In this document: piece after piece, positions 1-64,000 of the stretch
Layout of the letters: each line of letters begins with the position of its first letter
How positions within the stretch are numbered: position 1 is the stretch's first letter
Assembly: GCA_000165345.1 (NCBI GenBank)
Contig: CM000434.1
Span: forward strand, 1,216,001 to 1,280,000
Direction of reading: 5' to 3'
Length of the DNA: 64,000 nt
Program-made: the position numbers and the translations under genes
Notes under the pieces: generated by a model
The model's input: the letters and a program-made list of their open reading frames with translations, nothing else
The model's database searches: none
What the model was told of the DNA's origin: nothing

Positions 1-455
1 GTATTGTGCTCAATTCTCCATGGTTATCCCTATTCAAGTAAATTAAATTGTATAAGATTCTTACTAATGCCATTAACTGCATTTCAGGCGCCATTAAGAG
101 GCGCCATGTGTGTAATCATGTAATACCGGTATACGAGACAGGTATCAATGAATAGATATTTAAAATGATAAAAAAAAGAAAAAGAATTTAGAAATTTTTT
201 AGTTGGTGGTGGGGTAAAGTTTTACAGAAAATTAACCGTAGAAAAAATTCGAGAAATTCTTGAATTTATCAAAATTGAGATTTGGCGAATAAAGGTATAT
301 ATGGGAATTGAGGTTTTATGAATCTCTGAAATAACCTAGAATAGAGAGAAGATTTAATATAAAGCTTTAAAAGGGTTTTCTTTTCTTATCTTTGAAATTA
401 TTTGTATTTTTTTTAAAATAATTTTTATTAAATTTCAAGACATTTGGTATTTACT

Positions 456-1865
456 ATGGTTGTGAGAATACTTTACTTCTTGATTATATGTATCTGGAAT
501 GTGAATATTGGATTTGGTCATAATGATGACCCTGCATCTGCAGCTCATCCTTCTCATGATAGTATTAAACAACAAAAAGTTGACAGAATAGTTATGATGA
601 GACATTCATTTGAATCTCCTTTAACTCTCGATACAACTCTTTCTGAATGGGATTTAGCTATGGCGACAATTCCTGTTAGAAAAAGCGTGGTATTAGTTCC
701 TGGTGTTAAGAACCGAACTGGTCAATTTTGGAATAAATCTCCACTCAATACTTCTCATTTTGAAATCACTTTCACTTTTGAAGTTGTTGGTACTCCAAAT
801 AGTTCACAAGAAGGAGAGGGCTTTGCTTTTTGGTTTGTAAGCGAAGCTTATGGATCAATTTATCCAAAATCAAATGAAGATCTTGAATTATGGAATCTTT
901 TAGGTTACAAAAACGCCCCAAAAGGTTTGGGAGTTATGTTTTCCTTCCTAGATCGTAATAACAAAAAGAATCCTTCTATCTCACTTCTTCTTTCAGATGG
1001 AGAGAAAACATTTTCTTCACATACTGATATCCCTACACATCTGGGAGTATATTACAACTTTATAAATTCAGAAGGTCCTACAACATTCAAACTTTATGTT
1101 TCTCCAGAAACAGGAATTATTGGTCAAATAAGAACTTCTCCGACTTCAAAGTGGATTGATTGCTTTAAATCAGATGCAAAATCAATTCCCTCTTCTATCA
1201 AGAATGGTGGTTTTATTGGTTTTTCTTCATATACTGGTCCTGAAGTTCCAAATCAACCAAAAGTTGCTGATCGAATTTCCATAATTTCTTTGAATGTTTA
1301 CAATTTGGACCTAACTAGAGCTGGAGAAGAGATTCCAGATTCACTTAAACATGATTCCAATACTGAACAAGTTGAAGTCACTGACTTGTTGAGAGATACT
1401 CACGTACATGGGGACAAAGATGTTGCTGAAGCTCTCAAAGCATTTTCACAAATTCTATACAAACATATTACAGAAGCAACTCCAAGAGAACAAGCAATTC
1501 ATAGAACTTTGAATTCACTACTTTCTCAGGTCCAAAAACTTACTACTGAGATTAAGGAGGTGCAACGCATTCTTTCAATTAATTCAGGAACAAACCACAG
1601 TGAGACCTTAAACACTGTCCAAACAGAAATTGTTGGACTTAAGACATTATTTGATAGACATTCAAAATATCAAACTAATACACTTATTGGGTTGGAAGAT
1701 ACCTTAAAGAATAAAGAGGATGTAGCATCCCAAGTACATAAAGCAATTAAAAGCCAGTCTTCTACGACTTCCATTGTATCTATTGCATTAATTATCATTA
1801 TCGTAGTTTTTGGACTGGTTGTATGGAAGAAAGTTAAGGATATTGAGAAGAAACATCTCTTATAA
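456..1865 (+). CDS. L-type (legume-like) lectin cargo receptor of the ERGIC-53/VIP36 family. It has an N-terminal signal peptide, a lectin domain, a coiled coil, a C-terminal TM and a KKxx-like tail (KKHLL).
   Basis: The ORF track starts at a TTG (444); the first in-frame ATG is 456, giving MVVRILYFLIICIW, a signal peptide. Lectin-domain blocks align with ERGIC-53: FEITFTFEVVG...GEGFAFWF against WEVEVTFRV...ADGLAIWY; GLGVMFSFLDRNNKKNPSISLL against GVGIFFDSFDNDGKKNNPAIVI; GFIGFSSYTG against GHFGISAATG. C-terminal TM is IVSIALIIIIVVFGLVVW, followed by KKVKDIEKKHLL. Confidence 0.65.
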   Translation: MVVRILYFLIICIWNVNIGFGHNDDPASAAHPSHDSIKQQKVDRIVMMRHSFESPLTLDTTLSEWDLAMATIPVRKSVVLVPGVKNRTGQFWNKSPLNTSHFEITFTFEVVGTPNSSQEGEGFAFWFVSEAYGSIYPKSNEDLELWNLLGYKNAPKGLGVMFSFLDRNNKKNPSISLLLSDGEKTFSSHTDIPTHLGVYYNFINSEGPTTFKLYVSPETGIIGQIRTSPTSKWIDCFKSDAKSIPSSIKNGGFIGFSSYTGPEVPNQPKVADRISIISLNVYNLDLTRAGEEIPDSLKHDSNTEQVEVTDLLRDTHVHGDKDVAEALKAFSQILYKHITEATPREQAIHRTLNSLLSQVQKLTTEIKEVQRILSINSGTNHSETLNTVQTEIVGLKTLFDRHSKYQTNTLIGLEDTLKNKEDVASQVHKAIKSQSSTTSIVSIALIIIIVVFGLVVWKKVKDIEKKHLL

Positions 1866-1954
1866 TTATAAAGCTATTCTTAAAGAGTATTTCATTATAG
1901 TTTATATTTCAGATTTTTTCCTGATTTTAATATATCTTTTTTGAGTTTAATCTT

Positions 1955-3334
1955 TTATTCATTAATCTCAGAATGGGATTCAGATTCTTCATGTTTACAT
2001 TTTATACCCAAACTTGATAACTTGTTTATTAGTGTAGTGAAAAAGTTTGGATCTGGAAATCCGTGTAAAGCTGGCCCTCCACAAGTTGAAATCTTATGTG
2101 GAATATTGCCCCATTGAACAATTTCCATAGATGATCCTGTTGAAGGATTAGTAATACTGTTCACTTTGAATGTATGGCCAAGTTGGAAAGCTTTAGCAAG
2201 TCCATCAAGCATTATGAGACCTTTTTTATTAAATGGTAAATATGCAATTTTGTATGTTCCTGTATATAACTTATTTGGACTTGGATGTCTCTGATTTTGG
2301 ATACCACTTGGAATAAAATATTCAATTTCAATCACATTTGTATTAGGATAACTTTCTATCTCAATATTTCCAGATTTATAAACAATATATCTCATTTTCC
2401 CAGGAGGTGAATTTCCTCTTCCAAAGCATTGTGGAGTCATACAAAGTGGGCATAACAAAGCTGTTTTGTTATTCAGATGACTTATCATATCATTTAAACA
2501 CTCTGAATGGAAAACATGCGAACATTTATTCAGCTTGACTAAATCCCTATTCAGAGCATCCAAACATAAACAACAATCATCATCCACTTGTGCTTGTTCT
2601 AGTAACTTGGATACAGTAAAGTCAATTTCTTGCTTAGTGAATGCATTAGAGTATCCTTCACAATTAAATTCTCCAGTCTCAACAATTATTGAAAGTGCAT
2701 CTTGGATTTGAGGTTTACTAGTATCAGTAAATTCCCATTCCAAATTAAAATCATTTTCCTTATCTGAATCTTGAGAATTGTCAGTAACTTCGTATTCTAC
2801 CTTCTTTAAATATCTTCTATAAATCTTTCTTTCTTTTCCAGTAATTCTATTCACTTGAACACATTCTATTGGGTAGATATCATACTGGTTCCAAACAACG
2901 CACTCTCCAGATTTTGGTCTTTTAACCAATTCATTATTAATAGCTGGTTGTAGGGCGTCAGAACCTTTGCATGATTTCTGACAATTATTATGACTATGAT
3001 GACTATTCTCATCATTTTGCGATTCTTTATAAAGGTTCCATTGAATATGCAGATAAAATCTCTCAATTTGAGCAGATACATTTGGTTGGTAAAGGTTTAA
3101 CTGATCATCATTATCTGTCCAGAACCATACAGCTGAAGAAATATCTCTACTTATCCTTCTGTGACGTTGAGTAATGAAGTTAAATTGGTAAAAGTGCCGG
3201 AGATTAAGTAGAAATGGTATTCCTCCAACATTGATGATTATGTTAACTTCTTTTTTTCTCCATGATTTCTCAATAACAGCAGAGTTTTCCAAAGAATAAT
3301 AAACCCATCCTTCATCTGACCACCAACGCCACAT
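1955..3334 (-). CDS. Deltex-like E3 ubiquitin ligase with WWE-WWE-RING-DTC domain order.
   Basis: ATG start. Two WWE-like segments (WRWWSDEGWVYY...; VWFWTDNDDQLNLY...). RING-H2 at CCLCLDAL...CSHVFHSECL...CPLC. C-terminal Deltex (DTC) domain signature HGFPDPNFF plus IVYKSGN. Confidence 0.6.
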   Translation of the reverse strand: MWRWWSDEGWVYYSLENSAVIEKSWRKKEVNIIINVGGIPFLLNLRHFYQFNFITQRHRRISRDISSAVWFWTDNDDQLNLYQPNVSAQIERFYLHIQWNLYKESQNDENSHHSHNNCQKSCKGSDALQPAINNELVKRPKSGECVVWNQYDIYPIECVQVNRITGKERKIYRRYLKKVEYEVTDNSQDSDKENDFNLEWEFTDTSKPQIQDALSIIVETGEFNCEGYSNAFTKQEIDFTVSKLLEQAQVDDDCCLCLDALNRDLVKLNKCSHVFHSECLNDMISHLNNKTALLCPLCMTPQCFGRGNSPPGKMRYIVYKSGNIEIESYPNTNVIEIEYFIPSGIQNQRHPSPNKLYTGTYKIAYLPFNKKGLIMLDGLAKAFQLGHTFKVNSITNPSTGSSMEIVQWGNIPHKISTCGGPALHGFPDPNFFTTLINKLSSLGIKCKHEESESHSEINE

Positions 3335-3825
3335 CCTTGATAAAGTTCATGCGATTTCCACCTCTGAGATATTCTTGATTAATTAGCTATTCTGCTAATT
3401 TTTTTAAGAAAATGTAAGATAATCTTTTCTCACATTCCAGCATAAATATGTGGGATTTTTCTTTGTAAATTCTATAAAAAGACTCTCCACAAACGACTTT
3501 TACTCTTAAAATAAGAAAAAGAAAAACCTCACTAATAGTCCATTTTTTACATTTGAGAAATTTTCCACACTATTTTTGCTGACATTTTTACATTTTAAAA
3601 TGTTTACAAATTTACTTCTTCAAACGTTTTCAAAGAAAAAACAATATGATTTGGTCTTTTAGAAACTTATGCAGGAGTTTATTCTTATTTTATCACTTCA
3701 AAAATTCCCATAAATCTCCAAATTACACAAATTTTCTCTCATTTTTACATCTTCACCTTTTTGACTGTTTTGCAAATTAAACTCCCCACACTGTATGACT
3801 ATTATTGGGCGCCTAAAACACTTGC

Positions 3826-3850
3826 AAAGTGGTTGCATGCATGCATGCAA
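3826..3850. promoter_or_regulatory. GCATGC tandem motif (ttgcatgcatgcatgcaaag) in the divergent promoter between the Deltex-like gene and the 4015 gene.
   Basis: Read directly from the sequence. It lies in the 680-bp spacer between two divergently transcribed genes. The same motif class recurs upstream of other genes in this window. Confidence 0.3.
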
Positions 3851-4014
3851 AGTTTGTAAATTGTCAATTACGTGGAGGCATAGCAAAAAAGTAGTGTAAA
3901 TATATTGAAAAGGTATCACAAAAAAAGATTTTTTTGTAAAGATTGTAGTAATCTTAATTTATTATTTTTTTTTAAATAAAGTTTGTTTAGGACCATTATT
4001 TAAAGAAAGTTAGT

Positions 4015-5046
4015 ATGGCAAGTATGAGCAGACATTACAACAATATATCAGAACTTCCATATATTGATTTAGATAGAATTGAAGAGTTGAGAAGACAGAA
4101 TGATAGATGCTGCTGCAATTCCAGAGGGGAGAAGTTATACCAAAGAAATTGCATGGATTATCAATACTCGAAAAGAGAAGGTTGTATAAGAGAAAGGAGA
4201 GGATATTGTGATTTTGAGTTGGATGAACTTAGAGAAGATGATGGATGTATTCATGGAATAAGATTCTATAAAGACTCGAATTTGGATCAAAATTACGATT
4301 TGGGATTTGAAAAAAATTGTAATAGACTTCCAATCTTACACTCAAATTGTAAATTAAGAACAATGAACGATAGTAACTACTATTCTAACAATGGTAATAA
4401 TTGCATATATTGCAATGCTAGTCTAGAAAGAACTTCAAATACCAGAGAACGGGATTTTTTTAATGGACAGGATAGAAGAGTGCATTCTTATAGTAAACAG
4501 TGTTTATCAGAAGATTCAGATACTAATGATTACAAAGATATAGGACAAGAATATAATTCAGATTATGAATATAGAAGAGGCCAAAACGTCTCAAGAAACA
4601 ACTGTGAAAGACAGTTTTCAGATGAGTATTCAGATTTATCAGAGGATATGGAAGTGGTTATCAAAAGAAATAATAGAAATGTAATATCTCTAGCATTAAA
4701 TTGGATCAGTCTTTCAGGAGAACACAATAAAAAAATTAGAAAGTTTGTAATGGATTCAATGAACTCTATTGAGTTAAAAGATTTAAATCACTTTATAATT
4801 TTATTCCAGTACGATGATCATAAAGGTATACGCGGACTTTACTCATTTTTCCAGAAAGAAAACAATTGGCAATGTGTAGTTGAAATTGTACCAAATTGTC
4901 CAAAAGTTATACGCAAAGAAATGGTGCATACATTGTATAAGTTTGACACTAGTCAGAAACTATTCAAGCCTATAAATAGATCAAAAAAGATTACAGATAT
5001 TGTTGATGGATTAAGTATAAAGAATGAATATTTAAGTACTCAATAA
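4015..5046 (+). CDS. Hypothetical protein with a Cys-rich N-terminal half and a structured C-terminal domain. No family recognised.
   Basis: ATG start. 343-aa stop-free ORF in AT-rich DNA, with codon usage like its neighbours. It is convergent with the next gene; the two stops are 6 bp apart. Confidence 0.5.
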   Translation: MASMSRHYNNISELPYIDLDRIEELRRQNDRCCCNSRGEKLYQRNCMDYQYSKREGCIRERRGYCDFELDELREDDGCIHGIRFYKDSNLDQNYDLGFEKNCNRLPILHSNCKLRTMNDSNYYSNNGNNCIYCNASLERTSNTRERDFFNGQDRRVHSYSKQCLSEDSDTNDYKDIGQEYNSDYEYRRGQNVSRNNCERQFSDEYSDLSEDMEVVIKRNNRNVISLALNWISLSGEHNKKIRKFVMDSMNSIELKDLNHFIILFQYDDHKGIRGLYSFFQKENNWQCVVEIVPNCPKVIRKEMVHTLYKFDTSQKLFKPINRSKKITDIVDGLSIKNEYLSTQ

Positions 5047-5052
5047 TAAAGG

Positions 5053-7530
5053 CTAAACCATTAGCTTTAATTCCGACATTTGACTTTGGAACAAGTTATA
5101 GTTGGCCTGGACTCCTACAGTTCCTACAAGTCTTTCAGGATGCAATGCAGGAAGGCCAAGAATTTGTTCAATACTTGGAATTTGATCAATATTTGGATTC
5201 AACATGGCATTCAAAAGTTCCTTCACATGACTAGATAACTTTAAGTATAGGTTATCATTTTTTGATTCAAAGCTATAATATTCTCCAGTTAAGCAAAAGT
5301 ATAAAAGAACACCAATCATATAAATATGTATTTTTTCAAAAATGTCACAAAAGCGTCCAATGTCCATTAGTTTATTCTTAAGGAGCTTAATGTTATCTAT
5401 ATTAAATATATAACCGTCAGAATTAATGGTATCTTTAATAATTGGAGGAAAATAATTAACAATATCATCATTTTTTTGGCCTTGAGTAAAGCTACTACAT
5501 CGCATCAAGTTTGTTGGATATTTCTTCTTAAAAACAATATCGTCTTGTAGTGAGTCAACCTTCGAGTCTAAATCAATTAGATCCAATGGCCCTAATAATA
5601 AACAACTCTCTTCTTTTCTAATGTATACTCTACTTGCTTTTATTGGGAAAATAAAACTTTTCATTTTTTGTTTACCATTATCTTCTTTGAAGGAGGAGAA
5701 CAAAAAGAAAAGCCTTAGAAGAGACCTAATATACATTAAAGACGTGGACTCTCCAAGAACTCCATTTAAATTTATATATGAAAGGATATCATAGCATTCC
5801 ATATGAGGATAAATCTCAACAATTGTAGAGTTTAAAGACAAAGGAGTATACCATTCAAATATTCCAGAGCATAATACAATATCAGAGACTCCTTGATTCA
5901 TTTGCCTGTTCCTAATACTTTTCGAGTTTAACAAAGAATGGACATTACAATTTTGTTTGAGAAACGAAATAATTTCTAAAGGAACTTCTTTTTCTTTCAT
6001 TTGGCTAATTTGTGAGTTGAAGGCATTCTTAATAATTCTCAATCTTTCAAATGATTCTTGCATCACTACTTTCAACTTGTGAGTATTGGAGGAAATGGAT
6101 ACATTAGAAGAGAACATTGATTCCCTCTGGATTTCATTCTTTGCTGAAAAATCCAGTCTATATAGCTTCAGTACACAGGGAACTAGTTCAGTAAAGTCAA
6201 AAGCTGTCCAGCAGATACTCCTTCTTCCAATACCAATGGGATTTAGGAACATGTGGCGATTATTCACAGTAGAAGGAAAGTTCGAAAGAGGCGAAGATTC
6301 CAAAAGCTTTAGAATATTTGATAATTTAATCAGTAAATTCCTTTTTGTCTTTAAGGCTGACTCCTTTTCTTGAAGTTTATCACTAAGATACCTGGAAAGA
6401 ACTGACCTACAATGCAGACTAAGCTCACTATCGTCGTTAATCATCTTGTTTTCAAGATTCCGATAATTACTATATGATTCATCATCCTCAAAACCCATTT
6501 CATTAAAAGATGAAGAAAAGATGGAGTTATTATCTTGGCTATTCAAATGACTCCGTATTAACTTCCCTTGTAATTCTGCTATTTTATGATGCTGATTTAC
6601 CAAGTCCATTGCATCTGCTCCCATATACCAAGAAGTATTCTTAATATGAACAATCTCCTTATCTTGGCTCATTCCAACATCATCCATAGTTTGGATATCC
6701 GAAAATTTGTCTAATCTCGGAAATCCTACTTGAGAAGTCAAATAATTAATGCAAATGTGCAAAAGTTTTCTTTCTGAGATCGTTAGTTGTCTAAGTCTTG
6801 GTTTAAGAAGGCGAATACCTCTCTCAAGCTCATTTTCTATTGAAAGTTGAAGTTCAATATTAATCTTCATCTCTTGTTCAAGACAATCTATTTGGTTCAT
6901 ACAATCTTGCCAATTTTCCATGAAAGCATTAAAATCTTCTTCATTTACCTGCTCAATCAACTCCTGAGATAACTCTACTGTTTCATAAAGCTTCGATGAA
7001 GCTGGCTGGGTATTTGCAAAGAATATTGGACTCTCAAAGTTGTCAGTTAATCCAATAGGACAAGATCCTGTTGCATTTGGTTCAGAAAACCGTCTTTCAA
7101 ACATTTCAAACTTTTCTGGATTAATCTTTGACCAAAGCATTCCTCTTAAACCTCTGAAATCAATTGGATCTGGGGCTTCACCCCTTTGGCTATCTAATTC
7201 ACCATTATTCATTTCAGAATCTTCTCCTAGACTGTCTTTTGATTGGAACTCTTGGCTTGCAGGACAAGCAACAATATCACCACATCGACACATTCCATTT
7301 TCAAAGTCATTACAGCATTCTCCTTTCAATTTCTTATGACTAATGGCTTCGAGAACTCTTGGCTCTCTAAAATTCTGTGGATAAATTAAAACACCAGGAA
7401 CTGGTCTATAACCCGTTCTTTTGGGGGCATTTCTAAGAAACAGCTTTCTTATATCTAACTGGTTGGATCTTTTTAGTTCATCTCCCAAACCAGAATCCTT
7501 ATTTTTTCTGGATCGCTTTCTTTTGCTCAT
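5053..7530 (-). CDS. Hypothetical 825-aa protein with a basic, Cys-containing N-terminus, a central coiled coil and a degenerate protein-kinase-like (pseudokinase) C-terminal domain.
   Basis: ATG start. The C-terminal part has kinase subdomain IX-like DIGRFCDIFEKIHIYMIGVLLYFCLTGEYYSF (compare DIWSLGVILYELLTG.PPF) and a subdomain-XI-like tail, but no HRD or DFG. The coiled coil is enriched in E, L and Q heptads. Confidence 0.5.
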   Translation of the reverse strand: MSKRKRSRKNKDSGLGDELKRSNQLDIRKLFLRNAPKRTGYRPVPGVLIYPQNFREPRVLEAISHKKLKGECCNDFENGMCRCGDIVACPASQEFQSKDSLGEDSEMNNGELDSQRGEAPDPIDFRGLRGMLWSKINPEKFEMFERRFSEPNATGSCPIGLTDNFESPIFFANTQPASSKLYETVELSQELIEQVNEEDFNAFMENWQDCMNQIDCLEQEMKINIELQLSIENELERGIRLLKPRLRQLTISERKLLHICINYLTSQVGFPRLDKFSDIQTMDDVGMSQDKEIVHIKNTSWYMGADAMDLVNQHHKIAELQGKLIRSHLNSQDNNSIFSSSFNEMGFEDDESYSNYRNLENKMINDDSELSLHCRSVLSRYLSDKLQEKESALKTKRNLLIKLSNILKLLESSPLSNFPSTVNNRHMFLNPIGIGRRSICWTAFDFTELVPCVLKLYRLDFSAKNEIQRESMFSSNVSISSNTHKLKVVMQESFERLRIIKNAFNSQISQMKEKEVPLEIISFLKQNCNVHSLLNSKSIRNRQMNQGVSDIVLCSGIFEWYTPLSLNSTIVEIYPHMECYDILSYINLNGVLGESTSLMYIRSLLRLFFLFSSFKEDNGKQKMKSFIFPIKASRVYIRKEESCLLLGPLDLIDLDSKVDSLQDDIVFKKKYPTNLMRCSSFTQGQKNDDIVNYFPPIIKDTINSDGYIFNIDNIKLLKNKLMDIGRFCDIFEKIHIYMIGVLLYFCLTGEYYSFESKNDNLYLKLSSHVKELLNAMLNPNIDQIPSIEQILGLPALHPERLVGTVGVQANYNLFQSQMSELKLMV

Positions 7531-7831
7531 ATATTCAATATTTTAATATAATTAATCCTATTTATTCTTCGGTTTAACTTAAATATACCCCACTATACAT
7601 ATTATTTCTCAATTTATACTCTTTCAAATTTACCTCGAGAAATCAAAATGGATCAAATTGCTCAATTCAAAAATTAAATTCGTCAAAGCTGGCAAATAAT
7701 CATCTTCTGTTTTCGAAATCTTAAAATATAAATTTCTAAACCCCTCTCACAATTAAAAAAAAGAACAAAAAAATTATAAAAGCTTTCCGGTACCCAAAGT
7801 CCGGTATATAAAGAGAAAAAAATGTAACACA

Positions 7832-7848
7832 CTTTGGCGGTAAAGTGT
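7832..7848. promoter_or_regulatory. E2F-like half site (ctttggcggtaaa) about 300 bp upstream of the 5053..7530 gene.
   Basis: TTTGGCGG resembles the E2F core. It is in the intergenic region, preceded by a 19-nt poly(A) at about 7922. Confidence 0.2.
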
Positions 7849-8122
7849 GGGGAAACGCTATTAAAAACAATATTAATAAAATGCAAAGGGAGAAAAAACA
7901 ATATAAACTGGTAATATTATTAAAAAAAAAAAAAAAAAATGATTATAAACTTAAAATATGTAAATCCTAACCTTATGACAATATTTGAACTACTTTAGGT
8001 AACTTATCATTAATAGATGATACTTATATTTTCAACCATTGTAAATTCCTGATAGCTTTAACTTGTTTTAAAGAGCATAATATTGTTATTCATATTATTA
8101 TTTTGTAAATTTTATTCTGTTC

Positions 8123-10330
8123 TCATTTTGAAGAGATCTCTACCTTAAGTCTGGAGTTTTCCAGAGTGCAATGTGAAGGGATAAGTTGATTTGAATTTAG
8201 TACGTAGTTTGCAGCAATTTGGTTGACTATCACACTATTTAGTAGGAATTCTGCTCCAAATTCCCTATTACAAAACCAAGTAACTTTAATTGGACCATTA
8301 TATGAAGTTTCATCATGATCAGATTCTCCTAAATGTATCAGTTGAAGAGTGATTTGTGCTTGGAAGATGCCATCTTTAACTTGGAATTCAAGAATTTTTG
8401 GTAGGAAACTAAACATTTCCAGCTCAATTTTGGATTGATCAATATTCTTAAATTCTGTATGTTGGCCAGTAAAGAAGGACCAACTAGACAGTATTTGGAT
8501 GTCTTTTGCATTGATTAAGCCTTTCTGACTATTTAGAAGTGATGATTTTGAGAAATCATCGAATAATAATTCAAGATTGATTGGGACTTCTAAATTGTCT
8601 GTATATGGTGATATAGTAATAGTACTATGTGGAATTCCATCATTCATATTATTTACATTATTTGAGGAACCTTCTAAGCTTTGATTAACTCCTGGAATAA
8701 TAGTTTCCCTTTCTGGAGGAGGTATTGCTTCTGGAAAATGAGAAATTGAAGATCCAGATTGATGCATGATTCCAATATTTTGATCTAAAGAAGTAATAGT
8801 AAATTGCCCTCCATCATTAAGTAACCCTTTAATACTTAGAGCTTCCATCTTTGGAGTCTCATTATTGCTAATTAAATACCCATAGAAGGTTGTTCTTAGT
8901 TTTCCTCTAATTTGAACCATTAGTTGAGGTGTAATAACCAGAGATTCAACAGAAATGCTTGGCATAGGGATTTGTCTTAAAGGAGGTGGTGGCAGTACTG
9001 CCAAATTTAAATTAGTTTTTGCTGATCTAATTGCAGAATCCATTAATGGAGAAGAACTTCCTACTCCATGCAAATCTAGATCAAAACTCTTGATAGGTAT
9101 GTGATGGCTTGTATTTTCTCCAAAATCTAATGATGGCCTTAAACTCTTTAAAATTACTTCATCCTTAATAAGATTATGCATATTTAAAGTACCTTTAAGG
9201 CTCATTTCAGACTTTCTTCCTATTAATATATCCGAATCATCAATTTTTACGATACCAAGATAGTTATTTCGGTGAAATACTCCCAAGAAGATTTTTCCTA
9301 AATTATTTACAAAGATTCTTCCTCTATAATCATAATTAACCTTGGAATTAAATATAATATTGGAATTGTGACCAACTTCTCTATCAAAAGATATATCAGA
9401 AAGTTGTACATTTGTAATAAGCTCTTTTAATGGCATTGAAATTGTGAATTTTTTTGACATGATTTGGTTTTCATCATTATTTTGTATTCCTGGAACAACC
9501 ATTTGAGTCTTTACCATTACATCTGTAAATCCTTTTGTAATAATATCATGTATTATTCCACTAATACCTACCATATGTGTAGCATTTGAACTTGCATGAA
9601 TCATTACATTCAATTTATCAGATTGAAAAATATCTAAAGAATGAGGACTACTTATTCTCGCAATTGGAATAGAATTCCATTCAACTTTTGCATTTTCTAA
9701 TGGTAAAACCACCTTTGCATTTCTAATTTGTAAACCTTCTTTTGGTGGTGCATTAATATTGACCATTAAAGATGTTTCCAATTTCTCTTGTCCATGATCT
9801 GTTCCAAAATCCACAAATATATCTTCTACATTAAATTCTAAATCTTTAAGTAAAGTTTCATTCCACCCTTGGCTTTTTCCCAAATAAAAGAAAGCTCCTA
9901 GTATTCCAATAATAAAGATAAATCCAATTAGTATTGTGAATACTACATAAAACAACCTATTGGAAGTAAATATTGGTCTCCTTTCATAATTATTGGATTC
10001 TATGTTTTCATTTGGATGACTTTTGTAATAAGCATCACTTTCTTTCATCTCTTCACCTTGTATTCCACATGTATTGTTTCCATGTGTTTGCGGAGTTTTA
10101 ATATCTACAATACTATTTGGGGATCCAATAATGGTGCTGGGACTAAACTCTTCATCTAGATATAGTTCACTTGCTGGAGATTGAATTCTTAGAGAAATTA
10201 CATCTCTATTCTCTTCCCATGATCTTGCATCAAAGTATCTTGCTGATGGATGAGAAACTGTTGAAATAGATGGAGTTCTTACTGTATTAATTACATCCTT
10301 ATTTTCTTCGGCATTATTATTGGCTTCCAT
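8123..10330 (-). CDS. Hypothetical single-pass membrane protein of 735 aa, with one TM about 130 aa in and a large C-terminal domain.
   Basis: ATG start. TM is FYVVFTILIGFIFIIGILGAFFYLG. Long stop-free ORF. The architecture (cytosolic N-terminus, one TM, large domain) is shared with the adjacent divergent gene at 11175. Confidence 0.55.
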   Translation of the reverse strand: MEANNNAEENKDVINTVRTPSISTVSHPSARYFDARSWEENRDVISLRIQSPASELYLDEEFSPSTIIGSPNSIVDIKTPQTHGNNTCGIQGEEMKESDAYYKSHPNENIESNNYERRPIFTSNRLFYVVFTILIGFIFIIGILGAFFYLGKSQGWNETLLKDLEFNVEDIFVDFGTDHGQEKLETSLMVNINAPPKEGLQIRNAKVVLPLENAKVEWNSIPIARISSPHSLDIFQSDKLNVMIHASSNATHMVGISGIIHDIITKGFTDVMVKTQMVVPGIQNNDENQIMSKKFTISMPLKELITNVQLSDISFDREVGHNSNIIFNSKVNYDYRGRIFVNNLGKIFLGVFHRNNYLGIVKIDDSDILIGRKSEMSLKGTLNMHNLIKDEVILKSLRPSLDFGENTSHHIPIKSFDLDLHGVGSSSPLMDSAIRSAKTNLNLAVLPPPPLRQIPMPSISVESLVITPQLMVQIRGKLRTTFYGYLISNNETPKMEALSIKGLLNDGGQFTITSLDQNIGIMHQSGSSISHFPEAIPPPERETIIPGVNQSLEGSSNNVNNMNDGIPHSTITISPYTDNLEVPINLELLFDDFSKSSLLNSQKGLINAKDIQILSSWSFFTGQHTEFKNIDQSKIELEMFSFLPKILEFQVKDGIFQAQITLQLIHLGESDHDETSYNGPIKVTWFCNREFGAEFLLNSVIVNQIAANYVLNSNQLIPSHCTLENSRLKVEISSK

Positions 10331-10924
10331 ATTTATTATTCCTCTTTATTTTTCTAACTTTCTTATTTACCCAGTATGACACAAGAAAAATGGTCAATTC
10401 TCAAATACTAACAAAGTTAATTCAGATAATTATATTCAGTTTTCTGCATGGATTAATTCGAATATTTTAATCTAAAAAAAAACTTCTTTTTATCTCCTGA
10501 ATGTACTGATATGCCCCCTTTTATTTCTGTTATCTTAATATTTTGGCCTTACAAATTTTTGCAAATTTCTCTCTTGGGTTGCACATTTTGCTCCAATTTT
10601 GGAAAAAATTGTATTCTGACTTCATTTATAACTTTTTATTGATGATGCATTTTATAAAAACTTCATAAACCGCTATAGTATAATGCATATTCCAAATTTC
10701 CGCCTTTCCTCATGCTCTAAGCTGACATTTTGGTCAGTTTCCTCTTGATTATTATATTGTCCACATGAAAAAAATGTGAAAATTTTAAAAAATGGCGAAT
10801 AAAACAGAACAATAATAGCTGTAATGAATGAGTGAGTTAGAATGATTATAGCGTGTCAATTTCAAGTTTGATTAGTTTTTAGAATTTCCCCCCACACAAA
10901 AACTCCAGAAAATCTCCACGTCAT

Positions 10925-10970
10925 TGCCGGCATGCATGCGTTTGAATGAATGCATGAATGCATGCACTCA
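10925..10970. promoter_or_regulatory. Cluster of GCATGC/GCATGA motifs (ccggcatgcatgcgtttgaatgaatgcatgaatgcatgcac) in the divergent promoter, plus an E2F-like tttccgcc at about 10693.
   Basis: Read directly. It sits between the divergently oriented starts at 10330 and 11175. Confidence 0.3.
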
Positions 10971-11174
10971 GAATCGTTTTTTAAATAAAAAAAAATAAAT
11001 AAAAAAGTAGAAAGGATTGAAAAGCAAAAAGACAAAAAATAAGGAAAACTTCGAAAAAAAGAAGTTTGTTGGGATTTCTTCAAAGTCATTAACTTACAAT
11101 TTAGAAGAGTCAGTATTGAAAAAATAGACATTGAAAAAAGTACTAGGAAATTGAATAATATGATTATGTAAATT

Positions 11175-12217
11175 ATGACAGATTTTGTGACAAAAAAACT
11201 AGAAGTAGAAAATAAAGCTTCTAAAAGTGAAAATAGTGAGGAAATCGATTTAAATAATAAGGAAACATTTGTAAATCAAGTAGTTAGTGATGAAAATACA
11301 ATTTGTACAAGAGGAACAGAATCTTCGATTTTCACAATCTTGAGGAATTCAAGGAGAGAACATTTCTTTGATGCTCGTATAAAGTTATATAAAGAGAAGC
11401 TTAGTTTAATGGAGAAAGAAGGTAAGATGAAGTTCAGTAAGGGGATAAACTCTCGAAAAAGTATGCAAAGATGTTGCAAAATGAATAAATATCAAATATA
11501 CCGTATATTGATTACTATTTTGGGAGTTTTTTTTATGTTATTAGCATTGTTTGGTGTATCATTCTTATTGTTGCTTCCAAAGATTGCTGAAATTCAAATA
11601 AGGAACTCAAAAATGGATATTCAAGAAATCAATGTTTTTCAGATTAGTAGGCAGAATGGAGAAACTTCATTTGAAGTGGATTCAATATTGGCTATAGATA
11701 AAGTATCAAAGTACAAGACTGAGTTTATTCATTCATTAATGCAGATAAGCTATGGAATAAAAGGAGAAGAAACTAAATCTTTGGGTGAATTATATATTTC
11801 ACAGATGTCTGTGAATGAGGATGGAATTTTAAAAGCAAGAGGAAGATTTACAATAAGGAATAATGAATCACTTAATGAATTGATTAATTACATGACATCA
11901 AGTTTGAATGTTAATAACAAGGATGAAGCTATAGAGAAGAATATCACATTTTATGGGAAAGGTTTAATGTCTCTAAGGATCTTTGGAATATTACTAAATA
12001 ACATAAATGTGGATAGAGAACTGAGCTATTCTTCAGTTTATGGATTGAATGGAACGTCTGAAAGAAGTTCTATTAATGGAAAGGAGGTTAGAGACAGAGT
12101 TTCTTCTGATAATGCCCCACTTTCGAACAAAAATGGATTAAAAATTCATAATATTTGGTTAAACTCTCACAAAATGGGTGGTATGAGATTGAATCTAGAG
12201 CTTGAACTTGATTTTCA
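11175..12217 (+). CDS. Hypothetical single-pass membrane protein, 5' part only. The ORF runs into the N-masked region, so its 3' end is unknown.
   Basis: ATG start. TM is ILITILGVFFMLLALFGVSFLLLLP. The ORF is open until masking begins at about 12218. The X-containing continuation in the track is not interpretable. Confidence 0.45.
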
Positions 12218-15180
12218 NANANNNANNGNTNANAATNGNANANNANNNNNNTNNAANNAGNTNTTNNNNNNNNNNNCNNNANNTNGNNNATANNGNNNNC
12301 TNANNNNANNNNTNNNAATANNNANAATNNNANNTNNNTANTGCANANTCNNNTNGTNNNATGNAANNNTNCNNNTTCANNTNNANNANNTTNNNNNTAN
12401 TNNNTNNGNTTTATTNNNNGNGNANNNNANNANNNNNNATNNNNNNNNNNNNCNATAANNANNNTNTTNNAAAANNNGNNANNTCCNANNNNNTTNNNNN
12501 ANNNAAANNNNNNNNNTNNNGANNNGNNNNCNNNNANNNNNNNNNNNNNTNATNNNNNANTGAANNNNNNANTTNTNNNTNNTTTAAGNNGTNNNNTNNN
12601 ANNNNNATNNNNNNNNNTNNNTNNNNNNNNNNNNNNNNNNNNTNTCNNTNNNNNNNTCTNTCTNNNNTNNNTNNNTNTNTNNNNNTNTNNNNNTNTNTNC
12701 NNNNCTCNGATNANNNNNNNNNTTACTNNCTNNNANNCNTAAANTNNNNTTANATTNANNNNNTGNNCNNGATTANNNNNNNNANAANNNTAANNNCNAN
12801 NNNNNNTANNNCNNNNNNNACTNNNNNAANNNACCNGANNNTNNNNANNNNNNNTTNNNTNNNAAAGNNNNAAAAAAANNNNNNNCTTNNTCNNTNANAA
12901 ANNTNNNNCNNANCNCNNNNNAANNNTGNTNCNNNANNNNCNNNNNCGNNTNNTNNNTNATNANNNNNNTNNNTNNNNNNNNANNGNTANNNNNAATNNA
13001 NNNNNNNTNNTGNNNNNNATNTANAAAANNNTNNNNANTTNTNTCANNANNTNNNNNTNNNNANNNNTNNNNANTNNNNGNTNTNNATNNANNNAANNAN
13101 NNTNTNNNNNTCANNNNANNNNNNNNTNTNNNGGANNATNNNNNNNANNNAAANANNNNCNNNNATAANGNNNNNCNAAANNNTACANNNNTNGNNNNTT
13201 NNANANTNNCTNNNNTTANTTANTNNNNANTNCNANAANTTANNTNATTNNNANNNNNATANANNNNNCNNTNACAAGNATNNTNNGNNNNNCTNNNTNN
13301 AATNNAANANTNANACNANNNNNNNNNNTNNNNANACNNNNNNAANNNCCAANTNAANNNNNATNNANNNTNNNNNATNNGNANATGATGANNNTAANNN
13401 NNANGANNTANNNNANNNNNNNTNNNANNTNANNNNNNNNNNANTNCNNANNNNTNTNNTNNNNNNNNTNNNNCANNTTNTANNTCNNNTNNCANNNNNN
13501 NNNANNANNNTTNNGANNNGNNNNNAAANNNTNNTTATNNNTTNCTNNNNNNNNNNNANCCNNANTNCTANAGANANNCNNNNNNANACNATNNGNANNN
13601 NATTNNANCTNNATGNNNGNNNACNNNNNNNTNNTNNNGNANTNTNNNNNNNNNNTNNTNTNNNANTNANNNNNNNNNGNANANNNTTNATNNNTNNAAN
13701 ANNANATNNNNNNNTNNNTTANTNNNANNAANTANANNANNTNTTGANNNANNTNCNNANNNNNTANANTNATNNTNTNANNNANTNTNANNNNNTTCNT
13801 TNTNANNNNNGNTAAATNNNNNATNNNNGNNNNANNANNTNNNNTNGNNNTTANNNNNANTGAANNNNNAANNNATTNNTNTNTNNANTNNTNNAATTAT
13901 NCTNAATNNTTATNNGAANANNNATNNNANNTTTTGGANANNNAATNNAAAAGNNNACNNCNNATNNNNNANNANNNNNNANCNNNTAATAANAANATAA
14001 NNNNANNANNNATNNNNNNNTANATTTAANNNNTNNNNNNNTNNNNNTANNTNNNNCTATTNTTNAACTNNTTTTNNCNNNNNNNANTNNNNNNAATANT
14101 TNTNTCANTNNTAAANNNNNGNNNANNNANTNNNATNTNANNNNAGNCNANNNNNNNNNNANTCNAATNNCNNNTNTNATNATNANNNNNNANNTGAAAN
14201 TNGNNTNNATNNTGANANANAANAAANANNAAANANAANNATGNNNNNNNNAATNNNANNNNANANAAATTANANTNNATNNNNNANTNNNNNTTNTTNN
14301 AGNNNAATTNATNNNNNANNNNNANTNNTGANNNANANTNANNANTNNTNNNNNGNNNTANGNTNTANGTNTNANTNNCNATTATNNNNNNNTNNNNTNN
14401 NNNANNNNNTNNNNGNNNNNTGNTGNCNTGNNATNNTANNNNTNNNATNATNTNAANNNANTNNNNNANNNNNTNTNNNANNNNNTNATANNANNNNACN
14501 AANNNNNNNNNNNNNNNNNNNTNNNANNNNNNTNNTCNNANNNCATNNNANNNANGNAAAGANTNNANANTNNNNTNNNNNANNNAANNTNACNNNATTN
14601 NANNNTNNNNNTNTANTNNNNAAANNAATNNANTNGNTNNNANNNTTTNNNNTNNANNNNNNTNNNNNTAANTNAATNANTNNANNANNNNNTNNNCNGN
14701 NNNTNAANNNNNNNNTNNNTANNNGGNGNNANNNNNTNNNNNNNANNNTNNNNNNNNNATNNNNTNNNANNNNCANNANANNNNNCNNATNNNTNNATNN
14801 NNGNNNNNTNATNNNTNNNNNAANTNNNNNANTANANNNAATGTANTNATNNNNNNNNANTTGNANGANNGNNTANATNNNTNNNANANNNNNNNNNNNN
14901 NNTTNATANNTNCTNNNANANNNNTTGATATACAGTNGNNTATNAGNTNTCAATANNCNANANTATGTTGAAANTATGNAANTTNNTNTAANNANGGNTN
15001 NACTGNNTNTTTNNNTTGGAAAAGATGTCNANANGANCNNNTANTCAGCNNTNANNNAGANTCNNAGANANGCNTATNNTTCNGCNNACNAAGTNGANTG
15101 TATCGNAGTCAGNNTGTNATGNTNTTGNTCCNNNTGNAGTTCANGNNNTCNNATGANGNANTNGATCNNGAANTAGANNA
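12218..15180. other. N-masked or ambiguous block. About 70-80% of positions are n, with masking density falling off toward the 3' edge. Contents are unknown.
   Basis: Direct observation. Every ORF with X residues here comes from n being translated as X. Confidence 0.95.
12643..12706. repeat. Probable polypyrimidine (CT-rich) low-complexity tract inside the masked block.
   Basis: Every unmasked base in this roughly 60-nt stretch is t or c (tntc..tctntct..tntntnt..ctc). Confidence 0.3.
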
Positions 15181-15337
15181 ANATNANGAAGAAAAATTAC
15201 ATATTAAAGCTATTAATACTCCTCATGGTATACCATATTGGCTTGTTCCAGTATTTGAATTTCTCAAATTACCAGCTTCCAGTACTTTAAGTAGTCTAGA
15301 TTCAGCAGAGTTTGGATCAGTTACTTTTTCATAATTT
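15181..15337 (+). CDS. C-terminal fragment of a gene whose body lies in the masked region (...EEKLHIKAINTPHGIPYWLVPVFEFLKLPASSTLSSLDSAEFGSVTFS, then stop).
   Basis: Unmasked stop-free tail ending at TAA 15335..15337. Its frame differs from the 11175 ORF, so the link to that gene is unresolved. Confidence 0.3.
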
Positions 15338-15541
15338 TATATTATATAATGCAAATATATAGATTTTGTAATATTGCGCCAAGATAACCACTTTCATGTT
15401 AATACTCACAAATTCAAATTATCATTTTTGGAATAAAAAAAATAACAGGTGTGAATTTGAAAAACAAGTAAAATCCTTGTTATTACATCATTAAAGGAAC
15501 TCATATATTTCCAAATTTATTTTAAAAGAATTTATAACTTC

Positions 15542-17470
15542 ATGGATGATATTTATTTGGCAGAATTTCATGGTTTTATTGATGAAAAAACATGGGAAAT
15601 TGCTAAATTAAGTATACATTATCTTCATACACTTAAAGAAAATATAATAAAAGTCTTGGAAAATGGAGGTACACTTGAGAAATATTCTCATTTAAGAGAT
15701 TTAATTGAAATTGTAAGAATATGTATTTTACATGGTATTTTAATTGGAATAAATTATTTAAATAAATCAGAAGATAATTACAAATATGATTATGGTTCTT
15801 TGTATCATTTTGTAAGAATATTCCCAGAACTTAATGAATTAGGAAAAGTTGATGATATGTGTTTTTTATCATTTTTATTAATGAATAAAGTATTTACTGG
15901 ATTTCTTGAATCTATTAAAAATCCTTCATCAAAATGGAATCAAAGAATAACAATGTATTATCATCATGCTAGTATTTTGAGATATAGTGAATTCTTGAAA
16001 GAGTTTATTTTAATAATCAACAGTTTTGAAAATTGTCTAAGAATCAAAAATTTCCATATTCCTAATAATTGGATGACTTATTTTGCAAAATTATCATTAA
16101 GATGGAATAATTTTGGAAATGATCAAACAACAGAAATATCAATTATTAATGAGAATTTTAAGAATATTAAATATAAAACAAAACAATATAATCATCATGA
16201 TCAAAAAATTCTTAAAAATCTTACAAATATTAATGATATAGAAATTGATTCTAAATCTACTTTAAGTATTTTATTAAAGCAAGAATTTGAACAAAAGATC
16301 AATTTTAAAGATTATAATATATTTGATGATAGAGCTTTTATTTCAAAATCAAGTATATTAAATTCAAATAATGAATTGGATCCAGATATATTAAGTGATA
16401 ATAATGATCATATTGTTGTATATAATGAAAGAAATATTCAAGATATTGAAGATTTATTGGGGGATATGTGGTGTCCAATGTTTGATTATTCTCCTATATC
16501 TGAAAAACTTTATTTAGAAAATGAAGAAGAAAATTTTGTAAATTATGATAATGAAAATAATAATAATAATAACAATAATGACAATAATAATGAATATAAT
16601 AAATTACAAGAAAAAGATGAAAAAAATAATATAGAGTTAAATAATATTTATAATTATGAAGATATTAATCATTATATAAATATTAATAATGAATCAGATT
16701 TATCTAATTTCAAGATTAATTATGAATTAAAATTGATAAAAAATGATAATAATGAATTGAAAGAAAGGTATTTATCTTATTATCATATTCCATTAAATAA
16801 ACAAGAAGAAAGGTTAATATTAGAATTACAAGATTATAAATGTTTTACAAAACATTGTGAAAATATATTAGAATTTGATCAAGAATCTAAATTGAATTTC
16901 TGTTGTTTTACTGGTTATTATTATTGTGATTATTGTTATGGATCAAATACATGTTCAATTTTACCAGGTCTTCTTGCAAAATATGGAAATTTAACACCAG
17001 TTCCAGTATCAATTAAATCTAAAGAAAAATTAAAAAGTCTTGAAAATATACCATTGATTAAGATTCATTCATTAACAGCTGAAATATGGGAATCTAATAA
17101 GTATATTAAACAATTGGTATATTTGAAATCATATTTATCATCATTATTAATTATGAATGATAATAATAATAATAATAATAATAAATGTCAATATAAAGAA
17201 TCAATAAAAAGAAGATTATTAAGAGAATATGATATAATATATCAATTTGGTAGATATGAATATTTTTCAGTAAATCAATTAACAGAAATAGCTTATGAGA
17301 TATTTTCACAAGAGGTTACAATGTATTCAAATGAAACAAATATTCAAATTACTGTAAGAGAAATGAAAAATATTGCAATCAATTGGAGAAAACATTTATT
17401 AAAATGTATACATTGTCAATATCAAAATAAAAATTCAAAGAAAGATTTAATTTTATCTTTAAAAGAGTAA
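15542..17470 (+). CDS. Rubicon/PLEKHM1/DEF8-family protein: RUN-like N-terminal domain plus a C-terminal cysteine-rich Rubicon-homology (RH) zinc-finger domain, with poly-Asn insertions.
   Basis: ATG start. The C-terminal FCCFTGYYYCDYCYGSNTCSILPGLLAKYGNLTPVPVS...LIKIHSLTAEIW...KQLVYLKSYL...CIHCQ aligns with Rubicon [38 protein letters not shown]...LLIKIWNDPL...CMLCQ. The N-terminus is a RUN-like helical region. The middle has Asn runs encoded by (AAT)n. Confidence 0.5.
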   Translation: MDDIYLAEFHGFIDEKTWEIAKLSIHYLHTLKENIIKVLENGGTLEKYSHLRDLIEIVRICILHGILIGINYLNKSEDNYKYDYGSLYHFVRIFPELNELGKVDDMCFLSFLLMNKVFTGFLESIKNPSSKWNQRITMYYHHASILRYSEFLKEFILIINSFENCLRIKNFHIPNNWMTYFAKLSLRWNNFGNDQTTEISIINENFKNIKYKTKQYNHHDQKILKNLTNINDIEIDSKSTLSILLKQEFEQKINFKDYNIFDDRAFISKSSILNSNNELDPDILSDNNDHIVVYNERNIQDIEDLLGDMWCPMFDYSPISEKLYLENEEENFVNYDNENNNNNNNNDNNNEYNKLQEKDEKNNIELNNIYNYEDINHYININNESDLSNFKINYELKLIKNDNNELKERYLSYYHIPLNKQEERLILELQDYKCFTKHCENILEFDQESKLNFCCFTGYYYCDYCYGSNTCSILPGLLAKYGNLTPVPVSIKSKEKLKSLENIPLIKIHSLTAEIWESNKYIKQLVYLKSYLSSLLIMNDNNNNNNNKCQYKESIKRRLLREYDIIYQFGRYEYFSVNQLTEIAYEIFSQEVTMYSNETNIQITVREMKNIAINWRKHLLKCIHCQYQNKNSKKDLILSLKE

Positions 17471-17510
17471 AATATATTTATATTTATTTCAAGATTCAAA
17501 CTTTCTTTAT

Positions 17511-17580
<70 letters not shown>

Positions 17581-17850
17581 TATTTGCTGAATAAATATCC
17601 AAATATTTCCCCTCATGGTGCCATTTTGGATTTAATAATTATTGCAAAAATGCATTTATTGAATGGAAATCAATTATTAATATTATAATTTCTAATTGGA
17701 AATTCTTTTTTTGTTCTTGAAGAAAAAAAACTCTCAAATCACTCAGTTATTTAACTTTATTATTATTTTTCTCAACTTATTTTAATTTTATATTTAAACA
17801 AAAAAAAAAAAAAAGAAAAAGTTATCAAAAAGTTAAATACTTAATTTTGA

Positions 17851-19558
17851 ATGTGGAATTTTTATAAAAAAATACCAAATATTAATTCATTTTATTCAGT
17901 TGGAAATGGAGAAGAAATAATACAAAGATTAAAAGTCAATAAGAAAGCATTATTAGTTTCAGGAGAAACTGAAGATTATAAAGGATGTACAAATGATATT
18001 ATAGAATATGCAGTAATACTTTCAAATATATATAAATTTAAAGAAATAAGAATTTTATTAAGTGAAAGTATCAGAAATTTTATATGGAAATTTTATATCA
18101 TTATCATTAAGTAGAATTAATGGAGCAATAATACAAATAGTAAGATTGTCAAAAAAATCTCTCAAAGAAGGATTTCAATGGTTAATTTCTATGGAAGAAA
18201 ATACAGGAAATGAAAACTATTACTCAGAATTTTCAAATATATATAGAGGAAATGATAATTTTGGGATGAATTTCTCAAATAATATTTATGATTTAGTATT
18301 TGTTTATTCTGGTCCAGTAAAATTTTCAAAGAATGATATTAATATTGATAATAATACAAATATAGAAAATGAAGCAGTTAACGGTCCATTTTTTTTAATT
18401 TCAAAAGGAAAAAAAAATGATAAAGATGAATATGATTATGATGATTATATAAGTTTTTCAGATTTTGATAGAATGATATTAGAAACAAATTCAAATAATA
18501 AAGGCAATTTGACATGTTTTTTGGATTGTAATTATTCATATATGTTTTTATCAGATTATACAAAAGGAGAAGAATATTGTAATAATAATAATAATAATAA
18601 TAATAGTAATTATGAAAATATTCGATTTAATCATCATCGAATATCAACAATGCCAGAAATAAATAATAATAATAATAATAAAGATCTCTTAAATATTAAT
18701 CCAAATAAGACATCTTATTACAAAAAGAGAGATCTTTCTGTAATAATATTAGCATCATGTTCTTCTTCAATACAAGATTCACAAGAAATTAAATTATGTT
18801 CAAATAATGGTATAGGATTATCAATAATATATAGAAGATTATTTTCATATTTTATTCAATCAATAATAAGATATCATTTTGAAAATATAATAAATAAAGA
18901 TAATAATCAAAATTTTCAATTAATTCCAAGAATTACTTTAAAATCTTTAATTGAAGAGATTTCAAGAAATATGTTTCATTATTTAACAAAAAATCATTTA
19001 AAGAATCAAATTCCAATATTATTAGCATCAGTTGGAATTTCAACACAAGATAATATATTATTAAATAATGATATGAATAATATAAATATGATGAATTATT
19101 TAAATGATGGTGATTATATTATTGGTAATTTTGATCAAAAAAATAAAATTAATTCTAATATATCATTATCATCATCAAATAATATAATGAATTTTAATAA
19201 ATTTCCAATAAAGAATTTAAATATGGGAAATAATAAAAGAATATATAATAATAATAATAATAATAATTGTTATATGTATCAAAGAAATATTCCAAATATT
19301 AGTATTAGTCCAAATTCTAATTCTAATTTGATTCAAGAGATTAATCAATTAAGATCAGAATTATCTTATTTAAAACAAACTATCAATTCTGAAAATATTG
19401 CTCGAAATTTCAATTATAATGAAAATAATTATAATAGAATAAATAATGGATATAAAAGTTATTGTCCTGTTCAAATTTTCAATTCAGATACTATTTTTAA
19501 AAAAAGTGTAAAACCATCATCAACTATAACTCATCATAGAACATTCACATCAAAGTAA
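17851..19558 (+). CDS. Asn-rich hypothetical protein. The gene is split between two reading frames with a break near 18062..18114, which is either an unannotated short intron or a frameshift.
   Basis: An ATG-initiated 87-codon stop-free ORF (17851..18114, frame 1) overlaps a 498-codon ORF (frame 2) whose track start is GTG. An 87-codon stop-free stretch in AT-rich DNA argues that the upstream piece is coding. Candidate intron 18069..18111 (GTATCA...TTAAG) or 18111..18144 (GTAGAA...GTAAG) would fuse the frames. Confidence 0.35.
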
Positions 19559-19860
19559 ATCAATTAATAAAAGAGAAATAAATTGATGAAAAAATATATA
19601 TATTAGGCTAAGAATTTATATTATTGGGAATTTTTAATACAGATACATATACAATAGTTTTTATTTATTAATAGCTTTTAAACAAAGAAAAAATGAAATA
19701 AAATAAAAGAAAAATGTATTTATAAATAGGACAAATAACTAAATAGAATAATAAAATTATATATAATTTTAATTTTTTTGAAAATAAATAGAAAAAAATA
19801 AAATATTTGCAATATTAACTCTATTAGGGTCAATTTTATAGATTTAATTGTATTAAATAC

Positions 19861-19925
19861 ATTACGTGTAAATTACGTGTAAATAATATTATATTATTAA
19901 ATTTGCATGTGCATGTGCATGCGAA
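19861..19925. promoter_or_regulatory. Composite upstream element: tandem ttacgtgtaaa x2, then (tgcatg)x3 (tgcatgtgcatgtgcatgcgaatg), with an E2F-like tttttggcgccaatt at 20180..20194, upstream of the Aurora-like kinase gene.
   Basis: Read directly. GGCGCC palindrome at 20186..20191. Confidence 0.35.
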
Positions 19926-20250
19926 TGAGCAGAAACATATTGTAAATGTATTTATTATATTGGAATTAAAGAGGTTTATAGTTCGTGAGAAGAAGTAGGT
20001 ATTGTGTACATTTTTTTTATTTATTTCTATTATTTTAAGAGAAACAAATTATCGGTAAAAGTTGAGTTAAATTTACGATTTAAATACCCAGAATTTTGTG
20101 TTACAAATAAATTCCAAGTTGCAATTTTAATTCAAATTTATAAGTAAAGACACGTAATTCCGAGGGGGAAGTGGTAACCTTTTTGGCGCCAATTGTGGGG
20201 AAATAATGGGCATGCAGGGAAAAAAAAAATGTGTGTAAGTATGAGGAATA

Positions 20251-22305
20251 ATGAGAGAGGAGTATAACTATGATAGTTATAAGTACAGAGAGGGTGGAAT
20301 TAAAAGAGAGGAGTTGAAACAAAATAAGTTTGGTAGAGCAGAACTTTTAAAAAAGGAAAATGAATTAAGCAAACGAGAAGGAGCAGTGTTAAAGTCCAAA
20401 AATGTTCCAAAGCTTGCTTTGGAATCTGTGGATCCAAAAAGCAAATGGAAACAAATAACATCTAGTACATTCTACGGTGACTCGGGTCCATTACTTTCAA
20501 AGTTACACTCAGTTCCAGAGGAATTACAAAGACACTTTGAGATTTATGATGGAATTGAGGGAGTATTAGGTAGAGGAGCGTATTCAAGCGTATTTAAGAT
20601 CAGAAGTAAAAGAAGTGGTAATATATATGCATTAAAAGTTATGAGCGTAGAGCATTTTACTTGTAGAGGATTGTCAGGACAATTAAGAAGAGAAATTCAA
20701 CTTCAATCACAATGTTTTCATCCTAATATTGTTCAGTTATATAAATGTTTGGAACATAATGGGTATGTATTTTTGATTCTAGAGTATGTAGACACTAATT
20801 TATTCAATATTCTTCATAGAAAAAAGAAGAACCATGTAATTAGAGCTGGAGCTAGACGAAATAGATATATTCCAAGTGACGAAGAATATCAAGAAGAAGA
20901 ATCGTCTCTTTTTGCAAGAAATGAAGTGGTGAGTTATTTAACCCAAATACTCAAGGCTATTAATTATCTTCATGAAATGAGTATAGTTCATAGAGATGTT
21001 AAGCCTGAGAATATTTTAATTTCTTGTGAAGGAAGAGTTAAGCTTGGAGATTTTGGGTGGTGTGGAGATTTATGTAGGAGATGTAATTCAATGGCAGGAA
21101 CATTCTGTTATATGGCTCCAGAAATCCTTAAAGGTGAAAGACAAACAGCTAAAGTGGATTCTTGGAGCGTTGGAATTTTAATTTACGAGCTTTATATGGG
21201 AAATGTACCATTTATTCCAAATAACTCATCTGGAGGAGGAGGGAGAGGAGGAAGAGAGGGAGAATGTGATGGAAATACTAATTCTCAAGTAATTTCAATG
21301 CTAAATTCTATTAGAGAAATCTCCAAGGATGCAAGACCCAGTAGATTTCCACCAGATGCCTGGCATCTTTGTTGTTGGCTACTAAGGAAAAACTCCAACG
21401 AAAGAGCTTCTCCAATTCAAGCTCTCAACCATCCATTTCTAGCTGATGGCAACCTTACTTCTCCCATTCCTATTACTCCTTTCAGAAGGCCTGAATTTCA
21501 ATTAAATTCTACTCCAAAGACTGTCAGGCAAGATATATCTTCCCCTAAAGTACAAAATTCCACTACTTTTACTACCCTTCCTCTTGTTGCAGTTCCCACT
21601 CCAAGAAAAGCCTCCGAGAAGGAAAAGTTGAGGCCAGAAACCCAAATTAAAAGAATGGTAACTGAGATACCAACTAATATGTATAACTATAACTATAACT
21701 ATAACTCTGAAAGAAGTTCTGGTTTGCATGCCAATAATAACTATCTCTCGCAGAAAACTGCTTTGAATGCACCTGTTGTTGGAGTTGGACCAGGAATTAA
21801 TGTTGTTTCTGTCCAAACTGATCACTACAAACAACAAAATCCTAGTTCTGAAACTAGGTACTATCAATATCAACAGGCCCGTGTCGCAAATACCAAAAGA
21901 GCAGATGAACCTCAGAGAAGAGATCTTTCTGTTGTTAGGAATCCTCTTCCCAGAGATCATTTTGGCCCAGGATACTTACAAAAGATTCCTCAACAGTATC
22001 CTATTGATCAAAACCCTAGAATCAATTATAATGAAAACTTCCAGGTTTCATCAAGGCCTGTATTTGATAGAAATCAGTTATATGGACAAGCACCACCTCA
22101 GCCTCAAGGAATCATCTCTCGTGATATTTATATGCCTCCTGTTCCACAAATGGGATCAGGATTTCCCCAAAATCAGCCCAACAAACCCATATTAAGGCAA
22201 AATACACCTCCAAATAGATATGTCAGTCAACCTCCCATATATTACTATGAACAACAACCATCACAAGTAAGAAGGAATCACTACATATCACAAAACCACC
22301 ATTGA
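20251..22305 (+). CDS. Aurora-family serine/threonine protein kinase with a kinase-insert segment and a long Q/P/Y/N-rich C-terminal tail.
   Basis: ATG start. Motifs: GRGAYSSVFK...YALKVM (VAIK-like), HRDVKPENILI, DFGWC (the Aurora-typical DFGW), GTFCYMAPEIL, DSWSVGILIYEL. (AACTAT)4 at about 21676 encodes NYNYNYNY. Confidence 0.75.
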   Translation: MREEYNYDSYKYREGGIKREELKQNKFGRAELLKKENELSKREGAVLKSKNVPKLALESVDPKSKWKQITSSTFYGDSGPLLSKLHSVPEELQRHFEIYDGIEGVLGRGAYSSVFKIRSKRSGNIYALKVMSVEHFTCRGLSGQLRREIQLQSQCFHPNIVQLYKCLEHNGYVFLILEYVDTNLFNILHRKKKNHVIRAGARRNRYIPSDEEYQEEESSLFARNEVVSYLTQILKAINYLHEMSIVHRDVKPENILISCEGRVKLGDFGWCGDLCRRCNSMAGTFCYMAPEILKGERQTAKVDSWSVGILIYELYMGNVPFIPNNSSGGGGRGGREGECDGNTNSQVISMLNSIREISKDARPSRFPPDAWHLCCWLLRKNSNERASPIQALNHPFLADGNLTSPIPITPFRRPEFQLNSTPKTVRQDISSPKVQNSTTFTTLPLVAVPTPRKASEKEKLRPETQIKRMVTEIPTNMYNYNYNYNSERSSGLHANNNYLSQKTALNAPVVGVGPGINVVSVQTDHYKQQNPSSETRYYQYQQARVANTKRADEPQRRDLSVVRNPLPRDHFGPGYLQKIPQQYPIDQNPRINYNENFQVSSRPVFDRNQLYGQAPPQPQGIISRDIYMPPVPQMGSGFPQNQPNKPILRQNTPPNRYVSQPPIYYYEQQPSQVRRNHYISQNHH

Positions 22306-22614
22306 TTGGAGTATTGGGTCTTAAAGGGTTTTCTCTCCCCTTAAAGAGAGGGCTTTTCTTAAGCGTCTAGCTAGATTCAATTAGATCATCTAGTAGGAGT
22401 ATAGAGTTTAAGGATATATATTAAACATTCTCTCGAGTAAGGAAAGAAAGAAAAAAATATCGACTAATGTTAAGTCTTTTCTAGTCAATTTGTTCGATTT
22501 CTTGTACTAAAAATACGGTGAAAGTAATAAAAAGTAATATTTAAAAGCTCGAGTCTTTTATGATAAATCATCAGAAATACTATCTCCTCTGTTTCCTAAG
22601 TAGTGAGGGAGGAT

Positions 22615-25600
22615 TCATCTCCTCGAGTACCTATAATTGCCTTGGAAGCTAGATTCATAAGGTTCAGGAGCAGGAGGGTAATGGTGAGCCGATCCACCCT
22701 CCATCTGAGGAGGAGGATATCCGTGGAAGGATTTCCTGAATCCTCCAGAGTGGGAGTGGGATCCATATTGGGATGCTCCCCCTCCAGACTTGCTATGGCT
22801 TCCACCTGTCTGACTCCCAAAGTTGTCTGCTGCATGATTATGTCTAGAGTGAGAATAATTGCTCGAATGTTGGCTCTGGTATCCTCCACTTCCTCCTCCA
22901 CCACCTCCACCACCAGAATTATAATGATAACTGTTATGATGAGAAGTTCCGAACTTTCTGGATCCAAAATCGTCCTCTGAGTTCGCTTTCCCTTGCTTCT
23001 GTCTCACCATGTATTCCTTATACCTCTTATAATCCTCCAAATGTTTAGATCTCTTAAAGAATCCCTCAGTCTTCCACCAGTTCAACAGCTTTCTCAAAGT
23101 ATTCTCGGATTTCCTCCATAACTGAAACCCTTTATGATTTACATAAATCCCATCTTCAAAGTGTATCCTAGCTCCACTTGAACCTACTCTTGAATTTGGT
23201 GGAACTGAAATTAGATGAAATCTACAAGGAATCTGTTTATCAGCTGTTATACCCCAAACTATCGAGTTACCACTTGTAGAGGATTCCACTAAAAGCTCAG
23301 TAACCAGATTCTGATATTCCATATTAGATCTATACTTTGGATGACTAAATACATTTGAAAGGTGTACCTTCAAAGGATGTACATATTGAATCAATATTTG
23401 ATCAATATCATTAAAATCTGAATCATCTATTCTTAATCTTCTTCCTAGCTCTCCAGGAAGCCTTTGGTCAAACTCATCTATGTTAATCACCTTAAACATA
23501 AAGGGATTTTCACAAACTTTTACATACATATTCAACTTATCTATATATTTAGTTGATGATTTAATTATTACTTCTCCCAAAGGTACTGTCTCACTCTTCA
23601 TATGCTCAATTATCTGCTCATGAGTCCAACTCCTAAAGTTTGGATGATGAATTGTACGTAATATTGTTCCACGATACTTGTTATCACCCCTACTCTCTCT
23701 GTCCCAAAGTCTGTCTCCTGATCCAATACCATTCTTGCCTAATCCAGAGTTGAGATTCAGTCCTGAGCTTGTAGATAATACATTCAAGTTCTTTTTGAAC
23801 AATATAAAGGCAAAGTGACGAATATCTGTCCAAATTAAAGCAGATAGATCATCTTGTAATAAGTTAAAGTCATTTCTTTGGTATTCTTGAATTGCTATAT
23901 TATGCATAGAAATCGATGATGAATCTGTATTGTTTGTTTGTCCACCTTGAGATTGTGAAGATCCTCCAGAATTACTATCATATCTATGTTTCTCTATCAT
24001 ATCAAGACGATACTGTTGTTGTCTCCAAACTCCATCAATTAAGTAATTTAATATATTACAAATCTTACTCTGAGATAAATTAACAAATACACAATGTTGA
24101 GAAAAATCTATATTTGTAACAATAGCTTGTAAAGGAGTATTCAATTTAAATAAATTATCAAATGAGACGGATTGAAGCTTAGGAAACTCGTCAAGGAGTT
24201 CTTCCCATAATGTATCAAAATCTTCAAGCACTACTTTCATATTATATTGATCAAACCAAAGTGTAATTGGACATCTAGAAGGTCCTCTAACGTTGTTTAA
24301 AACTCCTGTAATTCTGCATGTAATCTCACAACCAATAAATAAATCTTCTTTAGAAATCTCAAAAGATTCTCTGAGTTGTCTAGACTTTTCAATACCTCTA
24401 AATTCTCTTGAAACAAATGAACAGTCATAAGGCTTCTTAAGTTCTCTAAGCATTCTATTAAGATATGGAAGAAGTCTTGGTCTATCTTGGTTTTCATACA
24501 TAAGCTTTGCATAAGCTTCAAGATCAAGTGTCTCAAGCTTTGAGCTTCTTTTTGAAATCCAAGTCCAAAGTACTGTCTCATCCTTTTCTTTAGACTTTTG
24601 TCTAATTCCAGATACACTTTCCTCAGAAACTTGATCACGAATATTACCTAGAATTGTCAAAACTAGCTCCTTATCCTCCACATCGCTAAGTCGACTAATA
24701 TCAAATATGTTCAAATTCCTATTGTATTCTCTTTCATTACAGCTTTCTTCATCAACTCTAAGAAAGACTTGAGCATTCAAATAGACATTCTTTGTGAGAC
24801 AACCATCTTGATGTTGTTCACCTTGTCTAAAGTCGTATTCATAATGATTATTATCAATAGATGATGATTTTCTATGGTTTGTTGTTTCATTATGGTTGTC
24901 ATCTTGTCTTAATTGGCTTCTGGTAGAAATTGGTCCTGGATGAGAGTCTAAATAAAATGCCAAAGATTTGGCTTTTCTTGGTCCTAAACCACTCACAAAC
25001 TTAAGTGGGGACTGTAAATGAGAGTGACCTTTCATTCTGTTGATCTGCACTCCAAGATTAGCAACTACAGAGCGGATAGCCAAAAGTAAGTGGAATTGGA
25101 GCATTTTCGGATCTACACTGTCTTGAAGTCTGTGTAATTTTAGGCATGTAATAGGATTAAACCAATCTTTTGCTCCAGTTGAAGAGGATGAGCTAATAGC
25201 TCCGAGTTCATTATCTAAACCAAAAATATTGGCACTTAGCTCACTTTCAATTTCATTTCCTGAGTCCTCCCAAAGCTGTAATTGTTCAGCTAAGGGATTT
25301 TGAACAAGTCTTCCAACAGAAACTGCTAGACTGACATACATTGGATACTCTGATTGAAGACCTTTTGGTTTTTGTGACCCAGAAGTCTTTTGATCAGAAC
25401 CTGATCTACGTACTAGAGCTCTTGAGACATCCATAGAAACAAATAGAAATCCTGGAGTAAACTTGTGATCCTTTCTTTTAACTTTCTTGAGAATATTATT
25501 CCAAAGACCTGCTAACTCTAAGCTCTTTCTATCTGAAATCCCAACACAAATATAGTGAGGATAGTACATTTTTGTGAATCGAATTAGATTCTCCATATCC

Positions 25601-28600
25601 TCTTCAAAGCGTTGAGATTCTAAAGATCCTGAATTATCTCCTTTATCATTATATCTACTATCATTATGTCTAGAATTTCGATGAGACATATTACCTAATA
25701 AATGATCCATTACTAAAAAGTCTCTAAGCTCTCCAAAAATATCTAAAGAAACTACACAGACTTTAAATCCATTCTGAGCTTTCTCAACCACACAAGATAT
25801 TACATTAAGACCCCAATTTGTATTATATTCTTCTTTGATTGTATTAAAATTGTCTTCAGAGGCTCCTCTCCATCTGGAATTTCTAGATCTTCTAGAAATA
25901 AAGTTTTCATCATCACTTTCAATAGTATTTCCAGAATAATCATTATCAAAATCATCTTCATCTGAGTCATAATCATCGTCTTTCTTAGTTTTTTCTCCTT
26001 TATGATTTTCTCCAGATCTACCATTTTGGGTATCCATTGTTTCATCTTTTCCAGGATGCTTTGGGGGAAGAACCCGGAGTCTTTTTTGAAGATTAAGTGA
26101 ACAAAGCTCAGCAATATATTCCTGAGATCTCATTTTGAGGTAATTAATTACCTCAATTCTAAAGCTTGGAAAAAGTTCTTTTTCAATTAATCTATGTAGA
26201 ATTGGAATTTGGATAAGCTTACTCCAAATTGAGCCTGAAATACTAACATATCCATATTTTAATTCATCCAATATATTTCTTACAATTCTGTTATCAATAT
26301 TATCACTATTAACATACATTCTGAACTCCTGGTCAAATCTATTCATGATTGGAGCTGGTAAAGATCCTTTTTGAATCGAATTTGATTCTATTCCAGAATC
26401 TAGGAGTCCAATTTCATGTAAGAAACGCTCTTTGATTCTAGCTTCTCCATCTGATCCTCTCCATGGAGCAGGATCATCTATACAAAGAGGATGGACAATA
26501 AGCTCAATCAATCCACGTCTCTCAAGTTCGAGAACTTCAGAGCATAAACATCCGTCAAACAATGTGTTAGAATTAGAGTTTTGAGCATCCAAACCTGAAT
26601 CATCATTCAAAGGAAGATATGTTCCAGGTAATAAAGTATTAACAGGTTTTCTAAATAGCCTTCTTGCAAGCCAAAAAACTCCATTAGGACTTAATGTCTT
26701 TTCACCCTTTGTAGTTGTAACTGTAGTAATACAAGCATTAGAAAGGAAGTACTCAAATATCTTGGCTCTAATTGCTGGAAAGCTTGCAAGGCGTCTAGAT
26801 TCATATACAATTAACGAATCCAAGATTTTCTCGCTACTTGAAAACATCGGATTATCCTGTCTAACCAATTTTTCTAACCATTTATGAAGAGCTGTCTTAG
26901 AATTCTCTAAAACAGGACCTCCTGGAGGAAGTAGACTAAATGTATTTGGAAGGCCAGGAATAGTTCCAGATGGTGTAGAACAATGAAATTGTGGAGATGT
27001 AAAGCTCTTTAAATATAGAGATAAAACATAAGGAGAAACAATATGTGGACTCCAAACTTTAAAGAGCTCATTTGTTTCAATGTACTCAAATAGCTCAATC
27101 ATATAGTTCCTCCTTTGTTTTCTGTTAGAATATCCCATATTATCTTTTCCAATTTGTGTAGATTGTATAATATTTGATGATTCTCCAATAGAAGTTTCTT
27201 CAATTTGCTTAAATCTTGGAGTGTCGATATGATAAAGGAAATAAGATCTAATATTATCAATATCTCTGGATGAATCAAAGTAATAGCTAGATTGGAGTGT
27301 TTCCTGTAAGCCTGAGACAGTAAGGAATGCCTGGATTATATGATCTTCAGGAAGTTCATACAATTCAGAGATTCTAAATATATCAGAAATAGATTTCTTT
27401 TCTCGAATAGATAAAAGTTTCTGTTGGAAGCTTTCAATTGATAATTTGAGTTTATAATATATAGAATCTAAGAAAACAATCTTTCCCAAAAGAAAGTCAT
27501 TAAGAGGAGGCTGTATCAGATGCATTTTATGTAGGGAAATATATGGGACATCCAATCTTTCATTTAGAATCCAGTCCAAAACTAAAAAGACAGCGTTAGA
27601 AACCACCTGCATTACACCTCCGTTTGAGACATATGGGAAAGATGTTTTAAATTCCAGATTGTGGGATCTTCTTAAAAGCTCCTCCTTAAAAAGTTCTGGG
27701 TAAGTTTGAAGGAATTTCCTTGAAATCCATAAAGCCTCTTGTTGTAGCTCCTGCTTACTAATCTTCCTTTCTTTAAGTGACTTCCAACGGCTTCCATATA
27801 ATAGATATAGTCTCTCAGGTATATCAGCATATTTAACTTCGCCATCAAAGTCAGTAAGAAACTGTCCTTGCAATTGAGCTGGTTCAGAAATACTATGCAA
27901 AGTTTGAAGGGTAGTTTTCTTCATTTTATCCTGTATATTCTCCACTTCACCTTCTTCTCTTTCAATTCCCTCACCAAAGAGCTCCTCATCAATATCATCT
28001 ACCATATCAATTTCGTGATCTCCACCTACAATAGTCTTTTCACTGTCAAGCTCTTCTGATACTTTGGGAAACTTTGTGTTGTTATAATTTTCAGAATCAA
28101 GCATAGGACCACCTTCTAATACATCTTTACTTTTTGAAACCTTGTTCATAAGTATATCCATAACCGTATCATAGTCACCAAATACTGATTGAATAATGTT
28201 GAACTCGTCTCCTCTAAGACCCTTTTCATCCATATCATCGACCATCCAATCATCAGCATCTTCAGAATTCTCTGAATCAAATCCAGGAACAGGATCATAA
28301 TCTCTAGGTTTATAAGATGAGTCCTCCTCTTGATCAGCACCAGTATTAAAAAGAAGATCTTCCAAATCTCCAATATCCTTACCGACAAGTGTCTTATTGG
28401 GAGAATCAAGAGCTTCAGAGACTTTCTTTAAACGGTGTTTCTGAGAATCTTTGTTGAGACGTATTCCAGTATTTTCCTCAATTAAAGCTAAGTCATCCTC
28501 TTCTAAGCCTCCTCTAAGAATCTCGTCGTCATCGTCATCCTCTGAACTCTCATTACCTGCTTCAGGCATGCCATTTGAAGCAAGTAGATCTCCTTCACCT

Positions 28601-29313
28601 TGGCTGGCTGAATGAGACAGAATATGTGGACCTCTGTACACCAAACTATCATCAATACCATCCTCTTCGACCTCATCAGCAATAAAATCCTTCAATTCAT
28701 CGTAACCCTCTTCGTCATCCTCATCTTCATCTTCTGATGATGAGCGAGAGTCTCTTTTTCTACGATTAGGACGTTCTTGGCTTCCCTCTCTAGCTTTTTC
28801 TTCCCCATCCTCATCATCTTCTTCGGCCTCGTCATGAATATACATTTTGTATTTTTCGCGATTCTTCTTTTGGCTTTTAGAGACAGAAGACTTCCTCTTA
28901 CGGCTTCGCTTTTCTGACCTAGAGTCATCAGAAATTTCAGAAGAATCGCTTTGAGAAGAATGATTGTCAGATGTGGTAGCATGTAACAGAGCTTGTAAAG
29001 ATCCTCCTCCTATTATAGATCCCTGTTGACGACGCTTCTTCTTTTTTGGTCTTTGAGCCCGAGAATTTTCTGTGAGTTTATTAGCGGAACTCAAAATCTT
29101 AGTGGAATCATCTTGAGTATCTTCTAATTCATTCTTATCAGTATTACCGACTAATTCATCCTTATCCTCAGTAAAAGTCTTTTCATTGGCCTTATTAGCA
29201 TCAAAGACATCTAAATCCTGAGAACCAGACTCTTCTAAGCTTTGAAAAACCTTGTCAGTAGCTTCATTAGTGTTTGACCCTCCTTCATGAGAGCTCCTTG
29301 ATTCTTGTTCCAT
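22615..29313 (-). CDS. SPT6: Transcription elongation factor Spt6-like protein (2232 aa): acidic N-terminus, central nucleic-acid-binding core, C-terminal SH2, then a Gly/Ser-rich tail.
   Basis: ATG start. The highly acidic N-terminus is typical of Spt6. The SH2 motif IHHPNFRSWTHEQIIEHMKS...GEVIIKSS...L..YVKV matches Spt6 SH2 (HPNF...AE..L....GE.viRpSS). Length and order fit Spt6. The C-terminal GGGGGGGGSGG tail is encoded by the GGA/GGT repeat at 22870..22915. Confidence 0.6.
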   Translation of the reverse strand: MEQESRSSHEGGSNTNEATDKVFQSLEESGSQDLDVFDANKANEKTFTEDKDELVGNTDKNELEDTQDDSTKILSSANKLTENSRAQRPKKKKRRQQGSIIGGGSLQALLHATTSDNHSSQSDSSEISDDSRSEKRSRKRKSSVSKSQKKNREKYKMYIHDEAEEDDEDGEEKAREGSQERPNRRKRDSRSSSEDEDEDDEEGYDELKDFIADEVEEDGIDDSLVYRGPHILSHSASQGEGDLLASNGMPEAGNESSEDDDDDEILRGGLEEDDLALIEENTGIRLNKDSQKHRLKKVSEALDSPNKTLVGKDIGDLEDLLFNTGADQEEDSSYKPRDYDPVPGFDSENSEDADDWMVDDMDEKGLRGDEFNIIQSVFGDYDTVMDILMNKVSKSKDVLEGGPMLDSENYNNTKFPKVSEELDSEKTIVGGDHEIDMVDDIDEELFGEGIEREEGEVENIQDKMKKTTLQTLHSISEPAQLQGQFLTDFDGEVKYADIPERLYLLYGSRWKSLKERKISKQELQQEALWISRKFLQTYPELFKEELLRRSHNLEFKTSFPYVSNGGVMQVVSNAVFLVLDWILNERLDVPYISLHKMHLIQPPLNDFLLGKIVFLDSIYYKLKLSIESFQQKLLSIREKKSISDIFRISELYELPEDHIIQAFLTVSGLQETLQSSYYFDSSRDIDNIRSYFLYHIDTPRFKQIEETSIGESSNIIQSTQIGKDNMGYSNRKQRRNYMIELFEYIETNELFKVWSPHIVSPYVLSLYLKSFTSPQFHCSTPSGTIPGLPNTFSLLPPGGPVLENSKTALHKWLEKLVRQDNPMFSSSEKILDSLIVYESRRLASFPAIRAKIFEYFLSNACITTVTTTKGEKTLSPNGVFWLARRLFRKPVNTLLPGTYLPLNDDSGLDAQNSNSNTLFDGCLCSEVLELERRGLIELIVHPLCIDDPAPWRGSDGEARIKERFLHEIGLLDSGIESNSIQKGSLPAPIMNRFDQEFRMYVNSDNIDNRIVRNILDELKYGYVSISGSIWSKLIQIPILHRLIEKELFPSFRIEVINYLKMRSQEYIAELCSLNLQKRLRVLPPKHPGKDETMDTQNGRSGENHKGEKTKKDDDYDSDEDDFDNDYSGNTIESDDENFISRRSRNSRWRGASEDNFNTIKEEYNTNWGLNVISCVVEKAQNGFKVCVVSLDIFGELRDFLVMDHLLGNMSHRNSRHNDSRYNDKGDNSGSLESQRFEEDMENLIRFTKMYYPHYICVGISDRKSLELAGLWNNILKKVKRKDHKFTPGFLFVSMDVSRALVRRSGSDQKTSGSQKPKGLQSEYPMYVSLAVSVGRLVQNPLAEQLQLWEDSGNEIESELSANIFGLDNELGAISSSSSTGAKDWFNPITCLKLHRLQDSVDPKMLQFHLLLAIRSVVANLGVQINRMKGHSHLQSPLKFVSGLGPRKAKSLAFYLDSHPGPISTRSQLRQDDNHNETTNHRKSSSIDNNHYEYDFRQGEQHQDGCLTKNVYLNAQVFLRVDEESCNEREYNRNLNIFDISRLSDVEDKELVLTILGNIRDQVSEESVSGIRQKSKEKDETVLWTWISKRSSKLETLDLEAYAKLMYENQDRPRLLPYLNRMLRELKKPYDCSFVSREFRGIEKSRQLRESFEISKEDLFIGCEITCRITGVLNNVRGPSRCPITLWFDQYNMKVVLEDFDTLWEELLDEFPKLQSVSFDNLFKLNTPLQAIVTNIDFSQHCVFVNLSQSKICNILNYLIDGVWRQQQYRLDMIEKHRYDSNSGGSSQSQGGQTNNTDSSSISMHNIAIQEYQRNDFNLLQDDLSALIWTDIRHFAFILFKKNLNVLSTSSGLNLNSGLGKNGIGSGDRLWDRESRGDNKYRGTILRTIHHPNFRSWTHEQIIEHMKSETVPLGEVIIKSSTKYIDKLNMYVKVCENPFMFKVINIDEFDQRLPGELGRRLRIDDSDFNDIDQILIQYVHPLKVHLSNVFSHPKYRSNMEYQNLVTELLVESSTSGNSIVWGITADKQIPCRFHLISVPPNSRVGSSGARIHFEDGIYVNHKGFQLWRKSENTLRKLLNWWKTEGFFKRSKHLEDYKRYKEYMVRQKQGKANSEDDFGSRKFGTSHHNSYHYNSGGGGGGGGSGGYQSQHSSNYSHSRHNHAADNFGSQTGGSHSKSGGGASQYGSHSHSGGFRKSFHGYPPPQMEGGSAHHYPPAPEPYESSFQGNYRYSRR

Positions 29314-29631
29314 ATCCCTTAGGATTTCTCCCTTAAGCTTAAGAAAACTCTTGCCAAGACAAAAATTTTCCTGTTAATTCCTAATTCCTATTTCAAACAT
29401 AACACGATCCAACAATTTTAATAGCCTTATTTTTTCTGTCTTACGGAATTCCTAATATTAGGAGTACTAGTTCAAATTTACTCTATTTGCCTTTCAATTG
29501 ACCTTCTAGAAATACGATACTCTTTTTTTTTTACCTAACTTTCCCCCTTTTTTAATTAATTTTTCTGGCTGCCTTTTTTTACGCGGAACAATTCATATAT
29601 TGAAAAAAAATACCTTTATTTTTCGATACCT

Positions 29632-29647
29632 CTTTTGGCGCCAAAAT
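29632..29647. promoter_or_regulatory. Palindromic E2F-like box cttttggcgccaaaat in the divergent promoter between Spt6 and the ABCF gene.
   Basis: TTTGGCGCCAAA is a perfect E2F-type palindrome, and it lies in a 750-bp spacer between divergent genes. Confidence 0.45.
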
Positions 29648-30064
29648 AAATCTAAAAAATTTTGAGATAGCTGAATAGAAACAAAGCAGTATAAATTATC
29701 ATTTCGTTGAAGGTTGAACATTTCTTTTACAGTAAGACTGTAATTTGATTCTAAACTTATATACTCTAATGGAATTTCTACTTGAGTATTTTTTATATTA
29801 TGAATATTGATCCAAGCATTGGCTGAATATTGGTAACTGTTTGTTTTTAATAGCAACTAAAGTGAGTGCTTGAGGATTTGTGCCAATTTGGTTGGTGATC
29901 TTAACTATATACTTGCTGCAAATTTGTCAATATTCTTTTATAGATAAACTTTACAATAATTAAAGAATTTGGCTTGGCAGACATTGATTTTGGCGGCAAC
30001 TTCTTGAATATTACGGCATTTAATCAACAATTGGTAGAACTACTATTAAACGGAGTTTTAAATA

Positions 30065-32317
30065 ATGTGGGAGGACAAAGGCATGCTGATCATTGATAAG
30101 AATGAGTCAGGGACGTTTCCAAATCAAGAAGATGTTGCAAAGCACATCGAACAGGCTTGCAGTTCAAAGTTGGAAGACAAAGTTGTGTTAGAGTACTTAG
30201 TAAAGGTAGTTTATGCTGAAATTCTTGAAAATAAAGGAAGAATGTCTAAAGATAGACTGTTTGAAATAATGGATACTTTCTTGAGGCAATATGGTGATTT
30301 TGAAAATATTAATTCAGTTGTGAATAATATATATGAAGAATTAGGTATTGAACCAGAGGAGTCCAATGAACTTGCTGGAGTATTGAAAGTTATTGAACCA
30401 ACAAAAATTCTCAAATCCGAGGTTGAAACAGACAAACTTAAGTACGATCCTCTTCTTGATCTAGATGTGGGAGGAAGTGGGAACTTCAACAAAAATATCC
30501 CTATTGGGGAAAGTATTAAGCTTCAAAAGGCTGCAGCAAAGGAGAAAGAGAGACAGCTTAGATTATTAAAGCAATGGGAGAAGCAAAAGTTGGAGGTACC
30601 TGTTCCTGTGTGTCAACATCCAATTGATAGGTCTAGACGAAAGCTAACAGACATTCAAATTCCCAATATTACTATTTTTATTTCTGGAAGAGCTCTTCTT
30701 AGTGATGCATCATTAAATCTGACTCTTAAGCATAAATATGGACTAATAGGTAGGAATGGAATTGGGAAATCAACTCTTCTGACTTATATTGTAAGAAGAG
30801 AGATACCAGGAATTCCTGCTGATGTTTCTATTGCTTGTGTTGAACAAGAGTTACATTACAGACCTGAAGAAACAGTCTTGGAAGCAGTTTTAAGTATAGA
30901 TACTGAAAGATTTGAGCTTTTAGAAGAAGAGAAAAGACTTCTGGCTGGAAATGATGAGGAATCTGGGAATTCAGAACTCCTTAAAGAAGAAAACACTGCA
31001 CGTTTAAGTCAAATATATGAAAGATTAACAGAAATTGATGCATATACTGCTGAAAATAGAGCTTCTGTCATTCTTGTTGGCTTAGGATTCACTCAGGAAA
31101 TGCTTAAAGAGAAAGTTATTCGACTTTCGGGAGGATGGAGAATGAGAGTTGCTCTTGCGAGGGCAATATATGCTAATCCTGATATCTTACTCTTGGATGA
31201 ACCTACCAACCACTTGGATATACTTGCAGTTACTTGGCTTGAAAATTTCCTTAAAGAATGGGATAAAATTTGTGTCATTGTTAGCCACTCAAGAGATCTT
31301 CTTAACCAAGTTTGTTCTGATATTATCCATTTTAATGACAATAAACTTACATACTACAAAGGGAATTACGATACATTCGAGGAAGTGAGATCTATTGATC
31401 TGATTCTTAAACAAAAACATTTGGAACAACAAGCAGCTGAAAAGGAACGAATTCAGAGATTTATTGATAGATTCAGGTGTAATGCTAGTAGAGCAAGTTT
31501 AGTTCAGAGCCGAATTAAATACCTTGAAAGGCTTCCTATTCTGGAGGAAGTCCGTAAAGACCCCACAGTTGTTTTTGACTTTAATGCCATGGATATTTCT
31601 GGGTCGACAATTACTGGTAAAAGTGATGATACTTATGTATCTCTCATCGAATGTTGTGGTGTCAGCTTCTACTATTCACAGGAATCTAGCAACACAACCA
31701 AACAAATTGTTCATGATTTTAGTATGAATATACAAAGCAATTCAAAGATAGCAATTTGTGGAGGAAATGGAAGCGGTAAAACTACAGTTCTAAAATTAAT
31801 TATGGGACAACTCAACCCAACCAAGGGAATGATCAAAAGAGATCCAAAAATTAGAATAGGTTATTTTGCACAACATCATATTGAATCGCTTGACCTTACA
31901 CTTAACTCTATTCAGCAGTTACAAGCAAGGTATCCTGTAGCTGATATTTCTGATGAAAAAGCCAGGAATTTCTTTGGAAGGTTTGGAATCACAGGCAGTC
32001 TCGCCCTAGAACCTCTCTACGTTCTTTCTGGAGGGCAAAAAAGTAGAGTTGCTATTGCTATTATGGCGTATCTAAATCCTCATTTATTAATTTTAGATGA
32101 GCCAACAAATCACCTTGACTTAGATTCAATCCAAGCTCTTATTGTCGCTCTGAACTCTTTTAATGGAGGCGTTATTATTGTCAGCCACGATGCCCACTTG
32201 ATTTCTTGCGTTGCAAACTCAATATGGCATATTGACCACGTAAATAAAACCCTCAAAGAGTTCAAAGGCGGTGACTTTGACCTATATAGAAAAACAGTAG
32301 TTAGAACATCAGTTTGA
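30065..32317 (+). CDS. ABCF-family soluble ABC ATPase (GCN20/ABCF3-like): two ABC cassettes, no TMD, and an N-terminal extension of about 200 aa.
   Basis: ATG start. Two Walker A motifs (GRNGIGKST; GGNGSGKTT). Two signature plus Walker B blocks (LSGGWRMRVALARAIYANPDILLLDEPTNHLD; LSGGQKSRVAIAIMAYLNPHLLILDEPTNHLD). No hydrophobic TM segments. Confidence 0.85.
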   Translation: MWEDKGMLIIDKNESGTFPNQEDVAKHIEQACSSKLEDKVVLEYLVKVVYAEILENKGRMSKDRLFEIMDTFLRQYGDFENINSVVNNIYEELGIEPEESNELAGVLKVIEPTKILKSEVETDKLKYDPLLDLDVGGSGNFNKNIPIGESIKLQKAAAKEKERQLRLLKQWEKQKLEVPVPVCQHPIDRSRRKLTDIQIPNITIFISGRALLSDASLNLTLKHKYGLIGRNGIGKSTLLTYIVRREIPGIPADVSIACVEQELHYRPEETVLEAVLSIDTERFELLEEEKRLLAGNDEESGNSELLKEENTARLSQIYERLTEIDAYTAENRASVILVGLGFTQEMLKEKVIRLSGGWRMRVALARAIYANPDILLLDEPTNHLDILAVTWLENFLKEWDKICVIVSHSRDLLNQVCSDIIHFNDNKLTYYKGNYDTFEEVRSIDLILKQKHLEQQAAEKERIQRFIDRFRCNASRASLVQSRIKYLERLPILEEVRKDPTVVFDFNAMDISGSTITGKSDDTYVSLIECCGVSFYYSQESSNTTKQIVHDFSMNIQSNSKIAICGGNGSGKTTVLKLIMGQLNPTKGMIKRDPKIRIGYFAQHHIESLDLTLNSIQQLQARYPVADISDEKARNFFGRFGITGSLALEPLYVLSGGQKSRVAIAIMAYLNPHLLILDEPTNHLDLDSIQALIVALNSFNGGVIIVSHDAHLISCVANSIWHIDHVNKTLKEFKGGDFDLYRKTVVRTSV

Positions 32318-32382
32318 TTTTACTCTAATACAATATTTAATTTATAATTTTCCTACATCTATGCTTTCTTTATTACACATTC

Positions 32383-32430
32383 CCGCCACTGTGGTTTTTG
32401 TTTGCCTGCCATTTTAGCTCCCGCCATTGT
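32383..32430. promoter_or_regulatory. Two copies of tcccgcca(c/t)tgtgg (CCCGCC is a G-box/E2F-like half) upstream of the small secreted-protein gene.
   Basis: Read directly: cattcccgccactgtgg ... gctcccgccattgtgg. Confidence 0.3.
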
Positions 32431-32734
32431 GGAAGATTTTTTAAAAAAATATCGATTTTGAGAAATCTGATTTAAAGCCTGCAAAGTCTGCTAAGACTAA
32501 AGCTTGCAGTTTTAGCCTTTTCTATTTAATCTCTTTTTTTTGTTGAGTAATCACAAATTATTCCACTATTATTTTTGAGTGAATATCTTCCAAAGACATT
32601 AAATTAGTATTGTGGTACACCTGTGTGATATTTGTGTAAATCATTAGACTACACAAATAAAAGGTAATTACACATCATCAATTAGCATTAAAAACTCAGT
32701 TAAATCAAATAAAGCATTATTATTTTTGGAAATC

Positions 32735-33217
32735 ATGAATATTATAAGGCTCTTTTCCGGACTTTATCTAGTCATTATTTATCTATCCGTTTCAAATGAA
32801 AATCACGAAATTCTGCACACTTCTTTGGCCAATATTCAATCTTCAAGGAAGAAAGGAAAAAAACCTTCTAGATTTGATTGCGAACAAGCTGCATCCGAGT
32901 ACTTAGAATACTTACTATTGAAAAATGGGCTCATGTTTAGAGTTAGTTTAACAGAAAGATATAGTAAATTGTTAGAATCTGAAACTAATAGCAGTTTATT
33001 GGAATTGTATAAACGTAAATACACCAAATCACTCCAAAAGATGTCATCCATTGCACAAAAAATTGAGTCGAAACACGATCAAGCTAGAAGTCTATTTGAT
33101 GTTTTACTTGAGTGCCTTATATTATTTGGGGAAAGATACAGCCCAGAATCTATTTTTGAAAACAATAAGGATGCACTTAAATATTTGGACTCGGTTGAAA
33201 AGTTAGGAAACCAGTAA
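32735..33217 (+). CDS. Small secreted helical protein of about 160 aa with a signal peptide. Hypothetical.
   Basis: The track start is TTG (32726); the first ATG, 32735, gives MNIIRLFSGLYLVIIYLSVS, a signal peptide. Stop-free for 160 codons in AT-rich DNA. Confidence 0.4.
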   Translation: MNIIRLFSGLYLVIIYLSVSNENHEILHTSLANIQSSRKKGKKPSRFDCEQAASEYLEYLLLKNGLMFRVSLTERYSKLLESETNSSLLELYKRKYTKSLQKMSSIAQKIESKHDQARSLFDVLLECLILFGERYSPESIFENNKDALKYLDSVEKLGNQ

Positions 33218-33612
33218 ACACAATTGAACTAAATAAGATGGTTGTTTAACAAAATAAATTTCATGAATTTTAAATAATTCTGAATCTGATGGTTTAAGTA
33301 CGTGGTATGAGTATTAGTTATTGTTTAAAATACGAGAACTTTTAATGATGTCAATAAATGATTTTTGTCTATTTTGCTTAAATTTGTGCTAATAGATTAA
33401 GAAGGCGGGCCAATATGCACAAATGGCGCTGCCAGTAAAAAGATCTATACAATTTTTAGGTAATTAAGGACTTGGAATAGACATGTAGTTTGGGGGGAAA
33501 AGGGAGTGGGATTTTTAAAGGGTTATAGAAATTTAACTGAAATTTGTTTTTTTAGAATTGAAGTTAATGGGTGGAGTGTTAGTAATCATACTGTGGGTAA
33601 AAGATAGAAAGA

Positions 33613-36600
33613 ATGATTCGAATAGGTGGATTTAGGATAAATATGGGGTTGAAAGCTTTGATGGGATGTATTCTCTTAATATCTGGTCTGCTATCAATAG
33701 TTGATGAGAGTTTTGATGTAATTACAGTAGCAGGTTCGGATTCTTATCCATCTCAAAGCCAGATGGAGCCAAGTAATAGTTTAAGTTACGCAAACTCCGC
33801 TGTGCTTGGAGATGAAGAAACAGATAGTTCAAGATCTCAAGCAGAGAGTGGACTTTCTCAAGAGAACAGCGCCATGGATTTTGAAACAAGCAATGATAAA
33901 GGTTCTTCGGAACCACTACCAGATGGTGCTTCTTTATACCAAGATGAGACGAGTTTAGCATTTGATGATAGCCCACCAGAAGGCTTACCTAACGCCCCAA
34001 AGACAACTTCTCCAGAAGGCGTTATAGAATATGGGTATAATAATATACAAGAAAGTTCAGTAGATGCTAAATCATCCGATTCCGCAAGAGATAGGTCAGA
34101 ATTTAGCGACCCTGTAATTATGGAATCATTCGAAAATGTTCCAGCTAAGACAGATTCTTCCCAGGCTTCATTTGAAACTTTTGATGGAAGCATTCTGGAA
34201 AAAGAGCTCAGCAAAAATCTCAAACAAATAAAAACACAAGATCAACTTCTCGAACCTTTGACAGAAAATATTGAAGTTACAGGCTCTCCATTAAAAACTC
34301 CGAGAACTGATTCTATCAGCGAAGCCAGCGCACAGGGAGCACATGCAATGCATGCAGATAGCCACATGAAAAGCCCGCCCAAATCTCCTGACGATTTTGC
34401 CATAAATGATTACGAAATTAATGTCGAGGCAAATCCAATAGACCAGAAGGAAGTTTCGCAGGACCCAACAGGATCGGAAGTAGTTTTTGAGGATACTAGT
34501 GAATCAAAACTACCAACATTTGTAACTAAGGAAGGAGATAGCAGAGCGTCTCAGTTGGGCGAGTCGTCACAATTGACTTCAGGCATTTCAGAGGCTTCTG
34601 AACCTAGTTCAGGAAATTTGATAAATATTGAAAGTTCGAGTTTGTTTTCCCAGAAGGAGGGCACAAATACCCATAAAAAAGATCAAGAGGGGACACCTTT
34701 GAGTGTTGATATTTCAAAAAGTCAAGATTTTTCGATTAAAGCAAAGAAAGAAAACCTAGATAATTCATTGGGTTTTGAAGAAAGTAAAACTTCTGAAAGA
34801 TCGAGTTCTATCGGAAAACTAAATACTGCCGATTCAAGTTTCTTGAATCCAAATACGGAGGATATCACAATGATTCCATCATATACTGAAACTTCAGCAA
34901 TATCTGGCCCTAACCAGGTTAGTCAATCAGCTCAGGTAGAACCTTCAAAAACGGCCTCTATTTCAGTTGAACCTCCTTCTCCTCCAACAAGTGCGATTGA
35001 AGAGAGAACAGTTGGAAACAAGAGAATTTATTCTGGCCCTTATGTAAGAACTAGCGCAACAGCTGGTAAGGTAAGCCCAAGAATTGCTTCCGTAATTAAC
35101 ACTTTAGTGGGGCAATTTGAAAAGCTAAATCTTTATGGAGCTGGTAGCAGGAATGAGGAGGTAAAATCTGGGCAGCAGAATGTGCCAAACAAATTTGTTT
35201 CTTCTATGAAGAGTAACTTTGATAACACTTCTAGGGGTTTTTCTGATTTTGTTCCTCAAAATTCCCAGGAAGAAGAATTTATACAAGGCCTGAAAAACGA
35301 ACCAGCTAAAAACACATTTATATTCAAAAACAGATATGAAGAGATGAAAAATACTCAAAGCACTTCAGGTAAGACTTTGCTTCAAGAAGAAATCGAAAAG
35401 CTAAGAGGGACTTACAGAAGCACATTATCAAAACAATTCAGTACTGGAAAGACTTGGGAAAGACCTTCTGGTGCTCAAGGTAATAATAATCTTTTAAAGG
35501 TTACTTATTCTGGGGATGAATTCTTAGAAAAGGTTAAACAAATTAATCCCAAATTTAATGAAGCTGAATCACATTCTGCTGAGGCGACCAAGGAGGCTGA
35601 TAACAAAACATTGCAAGAATATTATCCAGAACAGTCTGAAAGTGAGGAAAAAACTCAAATTACAGAAACTGGCCATTTCAACAAGCAGGAAAGCCCTGTA
35701 TTTACCGCATCAAATCCTACTGAAAGTATCACGGAGAAGATTCTAGAATCTGAGGAAACAACTAATGAAGGATATAGTGATGCTGAGTCTTTCTCTAGAA
35801 GACTAGCTACTGGATTTGAAGATTCTGATCCAAGTAGTATGGATGAAACTCAGCTGAATTTCAACCTTCAAAAGGCTGAAGGGGATTCTATTAGCGATAA
35901 TTCTCCCAAGGGTACTCAGAATAATGGCGAATTAAATACTAATGGCTTTGGAAATATGCCGTTCTCCTATATTAATACAGTAAAGGAGCTTCCTGTTGGA
36001 TTAAAGCCGCAAGATGCTCCTGCTACAGATATTCCAGAAGCTATTATAGAACGTAGATCACAAATTGACGGATCAGAAGGCCAAACTGATCAAAGCGAAT
36101 ATCCGAATTATAATAAAGAAGCAAGTATTTCATACTCAAAAGACGTTGAACTATCTCCTGAACAAGAAAAGGAGATTAATGTTTGTTATAATAAGGCAAA
36201 GAAGATCAAAACTGTTAACTTTGGACTAGATTTAACAGAAAACCCAAATAGTGTCGTTACTGAAACATTTATTAATGAGTTCACCAAATATAGGCCCAAG
36301 ATCAGAGAATTAATCAATTTTGGGCAAGAAACACTTAGGGTTGCAGAGAAGTATAACAAGAAAAAATCATGGAGAAAGAAAACAAGAAAGTTTAAGCTTG
36401 AGTTCCTTGAACTTTCTAACGAATTTTTGCAACATACTAAAGCTATTAGATCTCTTCTACATCATTTAATTCAGGTTACTAATCCAAATATTATGGATAT
36501 TCTTCAACAAATTATAACTGGACACAATCACAGCAAACAAAATTTACTTGTGCAATGTAAGATTCTTTATCAAGCATTTTATTCCTACAAGAATTCCGTC

Positions 36601-36957
36601 AGGAGTAGATTACTAAAGAAGATATCAGATCTAAATTTTGTTGAAGTTTTAAATAACCAGATCAAAGTATACCTTGAGCAACGTTTCAACCCTATAGTCA
36701 AAGCTATTAAATCAAACAAGTATCTTAAGAAAAAGCTTTCGAAACAAATTCCGGATGTAATTATTCTTATGAATACTGACCAGTATCCAGAACTTTCTCA
36801 AATTGGAGGTGGTGAGCAAATTACTCCAAGCTCAAAGAAAGGAAATAAATTTACAAGATTCTTTAAAAGGTTGTTTAAAAAGCCATCATGTATTAAATGT
36901 GTGAAATCTAAAAAACAATCTAAAAAGCAGAAATCTAATAATAAGAAATCTAACTAA
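33613..36957 (+). CDS. Secreted acidic Ser/Thr/Glu-rich low-complexity protein (mucin-like) with a lysine-rich C-terminal tail.
   Basis: ATG start. N-terminal hydrophobic signal (MGLKALMGCILLISGLLSIV). About 800 aa of S/T/E/D-rich sequence with no hydrophobic core. C-terminus is KCVKSKKQSKKQKSNNKKSN. Confidence 0.6.
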   Translation: MIRIGGFRINMGLKALMGCILLISGLLSIVDESFDVITVAGSDSYPSQSQMEPSNSLSYANSAVLGDEETDSSRSQAESGLSQENSAMDFETSNDKGSSEPLPDGASLYQDETSLAFDDSPPEGLPNAPKTTSPEGVIEYGYNNIQESSVDAKSSDSARDRSEFSDPVIMESFENVPAKTDSSQASFETFDGSILEKELSKNLKQIKTQDQLLEPLTENIEVTGSPLKTPRTDSISEASAQGAHAMHADSHMKSPPKSPDDFAINDYEINVEANPIDQKEVSQDPTGSEVVFEDTSESKLPTFVTKEGDSRASQLGESSQLTSGISEASEPSSGNLINIESSSLFSQKEGTNTHKKDQEGTPLSVDISKSQDFSIKAKKENLDNSLGFEESKTSERSSSIGKLNTADSSFLNPNTEDITMIPSYTETSAISGPNQVSQSAQVEPSKTASISVEPPSPPTSAIEERTVGNKRIYSGPYVRTSATAGKVSPRIASVINTLVGQFEKLNLYGAGSRNEEVKSGQQNVPNKFVSSMKSNFDNTSRGFSDFVPQNSQEEEFIQGLKNEPAKNTFIFKNRYEEMKNTQSTSGKTLLQEEIEKLRGTYRSTLSKQFSTGKTWERPSGAQGNNNLLKVTYSGDEFLEKVKQINPKFNEAESHSAEATKEADNKTLQEYYPEQSESEEKTQITETGHFNKQESPVFTASNPTESITEKILESEETTNEGYSDAESFSRRLATGFEDSDPSSMDETQLNFNLQKAEGDSISDNSPKGTQNNGELNTNGFGNMPFSYINTVKELPVGLKPQDAPATDIPEAIIERRSQIDGSEGQTDQSEYPNYNKEASISYSKDVELSPEQEKEINVCYNKAKKIKTVNFGLDLTENPNSVVTETFINEFTKYRPKIRELINFGQETLRVAEKYNKKKSWRKKTRKFKLEFLELSNEFLQHTKAIRSLLHHLIQVTNPNIMDILQQIITGHNHSKQNLLVQCKILYQAFYSYKNSVRSRLLKKISDLNFVEVLNNQIKVYLEQRFNPIVKAIKSNKYLKKKLSKQIPDVIILMNTDQYPELSQIGGGEQITPSSKKGNKFTRFFKRLFKKPSCIKCVKSKKQSKKQKSNNKKSN

Positions 36958-37060
36958 TTCTTAGTTCATATTACTTAAGCAATAGCTTTCTTTAACTTGG
37001 CTCCATTTGAACATTCTGTTAACCCCAAGATGTTCAACTTTATTTTGAATAAATGTACCA

Positions 37061-39856
37061 TTAGTTAGATTCTACCATTATGAATAATGGATCACCTTTA
37101 AAAAACTTCTTTTTAAAAGAGATATATGATGAAACAATATTCATATCTTTAACTGCTTTAATTTTTTGAGTTCTTTTATTCTTCTCTTCGTCTTTACACT
37201 GTATTGCTGCAAAATACTTTCCTTTGGAGACCTTATTTCCAGGAGAATTGAAAGTATAACCGAATCCATCACAAGGAGAGACAATTATATGATGTTTAAT
37301 ATTGTGAATAAACATGACCTGCAATATAATGTCTCCTTTTGATACCTGGAAACTCTCTGGTTCATAATTATGAACCATTTCTTCACCAATTTTTTCATAT
37401 ACATTATTTTCAAGTACTATTGCATTAGTCTTTAAGCTTAAAGAGTAGGATTTTTTCTTATCACATTTAATTTTGATAAAAACTATACTTTCATCAATTT
37501 GACATCCTTTTTTAAGCTCTTGTTCCCTAAATACGTATCCTTTACAAGGAGAAACGATATTTTGAATTATAATATTTGAAGGTACTTTAAGAATAAAAGT
37601 AAAATAGAATTAGAATCAACAAATTACTTGTATATGAAGATCAATATTCAACTTACATTTTGGGTTTTTGATATTACTCTTGACATTTGAGGGGGAGTAA
37701 ACTTTGGAGATTGTATTAGAATCATCAATATCATCAGTAGAATCCCAATTAAACTTGGAGGAATCCAATACAATCAAAGGTTGTTTTTTTGTAACAAATG
37801 AAGGATTTGGAAGAATATTTTGTAAGATCATAAAGTTCTTGGTAGCCTGAATATTCTTTCTCTTAGACTTATTATCGTTACATATAACAACAGCGATATT
37901 TGTTCCTATTTTTGCAATTCCTGGACTATCAGTGTAAATAAGTAATCCATCGCATGGAGAAGTTAAGATCCTCCAATTATTTCTGACAATAGAAATAGCC
38001 TCTCCTTCCTAAGATCAATGAATGTAATAATGAAGTTAGATAATAAATATTAAATGTTTACATAGCTGTGTTTATCTTAGAGACTTACCTTAACATTTGC
38101 TTGATTTTCTTTAAACATTTTGGTGACTAATCCTGGTTTAGTTGTAACTCCATACATTATGGAATCCTTTCCAGCTTCTACACAATCTACAGAAAATATG
38201 GTATCCTTTTTCCTAACAGATTTTCCAATTTCAACAGTATTTCTAAGTATTCCGCTACATGGAGCAGTAACTAATTGAAATTTACCATATATTAAGTGAG
38301 GAGGAATATCCTTAGATTCTTTAATTAGTTTGCCAGTAATGATACTTTGATTTTTGGAAACCTGAGCTGAATAGAGACCAGGTTGCTCAGTTTCCTGCAA
38401 GTCTGCCTTAATTTTATTAATTTTGATAGAAAAAGGCATAATCAATGCTATTTCTTTGCCTTTATTTTCAAAAGCTCCCTTTCCTCTACCTTTTTTGCTG
38501 TTACATTGAATTGTCGCATAAAGTGTACCTTGAAGAACTTTCTTTACGTTTCGAGTTAACTTTTTGCTAGTAATGGTTCCAGAACAAGGAGCTCTGACTA
38601 TCCATTTGGCCTTTTGATTTACTAAATCAAAATTTTTGTTCAAGTTGTGGAGCTTGGACTTTTTAATCTGATTTCTCATCATGATCGCATATGTGATAGC
38701 AGAGTTATCCAGAGCTGTTTCTATTGGCTGTTTCTCATGAATTGAAATAATATGACTATTACTAACTTCTTGTAACTCATCTTTATCTGTTTGAGTATAA
38801 GTTGGTAGAGGATCCTGACTTTCAAAATGTTCATTTTCAACAGATTCATCTAATTTAGCAGGACTGGTATCTAATTGTTGAATACTTTGATCCACTTCAA
38901 AACCACTAGCTGAAGCCTCTCTATTGCTGTCATCTTTTTCACTTTGCTCTGGTGTTGATACAGAATTATCCCTTTGAGGCTCTACATGAGAAAAATAACT
39001 TGTATGATTTTCAAGAATTGTATTTTGAGGAGTTAAAGGTGCAGATATCTCTAGAATAACCAAAGAAGAGCCTCTTTGAAATCTCTGACCAATCATCTGA
39101 GGTTTTGGATATGCAGTTTTGACCTTGTGAATCTCTTTGGTAGCTTCAAACCTTAAAAATATAGTATTATCATTCCAAATCCCAAGTAATACAGCTCCCT
39201 CCTGCACATATTCTGAGTCAGGAACATCCACAACCATGGAATTCTCTTTGGAAGTGATAAATATTTCTAGTGAACCATCTGAATCGGTCTTTTTGTTTGT
39301 TTGTACTTGTCCTGTTGGATATTGCAAACATAAAAATGAAAGAATATACTTTGGAGCCATTACTCCCTATAAAAAAGATAACAAGTGAATAAAGCTTAAC
39401 CCTCAGTAAAAGCTGAACTTACATTGTTGTTTTCGGCTACAACTATTGTATTGGACGAACAATAAATTTCCTCTATTTTTGCTTTACATGGAGAATTAAT
39501 TGAAATTTCTGAAGGTATATTATTTGTTAAAGCTTGTCCAGAAACAGAAGTCGATTTTAAGGTTCCAATTTTCTATTAAATCAAAATTTAAATTGTTGTC
39601 ATTGTTAAGAATTTGAATCTAAAAATATATAATTTAAACCTACCTCTCCTTCTTCTAGCTCTGAGCCTGGAATTATTTTGTCTTGGAAAATAATTTGCAT
39701 TGGATCTAAGCTGTTTTGTGCAACCAGACCCCTTAACTTAATTGGAATCTCATTTCCACTGGGAACGGAAAATGTACTGGCATATAATTGGGTTAAGTCT
39801 GTAGCGTTACTAAATTTTAATCCGGCCAAATATAATAAAAATAAAAATAATTTCAT
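37061..39856 (-). CDS. Five-exon gene encoding a secreted protein of about 838 aa built from 5-6 tandem BCCP-like biotinyl-domain repeats. Each repeat keeps the fold motif as [AS]PC[SDK]G and has Cys (IQC/ICN/DCVE/IKC) in place of the biotinyl-Lys AMKM motif.
   Basis: Exons on the minus strand: 39856..39644 (signal peptide MKLFLFLLYLAGLKFSNA), 39572..39423, 39366..38089, 38008..37657, 37584..37061. Introns are 71, 56, 80 and 72 nt, with GTAGGT or GTAAGT donors and TAG or AAG acceptors, and every junction preserves frame. The TAA at 38077 that ends the track ORF 38077..39360 is intronic, because the donor GTAAGT at 38088..38083 lies upstream of it. Repeat alignment: IVRAPCSGTITSKKLTRNVKKVLQGTLYATIQC against E. 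coli BCCP IVRSPMVGTF...VGQKVNVGDTLCIVEAMK. Confidence 0.55.
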
Positions 39857-39980
39857 TTTTGAAACTAAAATCGAAGCTTAAAATTCTCAAGTAACCCAAA
39901 TATTTGTCTCGATACAAAAGATTGAATTTCCTCCTATTATTGCTACAATAGATGAAATGCTCCTAAACCAGGCTTTTGAC

Positions 39981-40010
39981 ATTTCCCGCATTTCCCGCCA
40001 CACGTGTCAG
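39981..40010. promoter_or_regulatory. Tandem E2F-like tttcccgc/tttcccgcc, then an E-box cacgtg, about 130 bp upstream of the biotinyl-repeat gene ATG.
   Basis: Read directly: catttcccgcatttcccgccacacgtgtcagc. Confidence 0.35.
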
Positions 40011-40368
40011 CACACAACACACTATAAAAATGCAAATTGGAACTTTTGTATTAATTTTGAGTTTAAGCTTTTGAAGCTTTAGAGAATTTCAAGAAAACTT
40101 CAAAAAACTCGTCAGATTTGTTTGATTTTAATGAATTATCCATAGAATTTAGCTAGATGAGACAAATTATTTGTATTAGATTAGAATGAATACATAATTC
40201 TGGGAAGGGGGGAAAAGTGCATGCAACATACAAATTTACAAGTAATGCATGTAAAATTATAATTCGACTAAAACTATAAGTAAATAAATTAAATATCTAA
40301 ACACTATTACTCTCTTTCTTCAATGGTGACTTTATGAAATAATATTATAAGCTAATTGAGTTAATATA

Positions 40369-43300
40369 TTAATATTTGAAGGGTGAGAATGAAACGGCGC
40401 AAATTGAGTAGATTTCATAAGGATTGAATGTTTCAGAAAGAACTGATTTCAAGTGCTCAATGCAGTATTTAATTGTGTTCTTCTGAATAGAAAGCACGAA
40501 ACCCTGAGTTTCAAAAGACTTGTCATTTTCTAAAATGCTGATCGAAATTTGGTGGACAACATAGGCAGCAGTTTCAATGCTGAAAATGTTCAATTTATCA
40601 ATAGAATCATTTCTGCCCTTAATAGGATTGCTTCCTGAGTATAAGCCAGAGAAATTATACTGACTAACCGAATCCCCTCCCTCCAATTTCTTTAATAAAT
40701 TTCTAAAGCTATCATGAAAAACTCCAAATAATCTTATTGACTCAAGCATTCTAAGACCCTGAATTTTGACATTTTTACCATAATAAGTGATTTCAACTCC
40801 CTCAATTATAAGCCTATCAATTTCTCTCTCAAGTTTGTTCTTAACTTGGTGTCTTAAACTATATTCTTTGTTGGAATCATTTAATGATATGTTTACAGAA
40901 TCTAAGGGATCTCCATTAAGATGGTCTTCGTATATAAAGTTATAAATGGTTTTGTTAATATAATCTTTTATAGGTTTATCATGTAAACCTGTCTTGGAAC
41001 ATTGTATAGCTGTGTTACAGAGAGAAGAAATAAGCTTGGCATTTATTGGAGTTAAGTTATGCTTATGGAGAGAAAGTCCAAAATTAGTTTTTGACGAAGC
41101 ATCTTCCTCATATATGGTAGCTTCTGCATTTGTATCCAGAATGTTTGAGAGTAAAGCAGCAATTTTACACTTCTCGCCAAAGTTATCTTTAATATTTCTA
41201 TATCCAACTGTAAGTACATATAAGTTTATCCCAAAATGAATTGAAGTTTCAAAAGATGGAGTTCCTTCAGAAAAGTTTGAGAATGCATTAACCAATTCGT
41301 ATATGCAATGAAGTTGTGAAATAGCACCCTGAGGGATACTAAAGTAATTTACCAAATAGTTAATAAAAAGTGCATTATTTCTGAGTTGAGAATTCAACTC
41401 TTTATTTGGAGTAGAAAAGGTGAATTCACATATCTCCTTAACTTTTGGAACTCCCAGATCTTTGTTTCCAATCGAATTCAAATATTCTAATGTTGTGGAT
41501 ACGCAGCTCTCAACTAGATATGGATAATGTTCAAGTAAAGTTTCACGAGAGAAAAAATATCTTAGGCCATAAACCTCATCTGAAACTGGTTTAAAATTGC
41601 TCATATCCTTGGAAGAATCCTTTGAGTTAATGAATTCATATCTCAATGAATTTCCTATGAAAGCAGAACTGCCTACATCCGGAATATTCTCATAATTTGC
41701 GTATATTCGGGTAAATATTTGAACGATACCTTCGCTTGTGAGCTCACCAAAATAATTTGATTTTTGAAGGCTTCTAATATACTTTGAAATGAAGAATGGG
41801 AAAAACTTTGATCCATCTCCAAGTGTATAACCTACAGTAAGATTAGACCCAATCGAGCTTGCCATCGAAGCTTTTACATTGTTAAAAAGATCGGATAATG
41901 AATTATACCAATCCTCTTCTGTATTAGACTTCTTGGAGTATGTCTTGATCGCAAATAAGATGCTTTTTTCAAAGAAATCATCTTCGAGAACCAAAGAGAC
42001 ATATCTACAAAAGGATTCTTTATTTTTTTGTATCTGAGAGTTTGTAAAAACTAATTTAAATTGGAAATTCTCAATACAAATGTTATATTCTGATTTATAA
42101 CTCTCATTAATCGTACTATATCTGCTTACAAAAGAAAATAATGGTAATAATCTTGCCTGGACCCCGAGAATAGTATAAGAACTTGCTGCATACGCATAGA
42201 TTCTTTTAATCTTATTAATAGAAAACCCATAACTATCTGATAAAACATTCACAAGCTTTAATAAATAGGGAATATCTGAGAATGGAGTTGGGTATGAATT
42301 ATCAATTACATTCTCGCATAATGAAGATAATGTAAAGAATACTTTATTCAATTCCGGATACCTCTTGACAATATCTAAAGCACAATCTGATGGAACAAAG
42401 CTGTTCGCCACAATTGGAGAAAGCTCTGAAATGGAAGGAACCAAATCATCTACACTTTTCTCAGAAATAAGTTCCTTTGGAAGTGTTAATGGCCTTTTAT
42501 TTCTACTAACTTCTGAAATACTTGTTTGATCTGTAAGTAGTAGGCCTAATCTAACTAAGGAAGAGTACAACTTTTGTACTTTAATTACAACTGTTGGATC
42601 ATGTATTTTGCCAGCTTTATTTATTACGGAAACTGGGGGTAATAGCTTACTACTTGTATTTAAATCTTCTTTTGAATCTTTATTTTCCTTATTTTTTTCT
42701 ACAATTTTTGTTATGAACTTTACCCTTGGGAAAAATTGATTATAGTATTCACCATTTTGGGAGGAAATTATTGAAACGAAAAGAGTTGTTAAATCCTCCT
42801 CTGAAAGTGATGATTTTGAATTAAAGCATCCAAAAATTGTACGACAAAGTTCCGAAGAATCCCTCTTGATATCAATAACTATTCTCTCTTTTGGAATAAA
42901 AGTATTTTCTGCTAAATTGATATATCTCGGAATATTTTTTATACAATAAGAGTAAAAGTTCTCTTTGTTGCTTACGCTTTGTTGATCTAATAGTATTGTT
43001 AACTCTGTAGAATGTTCAAATCTTGGAAACATTCCTGTGTAAGAAGCTGAGAGAAAAAATACACATTGTGATTTTGAAATGAGTTCCAATGGAAGTTCCA
43101 AATACTCACTTAAATACATCAAATATTGAAAAGAAATTGATGTTGGAGCAAATGGAACTAAGTATTGATTAATTGCTTGTTCAGAAGATGAACAAAGTAG
43201 TTTACTTAGATGATTCCTCTTGCTTATATTCAATTGTGTTGAAAATAGAGGGAAAGCTTTTAAATGAAGGCGTAATAAGTCTTCACATTTCATATATTCT

Positions 43301-44277
43301 GAATTCTTTTCATCTAAATATTCAACTATTTGCTGCCATGAATCTAATTGGCTTTGATCTTTTATTGAAAAAGCATCTGCTGATTTATTTGAAAAAAATG
43401 TATTCAAGATTGAATCCAGTTTGCAAATTAATCTATATAATCTCAACAAATTGACATTCAAAGACTTTCCCTGGAATCTCCTTCCAATATTACTAATGAA
43501 CTCAAGTCTACTTGGCAAATCATGATTACTTAACTTTTCTGAATTAATTGACAAAGTTTCTCTCAAATTTACTATCGAATTTAGTATAGCCGAATCATCG
43601 ACACAAGATTGTATCTGAGAGCAAACTTGAGATATGAAACTTGATGGAGAGTTATGCCTTCCTGATGATGAGAGACTATTCATATATTGTCTGCAAACTT
43701 TTCTAAAACTTTCATCTCTTAAATTTGGTAATTGGAAAGTCATAGCAGCAACCTTATGTATATCTGGAAGAGATGATGAAATTCCAAGCTGATTTCTTAC
43801 ACTCCTATAAGTATATATAATGCAAGATCCCAATAATATATTTGATAGTGGTAATTCAATATTATTAACAGAAAATTCAATAAATCTGCTCACATAATAC
43901 TCTTCCATCAAAAATTGTTGAGATGTCGAAGCTTCAACACTTCTATTTATTGGCTTTGAAATATTCTGAGGTCTATGAAGGCCCAATGCCAATGGTACAT
44001 TAATTGCTTCAATAGCAGCTGTTTTACTTTGTTTAAAGTGAAATAAATATTTTATCGGGCCAGGTGGCAAAAGTCTGTACATTGAACTAACGTTTATTTT
44101 CTTAGACCCATCTCTATAAAGCTCCAAATACAATGAATCTTCTTCTTTCACACAATTACCATGTGGCATTAAACCACTATTATGTTCCGGCTCGTTTGCA
44201 TGTTGATTAGCATATGTTATAGCTAATTTAATAAAAATAGCTAAAATGCCAAGTAATTTTGTTGAATTAAACTTCAT
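40369..44277 (-). CDS. Large secreted hypothetical protein of 1302 aa with an N-terminal signal peptide. No recognisable domain.
   Basis: ATG start. Signal peptide MKFNSTKLLGILAIFIKLAITYANQ. A 1302-codon stop-free ORF. Confidence 0.6.
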   Translation of the reverse strand: MKFNSTKLLGILAIFIKLAITYANQHANEPEHNSGLMPHGNCVKEEDSLYLELYRDGSKKINVSSMYRLLPPGPIKYLFHFKQSKTAAIEAINVPLALGLHRPQNISKPINRSVEASTSQQFLMEEYYVSRFIEFSVNNIELPLSNILLGSCIIYTYRSVRNQLGISSSLPDIHKVAAMTFQLPNLRDESFRKVCRQYMNSLSSSGRHNSPSSFISQVCSQIQSCVDDSAILNSIVNLRETLSINSEKLSNHDLPSRLEFISNIGRRFQGKSLNVNLLRLYRLICKLDSILNTFFSNKSADAFSIKDQSQLDSWQQIVEYLDEKNSEYMKCEDLLRLHLKAFPLFSTQLNISKRNHLSKLLCSSSEQAINQYLVPFAPTSISFQYLMYLSEYLELPLELISKSQCVFFLSASYTGMFPRFEHSTELTILLDQQSVSNKENFYSYCIKNIPRYINLAENTFIPKERIVIDIKRDSSELCRTIFGCFNSKSSLSEEDLTTLFVSIISSQNGEYYNQFFPRVKFITKIVEKNKENKDSKEDLNTSSKLLPPVSVINKAGKIHDPTVVIKVQKLYSSLVRLGLLLTDQTSISEVSRNKRPLTLPKELISEKSVDDLVPSISELSPIVANSFVPSDCALDIVKRYPELNKVFFTLSSLCENVIDNSYPTPFSDIPYLLKLVNVLSDSYGFSINKIKRIYAYAASSYTILGVQARLLPLFSFVSRYSTINESYKSEYNICIENFQFKLVFTNSQIQKNKESFCRYVSLVLEDDFFEKSILFAIKTYSKKSNTEEDWYNSLSDLFNNVKASMASSIGSNLTVGYTLGDGSKFFPFFISKYIRSLQKSNYFGELTSEGIVQIFTRIYANYENIPDVGSSAFIGNSLRYEFINSKDSSKDMSNFKPVSDEVYGLRYFFSRETLLEHYPYLVESCVSTTLEYLNSIGNKDLGVPKVKEICEFTFSTPNKELNSQLRNNALFINYLVNYFSIPQGAISQLHCIYELVNAFSNFSEGTPSFETSIHFGINLYVLTVGYRNIKDNFGEKCKIAALLSNILDTNAEATIYEEDASSKTNFGLSLHKHNLTPINAKLISSLCNTAIQCSKTGLHDKPIKDYINKTIYNFIYEDHLNGDPLDSVNISLNDSNKEYSLRHQVKNKLEREIDRLIIEGVEITYYGKNVKIQGLRMLESIRLFGVFHDSFRNLLKKLEGGDSVSQYNFSGLYSGSNPIKGRNDSIDKLNIFSIETAAYVVHQISISILENDKSFETQGFVLSIQKNTIKYCIEHLKSVLSETFNPYEIYSICAVSFSPFKY

Positions 44278-44407
44278 AAGAGCCCTAAATACCCCTTCTT
44301 TTTCGTGATTATCTTCTTTAAAATTTTTTCACTTTTCCATTTAAATTTTTCTCACTTCTTCCTTTATATCTAAACAAGATCTCTGAATTTTAAGCCTCAA
44401 ATATTTC

Positions 44408-44462
44408 GTTTGCCGCGCGCGGGTGGTTGATTGAGAACAGCTACTAGTGTAAAATGCATGCA
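44408..44462. promoter_or_regulatory. GC-rich box tttgccgcgcgcgggtgg plus a gcatgca motif upstream of the 40369..44277 gene.
   Basis: This is a local GC island in an otherwise AT-rich spacer. GCGCGCGGG is G-box/E2F-like. Confidence 0.3.
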
Positions 44463-44607
44463 AGAAAAAAGTTTTAAAAAATAATTAGAGCTAAATATAA
44501 ACTAATCACTTAAGAAAGAGTGGTTTAGAATCAGCACTATTAGTAAAAAGATGAGCCTTAAGTATCATAAATTGCAGCAAGCTATGAAAAGCTAACAAGC
44601 AGCAAGT

Positions 44608-47418
44608 TCACTTTGGAGGATACTCTATTCCCTCCTCCCGTAGAGCTTGGATGAGCTGATTCAGCTGAGATGGTTCTCCATTATATTTAATTCTCCACTG
44701 TATTGCCAAGTATCTAGATTTTTCAAAACCGTAACTTTTTACACTGAAGTTCTTTGTCATAGAAACACCATCTATATCATATTGAGTAACCCAACGATGT
44801 ATTGTGGGGTTATACGAGACTCCATCAATATGTGGCCCAATGAAGAATCTTTTTCGACCATCAGGGCTTGATTTGTCTTCAATATCTATATACATTGAGT
44901 CACTATATGTAGTTAAATCACAACCATGCATGGATACTGAACTTCTGGAAGATGGGGTTCCCAATTTTGAAGGAGAGTCCAAATTCCCTAAAATATTTCC
45001 TGAAAAATCCAATTCCGCTCCAGAATTGGTCTTTAATGGACTGCTTTCACTTGTCTTTGGGTCAATTTCCTCCTTTAATCCTTGGATTAATTTTTCTTGT
45101 CTGGTTTCTTGATCCTCTGTTTCATTTGTTAAGCTTCCAAGTACTTTTACTGGCTTTTCATTATCTTCTCTTTTCTCAAGATCTTCCATTTCTACGTCTT
45201 TTGATTTAGCTGTATCAGTAACTTCACTCTTAGTTCCAGTTAAAGTTTGTAAATCCTCTCCTTTTTGGCCAATTGAATCAGAGTTGGAATGCATAACGGG
45301 TAAGGGGGATTTTAAGTCTGATCTACTGCAAGCCAAAAGTGATTCCCTAAGTATCTGTTCTTCCTTACCTCCGTGGTTTTGTAAAACTGATTTATATCTA
45401 TTCAGTAAAGAATTTACCTGTTCATTTTCCTGATCAGTTGGAGTTGTCACTAAAAAATCTCCCTTTGATGGAATACAAAGATAATATCTTTCTGATCCAT
45501 CCTTTAACTGTCCCTTATGTATTGTTAAATCCTCAAATGAGACATCTTGCAGAACCCCATCCTCATATGCAGGGAATCCCTGGATTACAGTTTGTAAGAA
45601 TTCACTTAATTTTTCAACACCCTTTGTGCTTGAATACATACTTTCTCTATATTCAATAGCGAGCTGACGAGATCCCTCAAATCCATAAGCTCCAATACTG
45701 AAATACTTATAACGCTTCCTACCATCCTGCCCAACATAGCCAGTTACCCATCTATTTTGGATTTTGTCATAACGTATTCCTTCTATCACTGGTCCAAAAT
45801 AGTACTTCTTTCCATGATATACCAAAAACTCCTCCCCAGAAGCAGATTTCCTTGATTCTGATCTGCCTCCTGTATTGTGCTCAGAAGAAAAGCTTTGTGT
45901 CCCATTAGTTGATTGGCCTGTTCCTGGTTCAGCTTTTGAACCTGAAAGATTTGTTGCAATCCTTATTCTAAATGATGAAGAAGACGTTGGCTGTCCTTCT
46001 CCTGAGACATTTAATACACTCCCATCAGCCCCCTGAGAATCCCTTCTTTTTGGTGTAAATACAGCTCCTTTTGAAGCTGAAGCTCTCGAGGAAGTCTTTT
46101 TAACTGGAGTAAACGATGTATCATCAGCCAAACCTCCTGCTTTTTCGATTGCAAGATGTTTAGCCTTTTCCGCACCAAATTCCTCAACAGAAAAGACATT
46201 CTCTTGTTCCAGAGTATTTACCAAGTTCTTACAGACCCAGGAATCCTTTTCTTGGTCATAAAACACCTCATAATCAGGATTTTGCAAATTTATAGTATCT
46301 ATAGCCGAATTTCTTGTATTATATGCAGAAGGAGATGATCTACCTGAACGGCCTGTGCCTTCTATAGATCTTCTACTTCTTTTGTTAGTTCTAGTAGCTT
46401 GTACTGGAGTGCCAGTTTGAATCTTATTATTGATATTAGCAAGTTGTTCTCTTCTATATTGAATGGCCATTTCTCTTGCTGTATCATATCCATATTGTTT
46501 AACATTAAAAATTCGACTCCTTCTAATGCCATTTTCCGTCCAAACTGCAACCCAACGATCTCTATTTTTCTCATAAGTAACACCAACTTCATTTCCACCT
46601 TTTGATGGTGAATTATTTGAAATACAAGGCTTCCCTCCACTGCTCAAACTCGTAGTTTTCTCAGATCCTGAACCACGTTCTTCATTATGTCTACCGCTTT
46701 GTATAAAATCTCCTCCACGTCTCACTTCCATAGTGACATATGTCTGATAAACCAATGGAAGTACCAATTCCCCAGATAAATTAGCCGGTTTCCACTCGAT
46801 TTCTGGCTTACCAATTTTTCCTTCAAGGCTTTCTGATATTTGAGATACTGATTCTAATTCGCAGTCTGCACCAGTAAACATTCCATCTAACCACTCCCTA
46901 TAAGAGTCTAGGTGAGAAATTGCACGAATACAAACTTGAGAATCACAATTCTCAATATCTAAAGGGTAACCCTGCGAATCTTCAGTAACATTACTAGACC
47001 TCATTTTACGAATCATATCACTAGACATTTTTTGACTATTATCAGGCTTCATCTTCTCGTTAATCTTTAATCCAATAGATTCTATTATTTTTAGATAAGG
47101 ACTAAACTCTTCCTTGCTGATAGCTCCGTATATTTGAGCTATATGAAACATTAAATTATCCCCATATTCTCCCCATAAAGGATATAAATTTGAAATATAT
47201 CTTAAAAAGAAGTCAATACAAATTAATTCGTAGTCTAATTCCAGTTCTGATTGTTCTAGTTTTGTACATTCATCTTTTTGACTAACCACAATATTTTGCC
47301 CAGTTTCAAGAGATGAATTTGTATTATCAGTATTGCATTCGGTACTTAGAACCATATTTGTCTCTTTTGCAGATTCTTCTGCAATCATCTTTGTATCCAT
47401 TGGCTCTTGAATTTCCAT
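44608..47418 (-). CDS. ApiAP2 transcription factor with four AP2 DNA-binding domains.
   Basis: The track start is TTG (47424); the first ATG is 47418 (MEIQEPMDTKM). The four AP2 domains are: VTYEKNRDRWVAVWTENGIRRSRIFNVKQYGYDTAREMAIQYR; VFYDQEKDSWVCKNL...FSVEEFGAEKAKHLAIE; GIRYDKIQNRWVTGYVGQDGRKRYKYFSIGAYGFEGSRQLAIEYR; GVSYNPTIHRWVTQYDIDGVSMTKNFSVKSYGFEKSRYLAIQWR. Confidence 0.8.
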   Translation of the reverse strand: MEIQEPMDTKMIAEESAKETNMVLSTECNTDNTNSSLETGQNIVVSQKDECTKLEQSELELDYELICIDFFLRYISNLYPLWGEYGDNLMFHIAQIYGAISKEEFSPYLKIIESIGLKINEKMKPDNSQKMSSDMIRKMRSSNVTEDSQGYPLDIENCDSQVCIRAISHLDSYREWLDGMFTGADCELESVSQISESLEGKIGKPEIEWKPANLSGELVLPLVYQTYVTMEVRRGGDFIQSGRHNEERGSGSEKTTSLSSGGKPCISNNSPSKGGNEVGVTYEKNRDRWVAVWTENGIRRSRIFNVKQYGYDTAREMAIQYRREQLANINNKIQTGTPVQATRTNKRSRRSIEGTGRSGRSSPSAYNTRNSAIDTINLQNPDYEVFYDQEKDSWVCKNLVNTLEQENVFSVEEFGAEKAKHLAIEKAGGLADDTSFTPVKKTSSRASASKGAVFTPKRRDSQGADGSVLNVSGEGQPTSSSSFRIRIATNLSGSKAEPGTGQSTNGTQSFSSEHNTGGRSESRKSASGEEFLVYHGKKYYFGPVIEGIRYDKIQNRWVTGYVGQDGRKRYKYFSIGAYGFEGSRQLAIEYRESMYSSTKGVEKLSEFLQTVIQGFPAYEDGVLQDVSFEDLTIHKGQLKDGSERYYLCIPSKGDFLVTTPTDQENEQVNSLLNRYKSVLQNHGGKEEQILRESLLACSRSDLKSPLPVMHSNSDSIGQKGEDLQTLTGTKSEVTDTAKSKDVEMEDLEKREDNEKPVKVLGSLTNETEDQETRQEKLIQGLKEEIDPKTSESSPLKTNSGAELDFSGNILGNLDSPSKLGTPSSRSSVSMHGCDLTTYSDSMYIDIEDKSSPDGRKRFFIGPHIDGVSYNPTIHRWVTQYDIDGVSMTKNFSVKSYGFEKSRYLAIQWRIKYNGEPSQLNQLIQALREEGIEYPPK

Positions 47419-47742
47419 TTCCAAGAATTAACTTAATTGTGTAACTTCTATAAATTATTAGTTTTTTTACTTTTTTTTTTATTAACTAATTAATCTCTTT
47501 AACTCCTGGACCTCGTCTAGAGTGTCTGATTCTGATCTCAGACTCTTCTTTCTTCTTCGCCTCAACCTTGCAACCGTTTCTCAAATTCTTGATTTTTTCA
47601 TAAACTTTTTACAATTTCCTGTCTCATTTATTTACCCTCTTTTTCTAACTTTTTTCTCAATAGTTTGCCTCCTAATACTTGCTTTGGCTGACGCCTAAAC
47701 GCATTCAAACCTTTCCTCCCCCTCATCCAATATTTTCACCCT

Positions 47743-47759
47743 TTTCGGCGCCAACAACT
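47743..47759. promoter_or_regulatory. E2F-like cttttcggcgccaacaa about 325 bp upstream of the ApiAP2 gene start.
   Basis: GGCGCC palindrome core in the 5' flank of the minus-strand gene. Confidence 0.35.
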
Positions 47760-48215
47760 TTATTTACAATTTCTCCACATTTAATTATTTGGCTTAAGCT
47801 TAAATATAAATATAAATTAATTAAATAAACCAATGTAAAATATAATCACATTTATATAAAAGTGAATATTTACATTTGATTTCGTTTATACATTTACTTG
47901 TAATTATCATTTACTATTTTTTCAGATTTTTGTGTTATTAATTTTGTTTTGTTTTAGAGATAAGCTTACTCAATGTTAAAAGTATTTCTACTTGAAAGTT
48001 CACACATTCTCTTTGTCAGTATTTCAAAAAAAAAAACTTCTAAGTCTGTACTAATCCTGTTAGAAATCATCCAAAATGTTTCTTAGCTAGATATTCTATT
48101 CGATGTAAATACACGTTGAAGTTGTGTTTTAACTGGAGTCTAATAAACTATTGTATTTATTACTCTTATAGAAATAAACATTTTAAAATATAATTCTACA
48201 AAAACTCTAAGTTAA

Positions 48216-51200
48216 TTATCTAAACCAGTTTCTAATCATCCATTTATTGGATCTAAGATTGTTTATGTCCAAAGGTTCTTCTATAAAAATGGACCAAATT
48301 CTGGGTATGAGGTTTCTCCAAATAGCCTGGTTGCCTTTTCTGAATCTTATATGGTCAGCACACCATAAATGAAGAAGAGGAATATTAAAGTATGAAGTTC
48401 CCCCCGTTGCTCTTTGAGATATATCAGAAACAAGCTTTCTAAAGAGTTGTTTAGCAATGGAACAAGGAATATTAGGTTCTTCTTTCTCATGTATAGTAGT
48501 CTTTAAAGGAGCCCATCCCTCTAATGTTAAAATATCCGCAACAAGAGGCTTATTCCCCTCGAAGTCTATAAGTGGAATATCAGCAATTTTAAATATTTCC
48601 TCTAAATCTGGTTGAAATATTTTAAATCTTCTCAACTGATTCTTATCACAAACTAGATGGTATTTTGGTGGTTTCTTTTTTGTATTAATGGCAGTAAAAC
48701 CTGAAGATCGTTCAATAGGATAATTTGGATCAACTTTTAGGGATAATTTGAGATCTGGGACTGAGTTGTTAAAACATTCATCGAGATCAGTATACCATCT
48801 ACTGTCAGTGGGACTATAAGGTTCCCCTATAATTAGTTCTTCAAGAATTTTCCTTGCTAGATCTCTTCTGTGGTTTATAATGGAGGTTCTAAGCAAAATT
48901 TTGTTTGATTTAAAGATCGATTCTTCTTGTTGAATTTTTGTATAGCTAACACTTAGTCTTTTAAACTCCGTATTTACTGCAATTACGCGATGAACTTTTC
49001 GAACTATTGGTCTATCTGAAATGTCAAATACATCTATAGCTTTTGCACAGTGTCCAGCATGTTCAACTCCGAGATCAATGACCTTTTGTAGTTGGTCTTC
49101 TCTCTTCTTTTTTAAATAATCGTATTCTTTAGTATTCGAAATTTCGCCACTACTATCTGTTTGAATCCTGGCAAACTCTATTTTGTCCTTGATAATCCTC
49201 ATTTCATGCTCAATATCTGTCAAATCCTCCAAGGCTTCGTGAATTCTTCTAATTGAGACTCCAATCAAGAGCTGAAGTTTAGCTTCTAATGGAGATATAT
49301 TTTGCATGATCATATCAACATCAAATAGAGACATATTATTTAAAATGGCTTTTGGTTCAATAATAATCTTAGTAAGTCTGTGTTCAACTCTTGCAATCCA
49401 ACGTTCAAGCTTCTCGTCAGTAATCTCGTTATCATCTTCAAAGTTAAAGTATTCCTCAGGAATTCCAAGCAAGAACTCATTAATAGTTTCGTCTACAGAA
49501 GCCACAATCAAGTTATATAGTAACTCTAGCTCATCCATATCCAAAATCTTTTGATTATTTACAAATACTGAGGCTAATGCTAGCTTAATAGAGCTTTTAT
49601 AGTCATAACCATTTTTTACTTGAGATATTGCCAAACATGCATCTGGAAGCTTAACTTTGCTCTTTCCTAGAACACTATGAGAGATTCCAACCACTAATAA
49701 GGCAAGCCTAAATGCAGATCTATGAAGTAGTGGACAGAATAATGAAAAATGATCCATTTCATCATATGGTTTATCTTCAACAAGAGAATGAATCCAATCT
49801 TTTTTGGCTAACTCAGAAAAAGATTTCAAATCCGAAATACCATATGGCAAATTTGAGGCTGAATATATATCCGTGTTATCAGATTCAATATATTCCTTCA
49901 AAGCTCCAATATGCTTTTCCATATACTTAACAAATTGAATTTGCATGTAGAAACGACGTTTTAGGCTTTGGGGCACATTTCCTCTTTGAAATTGAATATC
50001 CTGCACAAACCTTTGAGTTTCTTTAAATGAAGTAATTAAACTTCTATAAGTTGAATATAACGTTTGAAGAGCTTGCTGGTTTGTAAGATTGACCAGTTCC
50101 ATTTTAGATCCTAATGAGATATTACTTTCTTCCTCTTCAGCTCCGTTTAATACCCCATCTTTGAACCATCTTTTGCCTATTTTTCCAGATTTATTTCTGT
50201 TATAATAAATCAGGAATCTGTCAAAAAGCTGCCTCCTGTCAACAACTACATTAGTGGATGGATAGTTTGTAAATAATATTTGTCTAACATCGAGCTCATC
50301 TAAATGACATCTGTTATCAATAGCAAGAGCAACCAAAATAGCTTCGTTTACCTCCACCTTCTTTTTAAAGTTGGTATTTATTCCGTCAATTGGGAATATT
50401 TGCCCCTTATTTAATATCTCAGAGAGAAAAGGGTGCTTCTTTGTTCCATACTCTGCAATTTTTTGGCAAAATTTTTCAGCTTTATCATACTCTATATGTC
50501 CTCTTAATGCTGATCTTAAGGACTTAGCACAATCTTCCAATGAGCCCTCTTTTAAAGATAACACAACCGTACAAGCTCTTGTTCTACTTATTTTGTATCC
50601 TTCTTCCAACATGATTACTACAAGCGCATTTGCTATAGAGATCTCTTCTTTAGATAACTTTGCACATGCTTCACCTCCCAATTCATCCATTCCCGTCTTA
50701 ACAGCAGATTCAACTTTCTCTAAGATATTACTAACATCGTTAGGATGCGCTTCATGAACCAAATCTTTGACTTCCGGATCTTCTTTGGCTATTTTCAATA
50801 CCTCCTTACAAATTTCTAAGCTATTATCTTTAATTTTCTCATTTTCTTTAATTGTTAGTTCCAATGCAACCGAACAACCTGAAAAGTATCCATCTCTTAA
50901 GTTATATACTATATAGCATGCATCTAACATAGACATCCCTATAGTTTTAAGATAATTAGTGTCATAGTTCTTACTCCCATTTTTTAGGTTTGATTACTCT
51001 GAGTTCTCAAACCAGGATTTTCCCTAAAGATCACAAACTTACCATTATTAGAGAATTTTTTTGAAGCAATAATAAATAGATTGGAAAGCTTTAGCTGGTG
51101 TGGAGTTAATACTGAACAATAATCCCTAAACAATATATTATTCACGAATCATAGATTAAGTACCCAAAACTTACATAATCAACGTTCCAGACAAATCATC

Positions 51201-51335
51201 TCTTATATTTCTTCCTTCAACTTTATATTTTTTACCAAAAATGGGCCTCCAGTATCTTGCTGCTTCTATTTCTGATTGCCATATTCCCAAAACCAAACAA
51301 AGCAAAAATCCTAAAGATGTTTTGAGCAACTTCAT
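48216..51335 (-). CDS. Three-exon gene encoding a large hypothetical protein of about 989 aa. Two short upstream exons supply an N-terminal signal peptide.
   Basis: The main ORF 48216..50936 (MSMLDACY...) has an in-frame upstream stop. Upstream on the same strand, ATG 51335 opens exon 1 (51335..51175: MKLLKTSLGFLLCLVLGIWQSEIEAA..., a signal peptide), which ends at an ATGTAAGT donor. Intron 1 is 49 nt (to TTTAG). Exon 2 is 51125..51043. Intron 2 is 104 nt (GTAAGT...CTATAG). Exon 3 starts at 50938, and both junctions restore the main frame. Confidence 0.5.
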
Positions 51336-51502
51336 TTTATCACTAATCTTGGTTTCTAAACATGCATTCCCGTATAAAAATCAATACTTTCCTAATTCAA
51401 TTCCTTCTATATATAAATAAATGAAAAGATAGTATTTATATTTCCTTTTATTTTAATAATTGCCCCATATTTTGACATGCAAAACCCTAATTCTTTTTAG
51501 AT

Positions 51503-51525
51503 CATTTGGCGCGCAAGTCATGCAT
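51503..51525. promoter_or_regulatory. E2F-like atttggcgcgcaagtcatgcattt in the promoter region between the 48216 and 52000 genes.
   Basis: Read directly. GGCGCGC core plus CATGCA. Confidence 0.3.
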
Positions 51526-51999
51526 TTATTTTTCTAATTTTATTTACTAGAGACGAATGATAGAAATAATTGTTATTTCTAATGTCTGCATTGATAATGA
51601 AAATCTAAGTGTAATTAATTGCTATTTGTAAACAACCAATCAGCCCCATTAGATTAACCTATACGAATGCTTTTAAAAGCGTAGTAACAATAATTAGGCT
51701 TAAATATGCCTCCAAATTGTTATCACTCGGAAAATAAGAGCTAATGAATAATTTTTTTTTGACAAGTAGAATTGATCCTCATTTTTTTCAGAAATAGTTT
51801 TGTTTTCATTTTGAAATTACATTAATCTTTGAATTAAGTAGAAGCTTGAAAACTTTTTTTTTGAAGAGTTTAAGTATTGTATTCAATACTGTAAATATAT
51901 ATTAATATAGATAAACAATTAAGTAGCTAGCTACTTTGACGACTCAACAAGTTAAATAGCTGCTAACTAGGAGATACATAAAAGGAATAAGATTTAGTC

Positions 52000-53697
52000 A
52001 TGAAGAGCATATTTCCCTTTTTTTCAATTTTTTTACCATTATTAAAGCATTCATTTGGATATCAAGCTAACCAGCCAAATGTTTCAGAGTACAACTCTGA
52101 GCAAAATCTCTTAGCAGCTCTTTGCTGGTCTCTACCCTTCAAATTTATTAAATGCGATATCGATTTTGAGGAAAACGTATTAGAACATTTAAAACTTGAA
52201 CTAATCCCAAGATACAAAGTTTCTTCAACTGACGAAATTGTTTATAATATTAGAATGCAGCCAGTAACAAACGGATACTTAACAAATGCAATTCTAGCAG
52301 TAAGACCAGTTTATGGGCTGATTATTTCAAATGAAGCTGGAAATCCTGTTCTTCAAATTCCACATCAACTCAAGCATTCATCAACGGCAAAGTTTGGATT
52401 ACCGCATCAAGCCAAAAACGTTTTCTCATCTGTGAATTGTGTTCTTATGTACTCCAATATTGGAGAAGGTTTTTACTATATTCACCCTGGAAAGAGTGAA
52501 CATAAGTCAATTCCAAGATCCGTACCAGAAAACATAATGTTAAAAGCCTCTACGAAGAAAACAAGTACTAGAGAAATGTTTTATATGACTTTGTTATCAA
52601 ACCAACAGTTCCCCACAAAACCTACAGCTACCTATGGTGTTGGGACGGATTTTATGATACCTTCAGTAGTTTGTTTTGGGACTAATGAAAATCTAAGCCA
52701 ACAACTTCATGAAAGTAATTCATATCTGGGAGGAATTTTGATCCAAGAACGAATTATGGGACCTTCTCTAAGAGATGTTATCAAATTTTTCAAAAGTAGT
52801 GCGCTTTTGAAGTGGCTAAAAAATTCAAGAACTGATGATTTTAATTATAAAGCTAGAATTTCTCTCCGATTAGAAGCTCAGTATTCCTTGGCTCATTCTC
52901 TAATTGCTGCAATTTTAACTTTACAGCATCACTCAGTTGCAGGTAGGGTTTTACACTGTGATCTAAATACCAGAAGTATCTATCTTGATCGTATAGTTTG
53001 GAGCTGGTCTTCTAGGAAGATTGAAGATAATTTGAATGCAATAACACAACTGTCCCCATCTAACTTCAAATTTATTAACTTTGGGTATATGAAATCAACT
53101 CTCGAGGTATCAGAGGAGAATTTAGGCTGCTCTCAAACTGATAATGATTTAGTTAGAGTACAAGAATTTATTAAGATTTTATTTTCAGAGCAAAGCAATA
53201 GATCAGAGTTCCCTGAAAGTGGAAGCATAAGTAGTGGTATGATGACAATGAGCACTGGATTTAAAATGTGGTGGAATGAAGTAGTTAATTCTGTTGGAGC
53301 AGAGTCCACTAATCAAGAAGTCAATGAGCAAGAAGTTTTGCAAGTTGAAAATATTCTAAGGACTATTTATACAGATAATTCAGTTATATCAAATCTTGAT
53401 AGAACAGCCAAATTTTCTGGTATTGTTGCAGGCTTGAAGGCAATTCACGCCTCCATCAGCAAGGCATTTAGATATCTTTATGAGCAAGGATATGGTAGAA
53501 CTAAGAAAAGGGTAATTCTTGGTTGGTCAAGCAAAGACCTTGAGCCTGAGCCTGCCACCGAAATTAGTGGTACTGTCAGAAGAATCCTTAGTGGCAAGAA
53601 AATTGAAAATTCTTCTAATATGAATTCTTCTGGTGTAGATCCTTCAGGTTCATCTGATTTGGAGCTTTCTGCTGAATCTATTGGAATCTCTAGCTAG
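52000..53697 (+). CDS. Secreted hypothetical protein of 565 aa with a degenerate kinase-like catalytic-loop signature (LHCDLNTRSIYLD ... INFGYMKS). It may be a secretory pseudokinase.
   Basis: ATG start. Signal peptide MKSIFPFFSIFLPLLKHSFG. HCDLNTRS resembles HRDLKPxN and NFG resembles DFG, but the spacing and the rest of the domain are divergent. Confidence 0.5.
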   Translation: MKSIFPFFSIFLPLLKHSFGYQANQPNVSEYNSEQNLLAALCWSLPFKFIKCDIDFEENVLEHLKLELIPRYKVSSTDEIVYNIRMQPVTNGYLTNAILAVRPVYGLIISNEAGNPVLQIPHQLKHSSTAKFGLPHQAKNVFSSVNCVLMYSNIGEGFYYIHPGKSEHKSIPRSVPENIMLKASTKKTSTREMFYMTLLSNQQFPTKPTATYGVGTDFMIPSVVCFGTNENLSQQLHESNSYLGGILIQERIMGPSLRDVIKFFKSSALLKWLKNSRTDDFNYKARISLRLEAQYSLAHSLIAAILTLQHHSVAGRVLHCDLNTRSIYLDRIVWSWSSRKIEDNLNAITQLSPSNFKFINFGYMKSTLEVSEENLGCSQTDNDLVRVQEFIKILFSEQSNRSEFPESGSISSGMMTMSTGFKMWWNEVVNSVGAESTNQEVNEQEVLQVENILRTIYTDNSVISNLDRTAKFSGIVAGLKAIHASISKAFRYLYEQGYGRTKKRVILGWSSKDLEPEPATEISGTVRRILSGKKIENSSNMNSSGVDPSGSSDLELSAESIGISS

Positions 53698-54170
53698 TTG
53701 TATCTGCCTCCAATATATTAAAAATAACTTTATGAAACTCCCATTTAGTTATTTTCAGATGTTGAACATTGAAGATACCTAATACGAAATTCCCGAATAG
53801 ATATTTATTAATATATAGTCTAGAGAATCTTTAGACAAGAATAGAAAAAAAAAACTAGGAAATTAAGAAATCAATGTATCCTAATCTTTATAAAATATAC
53901 CTAGATTATTTACCCAAATACCCATATGCATCAAGCAAATAGCATTAATGAAGAAAGATAACAACTCCTAATAAGTATTAAATACCAAATTCTAATTATT
54001 TACTAAGGTAAATTAAAAATAGAAGGGTGAAAACGCTTAAGTTCTAAAGGGAATAAGATCCTTGAATCATAAAACTTTCCGTAGCTCACTACCTTTTTGT
54101 CTCTTCAAACAATAGTAGTTCAAATCCCCCAATCATAATACCAATTGGAAAACCTAAAACAAATTACTAC

Positions 54171-56495
54171 CTAGCTTGCAATCTTATAGTTCCTTAATGT
54201 AAATGCAGTCAGGAAGTATCCAAGAATTCTGAAGGCGAGTCCCAAGCAAATAGCAACTATAATGTTAAGCCAAATATCGGTTGTCCAGAGATTAAATTGA
54301 TCTAGGAAGAAGTCTGTAGTAACTTTTGAGAATCTTTCTCCTGGAATGAATACTGATAATATCATACCGGTATAAGTATATCTTACAGTGGATATCCATC
54401 CTAACCATCTGATCCAAACAGGAATTTGATCAAATGTAACAAAGTAGCCTGCAAGTAAAGCAAAAACTAAACTGAATAGTGGGAAAATCTGGAATACAGT
54501 ATTTGTACTCGTACTAAACGAGGAAAGTACATATGAGAATGAGTATGAAAGAAATACTCCAGCTTGAGTAGAAGCAGTCCAAAGTCCAAACTGGTCAGCC
54601 AAAGAAGTTTTGAGATTCTGATCATAAACTCCAGTCATGAAGTAAACGATTGTTGTATATACCAATGTCTGAATATGTTGAACTGGGAAGTCTGCAACCA
54701 TCCTCGAAAAATAGTAAGAAATAGGGGTATACATCTTAGAATAGGTTTCTTTGTTCATTACAAAACGCTCATCAACGGTTACAACAAGCCCCTTAATAGA
54801 AAAGAATGAGATACTTGTTGATACAAAGAAGATCAAACCAATGATATTTCTTGCATTTTGAGCAGTATCAAAATCGTTTTCTCCAGCTCTTGGGAGAGAA
54901 AAGAAGACTCCTCCCATGATAATGGCCATAATAGTGTTAACAAGTAGTAATCCAACTGTTACATTTGGATCTCTCCAAGTATTGAGAAGTATTCTCTTTG
55001 TAAGATATTTAACCTCTCTACAGAAACGTATAGGACCTGGGATTGGTGATAACCTTGCAATTTTTTGACAAATTGTCTGAGTTGGAAGGATTTTCATATT
55101 TGCAGAATCAATATTTCCATAATTCTCAAATAAGATTTGAGGATTACTTGTATCAACGCATCTTAAGTGATTATCGATGCCTTTCTTAACATTTTCTCCA
55201 TATACTGATTGTTCATAAATCTTATGGAACTCATCCAAAGATTCAATAGAGGGAACTTCCAGTCCAAACAGTTTCATTGAAATATCATCTCTTGATACTG
55301 ATTTTTCGAACTCATAAAGTGGTTCTTCTCCATCCAGATTTCGTTCAGCTAATTCAATTTCCTTTATAGTTGCATCCTTGGGTACATATATGGAGGCTGA
55401 AATTACTTTCTTATGTACTAACTCAACAAGAGACGTAGCATCTATAATGAAATCTGCTGGATTATAGTTATCAGGGAAGGGTGTAACAACATCATTAAAG
55501 AAGGTAACAACGTCCATTGGAGATCCTTGTCCTAAAACAAATCCTCTACTCAAGAGAGTAATTTTATCAAACAAGGCAAAAGTCTGCGATCTTGGGGTAT
55601 GAATAGAACAAATCACAATAATTCCAGTGGTATGGGCGAGAGACGAGAGATATGATAGTAAATCATGAGCTCTAGCAGCATCCAAACCTGTTGTTGGTTC
55701 ATCCAAAAATAATATTGGAGGATTCTGAATCAATTCCAAGGCAATACTAAGTCTTTTCATCTCACCACCAGAAATTCCTTTCTTTGAAATTCCTCCAACG
55801 TATGTATCTTGTACATGTCTGAGTCCCATAATATCAAGAATTTCAATAATCTTTTCCTCACGATCCTTCTTAGAATAATGTGGAAGTCTTAGACCAGCTA
55901 CAATGTCCATTGTCTCTTTAATTGTTAGATAAGGAAGTAAGTAATCATCTTGTACCACCATTCTAGTCAAATACCCTAAATCTATATCAGTAAATCCATT
56001 AATAGCCACGGAACCCTTAATATTATATTCTCTCCCTTTGAGTCTTCCAGAAAGAGCATTCAGTAATGTTGACTTTCCTGATCCAGAAGGGCCCATAATT
56101 CCAATAAGTTGTCCTGGAGAAGCCATAAAATTCACGCTCTTTAGGATTGGAACCACCTTTTTACGGAAAAACTTATCACGTTTGGTGAGTTCAACTGTCA
56201 AGTTTTTTGCTACCAATGTTACTTGTTTTGAAACATTCATTCCCAAATTTATATTGATTGACATGTCCATTGAATGGTCTGTAACTGAGCACCTAACAGC
56301 TGCAGCACTTGATCCACCTTTAGCGTCATAAGAAGATTGATCTCCACCACCTTTGCTACTATTTAAGTCCAAGTTATTTCCTCCTACTGTTAATCCATTG
56401 TCCTTAATCTCAACGGAAGACTTTTTGCTGGGGTTTTTGGGGTCGTCAAAGCTAAATTTAGCTACAACCAAATTTACTACCAAAAAAGTTAACAA
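54171..56495 (-). CDS. ABCG (White-family) half-transporter: N-terminal ABC ATPase followed by a 6-TM domain. The start is uncertain.
   Basis: Walker A GPSGSGKSTLLNALSGR. Signature plus Walker B ISGGEMKRLSIALELIQNPPILFLDEPTTGLD. C-terminal ABC2-type membrane domain with about 6 hydrophobic helices. The track start is TTG (56495) and the first in-frame ATG is 56270, but about 83 stop-free codons lie upstream of that ATG. Confidence 0.85.
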   Translation of the reverse strand: MLTFLVVNLVVAKFSFDDPKNPSKKSSVEIKDNGLTVGGNNLDLNSSKGGGDQSSYDAKGGSSAAAVRCSVTDHSMDMSININLGMNVSKQVTLVAKNLTVELTKRDKFFRKKVVPILKSVNFMASPGQLIGIMGPSGSGKSTLLNALSGRLKGREYNIKGSVAINGFTDIDLGYLTRMVVQDDYLLPYLTIKETMDIVAGLRLPHYSKKDREEKIIEILDIMGLRHVQDTYVGGISKKGISGGEMKRLSIALELIQNPPILFLDEPTTGLDAARAHDLLSYLSSLAHTTGIIVICSIHTPRSQTFALFDKITLLSRGFVLGQGSPMDVVTFFNDVVTPFPDNYNPADFIIDATSLVELVHKKVISASIYVPKDATIKEIELAERNLDGEEPLYEFEKSVSRDDISMKLFGLEVPSIESLDEFHKIYEQSVYGENVKKGIDNHLRCVDTSNPQILFENYGNIDSANMKILPTQTICQKIARLSPIPGPIRFCREVKYLTKRILLNTWRDPNVTVGLLLVNTIMAIIMGGVFFSLPRAGENDFDTAQNARNIIGLIFFVSTSISFFSIKGLVVTVDERFVMNKETYSKMYTPISYYFSRMVADFPVQHIQTLVYTTIVYFMTGVYDQNLKTSLADQFGLWTASTQAGVFLSYSFSYVLSSFSTSTNTVFQIFPLFSLVFALLAGYFVTFDQIPVWIRWLGWISTVRYTYTGMILSVFIPGERFSKVTTDFFLDQFNLWTTDIWLNIIVAICLGLAFRILGYFLTAFTLRNYKIAS

Positions 56496-56947
56496 AAAGT
56501 TGACTCGCCTAGCTAGAACTTACCATCATTGTTGTTACTCATCCTAAATATTAATTTTTAAAGACAAAATCAGAATTTTTATCTTCCTATTATTAATGAG
56601 CGAAGTATCAGCATGAGGGGTAAATCCAAATCTTAGATTTAAGAGGGGAGAGGCGCTTCACAGATAAACAAAAAAAAAATTAATTCAAGAACGAACTTGA
56701 ATAGCTCCAAATTATCTAGAAAACATAAATTAATTTTTCTAAAACAATCTTATCTCTTTCAATTTCCATGCCTAACAGGATTATTTTTCTATATATTTAC
56801 CTACTCCCTCTATTTCGTCATCGCACACAAACTGAATATAAACTCACTTGAACCAAATTAGTTCTTAATTATTAACTAACTCTAAATTAATTCAAAACCC
56901 ATTTTACCTGATAAAATCAATGGTGCCATTAGATATACCGGCCATAA

Positions 56948-56970
56948 AAAACATGCATGCATGCAACAAT
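56948..56970. promoter_or_regulatory. acatgcatgcatgcaa motif in the divergent promoter between the ABCG and 57152 genes.
   Basis: Read directly. This is the same GCATGC class seen at 3826, 10925 and 19900. Confidence 0.3.
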
Positions 56971-57151
56971 AGGACCGCAAGAACGCGCCAACTTGTGGAT
57001 CTATTAATAAGAGATGGCCATTTTGAAATTTGTTCAAGAAAATTGGGAAATTACTACCAGGTTTGCTATTAATAGAAGAGTTTAAACTAATTTTAAGTTG
57101 GAAATGCATGGTGCTTAGAACTAGGTTCAAGTGAAAACGAAAAGTAACAAT

Positions 57152-58612
57152 ATGAAGCTGCTAATAAGGCTTGCAGTTTTACTTGGAATATTAGTGGGAG
57201 TGTATACAAATGAATTGAATGATGATATTGTAAAAGAAATTAATTTGGATCAATCTTATTTGAAGTCAGTTATTGACATTGTTATGGACCAGTATTATTT
57301 CATGTACTATCATCAGGGAAGAAGAGGAGGAAAAGGAAAGTGGTCAAATGGAATAGGTGGTCTACCATCTCCAAGAATAGCAAAAAAATATATAATGACA
57401 TTCGTTCAGAGTGATCCTGAGGATAATTTATTTGGAGGTATTAGTTTGAAATTTTATATACGAATGTGTACAAACCTAATAAATCATTTCCCCAGATTGC
57501 ACCATGGAGTTGGAGGAGGTATCTTAATTGCAATCCATTCCTATCAGGAAGAAGAATATACCATAGTAAGAGGATTTTGTACAGAGGCAGGAATGATGCA
57601 TTTCTTTAAAAAAGAAATGGAAAGTTTGATTCGGGAATCTTCTAAGCCAAATTCTTTGATCCCTCCCTTGAATAAATCAATTTTTGATCAGTATAATGTT
57701 GGAGGAAATTGGGACGATTTTGTAGAGAATTGTGAAGATCTGATTAAAGAATTTAAAGAAATAAACATTAAGAGAGACAGTTCTAGCAAATGGTCAAAGA
57801 TTGATTTCTCAGAAATTTCTGACTTTTGTGAAGAAGTTTCTGATGATATTTATCCAAACTTCAGTCAAAGTCAAAAGGAATGGAATCATATTTATGCTCT
57901 ACAAAACTACATTATTGAAAGGAAAGGAGAAATGAGAGCTCCAATCATTGGTATTCCTTCCAAGAAACCTGATTACTATGTTGCTGGAAGGCATCAATCA
58001 TCAATGTATAGAAAATGTCTAAGAGCATTATGGGATATGTTTCAATATGATGATGAAATTAACTTAAAAATTGCTGGAATTAATCAATATGAAACTCTTA
58101 GAAGCTTTTGCAATGCTGCTAAAAATTACTATACCAGAAATGGCAGGATTTCTGCGTATCCAATGATTAATATTGGAGATCCTCCGAGAAAAAGAAAGTT
58201 ACCTACTGATGAAGATGGTTTGGTGAAACAGATTTTGGAGAAACAAAGAAATAAAGAGCTCAAAGAAAAATTATTAACTATGCAAATGAGGAATAAATTT
58301 GAAAAACTCCAGGAAGAGAAGATCAAAAGAAGAAGAGAAATTAGGAAGAACATCAAAAAATCAAAGGTCATGCCAACCACTGCCGATTTCCCCCTGGAAG
58401 GAATTCTATCCCCTAAAGAAAATTCTTCTCCTGAAGAGATTCAAGATACTATAAACATTCTCAATGAACTTCCTAGCACAAGTTTTAAAGAAGATGGTCT
58501 TCTTGAGCCACAACCAAATATTTCCACAATTGAAAAAAACTCCGAAAGCAATGAAGAATTGGACAACTTTGGATTAGAAGCTGCTAATGAAGAGTTTAAT
58601 AAATTATTATAA
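57152..58612 (+). CDS. Secreted hypothetical protein with a signal peptide and a K/E/R-rich C-terminal region.
   Basis: The track start is GTG (57131); the first ATG, 57152, gives MKLLIRLAVLLGILVGVYTNE, a signal peptide. About 486 codons stop-free. Confidence 0.5.
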   Translation: MKLLIRLAVLLGILVGVYTNELNDDIVKEINLDQSYLKSVIDIVMDQYYFMYYHQGRRGGKGKWSNGIGGLPSPRIAKKYIMTFVQSDPEDNLFGGISLKFYIRMCTNLINHFPRLHHGVGGGILIAIHSYQEEEYTIVRGFCTEAGMMHFFKKEMESLIRESSKPNSLIPPLNKSIFDQYNVGGNWDDFVENCEDLIKEFKEINIKRDSSSKWSKIDFSEISDFCEEVSDDIYPNFSQSQKEWNHIYALQNYIIERKGEMRAPIIGIPSKKPDYYVAGRHQSSMYRKCLRALWDMFQYDDEINLKIAGINQYETLRSFCNAAKNYYTRNGRISAYPMINIGDPPRKRKLPTDEDGLVKQILEKQRNKELKEKLLTMQMRNKFEKLQEEKIKRRREIRKNIKKSKVMPTTADFPLEGILSPKENSSPEEIQDTINILNELPSTSFKEDGLLEPQPNISTIEKNSESNEELDNFGLEAANEEFNKLL

Positions 58613-58700
58613 ATAATATGTAGTATAAATAGTATATATTAAGAAAATTAGTATAATTAAACCCCCTTCTTTTTCATTATTATTCATTATAGCATTAGAT

Positions 58701-58727
58701 TGCATGCCGAAATTTTGGCGCGAAGAT
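58701..58727. promoter_or_regulatory. gattgcatgccgaaattttggcgcgaagat: adjacent GCATGC and E2F-like TTTTGGCGCG elements upstream of the 58836 gene.
   Basis: Read directly. Confidence 0.35.
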
Positions 58728-58835
58728 CTTTATTTACATTTACAGTCTTTCAGAGATGTGTATTTTAGAATCTTAACCTTAGAAATATTTATATTAAAAA
58801 TATTACTGATAAATAGTTTAATTTAATAAGATCCC

Positions 58836-60078
58836 ATGGGTAAGTTTGTTTGGCTTTCATAAATAAGACGAATAACCAAACTAATTAATTTAATTTAAAG
58901 ATCCACAATTCAGGTTTAATCTTAGGCCAGTGATTCAGAATAGAAATAATTCAGGTACTCCAAAAGTATTTATTAGAAGTACAAGTACAGGAAATAATGT
59001 TCAAGGTATTTCTAAAACACCAATAGTTCCTTACAGACAAATGTATGGAACCAATTTTAATGACCTCCAAGGAGTATATTCAATGGTTTCTCCCCTTCAA
59101 AGTTTTAGAACACCTCGATTGGAGAATCAAAACCACAATAATTTTTTTCCTGAAAATAAAAATTACCTACAAATTAATACTGAGAGACTAATTCATTCAA
59201 GTAAAAATTTTATAGATGATTCTAAAATACTAACATATAGGTCAGGATCTTTTATACAAGCTAATTCTCAAGGGTACAAACCAAATGAAACACTCCAAAG
59301 CACAAACTATTCAGACAACACAACTGTTTCTGAAAGTCAACTTTCTTCAAACCAATTTTTTGAATCAGAGAATGATAGTTTCATTTCGCAGAATGTAAAA
59401 CCAAGCAAGAATTTAGTCAATAATGCTACTAATACCTTAGATAACAAATCTGAAAATGAATTAAAACAACTAATTGATGACCCAAAAGATCTTTCTTCCA
59501 CAAAAATTGAAAATAAAACAGATAATCGTATAGAACTAGATTTGAAAATCCCAAAAAATATTTCATTGGAAGAAATCTGTGAAACTGAACAATTTGACTA
59601 TTTTCCTCAACTTATTAATGAAGTAAATGAAAAAATAGATATGGAAGAAATAGAATATAATACTGAAGATATAAATCATAACTTTGACAAGGAGTCAATT
59701 ATATCCTCAAGCGATACTCAAGGATGTATGGAAATATGTATCACTCCTCCCTTATCATCAGAACTAATTACATCTAACAATTTTTATTTCCCAGAAGATA
59801 ACAAAGAAGAGAGTCAGAATGGTTCAATTTTAAGAACAAATAAAGATTTTTGTGAAGAATTTACAGATATAGAAACTCATAAAAATGATATTCTGGAGAA
59901 TCAGAATATTTTAAGAGAGAATGGAAAAAGAAAATTCAGATTTTCATCGCTTTGTCCTAAACTGCTCAACTGTCTATTTCCATGGATACGTTCTGAACAA
60001 TATTTTGAAGATCACGACCAACCAATTTTCTATATCACATCAAATAACGAAGAATCTCAAAAACTAACAAATAACTAG
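58836..60078 (+). CDS. Hypothetical protein. The proposed model has a 4-nt first micro-exon (ATGG), a 61-nt intron, and a second exon 58901..60078.
   Basis: The track ORF begins at GTG 58930, but its frame is open back to 58894 with no ATG before residue 38. At 58836 the sequence ATGG|GTAAGT ... TTTAAAG|AT fits a canonical donor and acceptor. Phase 1 joins into the open frame as M-D-P-Q-F-R... The alternative start is the internal ATG 59041. Confidence 0.4.
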
Positions 60079-60258
60079 AAGATATGTACTTAGTCTCCAT
60101 GTTATTTTTTTTGTTGTCTTAAAATTCTTTTTTCTTTTAATTTATATTACATGTAACTCTATCCTATTTGGCGGTAAATTCTTTTTTAATTTTGACATGT
60201 TAGTTTTAATCCAAAAATTTCAAAAAAAACTTCAATAAAAATATATATATGGAAAACA

Positions 60259-63200
60259 ATGAACCCAATAAATAACTGGAGGGTTTGGGTTTTAATTTAT
60301 TTCTATATTCACTATTTATTACTTAATACTATTGATTGCACATTCAATTTTAAAGATAGTGAATCAGAATACTCTGCCAACTTTTCAGAAAAGTCACAAA
60401 TTGACTCGAGAAAGTTTTCATTATTATTATATACAATAATTTCCCAAGTATTAACTGAAATTAATAGCTTAGATTCTGAAAATTTGGTAGAATATTCGAA
60501 GAATTTGAAGAATTTTAGTAAATTTATTATTCAAGATTTTGATAATTGTGAAAAAATCTTAATTGACGAAATTCCATCTTTATACCTACCATTCATAACT
60601 AGTCCTAATATTGAACATGGTCATAGTATTGCTTACGAGGTTTGTTGTAGGCTTAGAAGTACCATTTCTGCAGATTCTGAACTAACTGCTTTGCTTGGTA
60701 ATTCAACCAAATATTTAGATTATGAAGACTATGTGAAAACCTCTATGGAAGCTATCAACAAATTTGATGGTTCATCAGATGTTCCATCTTCTACTACAGG
60801 ACTTATTTATAGTACAACGCTTGATAATCATAAAGGAATCACTGGAAAGAAGTCTAAACTTAGAAATTTGCCCTACGAGGATGATATTAATTCTAAGGAT
60901 GAAGTAATAGATTCCAATTCAGATGGCTTGATCTTTAGTTTTGATGTTAAAGCAGCTCCATTTATGAATTCCAATACTCAACAATATATATATACTTATT
61001 ACCACCATTCAGATAACTCTAAGTGTTTAGGTTTGACCAAAAAACAACTGGAAATGGTTGAATCTATTCAAAAAGTATCTGTTAATGCTAAGGATGTCCC
61101 AAGAATACCATTAGACATAGCATGCACAGCAATGTGGTTTATTTCTCAAAGGTGGGATTTTTGTCCTTTAGTATTCAAGCAATTAATGCAAATAAAACGA
61201 TCCTCATCTATCAAATTTTGTGAAACTGTTAAACAAACAGCTACTGAAAGAACTAAATTTATTACTAAAACATTGAAAATTTCTGATTCTTTTTTGACAA
61301 TGAGAGCAGTAAAAATTCTAAACTATGTGGAAACTGTATTAAAACTCAATTCCAAATATTTTCCAGACTCTGAAATAACTTCTAAAGATATTGCTGATAT
61401 TATTTACAAAGGTGATAGTGATATTTTTGTTGAAGAAAATAATAATACAATTTTTAAGGAACTTAGAAGAAATAGAACTGAGAGAAAGTTTAATACAAAT
61501 AAAGAGCTTCCCAAAAGTAATATATTAGGACTTAGATATCCAAATTATAGAAGAGATAGACATAATTTCACAAGTATATTTGACCATATAATGTATTCCG
61601 AAAATCATTCAAAAGATGATGAAGGGGAAAATCTACTATTGCTTCCCTTAGAATTCAAAAGATCTCCAAATTGGACATCCGATAATCATCTTGGTAGTAA
61701 CTCTAAAGAGGTTGTTTCTTCTAAAACTGTTCTCCAAACTCATTATATTCCTCCTCCTTCAAGTTTCATTCCAAATGATGTTTCAAACTGGATCACTGGT
61801 CCATGCTGTTGGCTCGATGATAAATTTAAGCATTTACCTTCTTTAATCATTTCGATTTCAAAAAGAAGAGGACATAAGTTACATATTTTAAATGCATGTG
61901 AGGCAGTTTTTACTTTGATTAATGACTCTGGAGAATCATGTGCCAGTATTTTAATTTCTGCGGTATTTCTGGTATTTTCTCTAGAAAATTTTTCTGAAGC
62001 TTCAGATATTTGTTCAGAGACTGCAATGAGAGTAGGTTTACCATTCTATCCTAAGAAGGATTTAAAATCTACTCTATTCCCTACTGAAAAGCTTGAACTG
62101 GTTACTTTGTATGAAGGTATAGTTATTGCTCTTTGTCTTGAACTTGGAATTGTATTGGATATTGAAGATATTCACCAAATTATATTTAGTGATTACCCAA
62201 CTAAAAACTCCCTTGTCCCAAGATCAACCTTGAATTATCTTTTATATAGAGCATTAAAATTGCCAAATGACTTTGGAAAAACAAGAAACTTTTGGAATTG
62301 GTCAACACAAATGTATACTAGGATCAGTAATAAACAAGCAAAAATGATATTAATCAATAGAGCAACTCAATTAACTCTAGAAATAGCCCAAGTAACAAAT
62401 GAAATTGAGATAATGAATGATATTTTAGAAAAAGCAAGAAAAGATTTAAATGTCTCAAATGAAAAAATTAACCTTTTGGAAAATCCTAAACATAAAAAAA
62501 TACCTAAGACAAATTATTTACACCATTATAATTATGATTTCAAATTAGCAAACTTTGATTCCATTGAATTGAATTTAGTCAAACTTGAGAAACTAAGATA
62601 TGATTTAATTATTGAAAAGGAAAAAATTGCGAAATATTTGAATACACTTTCAACTTATATTGGAAGTAAGATTTATGATATCCCAAAAAATTTCGTGAAT
62701 AATAAGTTTTATCCTTTGTACAAACCATCCGTTTTTAAAATTAATATGTATGACTCAACAAGAATTCAAACAGGATATATTACTACTCGATCAACAAGAA
62801 ATTTATATCACCTAGTTGATAATGAGCCAATCAACAAAGACTTAGATGTATATCCACCAAAAATTAACTATTCGATCAAGACCATTTTCCAAGAAATAGA
62901 AGAATGTTCATTTTTAACTGACAAAGGTTTAGACTTAGCAATTTACTCTCAAGAGTTATTTAGTTTATACTTGAATATTCATGTTTCCTCTCAACTTTGT
63001 TGTAGCATAATTATGAATATGCATCCAAATATTAATATTAAAGATTCATTTATTCATTCGGCATATTCAATATTAAATTACAATTTTACTGATATAAACT
63101 ATCAAGAAATTGAAGAGATTTGGCTGAAAATTATCCCTATACTTTCGATTCCTTCTGGAAATTTGTTTAAGACTAGATTTTATCAGTTCATCAACTATAA

Positions 63201-64000
63201 GAAAGCCACTGAGTTTGAACCAAATTATGAAGCTCCAACTCAATTCATCAGTAAACATTCACCATCCAAGAAAGCAATAGTTCTAGATGATGCAACTTTG
63301 AAAGAAAAAGAAGAAAATGTTAAAAAAGGTCGTTATGCTATTTCAGATGCTAGACCAATTACTAATCAGGTTAAGAAACCAAAAAATTTGAGTCATTCCG
63401 GAGAGAATTATAAGGAAATACTCGATTTAAGTTATATTGATAAATATTGGGATAATGATTCTACTAAAGAAATCAAAAAAGAACACGATGAATTAATAAA
63501 TAATGAATATAGAGCATTGAAAGAAAAGATTATGGAAATAAATAATGAATTGGGAAAAATTTATGAGAAGCTACGTGATCCAAAATTTGTAGATAAAAGC
63601 AACTTTTTCCATGTAATGGCTTCAACATTAAAAACAGACAAAGAAAGAATTAAATCAAGAATTATTCATCTGGCAGGTGAAATAGCTGAGACAGAAGTCA
63701 AATATAGTGATGAGACAGGAATCTTAATTCCTAATAATGTAAGAAAATTAGCAGATCTTCATAAAATTAACTCAATCTCTCATTCAGATATTTTAAAATT
63801 AAAAGGTGATGATTCAGGAATGGATCATAGTCAAAGAATTAGAGAGTTAGAGGCAAAGATTAAAAGCAATAATATTGAAATGTATAAAATAATTGAAATT
63901 GAAGGAAATGATTTACATGATCCAAAGTGGTATTCTAGTATGGAGAAATGTTTGAGTAGTTTTATCCCTAGAAGGAAGGAAGTAAAATCAATAGAACCAA
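60259..64000 (+). CDS. Large hypothetical protein, partial (runs off the 3' end of the window), with an N-terminal hydrophobic signal or anchor.
   Basis: It is not in the ORF track because no stop is reached. Frame 1 is open from ATG 60259 (MNPINNWRVWVLIYFYIHYLLLNTIDC...) to 64000, checked at multiple points. That is more than 1240 stop-free codons in AT-rich DNA. Confidence 0.5.
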   Translation, partial: MNPINNWRVWVLIYFYIHYLLLNTIDCTFNFKDSESEYSANFSEKSQIDSRKFSLLLYTIISQVLTEINSLDSENLVEYSKNLKNFSKFIIQDFDNCEKILIDEIPSLYLPFITSPNIEHGHSIAYEVCCRLRSTISADSELTALLGNSTKYLDYEDYVKTSMEAINKFDGSSDVPSSTTGLIYSTTLDNHKGITGKKSKLRNLPYEDDINSKDEVIDSNSDGLIFSFDVKAAPFMNSNTQQYIYTYYHHSDNSKCLGLTKKQLEMVESIQKVSVNAKDVPRIPLDIACTAMWFISQRWDFCPLVFKQLMQIKRSSSIKFCETVKQTATERTKFITKTLKISDSFLTMRAVKILNYVETVLKLNSKYFPDSEITSKDIADIIYKGDSDIFVEENNNTIFKELRRNRTERKFNTNKELPKSNILGLRYPNYRRDRHNFTSIFDHIMYSENHSKDDEGENLLLLPLEFKRSPNWTSDNHLGSNSKEVVSSKTVLQTHYIPPPSSFIPNDVSNWITGPCCWLDDKFKHLPSLIISISKRRGHKLHILNACEAVFTLINDSGESCASILISAVFLVFSLENFSEASDICSETAMRVGLPFYPKKDLKSTLFPTEKLELVTLYEGIVIALCLELGIVLDIEDIHQIIFSDYPTKNSLVPRSTLNYLLYRALKLPNDFGKTRNFWNWSTQMYTRISNKQAKMILINRATQLTLEIAQVTNEIEIMNDILEKARKDLNVSNEKINLLENPKHKKIPKTNYLHHYNYDFKLANFDSIELNLVKLEKLRYDLIIEKEKIAKYLNTLSTYIGSKIYDIPKNFVNNKFYPLYKPSVFKINMYDSTRIQTGYITTRSTRNLYHLVDNEPINKDLDVYPPKINYSIKTIFQEIEECSFLTDKGLDLAIYSQELFSLYLNIHVSSQLCCSIIMNMHPNINIKDSFIHSAYSILNYNFTDINYQEIEEIWLKIIPILSIPSGNLFKTRFYQFINYKKATEFEPNYEAPTQFISKHSPSKKAIVLDDATLKEKEENVKKGRYAISDARPITNQVKKPKNLSHSGENYKEILDLSYIDKYWDNDSTKEIKKEHDELINNEYRALKEKIMEINNELGKIYEKLRDPKFVDKSNFFHVMASTLKTDKERIKSRIIHLAGEIAETEVKYSDETGILIPNNVRKLADLHKINSISHSDILKLKGDDSGMDHSQRIRELEAKIKSNNIEMYKIIEIEGNDLHDPKWYSSMEKCLSSFIPRRKEVKSIEP

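Follow-up and report, generated by a model that had tools for sequence, protein, structure and literature searches.

An ambiguous-base block on Cryptosporidium parvum chromosome 6 conceals one intact gene, cgd6_5190

The 64-kb stretch of DNA analysed here (the window) belongs to chromosome 6 of Cryptosporidium parvum; it is compact and AT-rich, with 31% GC and almost no introns, and its products include a three-AP2-domain protein, an Aurora-like kinase and ABC proteins. All 1766 of its N's are confined to one block (12218..15187; 2970 positions, 59% N). An ATG-initiated open reading frame (ORF) runs into this block from 11175, and a clean coding tail comes out of it in another frame and ends in a TAA stop at 15332–15334. 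What does the block conceal, and how did it arise? An earlier note, made from the letters alone, had described a masked stretch of ~3 kb hiding one or two genes. The stretch is real, with its 3′ end at 15187 rather than 15180 and a true hidden length of 2791 nt; the tail is also clean and in a different frame, as the note had it, with the stop ending at 15334 and not at 15337.

A single open reading frame beneath the block

Unmasked copies of the locus are available from eight sources (three NCBI assemblies and five read-based contigs), and in each of them the interval is a single uninterrupted 3981-nt ORF with no N and the same neighbours, the copies differing from one another by 0–2 nt. One newer copy (L001, with the ORF at 5813..9793) served as the reference for our alignments. 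The visible ends of the gene are 100% identical to it (to 12217 and from 15188), gene order is conserved in all loci, and all visible bases within the block fit the gene with no mismatches in an alignment that allows insertions. The concealed gene body that the earlier note had suspected thus exists: it is cgd6_5190, which on the evidence of the eight unmasked copies spans 11175..15334. That note had also left the choice between one hidden gene and two to an unmasked assembly, and in eight of eight public copies the ORF from 11175 and the C-terminal tail are one gene, encoding one product of 1326 aa (P0002) that equals QOY41407.1 and WRK33128.1 (cpbgf_6005190, CPATCC_0016830). The frame difference between the two clean ends arises because the block holds 179 extra columns (179 mod 3 = 2); it is non-biological and involves no splicing.

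The note had further supposed that anything unusual in the window would lie here, and had named low-complexity intergenic DNA as the contrary outcome. Neither describes the unmasked interval, which is coding and in which we found no tandem repeats, Rfam families or further ORFs of at least 90 aa. The block conceals only one ordinary, intronless, single-copy gene. The orthologous proteins of C. hominis and C. meleagridis share 98% and 93% identity with its product, with no indels, and cgd6_5190 is an intact, conserved gene for a large membrane protein that is already annotated in newer assemblies of C. parvum, C. hominis and C. meleagridis. The features discussed here are collected in table 1.

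Table 1. Features of the window, in window coordinates
Feature	Position	Strand	Details
cgd6_5190 as drawn in the window	11175..15334	+	4160 columns including stop; true gene 3981 nt, 1326 aa, putative single-pass membrane protein
Clean 5′ part of cgd6_5190	11175..12217	+	codons 1–347 plus 2 nt; 0 mismatches to L001 at offset 5362
Predicted transmembrane helix	11496..11576	+	aa ~108–134; only strongly hydrophobic segment (Kyte-Doolittle)
Dense zone of the block	12218..14924	.	~62% N; ~161 spurious inserted bases; codons ~348–1197
T/C-only stretch	12611..12704	.	every one of 36 successive true A's masked, as are nearly all G's; ~half of T's survive
Sparse zone of the block	14925..15187	.	~33% N; insertion rate likewise ~7%; survival ~0.54–0.66 for all four bases; codons ~1197–1278
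Clean 3′ part of cgd6_5190	15188..15334	+	codons 1279–1326 plus TAA stop; 0 mismatches to L001 at offset 5541
Downstream gene cgd6_5200 (EAK90091.1)	15542..17470	+	Rubicon-homology domain, PF13901, E 3.6e-10
ApiAP2 transcription factor ORF	44608..47424	-	938 aa, three AP2 domains; apicomplexan marker of the window

Anatomy of the block

The N's are dispersed base by base, in runs of 1 to 20 whose lengths are distributed approximately geometrically, with an autocorrelation of N positions of ~0.05 and no 3-base periodicity across 12218..15187. Their density had been described in the earlier note as declining gradually toward the 3′ edge; it is instead flat at ~0.62 to ~14924, falls in a single step to ~0.33 (maximum-likelihood change point 14925, log-likelihood gain 42) and stops abruptly at 15187. 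Like a conventional assembly gap (for example, a run of 100 N's), the block leaves the underlying sequence unreadable and breaks gene models. Unlike such a gap, it is no placeholder: called bases make up 41% of its columns, every true base has a column, and it is 179 columns longer than the sequence that it stands for. An assembly gap, sized or unsized, is accordingly rejected, the longest run of N's being 20 and all 2791 true bases having columns. The earlier view of the block as low-confidence or masked sequence, and not a sized gap, therefore stands, whereas its description as deliberate or quality-based masking is less favoured than an assembly artefact, for reasons given below.

A simple mask is likewise ruled out, since ungapped overlay of the public sequence in the register of either flank gives random-level mismatch within the block. 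The offset to L001 is 5362 on the left and 5541 on the right, a surplus of 179 columns over 2791 true bases. When gaps are allowed and N is treated as a wildcard, the alignment scores 823 (137 ± 8 for shuffled letters), and the optimal solution places 179 insertions in the window, in 159 events that are mostly single-base and evenly spread, with no deletions and no mismatches. Inserted bases amount to approximately one per 17 bases (~+6% columns), and ~15% of the surviving letters are spurious. The surplus cannot consist of extra N's alone, as at least 108 visible letters would then have to be errors. Indeed, the observed minimum of unavoidable visible insertions is 112, compared with 115–120 in simulations in which all inserted columns are visible and ~36 in simulations in which they are masked like true bases, from which it follows that practically every inserted column is a visible, unmasked letter. 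Their composition is nearer genome-like than uniform; those in the sparse zone are GC-rich (13/18), and inspection of that zone rules out homopolymer slippage as the origin of the extra bases.

Masking fell on true bases selectively. N stands in place of approximately 63% of the 2791 true bases. Survival in the dense zone depends on the base (A 0.38, T 0.42, G 0.17, C 0.20; total ~1.16), in proportions near genome composition; in the sparse zone all four bases survive in a similar range (table 1). We found no dependence of survival on homopolymer length, on the preceding base or on the fate of the neighbouring base. Codon position 3 has the highest survival, and within each zone survival is unrelated to cross-species conservation (0.65–0.69 for 0 to 3 orthologues agreeing); these two tests rule out the N's as marks of divergence from a homologue. 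The sparse zone begins inside the most conserved C-terminal region of the protein (aa ~1178–1326, window ~14900..15334), a placement that shows no residue-level relation and looks coincidental.

A pyrimidine tract had earlier been noted at 12643..12706. The visible letters there are indeed only T and C, far beyond chance: a run of 36 masked true A's, as observed at 12611–12704, was reached in none of 5000 simulations. The underlying sequence is nevertheless ordinary mixed coding DNA, and the apparent tract is an artefact produced by the local loss of A and G to masking.

Provenance and possible origin of the block

The window carries the marks of one particular assembly. Beyond the block its identity to newer C. 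parvum assemblies is 99.98%, and it has small indels of its own, among them an extra A at 18062–18067 (GTGAAA here, GTGAA in newer assemblies) that frameshifts a gene encoding 568 aa elsewhere (P0006; 17851..19558 affected). The resulting 455-aa product (18191..19558) matches EAK90092.1/XP_627842.1 of C. parvum Iowa II exactly, and a single contig is on record for it. This extra A is a second error, or else a private variant, of the 2004 assembly within the window. Further small differences from newer assemblies, at ~7922–7941, ~16400, ~17723–17750, ~18580 and ~19792, comprise length differences in A/T homopolymer runs and in an (ATT)n repeat, a 3-nt indel and a few SNPs; these are ordinary strain or assembly variation. 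The genes that flank cgd6_5190 carry consecutive Iowa II accessions, EAK90090.1 upstream and EAK90091.1 downstream, and no Iowa II accession for the 1326-aa product is among the accessions listed; visible fragments of that product were absent from the protein collection searched.

The 2004 Iowa II assembly contains 10 gaps and 14,600–18,558 ambiguous bases (PMC8744675; PMC6742220; bioRxiv 10.1101/2021.01.29.428682), and low-quality stretches that split ORFs in it are on record (Baptista et al. 2022, PMC8744675; Isaza et al. 2015, PMC4637869). The orthologue table of a 2015 study that used the Iowa II reference lacks both cgd6_5190 and cgd6_5210 (PMC4637869). The block has the properties of an Iowa II ambiguous-base stretch: it originates in that assembly, its N's are mixed with called bases and absent from later assemblies, and the gene model is disrupted. 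It resembles the published CpIRef ambiguous stretches (PMC8744675; PMC4637869) in belonging to the same assembly, in having N's among called bases and an ORF split or hidden, and in being resolved without N in IOWA-ATCC, IOWA-BGF and other newer assemblies. It differs from the published account in that those papers give totals only, and the stretches that they name lie on chromosomes 2, 4 and 5; we found no published description of this chromosome 6 stretch or of its detailed make-up, with +6% spurious columns, survival biased toward A and T, and two levels of N density. The kind of defect is thus already known in the Iowa II reference, as is the hidden gene, through its annotation in newer assemblies. 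We conclude that the block is very probably technical and not biological in origin, an artefact of chromosome 6 in the 2004 C. parvum Iowa II reference, with the N's presumed to stand in the deposited record itself. Users of that reference lose cgd6_5190 here and obtain a truncated cgd6_5210, and tools that take the letters left in such a stretch at face value will report false frames and false composition tracts.

As to how such an artefact could come about, we hypothesize that the block represents a consensus between two signals, the true sequence and a second one that is unrelated to it and AT-rich. Where the two signals agreed, a base would have been written; where they disagreed, an N; and columns present in the second signal only would have entered as bases. 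The second signal might have come from a mixed template, or from an alignment or join forced during finishing. We propose this because survival resembles base composition, because the extra columns are unmasked and AT-rich and because a local stretch retains only T and C, and we hold it tentatively, at somewhat less than an even chance. Three results count against it. The frequency with which neighbouring bases survive together does not reflect the dinucleotide biases of the genome; chance agreement in its simple form does not account for the sparse zone, with its ~0.6 survival for all bases and GC-rich insertions; and searches for the second sequence by N-wildcard local alignment gave control-level scores against the remainder of the window on both strands and the fetched loci (~85 kb in all), as they did against the reverse complement of the gene and against the gene with the main diagonal forbidden (a shifted register).

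The mask is near-memoryless, its density changes once, cleanly, between two levels, its edges are sharp and no substitution is required; this is unusually tidy for raw sequencing noise and speaks against an assembly artefact. An alternative in which a database, or the pipeline that prepared the window, added N's and extra bases to a clean Iowa II sequence, as deliberate masking or corruption, would fit the near-geometric runs, the lack of positional autocorrelation, the two flat levels with their sharp step and edges, and the fact that no substitution is needed. Some of the sequence collections used are described as holding masked stretches, and a word-indexed homology search with the visible 347-aa N-terminus (11175..12215) returned no match, although an identical and a 93%-identical full-length protein are in the collection. 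Such late corruption would nevertheless leave unexplained why no Iowa II protein is among the accessions listed for this gene when both neighbours have consecutive ones, and why the 2015 comparison based on Iowa II omits it; ORF-splitting ambiguous stretches are, moreover, documented for that very assembly. Nor would a simple synthetic mask keep A/T twice as often as G/C, spare inserted bases of genome-like composition or blank 36 consecutive A's, and we consider this origin unlikely. Masking by a quality threshold, in which poor single-read coverage left bases below a cut-off that were then replaced by N, would suit an assembly made from Sanger reads in 2004 whose low-quality regions are acknowledged, and the 263 less masked columns at the 3′ end look as if they came from better data. 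It would, however, be expected to show a ramp in N density on the scale of read lengths, of which there is none over 2.7 kb, and some effect of homopolymers or neighbouring bases, which is also lacking; it sits poorly with ~15% of surviving letters being spurious insertions in the absence of any substitution, and with survival probabilities that mirror base composition. Simple quality-threshold masking fits worse than a consensus of two signals, and we judge it improbable.

As a further alternative, the block might record real heterogeneity. If the middle of cgd6_5190 existed in the sequenced isolate in a second, highly divergent version, allelic or paralogous, that was merged into the consensus, this could account for sharp block boundaries inside one gene and for a less masked zone (aa ~1197–1278) within the most conserved C-terminal part. 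Against this, survival is independent of conservation and is highest at codon position 3; the 159 indel events are nearly all single-base and their total is not a multiple of 3; no second allele is seen in any of the eight assemblies and read sets, among which the largest difference is 2 nt; and the protein has diverged by so little in the sister species, at the 98% and 93% identity given above, with no indels. A merged second allele or paralogue is therefore extremely improbable. Returning to the consensus of two signals, we also regard it as highly improbable that the second signal was a real alternative sequence at or near the locus in the 2004 DNA, such as a structural variant, a biological chimeric clone or a second parasite population; if it was, the block would be a trace of heterogeneity once present in the Iowa II isolate and since lost, rather than mere noise.

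The cgd6_5190 protein and its neighbourhood

The predicted protein consists of an N-terminal region of ~107 aa, one predicted transmembrane helix (a Kyte-Doolittle scan over 19 residues finds a single segment above 1.6, at aa 106–142) and a C-terminal region of ~1190 aa, a layout that points to a protein crossing the membrane once, with a large non-cytosolic domain rich in strands. An exhaustive phmmer search with aa 127–1326 against 1.84 billion representatives at 50% identity recovered only three full-length relatives (56, 46 and 34% identity), presumably from other Cryptosporidium species as judged by length and colinearity; the family was detected only in Cryptosporidium-like sequences. 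Across four divergent members of the family, the C-terminal ~150 residues (aa ~1178–1326) are by far the best conserved part. We found no mention of cgd6_5190 in the literature, no relatives by sequence in the PDB, no meaningful NCBIfam matches for the product and no Pfam match to the visible ends of the gene.

The complete protein has a match to Pfam Tag1_C (PF22786) at aa 1059–1149 that reaches 19.5 bits (E 1.2e-3), below the curated cut-off of 27. A sub-threshold match of this kind occurs in four of six close orthologues (best E 6.5e-4) and in none of the three divergent ones (P0056–P0058). Like yeast Tag1 and LEA_2-like proteins, the cgd6_5190 product combines a short N-terminal region and one transmembrane helix with a large strand-rich C-terminal region. 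Unlike Tag1, it matches Tag1_C only below the cut-off, and the match is absent from the three divergent orthologues; an AlphaFold model of aa 127–1326 from a 6-sequence alignment is too unreliable for a comparison of folds (mean pLDDT 37.9). At 19.5 against 27 bits, we do not assign the protein to the Tag1 or Tag1_C family. The UniRef name of a C. hominis orthologue refers to an AsmA-like C-terminal domain, and this candidate was rejected as well, with no AsmA-type family found in Pfam or NCBIfam at E <= 1–10.

A paralogous relationship of cgd6_5190 to its neighbours cgd6_5180 (735 aa) and cgd6_5170 (825 aa) was also rejected (BLASTP E >= 0.6); for the 735-aa family, hhalign gave a probability of 0.9% and aligned only transmembrane helices, the 825-aa protein being compared by BLASTP. 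The Rubicon-homology domain of the downstream cgd6_5200 makes that gene interesting with regard to autophagy and endosomes in a parasite whose autophagy machinery is reduced. In the protein collection, a 90% cluster groups the unrelated neighbouring proteins of 642, 1326 and 568 aa (P0001/P0002/P0006), a mixture that probably stems from a fused gene model.

What the first reader, a model, noticed from the sequence alone, without database searches (positions are those of the whole stretch)
15542..17470. Rubicon-homology (Rab7-binding zinc-finger) domain protein in an apicomplexan-like genome
The C-terminal 150 aa align block-for-block with the RH domain of Rubicon/PLEKHM1/DEF8, including the YCxYxGxYxCxxC core, the ILP segment, the LIKIW helix and the terminal CxxC. 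The N-terminus is RUN-like.

RH-domain proteins regulate late endosome and autophagosome traffic in animals. A member here, expanded with poly-Asn inserts, would point to a conserved Rab7 effector that is poorly characterised in apicomplexans.
Basis: partly seen in the sequence, partly recalled or inferred. Interest (0 to 1): 0.5.

Follow-up and report, generated by a model that had tools for sequence, protein, structure and literature searches.

The report
Cryptosporidium RUN-like protein with shortened Rubicon-homology domain
This is an already annotated but unstudied Cryptosporidium parvum gene whose protein really is related to the Rubicon/PLEKHM1 family, but it lacks the last quarter of the domain, the part that in human Rubicon holds most of the Rab7-binding surface, so it cannot simply be called a Rab7 effector.

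Summary
The ORF at 15542-17470 (+) is real and encodes 642 aa. It is identical to C. parvum Iowa II EAK90091.1, "cysteine-rich protein with zinc finger", on chromosome 6.

- **RH homology is genuine.** Pfam RH_dom scores 40.5 bits against a cutoff of 28.1 (E 3.6e-10). A profile of 13 Cryptosporidium orthologues hits human Rubicon 6WCW at E 4.8e-5, and hhalign gives 90% probability.
- **The domain is incomplete.** The match stops at profile position 152 of 206. That is exactly where human Rubicon reads C881-x2-C884-Q885.
- **The ending is genus-wide.** All 13 orthologues finish 7-27 residues later, with no further zinc ligands.
- **What is missing.** Rubicon 886-945 has no counterpart. It holds C891 to C932, the C912/C915/H920/C923 residues whose mutation abolishes Rab7 binding, and helix alpha13.
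- **What is retained.** The FYVE-like Zn cluster 1, the helical stalk, and C549/H618/C622/C625.
- **A Rab7 exists** in C. parvum (cgd7_1680).

Verdict: a RUN-plus-RH family relative with a shortened RH domain. Rab7 binding is unproven and the canonical interface is absent. Databases already flag the RH domain. Interest is modest.

The parts
15542..17470 (+). Complete single-exon gene, 642 aa plus TAA stop. It is identical to C. parvum Iowa II EAK90091.1 / QOY41408.1. The gene ID cgd6_5200 is inferred from the neighbour's tag cpbgf_6005190.
   Evidence: synteny with chipmunk genotype I locus L003
15584..16117 (+). N-terminal all-helical domain (aa ~15-192), RUN-like. It is the most conserved part of the protein: 78% mean identity to the window protein across 13 orthologues.
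16127..16753 (+). Poorly conserved, low-complexity linker (aa 196-404), predicted mostly unstructured. It contains the N8 run (aa 339-346, nt 16556-16579).
   Evidence: 46% mean identity against 75-78% in the flanking domains; pLDDT 22-31 and almost no secondary structure
16421..16480 (+). Conserved island inside the linker (aa 294-313, YNERNIQDIEDLLGDMWCPM). L305, L306, W310 and P312 are invariant. It may be a short linear interaction motif: an acidic run followed by W-x-P-[MIVLG].
   Evidence: invariant columns; the functional reading is inference only
16814..17419 (+). RH-like domain (aa 425-626). It is homologous to Rubicon 712-885 only and stops at Pfam RH_dom position 152 of 206.
16841..16936 (+). 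FYVE-like Zn cluster 1 region. C434 and C439 align with Rubicon C721 and C724. C454 aligns with C739. C462 and C465 align with C747 and C750. C455 is an extra invariant Cys. All are invariant in 13 orthologues.
   Evidence: alignments; invariants; Rubicon numbering verified
17162..17182 (+). Poly-Asn insert (aa 541-547) at the end of the stalk helix. The site is length-variable in the genus, with about 80 extra residues in C. muris. It lies where Rubicon has the Rab7 contacts N821/M822.
   Evidence: contact residues from PMC7382272
17186..17416 (+). Second conserved half (aa 549-625). It contains C549 (Rubicon C826), F575-S576..Q579-L580 (Rubicon Y850-S851..D854-L855) and H618-x3-C622-x2-C625 (Rubicon H877, C881, C884). 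These four invariant ligands are inferred to form one zinc site.
   Evidence: The Pfam end-point mapping places profile position 152 at human Q885 and at Cp Q626. The best local hhalign of this half alone picks the same H..C..C register but is weak, E 0.014. Zinc binding is inferred.
17420..17470 (+). Non-conserved 16-aa tail (YQNKNSKKDLILSLKE) and the stop codon. It has no Cys or His. It replaces Rubicon 886-945: the remaining Cys/His clusters, the IFPF motif and helix alpha13.
   Evidence: All 13 orthologues end 7-27 aa after the CxxC with 0-1 Cys. No Cys-rich reading frame exists between the stop and the next gene at 17851.

Best explanation
The gene is the Cryptosporidium parvum chromosome 6 locus annotated 'cysteine-rich protein with zinc finger'.

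**Architecture.** It encodes a cytosolic multidomain protein with the same overall layout as Rubicon: a RUN-like helical domain, a long disordered linker and an RH-type zinc domain. The RH domain is a shortened version.
- Kept: the FYVE-like four-Cys zinc cluster 1, the long helical stalk and a helical hairpin. The hairpin is closed by one further site, C549/H618/C622/C625.
- Missing: the last ~60 residues. In human Rubicon these build the remaining zinc clusters and helix alpha13, and form most of the Rab7 switch-II pocket.

**Most likely role (inferred, not shown).** It is an endomembrane adaptor or effector that docks onto one or two small GTPases. RUN domains bind Arl8, Rab or Rap GTPases, and RH domains bind Rab7. 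It would sit on the parasite's reduced endosome-like or post-Golgi compartments.

**Rab7.** If it binds the C. parvum Rab7 (cgd7_1680), it must do so through a surface different from the one seen in the Rubicon-Rab7 crystal structure.

**Status of each step.**
- Shown: homology to the RH family, the position of the truncation, and conservation across the genus.
- Moderately supported: the RUN fold.
- Inferred: zinc stoichiometry (two sites rather than four), GTPase binding, and localisation.
For: - **Identity and orthology.** An exact match to C. parvum entries and 12 orthologues in 10+ Cryptosporidium species, all carrying PF13901, in conserved gene order.
- **RH homology.** Pfam 40.5 bits against a 28.1 cutoff. 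6wcw_A at E 4.8e-5 with the profile. hhalign 90% probability.
- **Truncation point.** Human Rubicon cut after C884-Q885 covers profile 1-152, and the full domain covers 1-205. The window protein ends its match at profile 152, residue Q626.
- **Tails.** They are 7-27 aa long, unconserved, with 0-1 Cys in all 13 orthologues. Nothing Cys-rich lies downstream.
- **Purifying selection on both domains.** 75-78% identity in the domains against 46% in the linker. There are 9 invariant Cys and 1 invariant His.
- **RUN.**
- **Rab7 present in C. parvum.** Table S1 of PMC3591302.
Against: - No experimental data exist for this protein. No paper in the searched library mentions it.
- The register of the second half of the RH-like region rests on the Pfam end-point and motif spacing. 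On its own it is not significant: E 0.014 by hhalign, and no Pfam hit for aa 548-642 alone.
- RUN evidence is individually sub-threshold: Pfam 13.3 bits against 22, hhalign E 0.061, Foldseek E 0.5. It also comes from a low-confidence model (pLDDT 50).
- Zinc-ligand assignments in Rubicon clusters 2-4 could not be read, because the figures were not available. I therefore cannot say which Rubicon cluster C549/H618/C622/C625 corresponds to.
Confidence: 0.6

Rival explanations
1. The protein is a conventional Rab7 effector of the Rubicon/PLEKHM1/DEF8 type. Its RH domain binds Rab7-GTP as in 6WCW and regulates late endosome or autophagosome traffic.
For: - A significant RH_dom hit.
- A Rubicon-like RUN-plus-RH layout.
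- C. parvum has a Rab7 orthologue, cgd7_1680.
- The stalk and the H-x3-C-x2-C element next to the Rab7 site are retained.
Against: - The region equivalent to Rubicon 886-945 is absent in all 13 orthologues.
- That region holds contact residues A886, K887, F889, I890, Q895, E897, I900, R931, R934 and R938 (PMC7382272).
- It also holds the CGHL residues C912/C915/H920/C923, whose mutation abolishes binding (PMC12335601).
- The retained contact positions are not conserved: T825 is K, R827 is Q, and L883 is variable.
- N821/M822 coincide with a hypervariable insert.
- No Pfam family other than RH_dom, including any PI3K-binding-region model, matched the full protein at E<=1.
Confidence: 0.25
2. 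The protein is better described as a RUFY-like protein. It would combine a RUN domain with a FYVE-type zinc finger and bind PI3P membranes. On this view the RH hit reflects only the FYVE-like cluster 1.
For: - Rubicon Zn cluster 1 is itself FYVE-like (PMC7382272).
- The strongest sequence similarity lies in that region.
Against: - There is no Pfam FYVE hit at E<=1.
- The similarity continues about 75 residues past the zinc knuckles into RH-specific stalk motifs: IP..L.K...., VS..SK..L, PL.
- The FYVE PI3P-binding signatures (WxxD, R[R/K]HHCR, RVC) are not present in aa 425-470. This is read directly from the sequence and rests on my own knowledge of the motifs.
Confidence: 0.07
3. The gene model is truncated or the gene is decaying. 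The full RH domain would then exist in the real transcript, for example through a missed 3' exon, or the locus would be a pseudogene.
For: - This stretch of the window has assembly problems nearby: scattered N at 12218-15187 and a 1-nt indel at ~18066.
- The GC content is very low.
Against: - The ORF is identical in an independent 1.3-Mb chromosome assembly and in a read-based assembly.
- Thirteen orthologues from independent annotations stop at the same place.
- No Cys-rich frame lies between the stop and the next gene.
- Both domains are strongly conserved, which argues against decay.
Confidence: 0.04
4. The RH similarity is a chance match of a Cys-rich, compositionally biased protein.
For: - The protein is 13% Asn and very AT-rich.
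- The second half alone gives no hit.
Against: - The match is above Pfam's curated threshold in every orthologue tested, with E from 1e-10 to 5e-14.
- PF13901 is precomputed for all 10 hits.
- There are independent hits to 6wcw_A.
- The aligned region is not the low-complexity part.
Confidence: 0.03

Closest known systems
Human Rubicon (RUBCN), RH domain structure 6WCW
   Same: - The overall order is the same: N-terminal RUN(-like) domain, long disordered middle, C-terminal RH-type zinc domain.
- The four Cys of the FYVE-like Zn cluster 1 are conserved.
- The stalk helix motifs are conserved, as are C826, Y850-S851/L855, H877, C881 and C884.
   Different: - There is no counterpart of residues 886-945: the Cys/His-rich end of the domain, the IFPF motif and helix alpha13. 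Most of the Rab7 interface and the CGHL residues are therefore missing.
- The first knuckle is Cx4C instead of Cx2C.
- C749 and H751 are not conserved, and there is an extra Cys (C455).
- A poly-Asn or long insert sits where N821/M822 lie.
- No PI3K-binding region was detected.
- The RUN similarity is only sub-threshold.
PLEKHM1 / PLEKHM2 (SKIP) RUN domains (8JC5, 8JCA) and PLEKHM1 RH domain
   Same: - The N-terminal model's best structural matches include the SKIP and PLEKHM1 RUN domains.
- PLEKHM1 also combines RUN with RH.
   Different: - No PH or C1 domains were detected.
- Arl8 binding by the RUN-like domain is untested.
- The conserved RUN motif G-R-x-R-A-W reads G-K-V-D-D-M-C-F here (direct reading of A3 against A4).
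Pfam PF13901 (RH_dom, formerly DUF4206) proteins of other Cryptosporidium species
   Same: These are direct orthologues at 39-94% identity (A1 alignment) and in the same gene order. They are already labelled 'DUF4206 family protein' or 'Rubicon Homology domain-containing protein' for C. meleagridis and C. muris.
   Different: There is no material difference. The shortened domain is a genus-wide feature.
RUFY family (RUN + FYVE)
   Same: A RUN-type N-terminus combined with a FYVE-like zinc knuckle.
   Different: There is no FYVE profile hit, no PI3P-binding signature, and the similarity extends into RH-specific stalk motifs.

Membership tests
RH-domain family (Pfam PF13901; Rubicon, PLEKHM1, Pacer, DEF8) | Profile match above the curated gathering score | tested here: met
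   40.5 bits against 28.1, E 3.6e-10. Orthologues score 42-53 bits.
RH-domain family | FYVE-like Cys4 zinc cluster 1 (Rubicon C721, C724, C747, C750) | tested here: met
   C434, C439, C462 and C465 align to them and are invariant in 13 orthologues. The first pair is spaced Cx4C rather than Cx2C. The assignment of these four as the cluster-1 ligands is my inference from the paper's description.
RH-domain family | Helical stalk following cluster 1 | tested here: met
   The alignment to 6wcw_A residues 17-124 runs through aa 425-542. Helices are predicted at aa 520-535 and 550-613 (low confidence).
RH-domain family | C-terminal Cys/His-rich part building the further zinc clusters (Rubicon C891, C894, H907, C909, C912, C915, C918, H920, C923, C929, C932). 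The structure has four clusters, 12 Cys and 4 His in all. | tested here: not met
   The profile match ends at 152/206, which is Rubicon Q885. Only 16 residues without Cys or His follow. This holds in all 13 orthologues.
RH-domain family | 'CGHL' residues required for Rab7 binding (C912, C915, H920, C923) | tested here: not met
   The residues are defined in PMC12335601. They lie in the absent segment.
RH-domain family | C-terminal helix alpha13 with the Arg residues contacting Rab7 alpha3 (R931, R934, R938, R939) | tested here: not met
   PMC7382272. There is no corresponding sequence.
RH-domain family | Direct binding to GTP-bound Rab7 | not testable with these tools
   This needs biochemistry or a complex prediction. 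A candidate partner exists, cgd7_1680.
RUN domain (Pfam PF02759) | Profile match above the gathering score (22 bits) | tested here: not met
   13.3 bits, E 0.092 for this protein. There are sub-threshold hits in 6 of 10 orthologues, best E 9.2e-4, and RUN is the only recurrent family.
RUN domain | RUN fold (helical bundle superposable on solved RUN domains) | tested here: inconclusive
Rubicon orthologue (RUN + PI3K-binding region + RH) | PI3KC3-C2/Beclin-binding middle region | tested here: not met
   No Pfam family other than RH_dom matches at E<=1. The middle region is low-complexity and poorly conserved. A short divergent motif cannot be excluded.

The most novel reading that the evidence does not exclude
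The Cryptosporidium protein would represent a minimal, two-zinc RH module: cluster 1, the stalk and a single C3H site. This module would have been stably kept across the genus. It would recognise a small GTPase through a surface different from the Rubicon-Rab7 interface. The partner could be Rab7 bound in a new way, or another of the nine Cryptosporidium Rabs or an Arl. Together with a highly diverged RUN domain, it would form a lineage-specific trafficking adaptor in a parasite with a stripped-down endolysosomal and autophagy system.
Probability: 0.18. Interest if true: 0.55.

Novelty: new variant of a known kind. Interest (0 to 1): 0.3.

Why it matters
RH-domain proteins are described in the structural literature as metazoan regulators of late endosome and autophagosome traffic. 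Cryptosporidium has a very reduced endomembrane and Rab repertoire, with nine Rabs including one Rab7. It is also a major cause of childhood diarrhoea with few drug targets.

A conserved RUN-plus-RH protein in this genus is a reasonable handle on its poorly understood post-Golgi and endosome-like trafficking.

The practical point of this check is a caution. The Pfam label 'Rubicon homology domain' invites the annotation 'Rab7 effector'. Yet the part of the domain that makes most Rab7 contacts, and that is needed for binding in human Rubicon, is not there. The finding is otherwise ordinary. The gene and its RH annotation are already in public databases, and nothing here points to a new kind of system.

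Tried and rejected
2. **The search for homologous proteins with the RH-region alignment A2.** It returned nothing at all, not even the input proteins. I treat this as a tool artefact. It tells us nothing about distribution outside Cryptosporidium.
3. **The last homology search, with the human Rubicon fragment.** It returned only short exon-level fragments. No full-length Rubicon was obtained for RUN or RH profiles. I rebuilt the human RH sequence from those fragments plus memory, then verified it as 100% identical to 6wcw_A residues 17-250.
4. **HMMER of the N-terminal profile against 1.84 billion representatives.** Only Cryptosporidium was found. Orthologues in other apicomplexans could be neither found nor excluded.
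5. **hhalign of the second RH half alone against Rubicon.** It found the correct H..C..C register but is not significant.
6. **hhalign of the N-terminus against four PDB RUN sequences.** E 0.061.
7. **Literature searches.** I searched for a Cryptosporidium Rubicon-like protein, for cgd6_5200, and for DUF4206 in apicomplexans. Nothing relevant came up.
8. **A downstream exon or frameshifted continuation of the RH domain.** None was found.
9. **Whether the low GC of the gene marks foreign DNA.** I rejected this, because the orthologous locus in chipmunk genotype I shows the same dip and the same gene order.
Full report
**What is at the coordinates.** An uninterrupted ORF runs from the ATG at 15542 to the TAA at 17468-17470 on the + strand and encodes 642 aa. 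The protein is Asn-, Leu-, Ile-, Lys- and Glu-rich. It has two poly-Asn runs, at aa 339-346 and 541-547.

An exact-sequence look-up identifies it as EAK90091.1, 'cysteine-rich protein with zinc finger [Cryptosporidium parvum Iowa II]', which is the same as QOY41408.1. Two other window proteins, a kinase and an ABC ATPase, are likewise identical to C. parvum entries.

The same ORF lies on a 1.3-Mb chromosome record, GCA_031892065.1 CP029785.1. That record matches the window at 99.98% outside a damaged stretch. The window is therefore C. parvum chromosome 6. The upstream neighbour carries the tag cpbgf_6005190, so the gene is probably cgd6_5200. This ID is an inference.

Orthologues with 39-94% identity exist in at least ten other Cryptosporidium species. 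All have a precomputed PF13901 hit. Gene order is the same in chipmunk genotype I.

**Is the RH similarity real?** Yes, on four counts.
- Pfam RH_dom matches at 40.5 bits, E 3.6e-10, over aa 453-626. This is above the curated cutoff of 28.1.
- Three further orthologues score 42-53 bits.
- Against PDB sequences the only hit is 6wcw_A, the human Rubicon RH domain. The single protein gives E 4.6e-4 and the profile of 13 orthologues gives E 4.8e-5.
- hhalign gives 90% probability, E 1.4e-6, over 100 columns.

The aligned part covers the first CxxC-type knuckle, the FCCFTGYYYCDYC core, the (S)ILP segment and the first stalk helix.

**How much of the RH domain is there?** I needed the human sequence for this. 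I reconstructed Rubicon 712-945 from the HMMER alignments, two fragments (P0047, P0123) and memory. I then verified it as 100% identical to 6wcw_A residues 17-250. Chain index plus 695 gives the Rubicon residue number. This numbering reproduces every residue named in PMC7382272: N821, M822, T825, R827, L883, A886, K887, F889, I890, Q895, E897, I900, R931, R934, R938 and R939.

The truncation point follows from three Pfam results.
- The full human domain covers RH_dom positions 1-205.
- The same sequence cut right after C881-M-L-C884-Q885 covers positions 1-152.
- The Cryptosporidium match ends at position 152 at Q626, immediately after C622-I-H-C625.

The parasite protein thus stops being an RH domain exactly at Rubicon Q885. 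Only 16 residues follow (YQNKNSKKDLILSLKE) and none is Cys or His. All 13 orthologues end 7-27 residues after the same H-x3-C-x2-C, with 0-1 Cys in poorly conserved tails. No Cys-rich reading frame lies between the stop codon and the next gene at 17851. The shortening is therefore genuine and genus-wide. It is not a gene-model artefact.

**Ligand map.** Across the 13 orthologues the invariant Cys and His residues of the RH-like region are C434, C439, C454, C455, C462, C465, C549, H618, C622 and C625.

| Cryptosporidium | Human Rubicon |
|---|---|
| C434 | C721 |
| C439 | C724 |
| C454 | C739 |
| C455 | none (extra invariant Cys) |
| C462 | C747 |
| C465 | C750 |
| C549 | C826 |
| H618 | H877 |
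| C622 | C881 |
| C625 | C884 |

The first six rows come from the alignments. The last four come from the Pfam end-point and motif spacing. The FS..QL motif at 575-580 matches YS..DL at 850-855. That second-half register is recovered by hhalign on its own, but weakly, at E 0.014.

Rubicon's C749 and H751 are not conserved. The eleven Cys/His residues from C891 to C932 have no counterpart.

The structure paper reports four zinc clusters, 12 Cys and 4 His in all, with clusters 2-4 next to Rab7. The parasite domain can have at most cluster 1 plus one further site.

**Consequences for Rab7 binding.** In Rubicon, Rab7 is contacted by three elements:
- the segment 883-900;
- helix alpha13 (R931, R934, R938).

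Single Asp substitutions at T825, L883, K887 or F889, and the quadruple Arg mutant, reduce co-localisation with Rab7. The classical CGHL mutant (C912G, C915G, C923G, H920L) abolishes binding (PMC2993745; PMC12335601).

In the Cryptosporidium protein the picture is as follows.
- Positions 886-945 do not exist.
- T825 corresponds to an invariant Lys and R827 to an invariant Gln.
- L883 corresponds to a variable H/Y/N/K/L.
- N821/M822 fall in a length-variable insertion site. It is seven Asn here and about 80 extra residues in C. muris.

C. parvum does have a Rab7 orthologue, cgd7_1680, among its nine Rabs (Table S1 of PMC3591302). A partner is therefore available. However, the canonical interface cannot be formed, and the label 'Rab7-binding' cannot be transferred by homology.

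**The N-terminus.** Residues 1-195 are the most conserved part of the protein, at 78% mean identity. They have no detectable homologue outside Cryptosporidium in 1.84 billion cluster representatives. Four weak lines of evidence point the same way.
- **Pfam.** RUN is below threshold for this protein: 13.3 bits against 22, E 0.092, aa 107-161 on profile 69-119/131. It is nonetheless the only family hit recurrently, in 6 of 10 orthologues, with best E 9.2e-4.
- **hhalign.** Against four real RUN sequences recovered from the PDB it aligns the same blocks at E 0.061.
- **Foldseek.** Its two best of 350,542 chains are also RUN domains, though not significant.

The equally poor full-length model did not produce such a pattern. 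I regard 'RUN-like' as probable, about 0.7, but not proven. The signature G-R-x-R-A-W is not conserved.

**Architecture and likely function.** The layout has three parts:
- a RUN-like domain (aa ~15-192);
- a disordered, fast-evolving linker (aa 196-404), containing one conserved island (aa 294-313, with invariant L305, L306, W310 and P312);
- a shortened RH domain (aa 425-626).

This is the Rubicon layout without a detectable PI3K-binding region. The best-supported reading is a cytosolic adaptor or effector for small GTPases on endosome-like or post-Golgi membranes. Both domains are under purifying selection. Which GTPase it binds, how many zinc ions it holds (predicted two) and where it sits in the cell are all inferences.

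**Comparison with what is known, and novelty.** RH annotation of this protein and its orthologues already exists. PF13901 is precomputed for it. The C. meleagridis orthologue is named 'DUF4206 family protein', and UniRef uses the name 'Rubicon Homology domain-containing protein'. I found no paper on it.

This check adds three things: the position and genus-wide nature of the truncation, the loss of the Rab7-binding half, and moderate support for a RUN-like N-terminus. I rate it a variant of a known kind, of modest interest.

**Limits.**
The distribution outside Cryptosporidium is therefore open.
- Structural confidence is low throughout.
- Ligand-to-cluster assignments for Rubicon clusters 2-4 were not available in text form.

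Noticed in passing
window 12218-15187: About 60% of bases are N, scattered singly and in short runs. The stretch lies inside the upstream 1326-aa gene (cpbgf_6005190-like; source names include 'Transmembrane protein' and 'AsmA-like C-terminal domain-containing protein'). It is 2970 nt here against 2791 nt in CP029785.1. The remaining letters match that record only about 50% at any fixed offset. It looks like a low-quality or deliberately degraded stretch, so this gene cannot be read from the window.
   Followed up: partly
window ~15200-20000: GC falls to 18-19% across the RH gene and the next gene, against 28-40% in the rest of the window. The orthologous locus of Cryptosporidium chipmunk genotype I shows the same dip (21-24%) and the same gene order. 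It is therefore a conserved local property and not foreign DNA.
   Followed up: partly
window 18064-18067 and 18148: There is one extra A (GTGAAAG against GTGAAG) relative to CP029785.1. It splits the downstream 568-aa hypothetical gene (CPATCC_0016850-like) into an 87-aa ORF (17851-18114) and a 498-aa ORF (18062-19558). There is also a G/A difference at 18148. This is either a sequencing error or a strain frameshift.
   Followed up: partly
window ~7925-7940: A poly-A homopolymer is one base longer than in CP029785.1. It lies between the genes at 5053-7530 and 8123-10330.
   Followed up: no
window 16421-16480 (aa 294-313): A conserved island, NIQDIE[ED]LLxxMWxPxFD, sits in an otherwise fast-evolving linker. 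An acidic run followed by W-x-P-[MIVLG] is reminiscent of an Atg8-interacting (LIR/AIM) or other short linear motif. This has not been tested.
   Followed up: no
protein cluster: The 90%-identity cluster holding this protein also contains the two neighbouring, unrelated gene products (1326 aa and 568 aa). Its representative is the 1326-aa protein. A fused gene model somewhere in the collection probably caused this. It explains why the first homology search listed no C. parvum, C. hominis or C. meleagridis entry.
   Followed up: partly
window 20251-22305, 22615-29313, 30065-32317: The flanking genes are ordinary conserved ones: a Ser/Thr protein kinase, a 2232-aa protein with HHH_7 and SH2_2 domains (Spt6-like), and an ABC ATPase with two AAA domains.
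   Followed up: no

Follow-up and report, generated by a model that had tools for sequence, protein, structure and literature searches.

A three-exon model of cgd6_5330 from Cryptosporidium parvum predicts a signal peptide that older gene records lack

RESULTS

Gene structure of cgd6_5330

Where does the coding sequence of cgd6_5330 begin, and is its product cytosolic or destined for the secretory pathway? This locus lies on chromosome 6 of Cryptosporidium parvum, and the window analyzed here, a stretch of 64,000 nucleotides, matches BX526834.1. The 906-aa open reading frame (ORF) in it is the 2003/2004 model of the gene (CAD98344.1, EAK90102.1/XP_627852.1). The original prediction held that an in-frame stop lies just upstream of this ORF and that two short exons on the same strand extend it across two introns without loss of frame. 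The stop is indeed there (a TAA at 50996-50994, 57 nt or 19 sense codons 5' of the old ATG), and the coordinates proposed for the ATG, exons, and introns are all correct to the nucleotide (Table 1). The spliced coding sequence amounts to 2,967 nt, giving 988 aa plus a stop, with the frame kept at both junctions and no internal stops. The added N-terminus takes up 161 + 83 + 2 = 246 nt (82 codons), and the old start methionine becomes residue 83 (M83). Residues 26 to 82 include YWRPIFGK, and the peptides spanning the junctions are ...DDLSGTLIMDYCSVLTPHQLK and FSNNGMSMLDACY....

Table 1. Features of the cgd6_5330 locus in window coordinates. A slash marks a splice or cleavage position.
Feature	Coordinates	Strand	Details
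Start ATG	51335-51333	-	AAAATG context
Exon 1	51175..51335	-	161 nt, phase-2 end; encodes MKLLKTSLGFLLCLVLGIWQSEIEAARYWRPIFGKKYKVEGRNIRDDLSGTLI(M); ends ...GATTAT/GTAAGT
Predicted cleavable signal peptide, residues 1-25	51261..51335	-	n-region MKLLK; h-region TSLGFLLCLVLGIW; c-region QSEIEA; predicted cleavage A25/A26
Intron 1	51126..51174	-	49 nt; GTAAGT...GTTTAG
Exon 2	51043..51125	-	83 nt; encodes (M)DYCSVLTPHQLKLSNLFIIASKKFSNN(G)
Intron 2	50939..51042	-	104 nt; GTAAGT...CTATAG
Exon 3	48216..50938	-	2,723 nt including stop; opens GG, then ATG of old 906-aa ORF at 50936
Alternative intron 2, 1,001-aa model	donor GTTTGT at 51038, acceptor GGGAG/ at 50974		65-nt intron; adds NKNYDTNYLKTIG
Alternative intron 2, 1,003-aa model (C. 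tyzzeri type)	read-through to GTAATC donor at 50997		59-nt intron; adds KFVIFRENPGLRTQR
Conserved upstream block, putative promoter element	51456..51533	-	120-200 nt 5' of exon 1 ATG
E2F-like TTTGGCGCGC	51505-51514	+	within putative promoter block
Two TGCATG	51519-51524 and 51476-51481		within putative promoter block
Paralogue	60256->64000	+	orthologous to C. felis KAF7455791.1 and C. serpentis KAL7066833.1 (about 1,410 aa)

Both introns are of the GT-AG type with strong GTAAGT donors and YAG acceptors, and their sizes (49 and 104 nt) are within the range of C. parvum introns, for which a mean of 84 to 99 nt has been reported (PMC4637869). The splice path is more than chance. Two GTAAGT hexamers lie in the 457 nt 5' of the ORF, a span made up of 397 nt from the start ATG to the ORF and a further 60 nt of flank, versus 0.146 occurrences expected (probability of two or more, 0.005), and a stop-free in-frame path from an ATG to the ORF via GTAAGT introns, with at least 40 codons added, arose in 1 of 1,000 dinucleotide-preserving shuffles. 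The window holds 20 GTAAGT hexamers on its two strands, none of them well inside a long ORF of the same strand; the only one that falls within such an ORF is 11 nt from its end, and several others are found 16 to 240 nt 5' of same-strand ORF heads.

At every residue the spliced product matches QOY41418.1 of C. parvum IOWA-ATCC (CPATCC_003124/CPATCC_0016940; Baptista et al. 2022), the exon 1 peptide being the N-terminus of that record, and likewise WRK33139.1 of C. parvum BGF (cpbgf_6005330); start codon, both introns, and stop are the same, and nothing in these models differs from the one proposed. All introns of the annotation that contains the 988-aa model are stated to be RNA-seq supported (PMC8744675). 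Two 988-aa models of the same structure are deposited for C. meleagridis (POM83095.1/KAK9172364.1), and the 1,000-aa model of C. andersoni (OII71073.1; cand_019120) has the same junctions, ...TLVV/DYC... and ...SNTG/MSLL.... These orthologues were annotated separately from C. parvum, and they share both intron positions and a hydrophobic N-terminus.

The two exons had been described as unannotated, which is accurate for the 2003/2004 C. parvum records and for several records of C. hominis, chipmunk genotype I, and C. muris. The description fails for C. parvum IOWA-ATCC, C. parvum BGF, and C. meleagridis, where both exons are annotated, and for C. andersoni, where they are annotated in analogous form. 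The 2003/2004 records represent the same gene, identical in exon 3 from M83 on, but exons 1 and 2 are missing from them, and with these exons the predicted signal peptide and C57, the first of the conserved cysteines. Judged by these sequence identities, the three-exon 988-aa model is correct but already public in the IOWA-ATCC annotation and hence not new. A literature search found cgd6_5330 named in no main text; the sole mention retrieved is in a supplementary table (PMC4637869), which pairs it with CHUDEA6_5330 at a dN/dS of 0.157. Exact scans of metagenome contigs, a collection in which Cryptosporidium cDNA is unlikely, gave no match to either spliced junction, nor do the records include a spliced product derived from Logan. 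An Rfam scan of the whole window likewise returned no match.

Conservation of the 5' exons and introns

Eight Cryptosporidium genomes share the three-exon structure. In all eight species exon 2 measures 83 nt, and exon 1 is 161, 164, or 182 nt long, always 2 modulo 3, with differences that are multiples of 3. The positions of both introns are also common to the eight species, while the lengths of both vary regardless of frame, intron 1 measuring 49, 50, 55, or 59 nt and intron 2 measuring 58, 74, 104, 105, or 128 nt, with a 1-nt indel in C. meleagridis. Donors follow GT[AG]AGT and acceptors are TAG or CAG. Retention of intron 1 leads immediately to an in-frame TAA in every one of these species, and retention of intron 2 also leads to an in-frame stop in all of them. 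In chipmunk genotype I the introns have diverged by 22 to 25%, versus 7% for exon 2.

The exon 2 peptide, DYC[ST][VI]LTPxQxKL..LFII.SK..S..G, is kept as far out as C. serpentis, where overall identity is 50%. Synonymous sites in exon 2 are near saturation against the distant species (14/19.8 and 17/18.7) at a dN of 0.11 to 0.22, giving a dN/dS of about 0.1 to 0.2 at saturated dS; the corresponding ratio for exon 1 is 0.19 to 0.51. These comparisons indicate that exon 2 is under purifying selection. Orthologues in the gastric clade differ from the C. parvum gene in an exon 1 that is longer by 21 nt and in the sequence of the signal peptide (MQALVIYHLIILYLSVNLIYG), with overall identity of 49 to 50%. 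The deposited C. serpentis model begins 28 codons too late.

These data bear on the proposal that the protein starts at M83 (MSMLDACY) and is a cytosolic product of 906 aa, the upstream sequence being either an intron-bearing 5' UTR or a separate 54-aa gene. Models of 906/911 aa are deposited for C. parvum Iowa II, C. hominis (several isolates), chipmunk genotype I, and C. muris, and raw-contig gene callers report the exon 1 ORF on its own. The 906/911-aa records are, however, ORF-only predictions rather than homologues that clearly start at MSMLDACY, and the two such genomes checked, those of C. hominis (L006) and chipmunk genotype I (L004), carry both 5' exons with all four splice sites intact. 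A 5' UTR would show no fixed 83-nt exon, no conserved peptide, and no dN/dS as low as that of exon 2, and the exon 1 lengths, which differ by multiples of 3, also speak against a start at M83. The exon 2 motif C..L.P...KL also recurs in the paralogue KAL7066833.1, directly after its signal peptide. Finally, cysteine conservation as strong as that described below would be unusual for a cytosolic protein. We consider a start at M83 scarcely credible.

Some deposited models (WKS78649.1, KAL5368413.1, KAL3127887.1, and TRY51345.1) include the 5' exons with other boundaries for intron 2, giving proteins of 1,001 or 1,003 aa (Table 1). The segments so added are stop-free in five closely related species, and minor alternative splicing is conceivable. 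Against these boundaries, both models skip the perfect GTAAGT donor, the acceptor of the 1,001-aa model is purine-rich (GGGAG), and the extra segments evolve like noncoding DNA, with 7 nonsynonymous changes and 1 synonymous change in the read-through segment between C. parvum and chipmunk genotype I. Intron 2 has a length of just 58 nt in C. serpentis and of 74 nt in genome L009, and in both of these read-through from exon 2 stops after 6 to 7 codons. In the models deposited for C. andersoni and C. serpentis, ...SNTG runs straight into MSLLDAC, the arrangement of the 988-aa model, and the curated annotation with its stated RNA-seq support has the 988-aa junction at this intron (PMC8744675). 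Other boundaries for intron 2 thus seem very unlikely, and the 1,001/1,003-aa models deposited for C. parvum-like isolates, one C. hominis assembly, and C. tyzzeri probably have them wrong. On the grounds given above, these splice variants, the separate 54-aa gene, and the intron-bearing 5' UTR were all rejected.

It can also be imagined that splicing of both 5' introns is regulated and serves as a stage-specific switch for a secreted protein that these searches found in Cryptosporidium alone. Intron 1 retention might then yield only a 54-aa micropeptide bearing the signal peptide, and alternative intron 2 sites might yield the 1,001/1,003-aa isoforms. The one observation behind such a switch, that close relatives keep the alternative frames open, is compatible with chance over 13 to 16 codons, and we regard the idea as far-fetched.

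Predicted signal peptide and cysteines

That the extension begins with a signal peptide, as originally predicted, is well supported by its anatomy: an n-region, an h-region, and a putative c-region are present and conserved, while cleavage and secretory routing stay predicted. Residues 1 to 19 are the only 19-residue window in 988 aa with a Kyte-Doolittle mean above 1.6 (1.66), and the 11-residue mean peaks at 2.93 over residues 8 to 18. The n-region, with its two lysines, is kept in seven of the eight species, C. serpentis having MQVLVIYH instead. The A25/A26 cleavage site was placed by eye from the -3/-1 rule, which the putative sites of the intestinal clade (I/V-E-A/A) and gastric clade (I-Y-G/T) both fit on the same visual basis; position -3 is V in most species and I, acceptable although not ideal, in C. 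parvum. The predicted mature protein contains no further transmembrane segment, no KDEL/HDEL, and no GPI signal.

The hydrophobic N-terminus might instead be an uncleaved signal anchor, which would make the cgd6_5330 product a type II membrane protein. Automatic names point that way ("Integral membrane protein" for the C. meleagridis orthologue in UniRef and "transmembrane protein" for the C. felis paralogue), and cleavage of the signal peptide is a prediction only. Yet the hydrophobic core of about 13 residues (SLGFLLCLVLGIW) is shorter than a membrane span, and it is followed by a conserved putative c-region of small residues ([VI]EA/A, or ..YG/TS in the gastric clade). A signal anchor is accordingly improbable.

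Eleven of the 17 cysteines are invariant across the orthologues and the 22%-identical paralogues, compared with about 8% of residues overall. Hydrophobic, signal-like N-termini are found in the paralogues from C. serpentis (KAL7066833.1) and C. felis (KAF7455791.1) and in the copy that starts at 60256 of the window. This last paralogue, on the same chromosome arm and about 10 kb from cgd6_5330, is homologous over its C-terminal domain and in some stretches of the middle, with the cysteines conserved. It differs from the cgd6_5330 product in being about 420 residues longer, at 21 to 22% identity, and in having its signal-like N-terminus at the head of the long ORF, where 5' introns are unnecessary. 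With strong hydrophobicity limited to the N-terminus, cysteine conservation, and paralogues whose N-termini are hydrophobic too, the prediction that the product is secretory rather than cytosolic is well supported on computational grounds.

Family and fold

A HMMER search of 1.84 billion representatives gave six matches only, the four long ones being Cryptosporidium records and the two short ones exon 1 ORFs on syntenic Logan contigs. To judge from these searches, the family is confined to Cryptosporidium. The best Pfam match (E = 0.074) was below the cut-off, and the best hit of a PDB profile search (E = 0.29) was not significant. An AlphaFold2 model from a nine-sequence alignment is of low confidence (pLDDT 53.5, pTM 0.28); the exon 2 helix (residues 62 to 75) is in its best-predicted part (pLDDT about 80) and is predicted to pack with the first exon 3 helices, which also speaks against a start at M83. 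A Foldseek search of the PDB with this model found no match at E of 0.001 or less, and the cap-binding complex, importin, and other candidate fold relatives were dropped, given TM scores of about 0.1 from a low-confidence model. The best explanation would be that the mature protein is soluble, mostly alpha-helical, and cysteine-containing.

Putative promoter block

A block upstream of exon 1 is near-invariant in five species, and the intergenic DNA around it is 25% diverged in chipmunk genotype I. It contains an E2F-like TTTGGCGCGC, which occurs once in the window with 0 expected, and two copies of TGCATG; among the upstream motifs over-represented in C. parvum, the E2F-like and GCATGC types are the most frequent (PMC3734150). 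The divergent gene at 52000 shares the 664-nt region in which this putative promoter element lies, and the element could serve either gene.

DISCUSSION

We put the probability at about 0.9 that the true 5' end of cgd6_5330 contains two introns and that the gene encodes a 988-aa secretory precursor bearing a signal peptide. Transcription would start 5' of the exon 1 ATG, probably driven by the E2F-like/TGCATG block, and the two short spliceosomal introns are removed, as sequence and species comparison show and as the annotation, by its stated RNA-seq support, asserts. Translation from this ATG gives the precursor, as its identity to the deposited models shows, and M83, the old start, is inside a conserved helical domain. 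From the anatomy of residues 1 to 25, we infer a cleavable Sec-type signal peptide that would route the protein cotranslationally into the endoplasmic reticulum, where the conserved cysteines may be able to form disulfides. Its candidate destinations would be a secretory organelle, the parasitophorous vacuole, the oocyst wall, or the surface.

With the correct model already available in the public IOWA-ATCC annotation, the value of this result is practical, and biological understanding is unchanged. Work based on the 906-aa cgd6_5330 record, or on its 906/911-aa counterparts from C. hominis, chipmunk genotype I, and C. muris, would miss the predicted signal peptide. Where candidate secreted proteins are listed from these old records, the cgd6_5330 product would be wrongly absent.

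Gene structure of cgd6_5330

The 906-aa open reading frame (ORF) at 48216-50936 (minus strand) matches BX526834.1 (Cryptosporidium parvum chromosome 6) exactly, and an exact-sequence look-up returned CAD98344.1/EAK90102.1/XP_627852.1, "hypothetical protein." Because the locus tags of later records end in 6005330 or 6g5330, the gene is cgd6_5330, whose partner in a published supplementary table is CHUDEA6_5330 (PMC4637869). The original prediction had placed two further coding exons beyond the in-frame stop upstream of this ORF, and its coordinates, lengths, and frame all proved correct when the minus strand was read and the pieces were assembled (see the table). The added 5' coding sequence is 161 + 83 + 2 = 246 nt, or 82 codons, giving a spliced product of 988 aa.

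Features of the cgd6_5330 region (window coordinates)
Feature	Position	Strand	Remarks
Start ATG	51335	-	Minus-strand sequence
Exon 1	51335-51175	-	161 nt, ends ATT AT, then GTAAGT; sequence assembly of pieces
Intron 1	51174-51126	-	49 nt, ends GTTTAG; sequence
Exon 2	51125-51043	-	83 nt; sequence
Intron 2	51042-50939	-	104 nt, GTAAGT...CTATAG; sequence
Exon 3	From 50938	-	GG, then ORF ATG at 50936; sequence
In-frame TAA upstream of 906-aa ORF	50996-50994	-	Sequence
Conserved intergenic block between divergent genes	51456-51533		Almost invariant in five species
Larger paralog, C. parvum copy	60256-64000, runs past window end	+	HMMER and comparison

This splice pattern is not due to chance. Across the 457 nt preceding the ORF, GTAAGT is present twice against 0.146 expected (P = 0.005), and a stop-free in-frame path through GTAAGT introns arose in 1 of 1,000 dinucleotide-preserving shuffles. 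The window (30.5% G+C) holds 20 GTAAGT hexamers, counting both strands. Not one interrupts the body of a long ORF on its own strand, and several closely precede the head of one, so the hexamer is a good intron marker in this genome.

The exons had been described as unannotated. That is true of the 2003/2004 records and of some from C. hominis, chipmunk genotype I, and C. muris but not of QOY41418.1 (CPATCC_003124/CPATCC_0016940, C. parvum IOWA-ATCC) or WRK33139.1 (cpbgf_6005330), each identical to the spliced 988-aa product at every residue, nor of C. meleagridis, with two 988-aa models on record, or C. andersoni, whose 1000-aa OII71073.1 has an equivalent structure (TLVV/DYCTILTP...SNTG/MSLLDAC). 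Every gene in the IOWA-ATCC annotation was manually curated, according to its paper (PMC8744675), which also credits every intron with RNA-seq support. The finding duplicates existing public annotation. The three-exon model itself is confirmed as correct.

Neighboring genes

Sense-strand GTAAGT hexamers at 20235 (+), 39422 (-), 38088 (-), 56523 (-), and 58840 (+) lie 16 to 90 nt before the heads of long same-strand ORFs, except one that lies 11 nt before an ORF end; the ORFs at 54171-56495 and 58930-60078, near such hexamers, have no ATG at the head. These sites are likely signs of other short introns, or of 5' exons that are missing, in neighboring genes. Two same-strand ORF pairs are adjacent or overlapping (11175-12458 and 12202-13815, plus strand; 40369-44277 and 44608-47424, minus strand), the second ORF of each starting with TTG. 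The AP2-domain gene adjoining cgd6_5330 is 2060 aa long in BX526834.1 versus 930 to 937 aa in other species' records, a conflict that may involve introns.

Conservation and rival intron 2 boundaries

Loci were compared from C. meleagridis, chipmunk genotype I, C. tyzzeri, C. hominis, and C. serpentis (L003 to L007, respectively) and from two Cryptosporidium contigs in Logan assemblies (L008 and L009, the latter 54% G+C). The same three-exon 5' end occurs in all eight Cryptosporidium genomes, with donors GT[AG]AGT, acceptors TAG or CAG, and an exon 2 of 83 nt throughout; exon 1 length (161, 164, or 182 nt) is 2 mod 3 in each case, and the introns measure 49, 50, 55, or 59 nt (intron 1) and 58, 74, 104, 105, or 128 nt (intron 2). 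Retention of either intron brings a premature stop in every species, and a TAA lies within intron 1's own donor. Between C. parvum and chipmunk genotype I, divergence is 22 to 25% in the introns and upstream region, 17% in exon 1, and 7% in exon 2. Synonymous sites of exon 2 are near saturation against distant species (14/19.8 and 17/18.7) with a dN of 0.11 to 0.22, and dN/dS for exon 1 is 0.19 to 0.51.

Homologs starting at the old ORF methionine would have told against the added exons, but the 906-aa chipmunk genotype I record merely omits exons that are present in its DNA. C. serpentis KAL7066838.1 (GCA_051169045.1; 972 aa) begins at an internal ATG, the upstream start codon having been missed: an in-frame ATG 84 nt further upstream (L007:2417-2500) adds MQVLVIYHLIILFLFVNLIYGTSKPGFN, and the extended product, at 1000 aa, matches the C. 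andersoni model.

Some deposited models place intron 2 differently. As derived from the minus-strand sequence of the window, intron 2 of the 1001-aa models runs from a GTTTGT donor at 51038 to an acceptor after GGGAG at 50974, and in a 1003-aa C. tyzzeri model exon 2 is extended by read-through as far as a donor at 50997, GTAATC. Three observations tell against these models. The extra segments carry no stops in five close relatives, but they evolve like noncoding DNA (7 nonsynonymous changes versus 1 synonymous over 16 codons). Intron 2 of C. serpentis and L009 is not long enough to contain them, read-through meeting a stop after 6 to 7 codons. Exon 2 runs straight into MSLLDAC in the models for C. 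andersoni and C. serpentis. Only the 988-aa junction is conserved throughout.

With the ATG in exon 1, cgd6_5330 and its divergent neighbor at 52000-53697 (565 aa), which likewise has a signal-like N terminus, share 664 nt of intergenic sequence; the gap under the old 906-aa model is 1063 nt, and published mean intergenic lengths are about 550 to 590 nt (PMC4637869). The conserved block carries two TGCATG motifs and TTTGGCGCGC (E2F-like), which occurs nowhere else in the window; among upstream motifs of C. parvum, the E2F-like and GCATGC-type ones show the strongest over-representation (PMC3734150). This arrangement gives soft support to the idea that cgd6_5330 transcription would start upstream of exon 1.

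Protein family and predicted localization

A Pfam search found no domain in the cgd6_5330 product and a PDB search no sequence relative. HMMER against 1.84 billion representatives gave six matches only: four long, all tracing to Cryptosporidium records, and two short, which are exon 1 ORFs on syntenic Logan contigs. The matches include a larger paralog. Its C. parvum copy at 60256, with the N terminus MNPINNWRVWVLIYFYIHYLLLNTIDC, shares 62% identity with C. felis KAF7455791.1 and 36% with C. serpentis KAL7066833.1 (each about 1410 aa). The two genes, about 10 kb apart, form a small family, confined to Cryptosporidium in these searches. The 305-aa library protein P0016 matches exon 3 over its residues 1 to 85, the remainder being proline/arginine-rich and GC-rich-looking. 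This probably reflects a chimeric contig or frameshifted assembly, not biology.

An AlphaFold2 model of the product is all-helical and poor (pLDDT 53.5, pTM 0.28), and a fold search with it gave no usable match. Its best-predicted stretch, residues 61 to 140 (pLDDT about 75 to 88), crosses the exon 2/exon 3 boundary, which fits M83, the old start methionine, being internal to a folded domain.

The new N terminus, MKLLKTSLGFLLCLVLGIWQSEIEA/ARYW, resembles a cleavable signal peptide in that its n-region is basic and its hydrophobic core spans 13 residues; the putative c-region, with V/I at -3 and A at -1, would by eye suit the predicted cleavage site. Residues 1 to 19 are the sole 19-residue window of the whole protein with a Kyte-Doolittle mean above 1.6; with no other stretch that hydrophobic, the protein would be soluble once the predicted signal peptide was cleaved. 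All eight species keep the signal-like pattern; in the gastric clade its sequence differs but is just as hydrophobic. Eleven of 17 cysteines are invariant across orthologs and 21 to 22%-identical paralogs, versus about 8% of all residues, and the paralogs also start with hydrophobic N termini; both lend independent support to a secretory reading. The original prediction of a signal peptide encoded by the spliced exons is compatible with this n/h/c anatomy, and the predicted secretory localization is a well-supported computational interpretation. Our best guess at the role of the cgd6_5330 product is a structural or interaction protein that would be secreted or luminal.

Follow-up and report, generated by a model that had tools for sequence, protein, structure and literature searches.

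The window analysed here is a stretch of 64,000 nucleotides of Cryptosporidium parvum chromosome 6, and all positions given below are positions within it. It is AT-rich, with coding parts of about 30-35% GC, and carries long, intron-poor open reading frames (ORFs). Its portion from 48836 to 64000 matches chromosome 6 base for base in three C. parvum assemblies. Within this portion, on the plus strand, lies the orthologue of cgd6_5370 (cpbgf_6005370 / CPATCC_0016980), assigned as such on the basis of locus-tag numbering. The 94% protein identity between C. parvum and C. hominis fits the published comparison of cgd6_5370 in these two species (identity 0.942, omega 0.44; PMC4637869 supplement). 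The features of the gene, most of which are crowded around its first codon, are as follows:

58836..58839, plus strand: coding part of exon 1, consisting of ATG and G, the first base of codon 2 (read from the sequence)
58840..58900, plus strand: GT-AG intron of 61 nt, 23% GC, phase 1 (sequence, orthologues and annotated spans)
58840-58845, plus strand: donor GTAAGT (sequence)
58880-58885, plus strand: candidate branch-site-like element ACTAAT (by likeness to CTRAY only)
58894-58900, plus strand: acceptor TTTAAAG, with the AG itself at 58899-58900
58901..60078, plus strand: exon 2, the remainder of the CDS from bases 2-3 of codon 2 to the stop TAG at 60076-60078
59041..59043, plus strand: internal codon for Met49, start of the 345-aa Iowa II model (393 - 48 = 345 = XP_627855.1)

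As exon 2 opens with AT, the joined G^AT (^ marks the splice junction) gives an Asp codon at position 2, and the intron is therefore in phase 1. The spliced CDS of 1182 nt translates into 393 amino acids (MDPQFRFNLRP...) with zero internal stops. Read without splicing, the ATG at 58836 is followed to a stop after only 8 codons (MGKFVWLS). On its 5' side the frame of exon 2 is closed by a TAA at 58891-58893; reading on from there, an ATG in frame is first met at 59041. The GC content of the intron is close to the published genome mean of 22%. The ACTAAT element lies 16 nt upstream of the acceptor, and elements with a comparable likeness to CTRAY occur in some of the orthologues.

An earlier, sequence-only reading of this DNA had proposed a gene start consisting of ATGG, the GTAAGT donor, a 61-nt intron, the TTTAAAG acceptor and a phase-1 entry into the downstream frame, and every one of these elements was found on reading the sequence exactly where it had been placed. 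The ATG-less lead of that frame, which it had put at 37 codons, actually comprises 49 open codons before ATG 59041; the smaller figure arose because the count was taken from a mechanically called GTG start at 58930. Its description of this arrangement as the only clean solution formally overstates the case: it is the sole one with a consensus donor and the sole conserved pair, but 45 combinations of ATG, GT and AG exist that keep the frame. Among these 45, a consensus GTAAGT donor is found only at 58840 and cross-species conservation only for 58840/58900, and the next acceptors compatible with the frame would remove conserved residues. With 20 copies of the hexamer GTAAGT in the window and 21 expected, its frequency was rejected as a sign of many hidden introns; the 10-mer ATGGGTAAGT occurs once in the window against 0.09 expected.

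No Pfam domain was found in the 393-aa protein, and profile searches of 5.8 billion and 1.84 billion proteins returned homologues in Cryptosporidium only, so that a function could not be assigned in this way. The idea that the intron or its surroundings harbour a structured or known RNA was likewise rejected, as the only Rfam match was a snoRNA-like one below threshold (17.8 bits, against a gathering score of 42). This match sits within the coding region of the upstream gene.

Gene models of cgd6_5370 in public annotation

The spliced product is identical, residue for residue, to QOY41422.1, WKS78653.1 and WRK33143.1, and the three C. parvum assemblies annotate a gene of 1243 nt that encodes 393 aa. 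Subtracting the CDS (1243 - 1182 = 61) leaves a single 61-nt intron in these models. The junction of 58839 with 58901 is thereby upheld by the identity of its product to the current curated C. parvum proteins, and it is kept in ten species. In addition, for the annotation of one of the three assemblies, IOWA-ATCC (GCA_015245375.1; Baptista et al. 2022), the authors claim RNA-seq support for every intron, which for 58840-58900 is an annotation-wide statement by those authors and not a locus-specific record. The literature on cgd6_5370 consists only of a phylogenomic gene list and a C. parvum/C. hominis dN/dS table and holds no locus-specific transcript record. Models that contain the intron are also public for other species:

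C. hominis CHM_6g5370: span 1243 nt
chipmunk genotype I ELE39_003558: span 1244 nt
C. felis HWI79_3662: span 1232 nt for 389 aa
C. ubiquitum: span 1237 nt for 393 aa
C. bovis: span 1093 nt for 343 aa

The current models of these other species are alike in their N-termini (MDPQ, MDPR or MNPQ), and the intron that they imply measures 55-62 nt and follows a 4-nt coding exon 1. Nothing in the present analysis differs from the current curated models (cpbgf_6005370, CPATCC_0016980 and others). What the sequence-only reading found was correct but already on record, the gene model being public for the same sequence.

Older and automatic models lack the intron. The original 2004 Iowa II model, XP_627855.1, comprises 345 aa counted from ATG 59041. 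The intron is likewise missing from models of 345 aa in C. hominis, 344 aa in C. tyzzeri and 331 aa in C. meleagridis, and from a 455-aa read-through in C. canis; the entries concerned are XP_627855.1, XP_665154.1, TRY51244.1, cmbei_6005570 and OIY81_2894. With at least five public models of cgd6_5370 orthologues missing it, the sequence-only reading was right to say that introns of this kind are difficult for gene finders. Two of the models appear to be wrong in ways of their own: OIY81_2894 of C. canis (455 aa) runs through both the promoter block described below and the intron, and cmbei_6005570 of C. meleagridis (331 aa) begins 62 residues too late. The conserved junction ATGG^GTRAGT...TAG^ATCC gives proteins of 392 aa in C. 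canis and 393 aa in C. meleagridis. For the annotation of the gene this means that the modern C. parvum cgd6_5370 model is right and the 2004 model is 48 residues short, and that cmbei_6005570, OIY81_2894, CTYZ_00001742 and the older C. hominis models are to be corrected to the ATGG^GTRAGT junction. The understanding of Cryptosporidium gene structure remains unchanged, and the practical value is small.

Conservation of the junction across Cryptosporidium

Comparison with orthologous loci, which the sequence-only reading had named as a check, disclosed the same junction in ten Cryptosporidium species: C. parvum, C. hominis, C. meleagridis, chipmunk genotype I, C. canis, the SRR31860986 species, C. 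felis, C. bovis, C. ubiquitum and C. andersoni. In every one of them a GTRAGT...AG intron of 55-64 nt occupies the identical phase-1 position. Nine species have GTAAGT as their donor, and C. meleagridis has GTGAGT. ATGG is invariant in eight of the ten, and the acceptor side AG^ATCC is common to all the intestinal-clade species sampled. In C. ubiquitum the start reads ATGA^GTAAGT, so that residue 2 is Asn instead of Asp. In C. andersoni a 4-nt exon 1 was considered and rejected, since the donor follows 19 coding nucleotides (ATGTCTAATTCATGTGCTA); the order there is GTAAGT, a 61-nt intron and TTTTTAG^ATCCA. The C. andersoni junction has the same phase-1 position, immediately before a conserved Pro, and an hhalign alignment of C. 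parvum residues 4-73 with C. andersoni residues 10-78 (E = 5e-6) puts it at the homologous residue. The 4-nt coding exon 1 is common to the nine intestinal-clade species sampled, C. andersoni being the sole sample of the gastric clade. The sequence comparison indicates that the intron has occupied this position since the common ancestor of the genus.

Between its conserved ends the intron evolves as non-coding DNA. Its lengths in the ten species (61, 61, 56, 62, 55, 64, 64, 62, 61 and 61 nt) do not differ by multiples of three. Its interior, with 10 gapped columns, shows about 50% identity, against 75% identity without gaps in the first 140 nt of exon 2. Splicing restores one continuous frame from the ATG in C. 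parvum and in all nine other species. The unspliced reading ends early in all ten, after 5-8 codons in eight of them and after 28 codons, at a stop downstream of the intron, in the SRR31860986 species and C. bovis. C. parvum and C. hominis end the intron in AAG, and the other eight species end it in TAG; AAG is a derived and weaker variant of TAG.

We are almost certain that 58840-58900, at the extreme 5' end of the C. parvum cgd6_5370 CDS, is a GT-AG spliceosomal intron of the ordinary U2 type. A point against this reading is that C. parvum and C. hominis have AAG in place of the usual YAG acceptor.

One alternative would add to this explanation, namely that a real intron is also retained as a regulatory device, either as an on/off gate operated by splicing or as an enhancer of expression. 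As the unspliced mRNA gives a short peptide only, the efficiency of splicing or stage-specific retention would gate the output of the gene, and the early end of the unspliced reading in ten of ten species is consistent with such a gate. So are the weak AAG acceptor of C. parvum and C. hominis, the genus-wide conservation of the position in an intron-poor genome, and the adjacent ABC-transporter gene, which has a similar start-proximal intron with an acceptor annotated in two ways. However, the interior of the intron is not conserved. Neutral models of intron loss predict that surviving introns are biased towards the 5' end, and conserved position alone therefore does not show function. We consider a regulatory role of this kind unlikely. 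The more specific proposal, that the intron would have been kept for a function since before the split of the gastric and intestinal clades and would possibly be regulated by stage through its AAG acceptor, is in our judgement equally doubtful.

Very much less probable is the absence of splicing altogether, with an mRNA colinear with the genome, a translation start at ATG 59041 (345 aa) and an upstream open frame that is due to chance. This is the start of the deposited Iowa II model, and corresponding downstream starts were chosen in the models of C. hominis and C. tyzzeri. Moreover, a stop-free run of 49 codons is expected with P of about 0.007-0.035, calculated from local or window frequencies of stop triplets, and a chance of 0.7-3.5% is small, yet not negligible at one locus. 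However, the 46 codons that precede ATG 59041 in exon 2 (codons 3-48) are under strong purifying selection, with dN/dS of about 0.05-0.2 in informative pairs (0.05-0.19). They fall in one of the three best-conserved blocks of the protein, and its residues 1-30 are among the most conserved of all. In the seven-species alignment codon 59041 is ATG in C. parvum and C. hominis only; the five remaining, more distant species have ATA, ATA, ATT, GTG and AAT at this point, and the first in-frame ATG does not come before codon 63 in C. ubiquitum, codon 74 in C. bovis and codon 72 in C. andersoni. In addition, ATGG^GTRAGT and AG^ATCC are kept while the sequence between them diverges. Translation from ATG 59041, which the sequence-only reading had itself set against its proposal, is countered by this purifying selection upstream and by the non-conservation of the ATG.

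Least credible of all, to the point of being negligible, is an unspliced mRNA whose conserved N-terminus is translated either by non-AUG initiation or from an ATG further upstream in the same frame, in the manner of the 455-aa C. canis protein: the exon-2 frame of C. canis does remain open for 99 codons upstream and reach an ATG (GenBank model OIY81_2894), but it is closed by a stop 1-5 codons upstream of codon 3 in the nine other species, the N-terminus thus added in C. canis (an 84-residue extension, MHKFWREDLNLH...) is the translated E2F-like promoter block, C. canis too carries the signals ATGG^GTAAGT...TTTGTAG^ATCC, and non-AUG initiation leaves unexplained a near-invariant ATGGGTRAGT within flanks that are about 50% identical.

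The upstream region and other features of the window

The DNA preceding the spliced gene contains a conserved block, and the neighbouring gene on the minus strand has an intron of its own. The features concerned are:

58701..58707, plus strand: TGCATGC, an ApiAP2-type motif and, judging from its sequence, a possible promoter element
58713..58749, plus strand: conserved block about 120 nt before the ATG, a likely promoter (conservation and E2F-like motif)
58713-58724, plus strand: putative E2F/DP-like site TTTTGGCGCGAA, which opens the conserved block
20182, 29634/29638 and 51505: other E2F-like TTTGGCGC sites, 5' intergenic
54171-56542, minus strand: ABC-transporter gene, with its CDS start at 56542
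56542-56524, minus strand: coding exon 1 of the ABC-transporter gene, ATGAGTAACAACAATGATG, with GTAAGT at 56523-56518

The mean pairwise identity of the block at 58713-58749 is 90% among seven species, compared with 54-57% in the flanking non-coding DNA, and TTTGGCGC[GA]AAGATCT is invariant in all ten species. TTTTGGCGCGAA matches the E2F/DP site in its [C/G]GCGC[G/C] core and in its T-rich and A-rich flanks. E2F is the most abundant motif of promoters and open chromatin in C. parvum (PMC3734150; bioRxiv 10.1101/2025.01.17.633476). TTTGGCGC is present 5 times in the window, against 0.35 copies expected, and every copy is 5' intergenic; the pair at 29634/29638 is palindromic and lies between two divergent genes. 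The block beside the cgd6_5370 orthologue, which at 37 nt far exceeds the length of an E2F site, is 90% conserved across the genus. Its extended form, GGCGCRAAGATCT, was considered as a repeated module, and this was rejected as it occurs only once in the window. TGCATGC at 58701..58707 is conserved in the closer species only, and TGCAT/TGCATGCA is an over-represented ApiAP2 motif of C. parvum upstream regions (PMC3734150). From the conserved E2F-like block upstream of ATGG we infer that the promoter and the transcription start are situated upstream of the gene start as well.

Two further observations concern the same intergenic DNA. There is an upstream ATG at 58756, which may open a short uORF if the 5' UTR extends that far. 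Directly after the stop of the upstream gene (the cgd6_5360 orthologue) lies AAATTAGTATAATTA, at 58640-58665, which is near-invariant in seven species and may be a 3'-end processing signal.

The sequence-only reading had further suspected that this genome holds more introns than a first pass would indicate. Re-annotation has raised the share of intron-bearing genes from 4.3% to 10.8% (PMC4637869), and the general suspicion was therefore historically correct. Within the window, annotated gene span was compared with product length from 12.6 to 64 kb, a part with about 20 annotated genes, of which 15 could be checked and where 39-49 kb carries automatic gene calls only. Introns were found in two genes only, the cgd6_5370 orthologue and the neighbouring ABC-transporter gene, a number in line with the published 10.8%. 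Across the 20 long ORFs in the window, the first ATG is preceded by a median of about 6 codons. Three outliers have a long ATG-less lead, namely the cgd6_5370 orthologue with 49 codons, the ABC transporter with 83 and an indel-split ORF with 43. A long ATG-less open stretch before the first ATG can serve as a heuristic that flags a 5' intron, and in the annotation-checked part of the window it recovered both genes with annotated 5' introns.

The acceptor of the ABC-transporter intron is disputed among the C. parvum annotations, in that a 47-nt intron leads to a product of 774 aa and a 62-nt intron to one of 769 aa. This conflict reflects either alternative use of 3' splice sites or an annotation error.

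The low GC content at 12-20 kb was considered as a possible centromere and rejected, given the N-masking at 12218-15187 and the AT-rich, Asn-rich genes at 15.5-19.6 kb. The stretch 12218-15187 consists of about 60% N among real bases, which produces the apparent 5-7% GC there; it lies inside a large gene (1326 aa in GCA_031892065.1) and has a net deficit of 1 base relative to that assembly. Positions 15542-19558, on the plus strand, hold two genes of about 18-20% GC, unusually low for this genome, with long Asn runs. One encodes 642 aa, including a Rubicon-homology domain (PF13901), and the other, at 17852-19558, encodes 568 aa. Near 18066 the sequence is AGTGAAAGTATC in the window and AGTGAAGTATC in GCA_031892065.1; the extra A, which is probably an assembly or strain indel, splits the 568-aa gene into the overlapping ORFs 17851-18114 and 18062-19558.

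Proposed expression of the gene and comparison with known intron and exon classes

On the reading preferred here, an ordinary spliceosomal intron directly behind the start codon, transcription would start between about 58730 and 58835, probably driven by the E2F-like element (58713-58749), and exon 1 would consist of a 5' UTR followed by ATGG. The U2-type spliceosome would remove 58840-58900 and join G58839 to A58901, as the annotated gene model has it. Initiation at ATG 58836 would then yield the 393-aa protein MDPQFRFNLRP..., and the same ATG would yield only an 8-residue peptide if splicing did not take place.

The intron corresponds to the U2-type GT-AG class both in its GTRAGT donor and in its mode of evolution, which is that of non-coding DNA with conserved position and boundaries. 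Its place in the gene invites comparison with the start-codon introns, which lie in phase 0 between codons 1 and 2 and are over-represented in genes for conserved, short and lysine-rich proteins, ribosomal proteins among them (Nielsen and Wernersson 2006, PMC1626468). The cgd6_5370 intron is similar to these in being located at the start of the CDS behind a first coding exon of a few bases. In contrast to them, it is in phase 1 and follows base 4, and the protein of its host gene, which has 393 aa, is genus-specific and contains no Pfam domain, is different from the typical hosts.

A tiny coding stretch before the junction is also what cgd6_5370 has in common with internal micro-exons, and the sequence-only reading had called the ATGG a micro-exon. 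However, these 4 nt start with the initiator ATG, and no intron is annotated on their 5' side. The annotated gene models begin at the ATG, and the DNA upstream is a conserved promoter-like block and not coding sequence. The label is inaccurate, because exon 1 would comprise a 5' UTR and 4 nt, and not 4 nt in total; the 4 nt are its coding portion. With a first exon of this composition, which the gene structure suggests, no special mechanism of micro-exon recognition would be needed.

The ABC-transporter gene next to it offers a comparison within the window itself. Like cgd6_5370, it has a GTAAGT donor, a short intron and a short coding exon 1, and its intron, too, was missed by mechanical ORF calling. 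It differs from cgd6_5370 in the size of that coding exon, which is 19 nt in the ABC-transporter gene and 4 nt in cgd6_5370.
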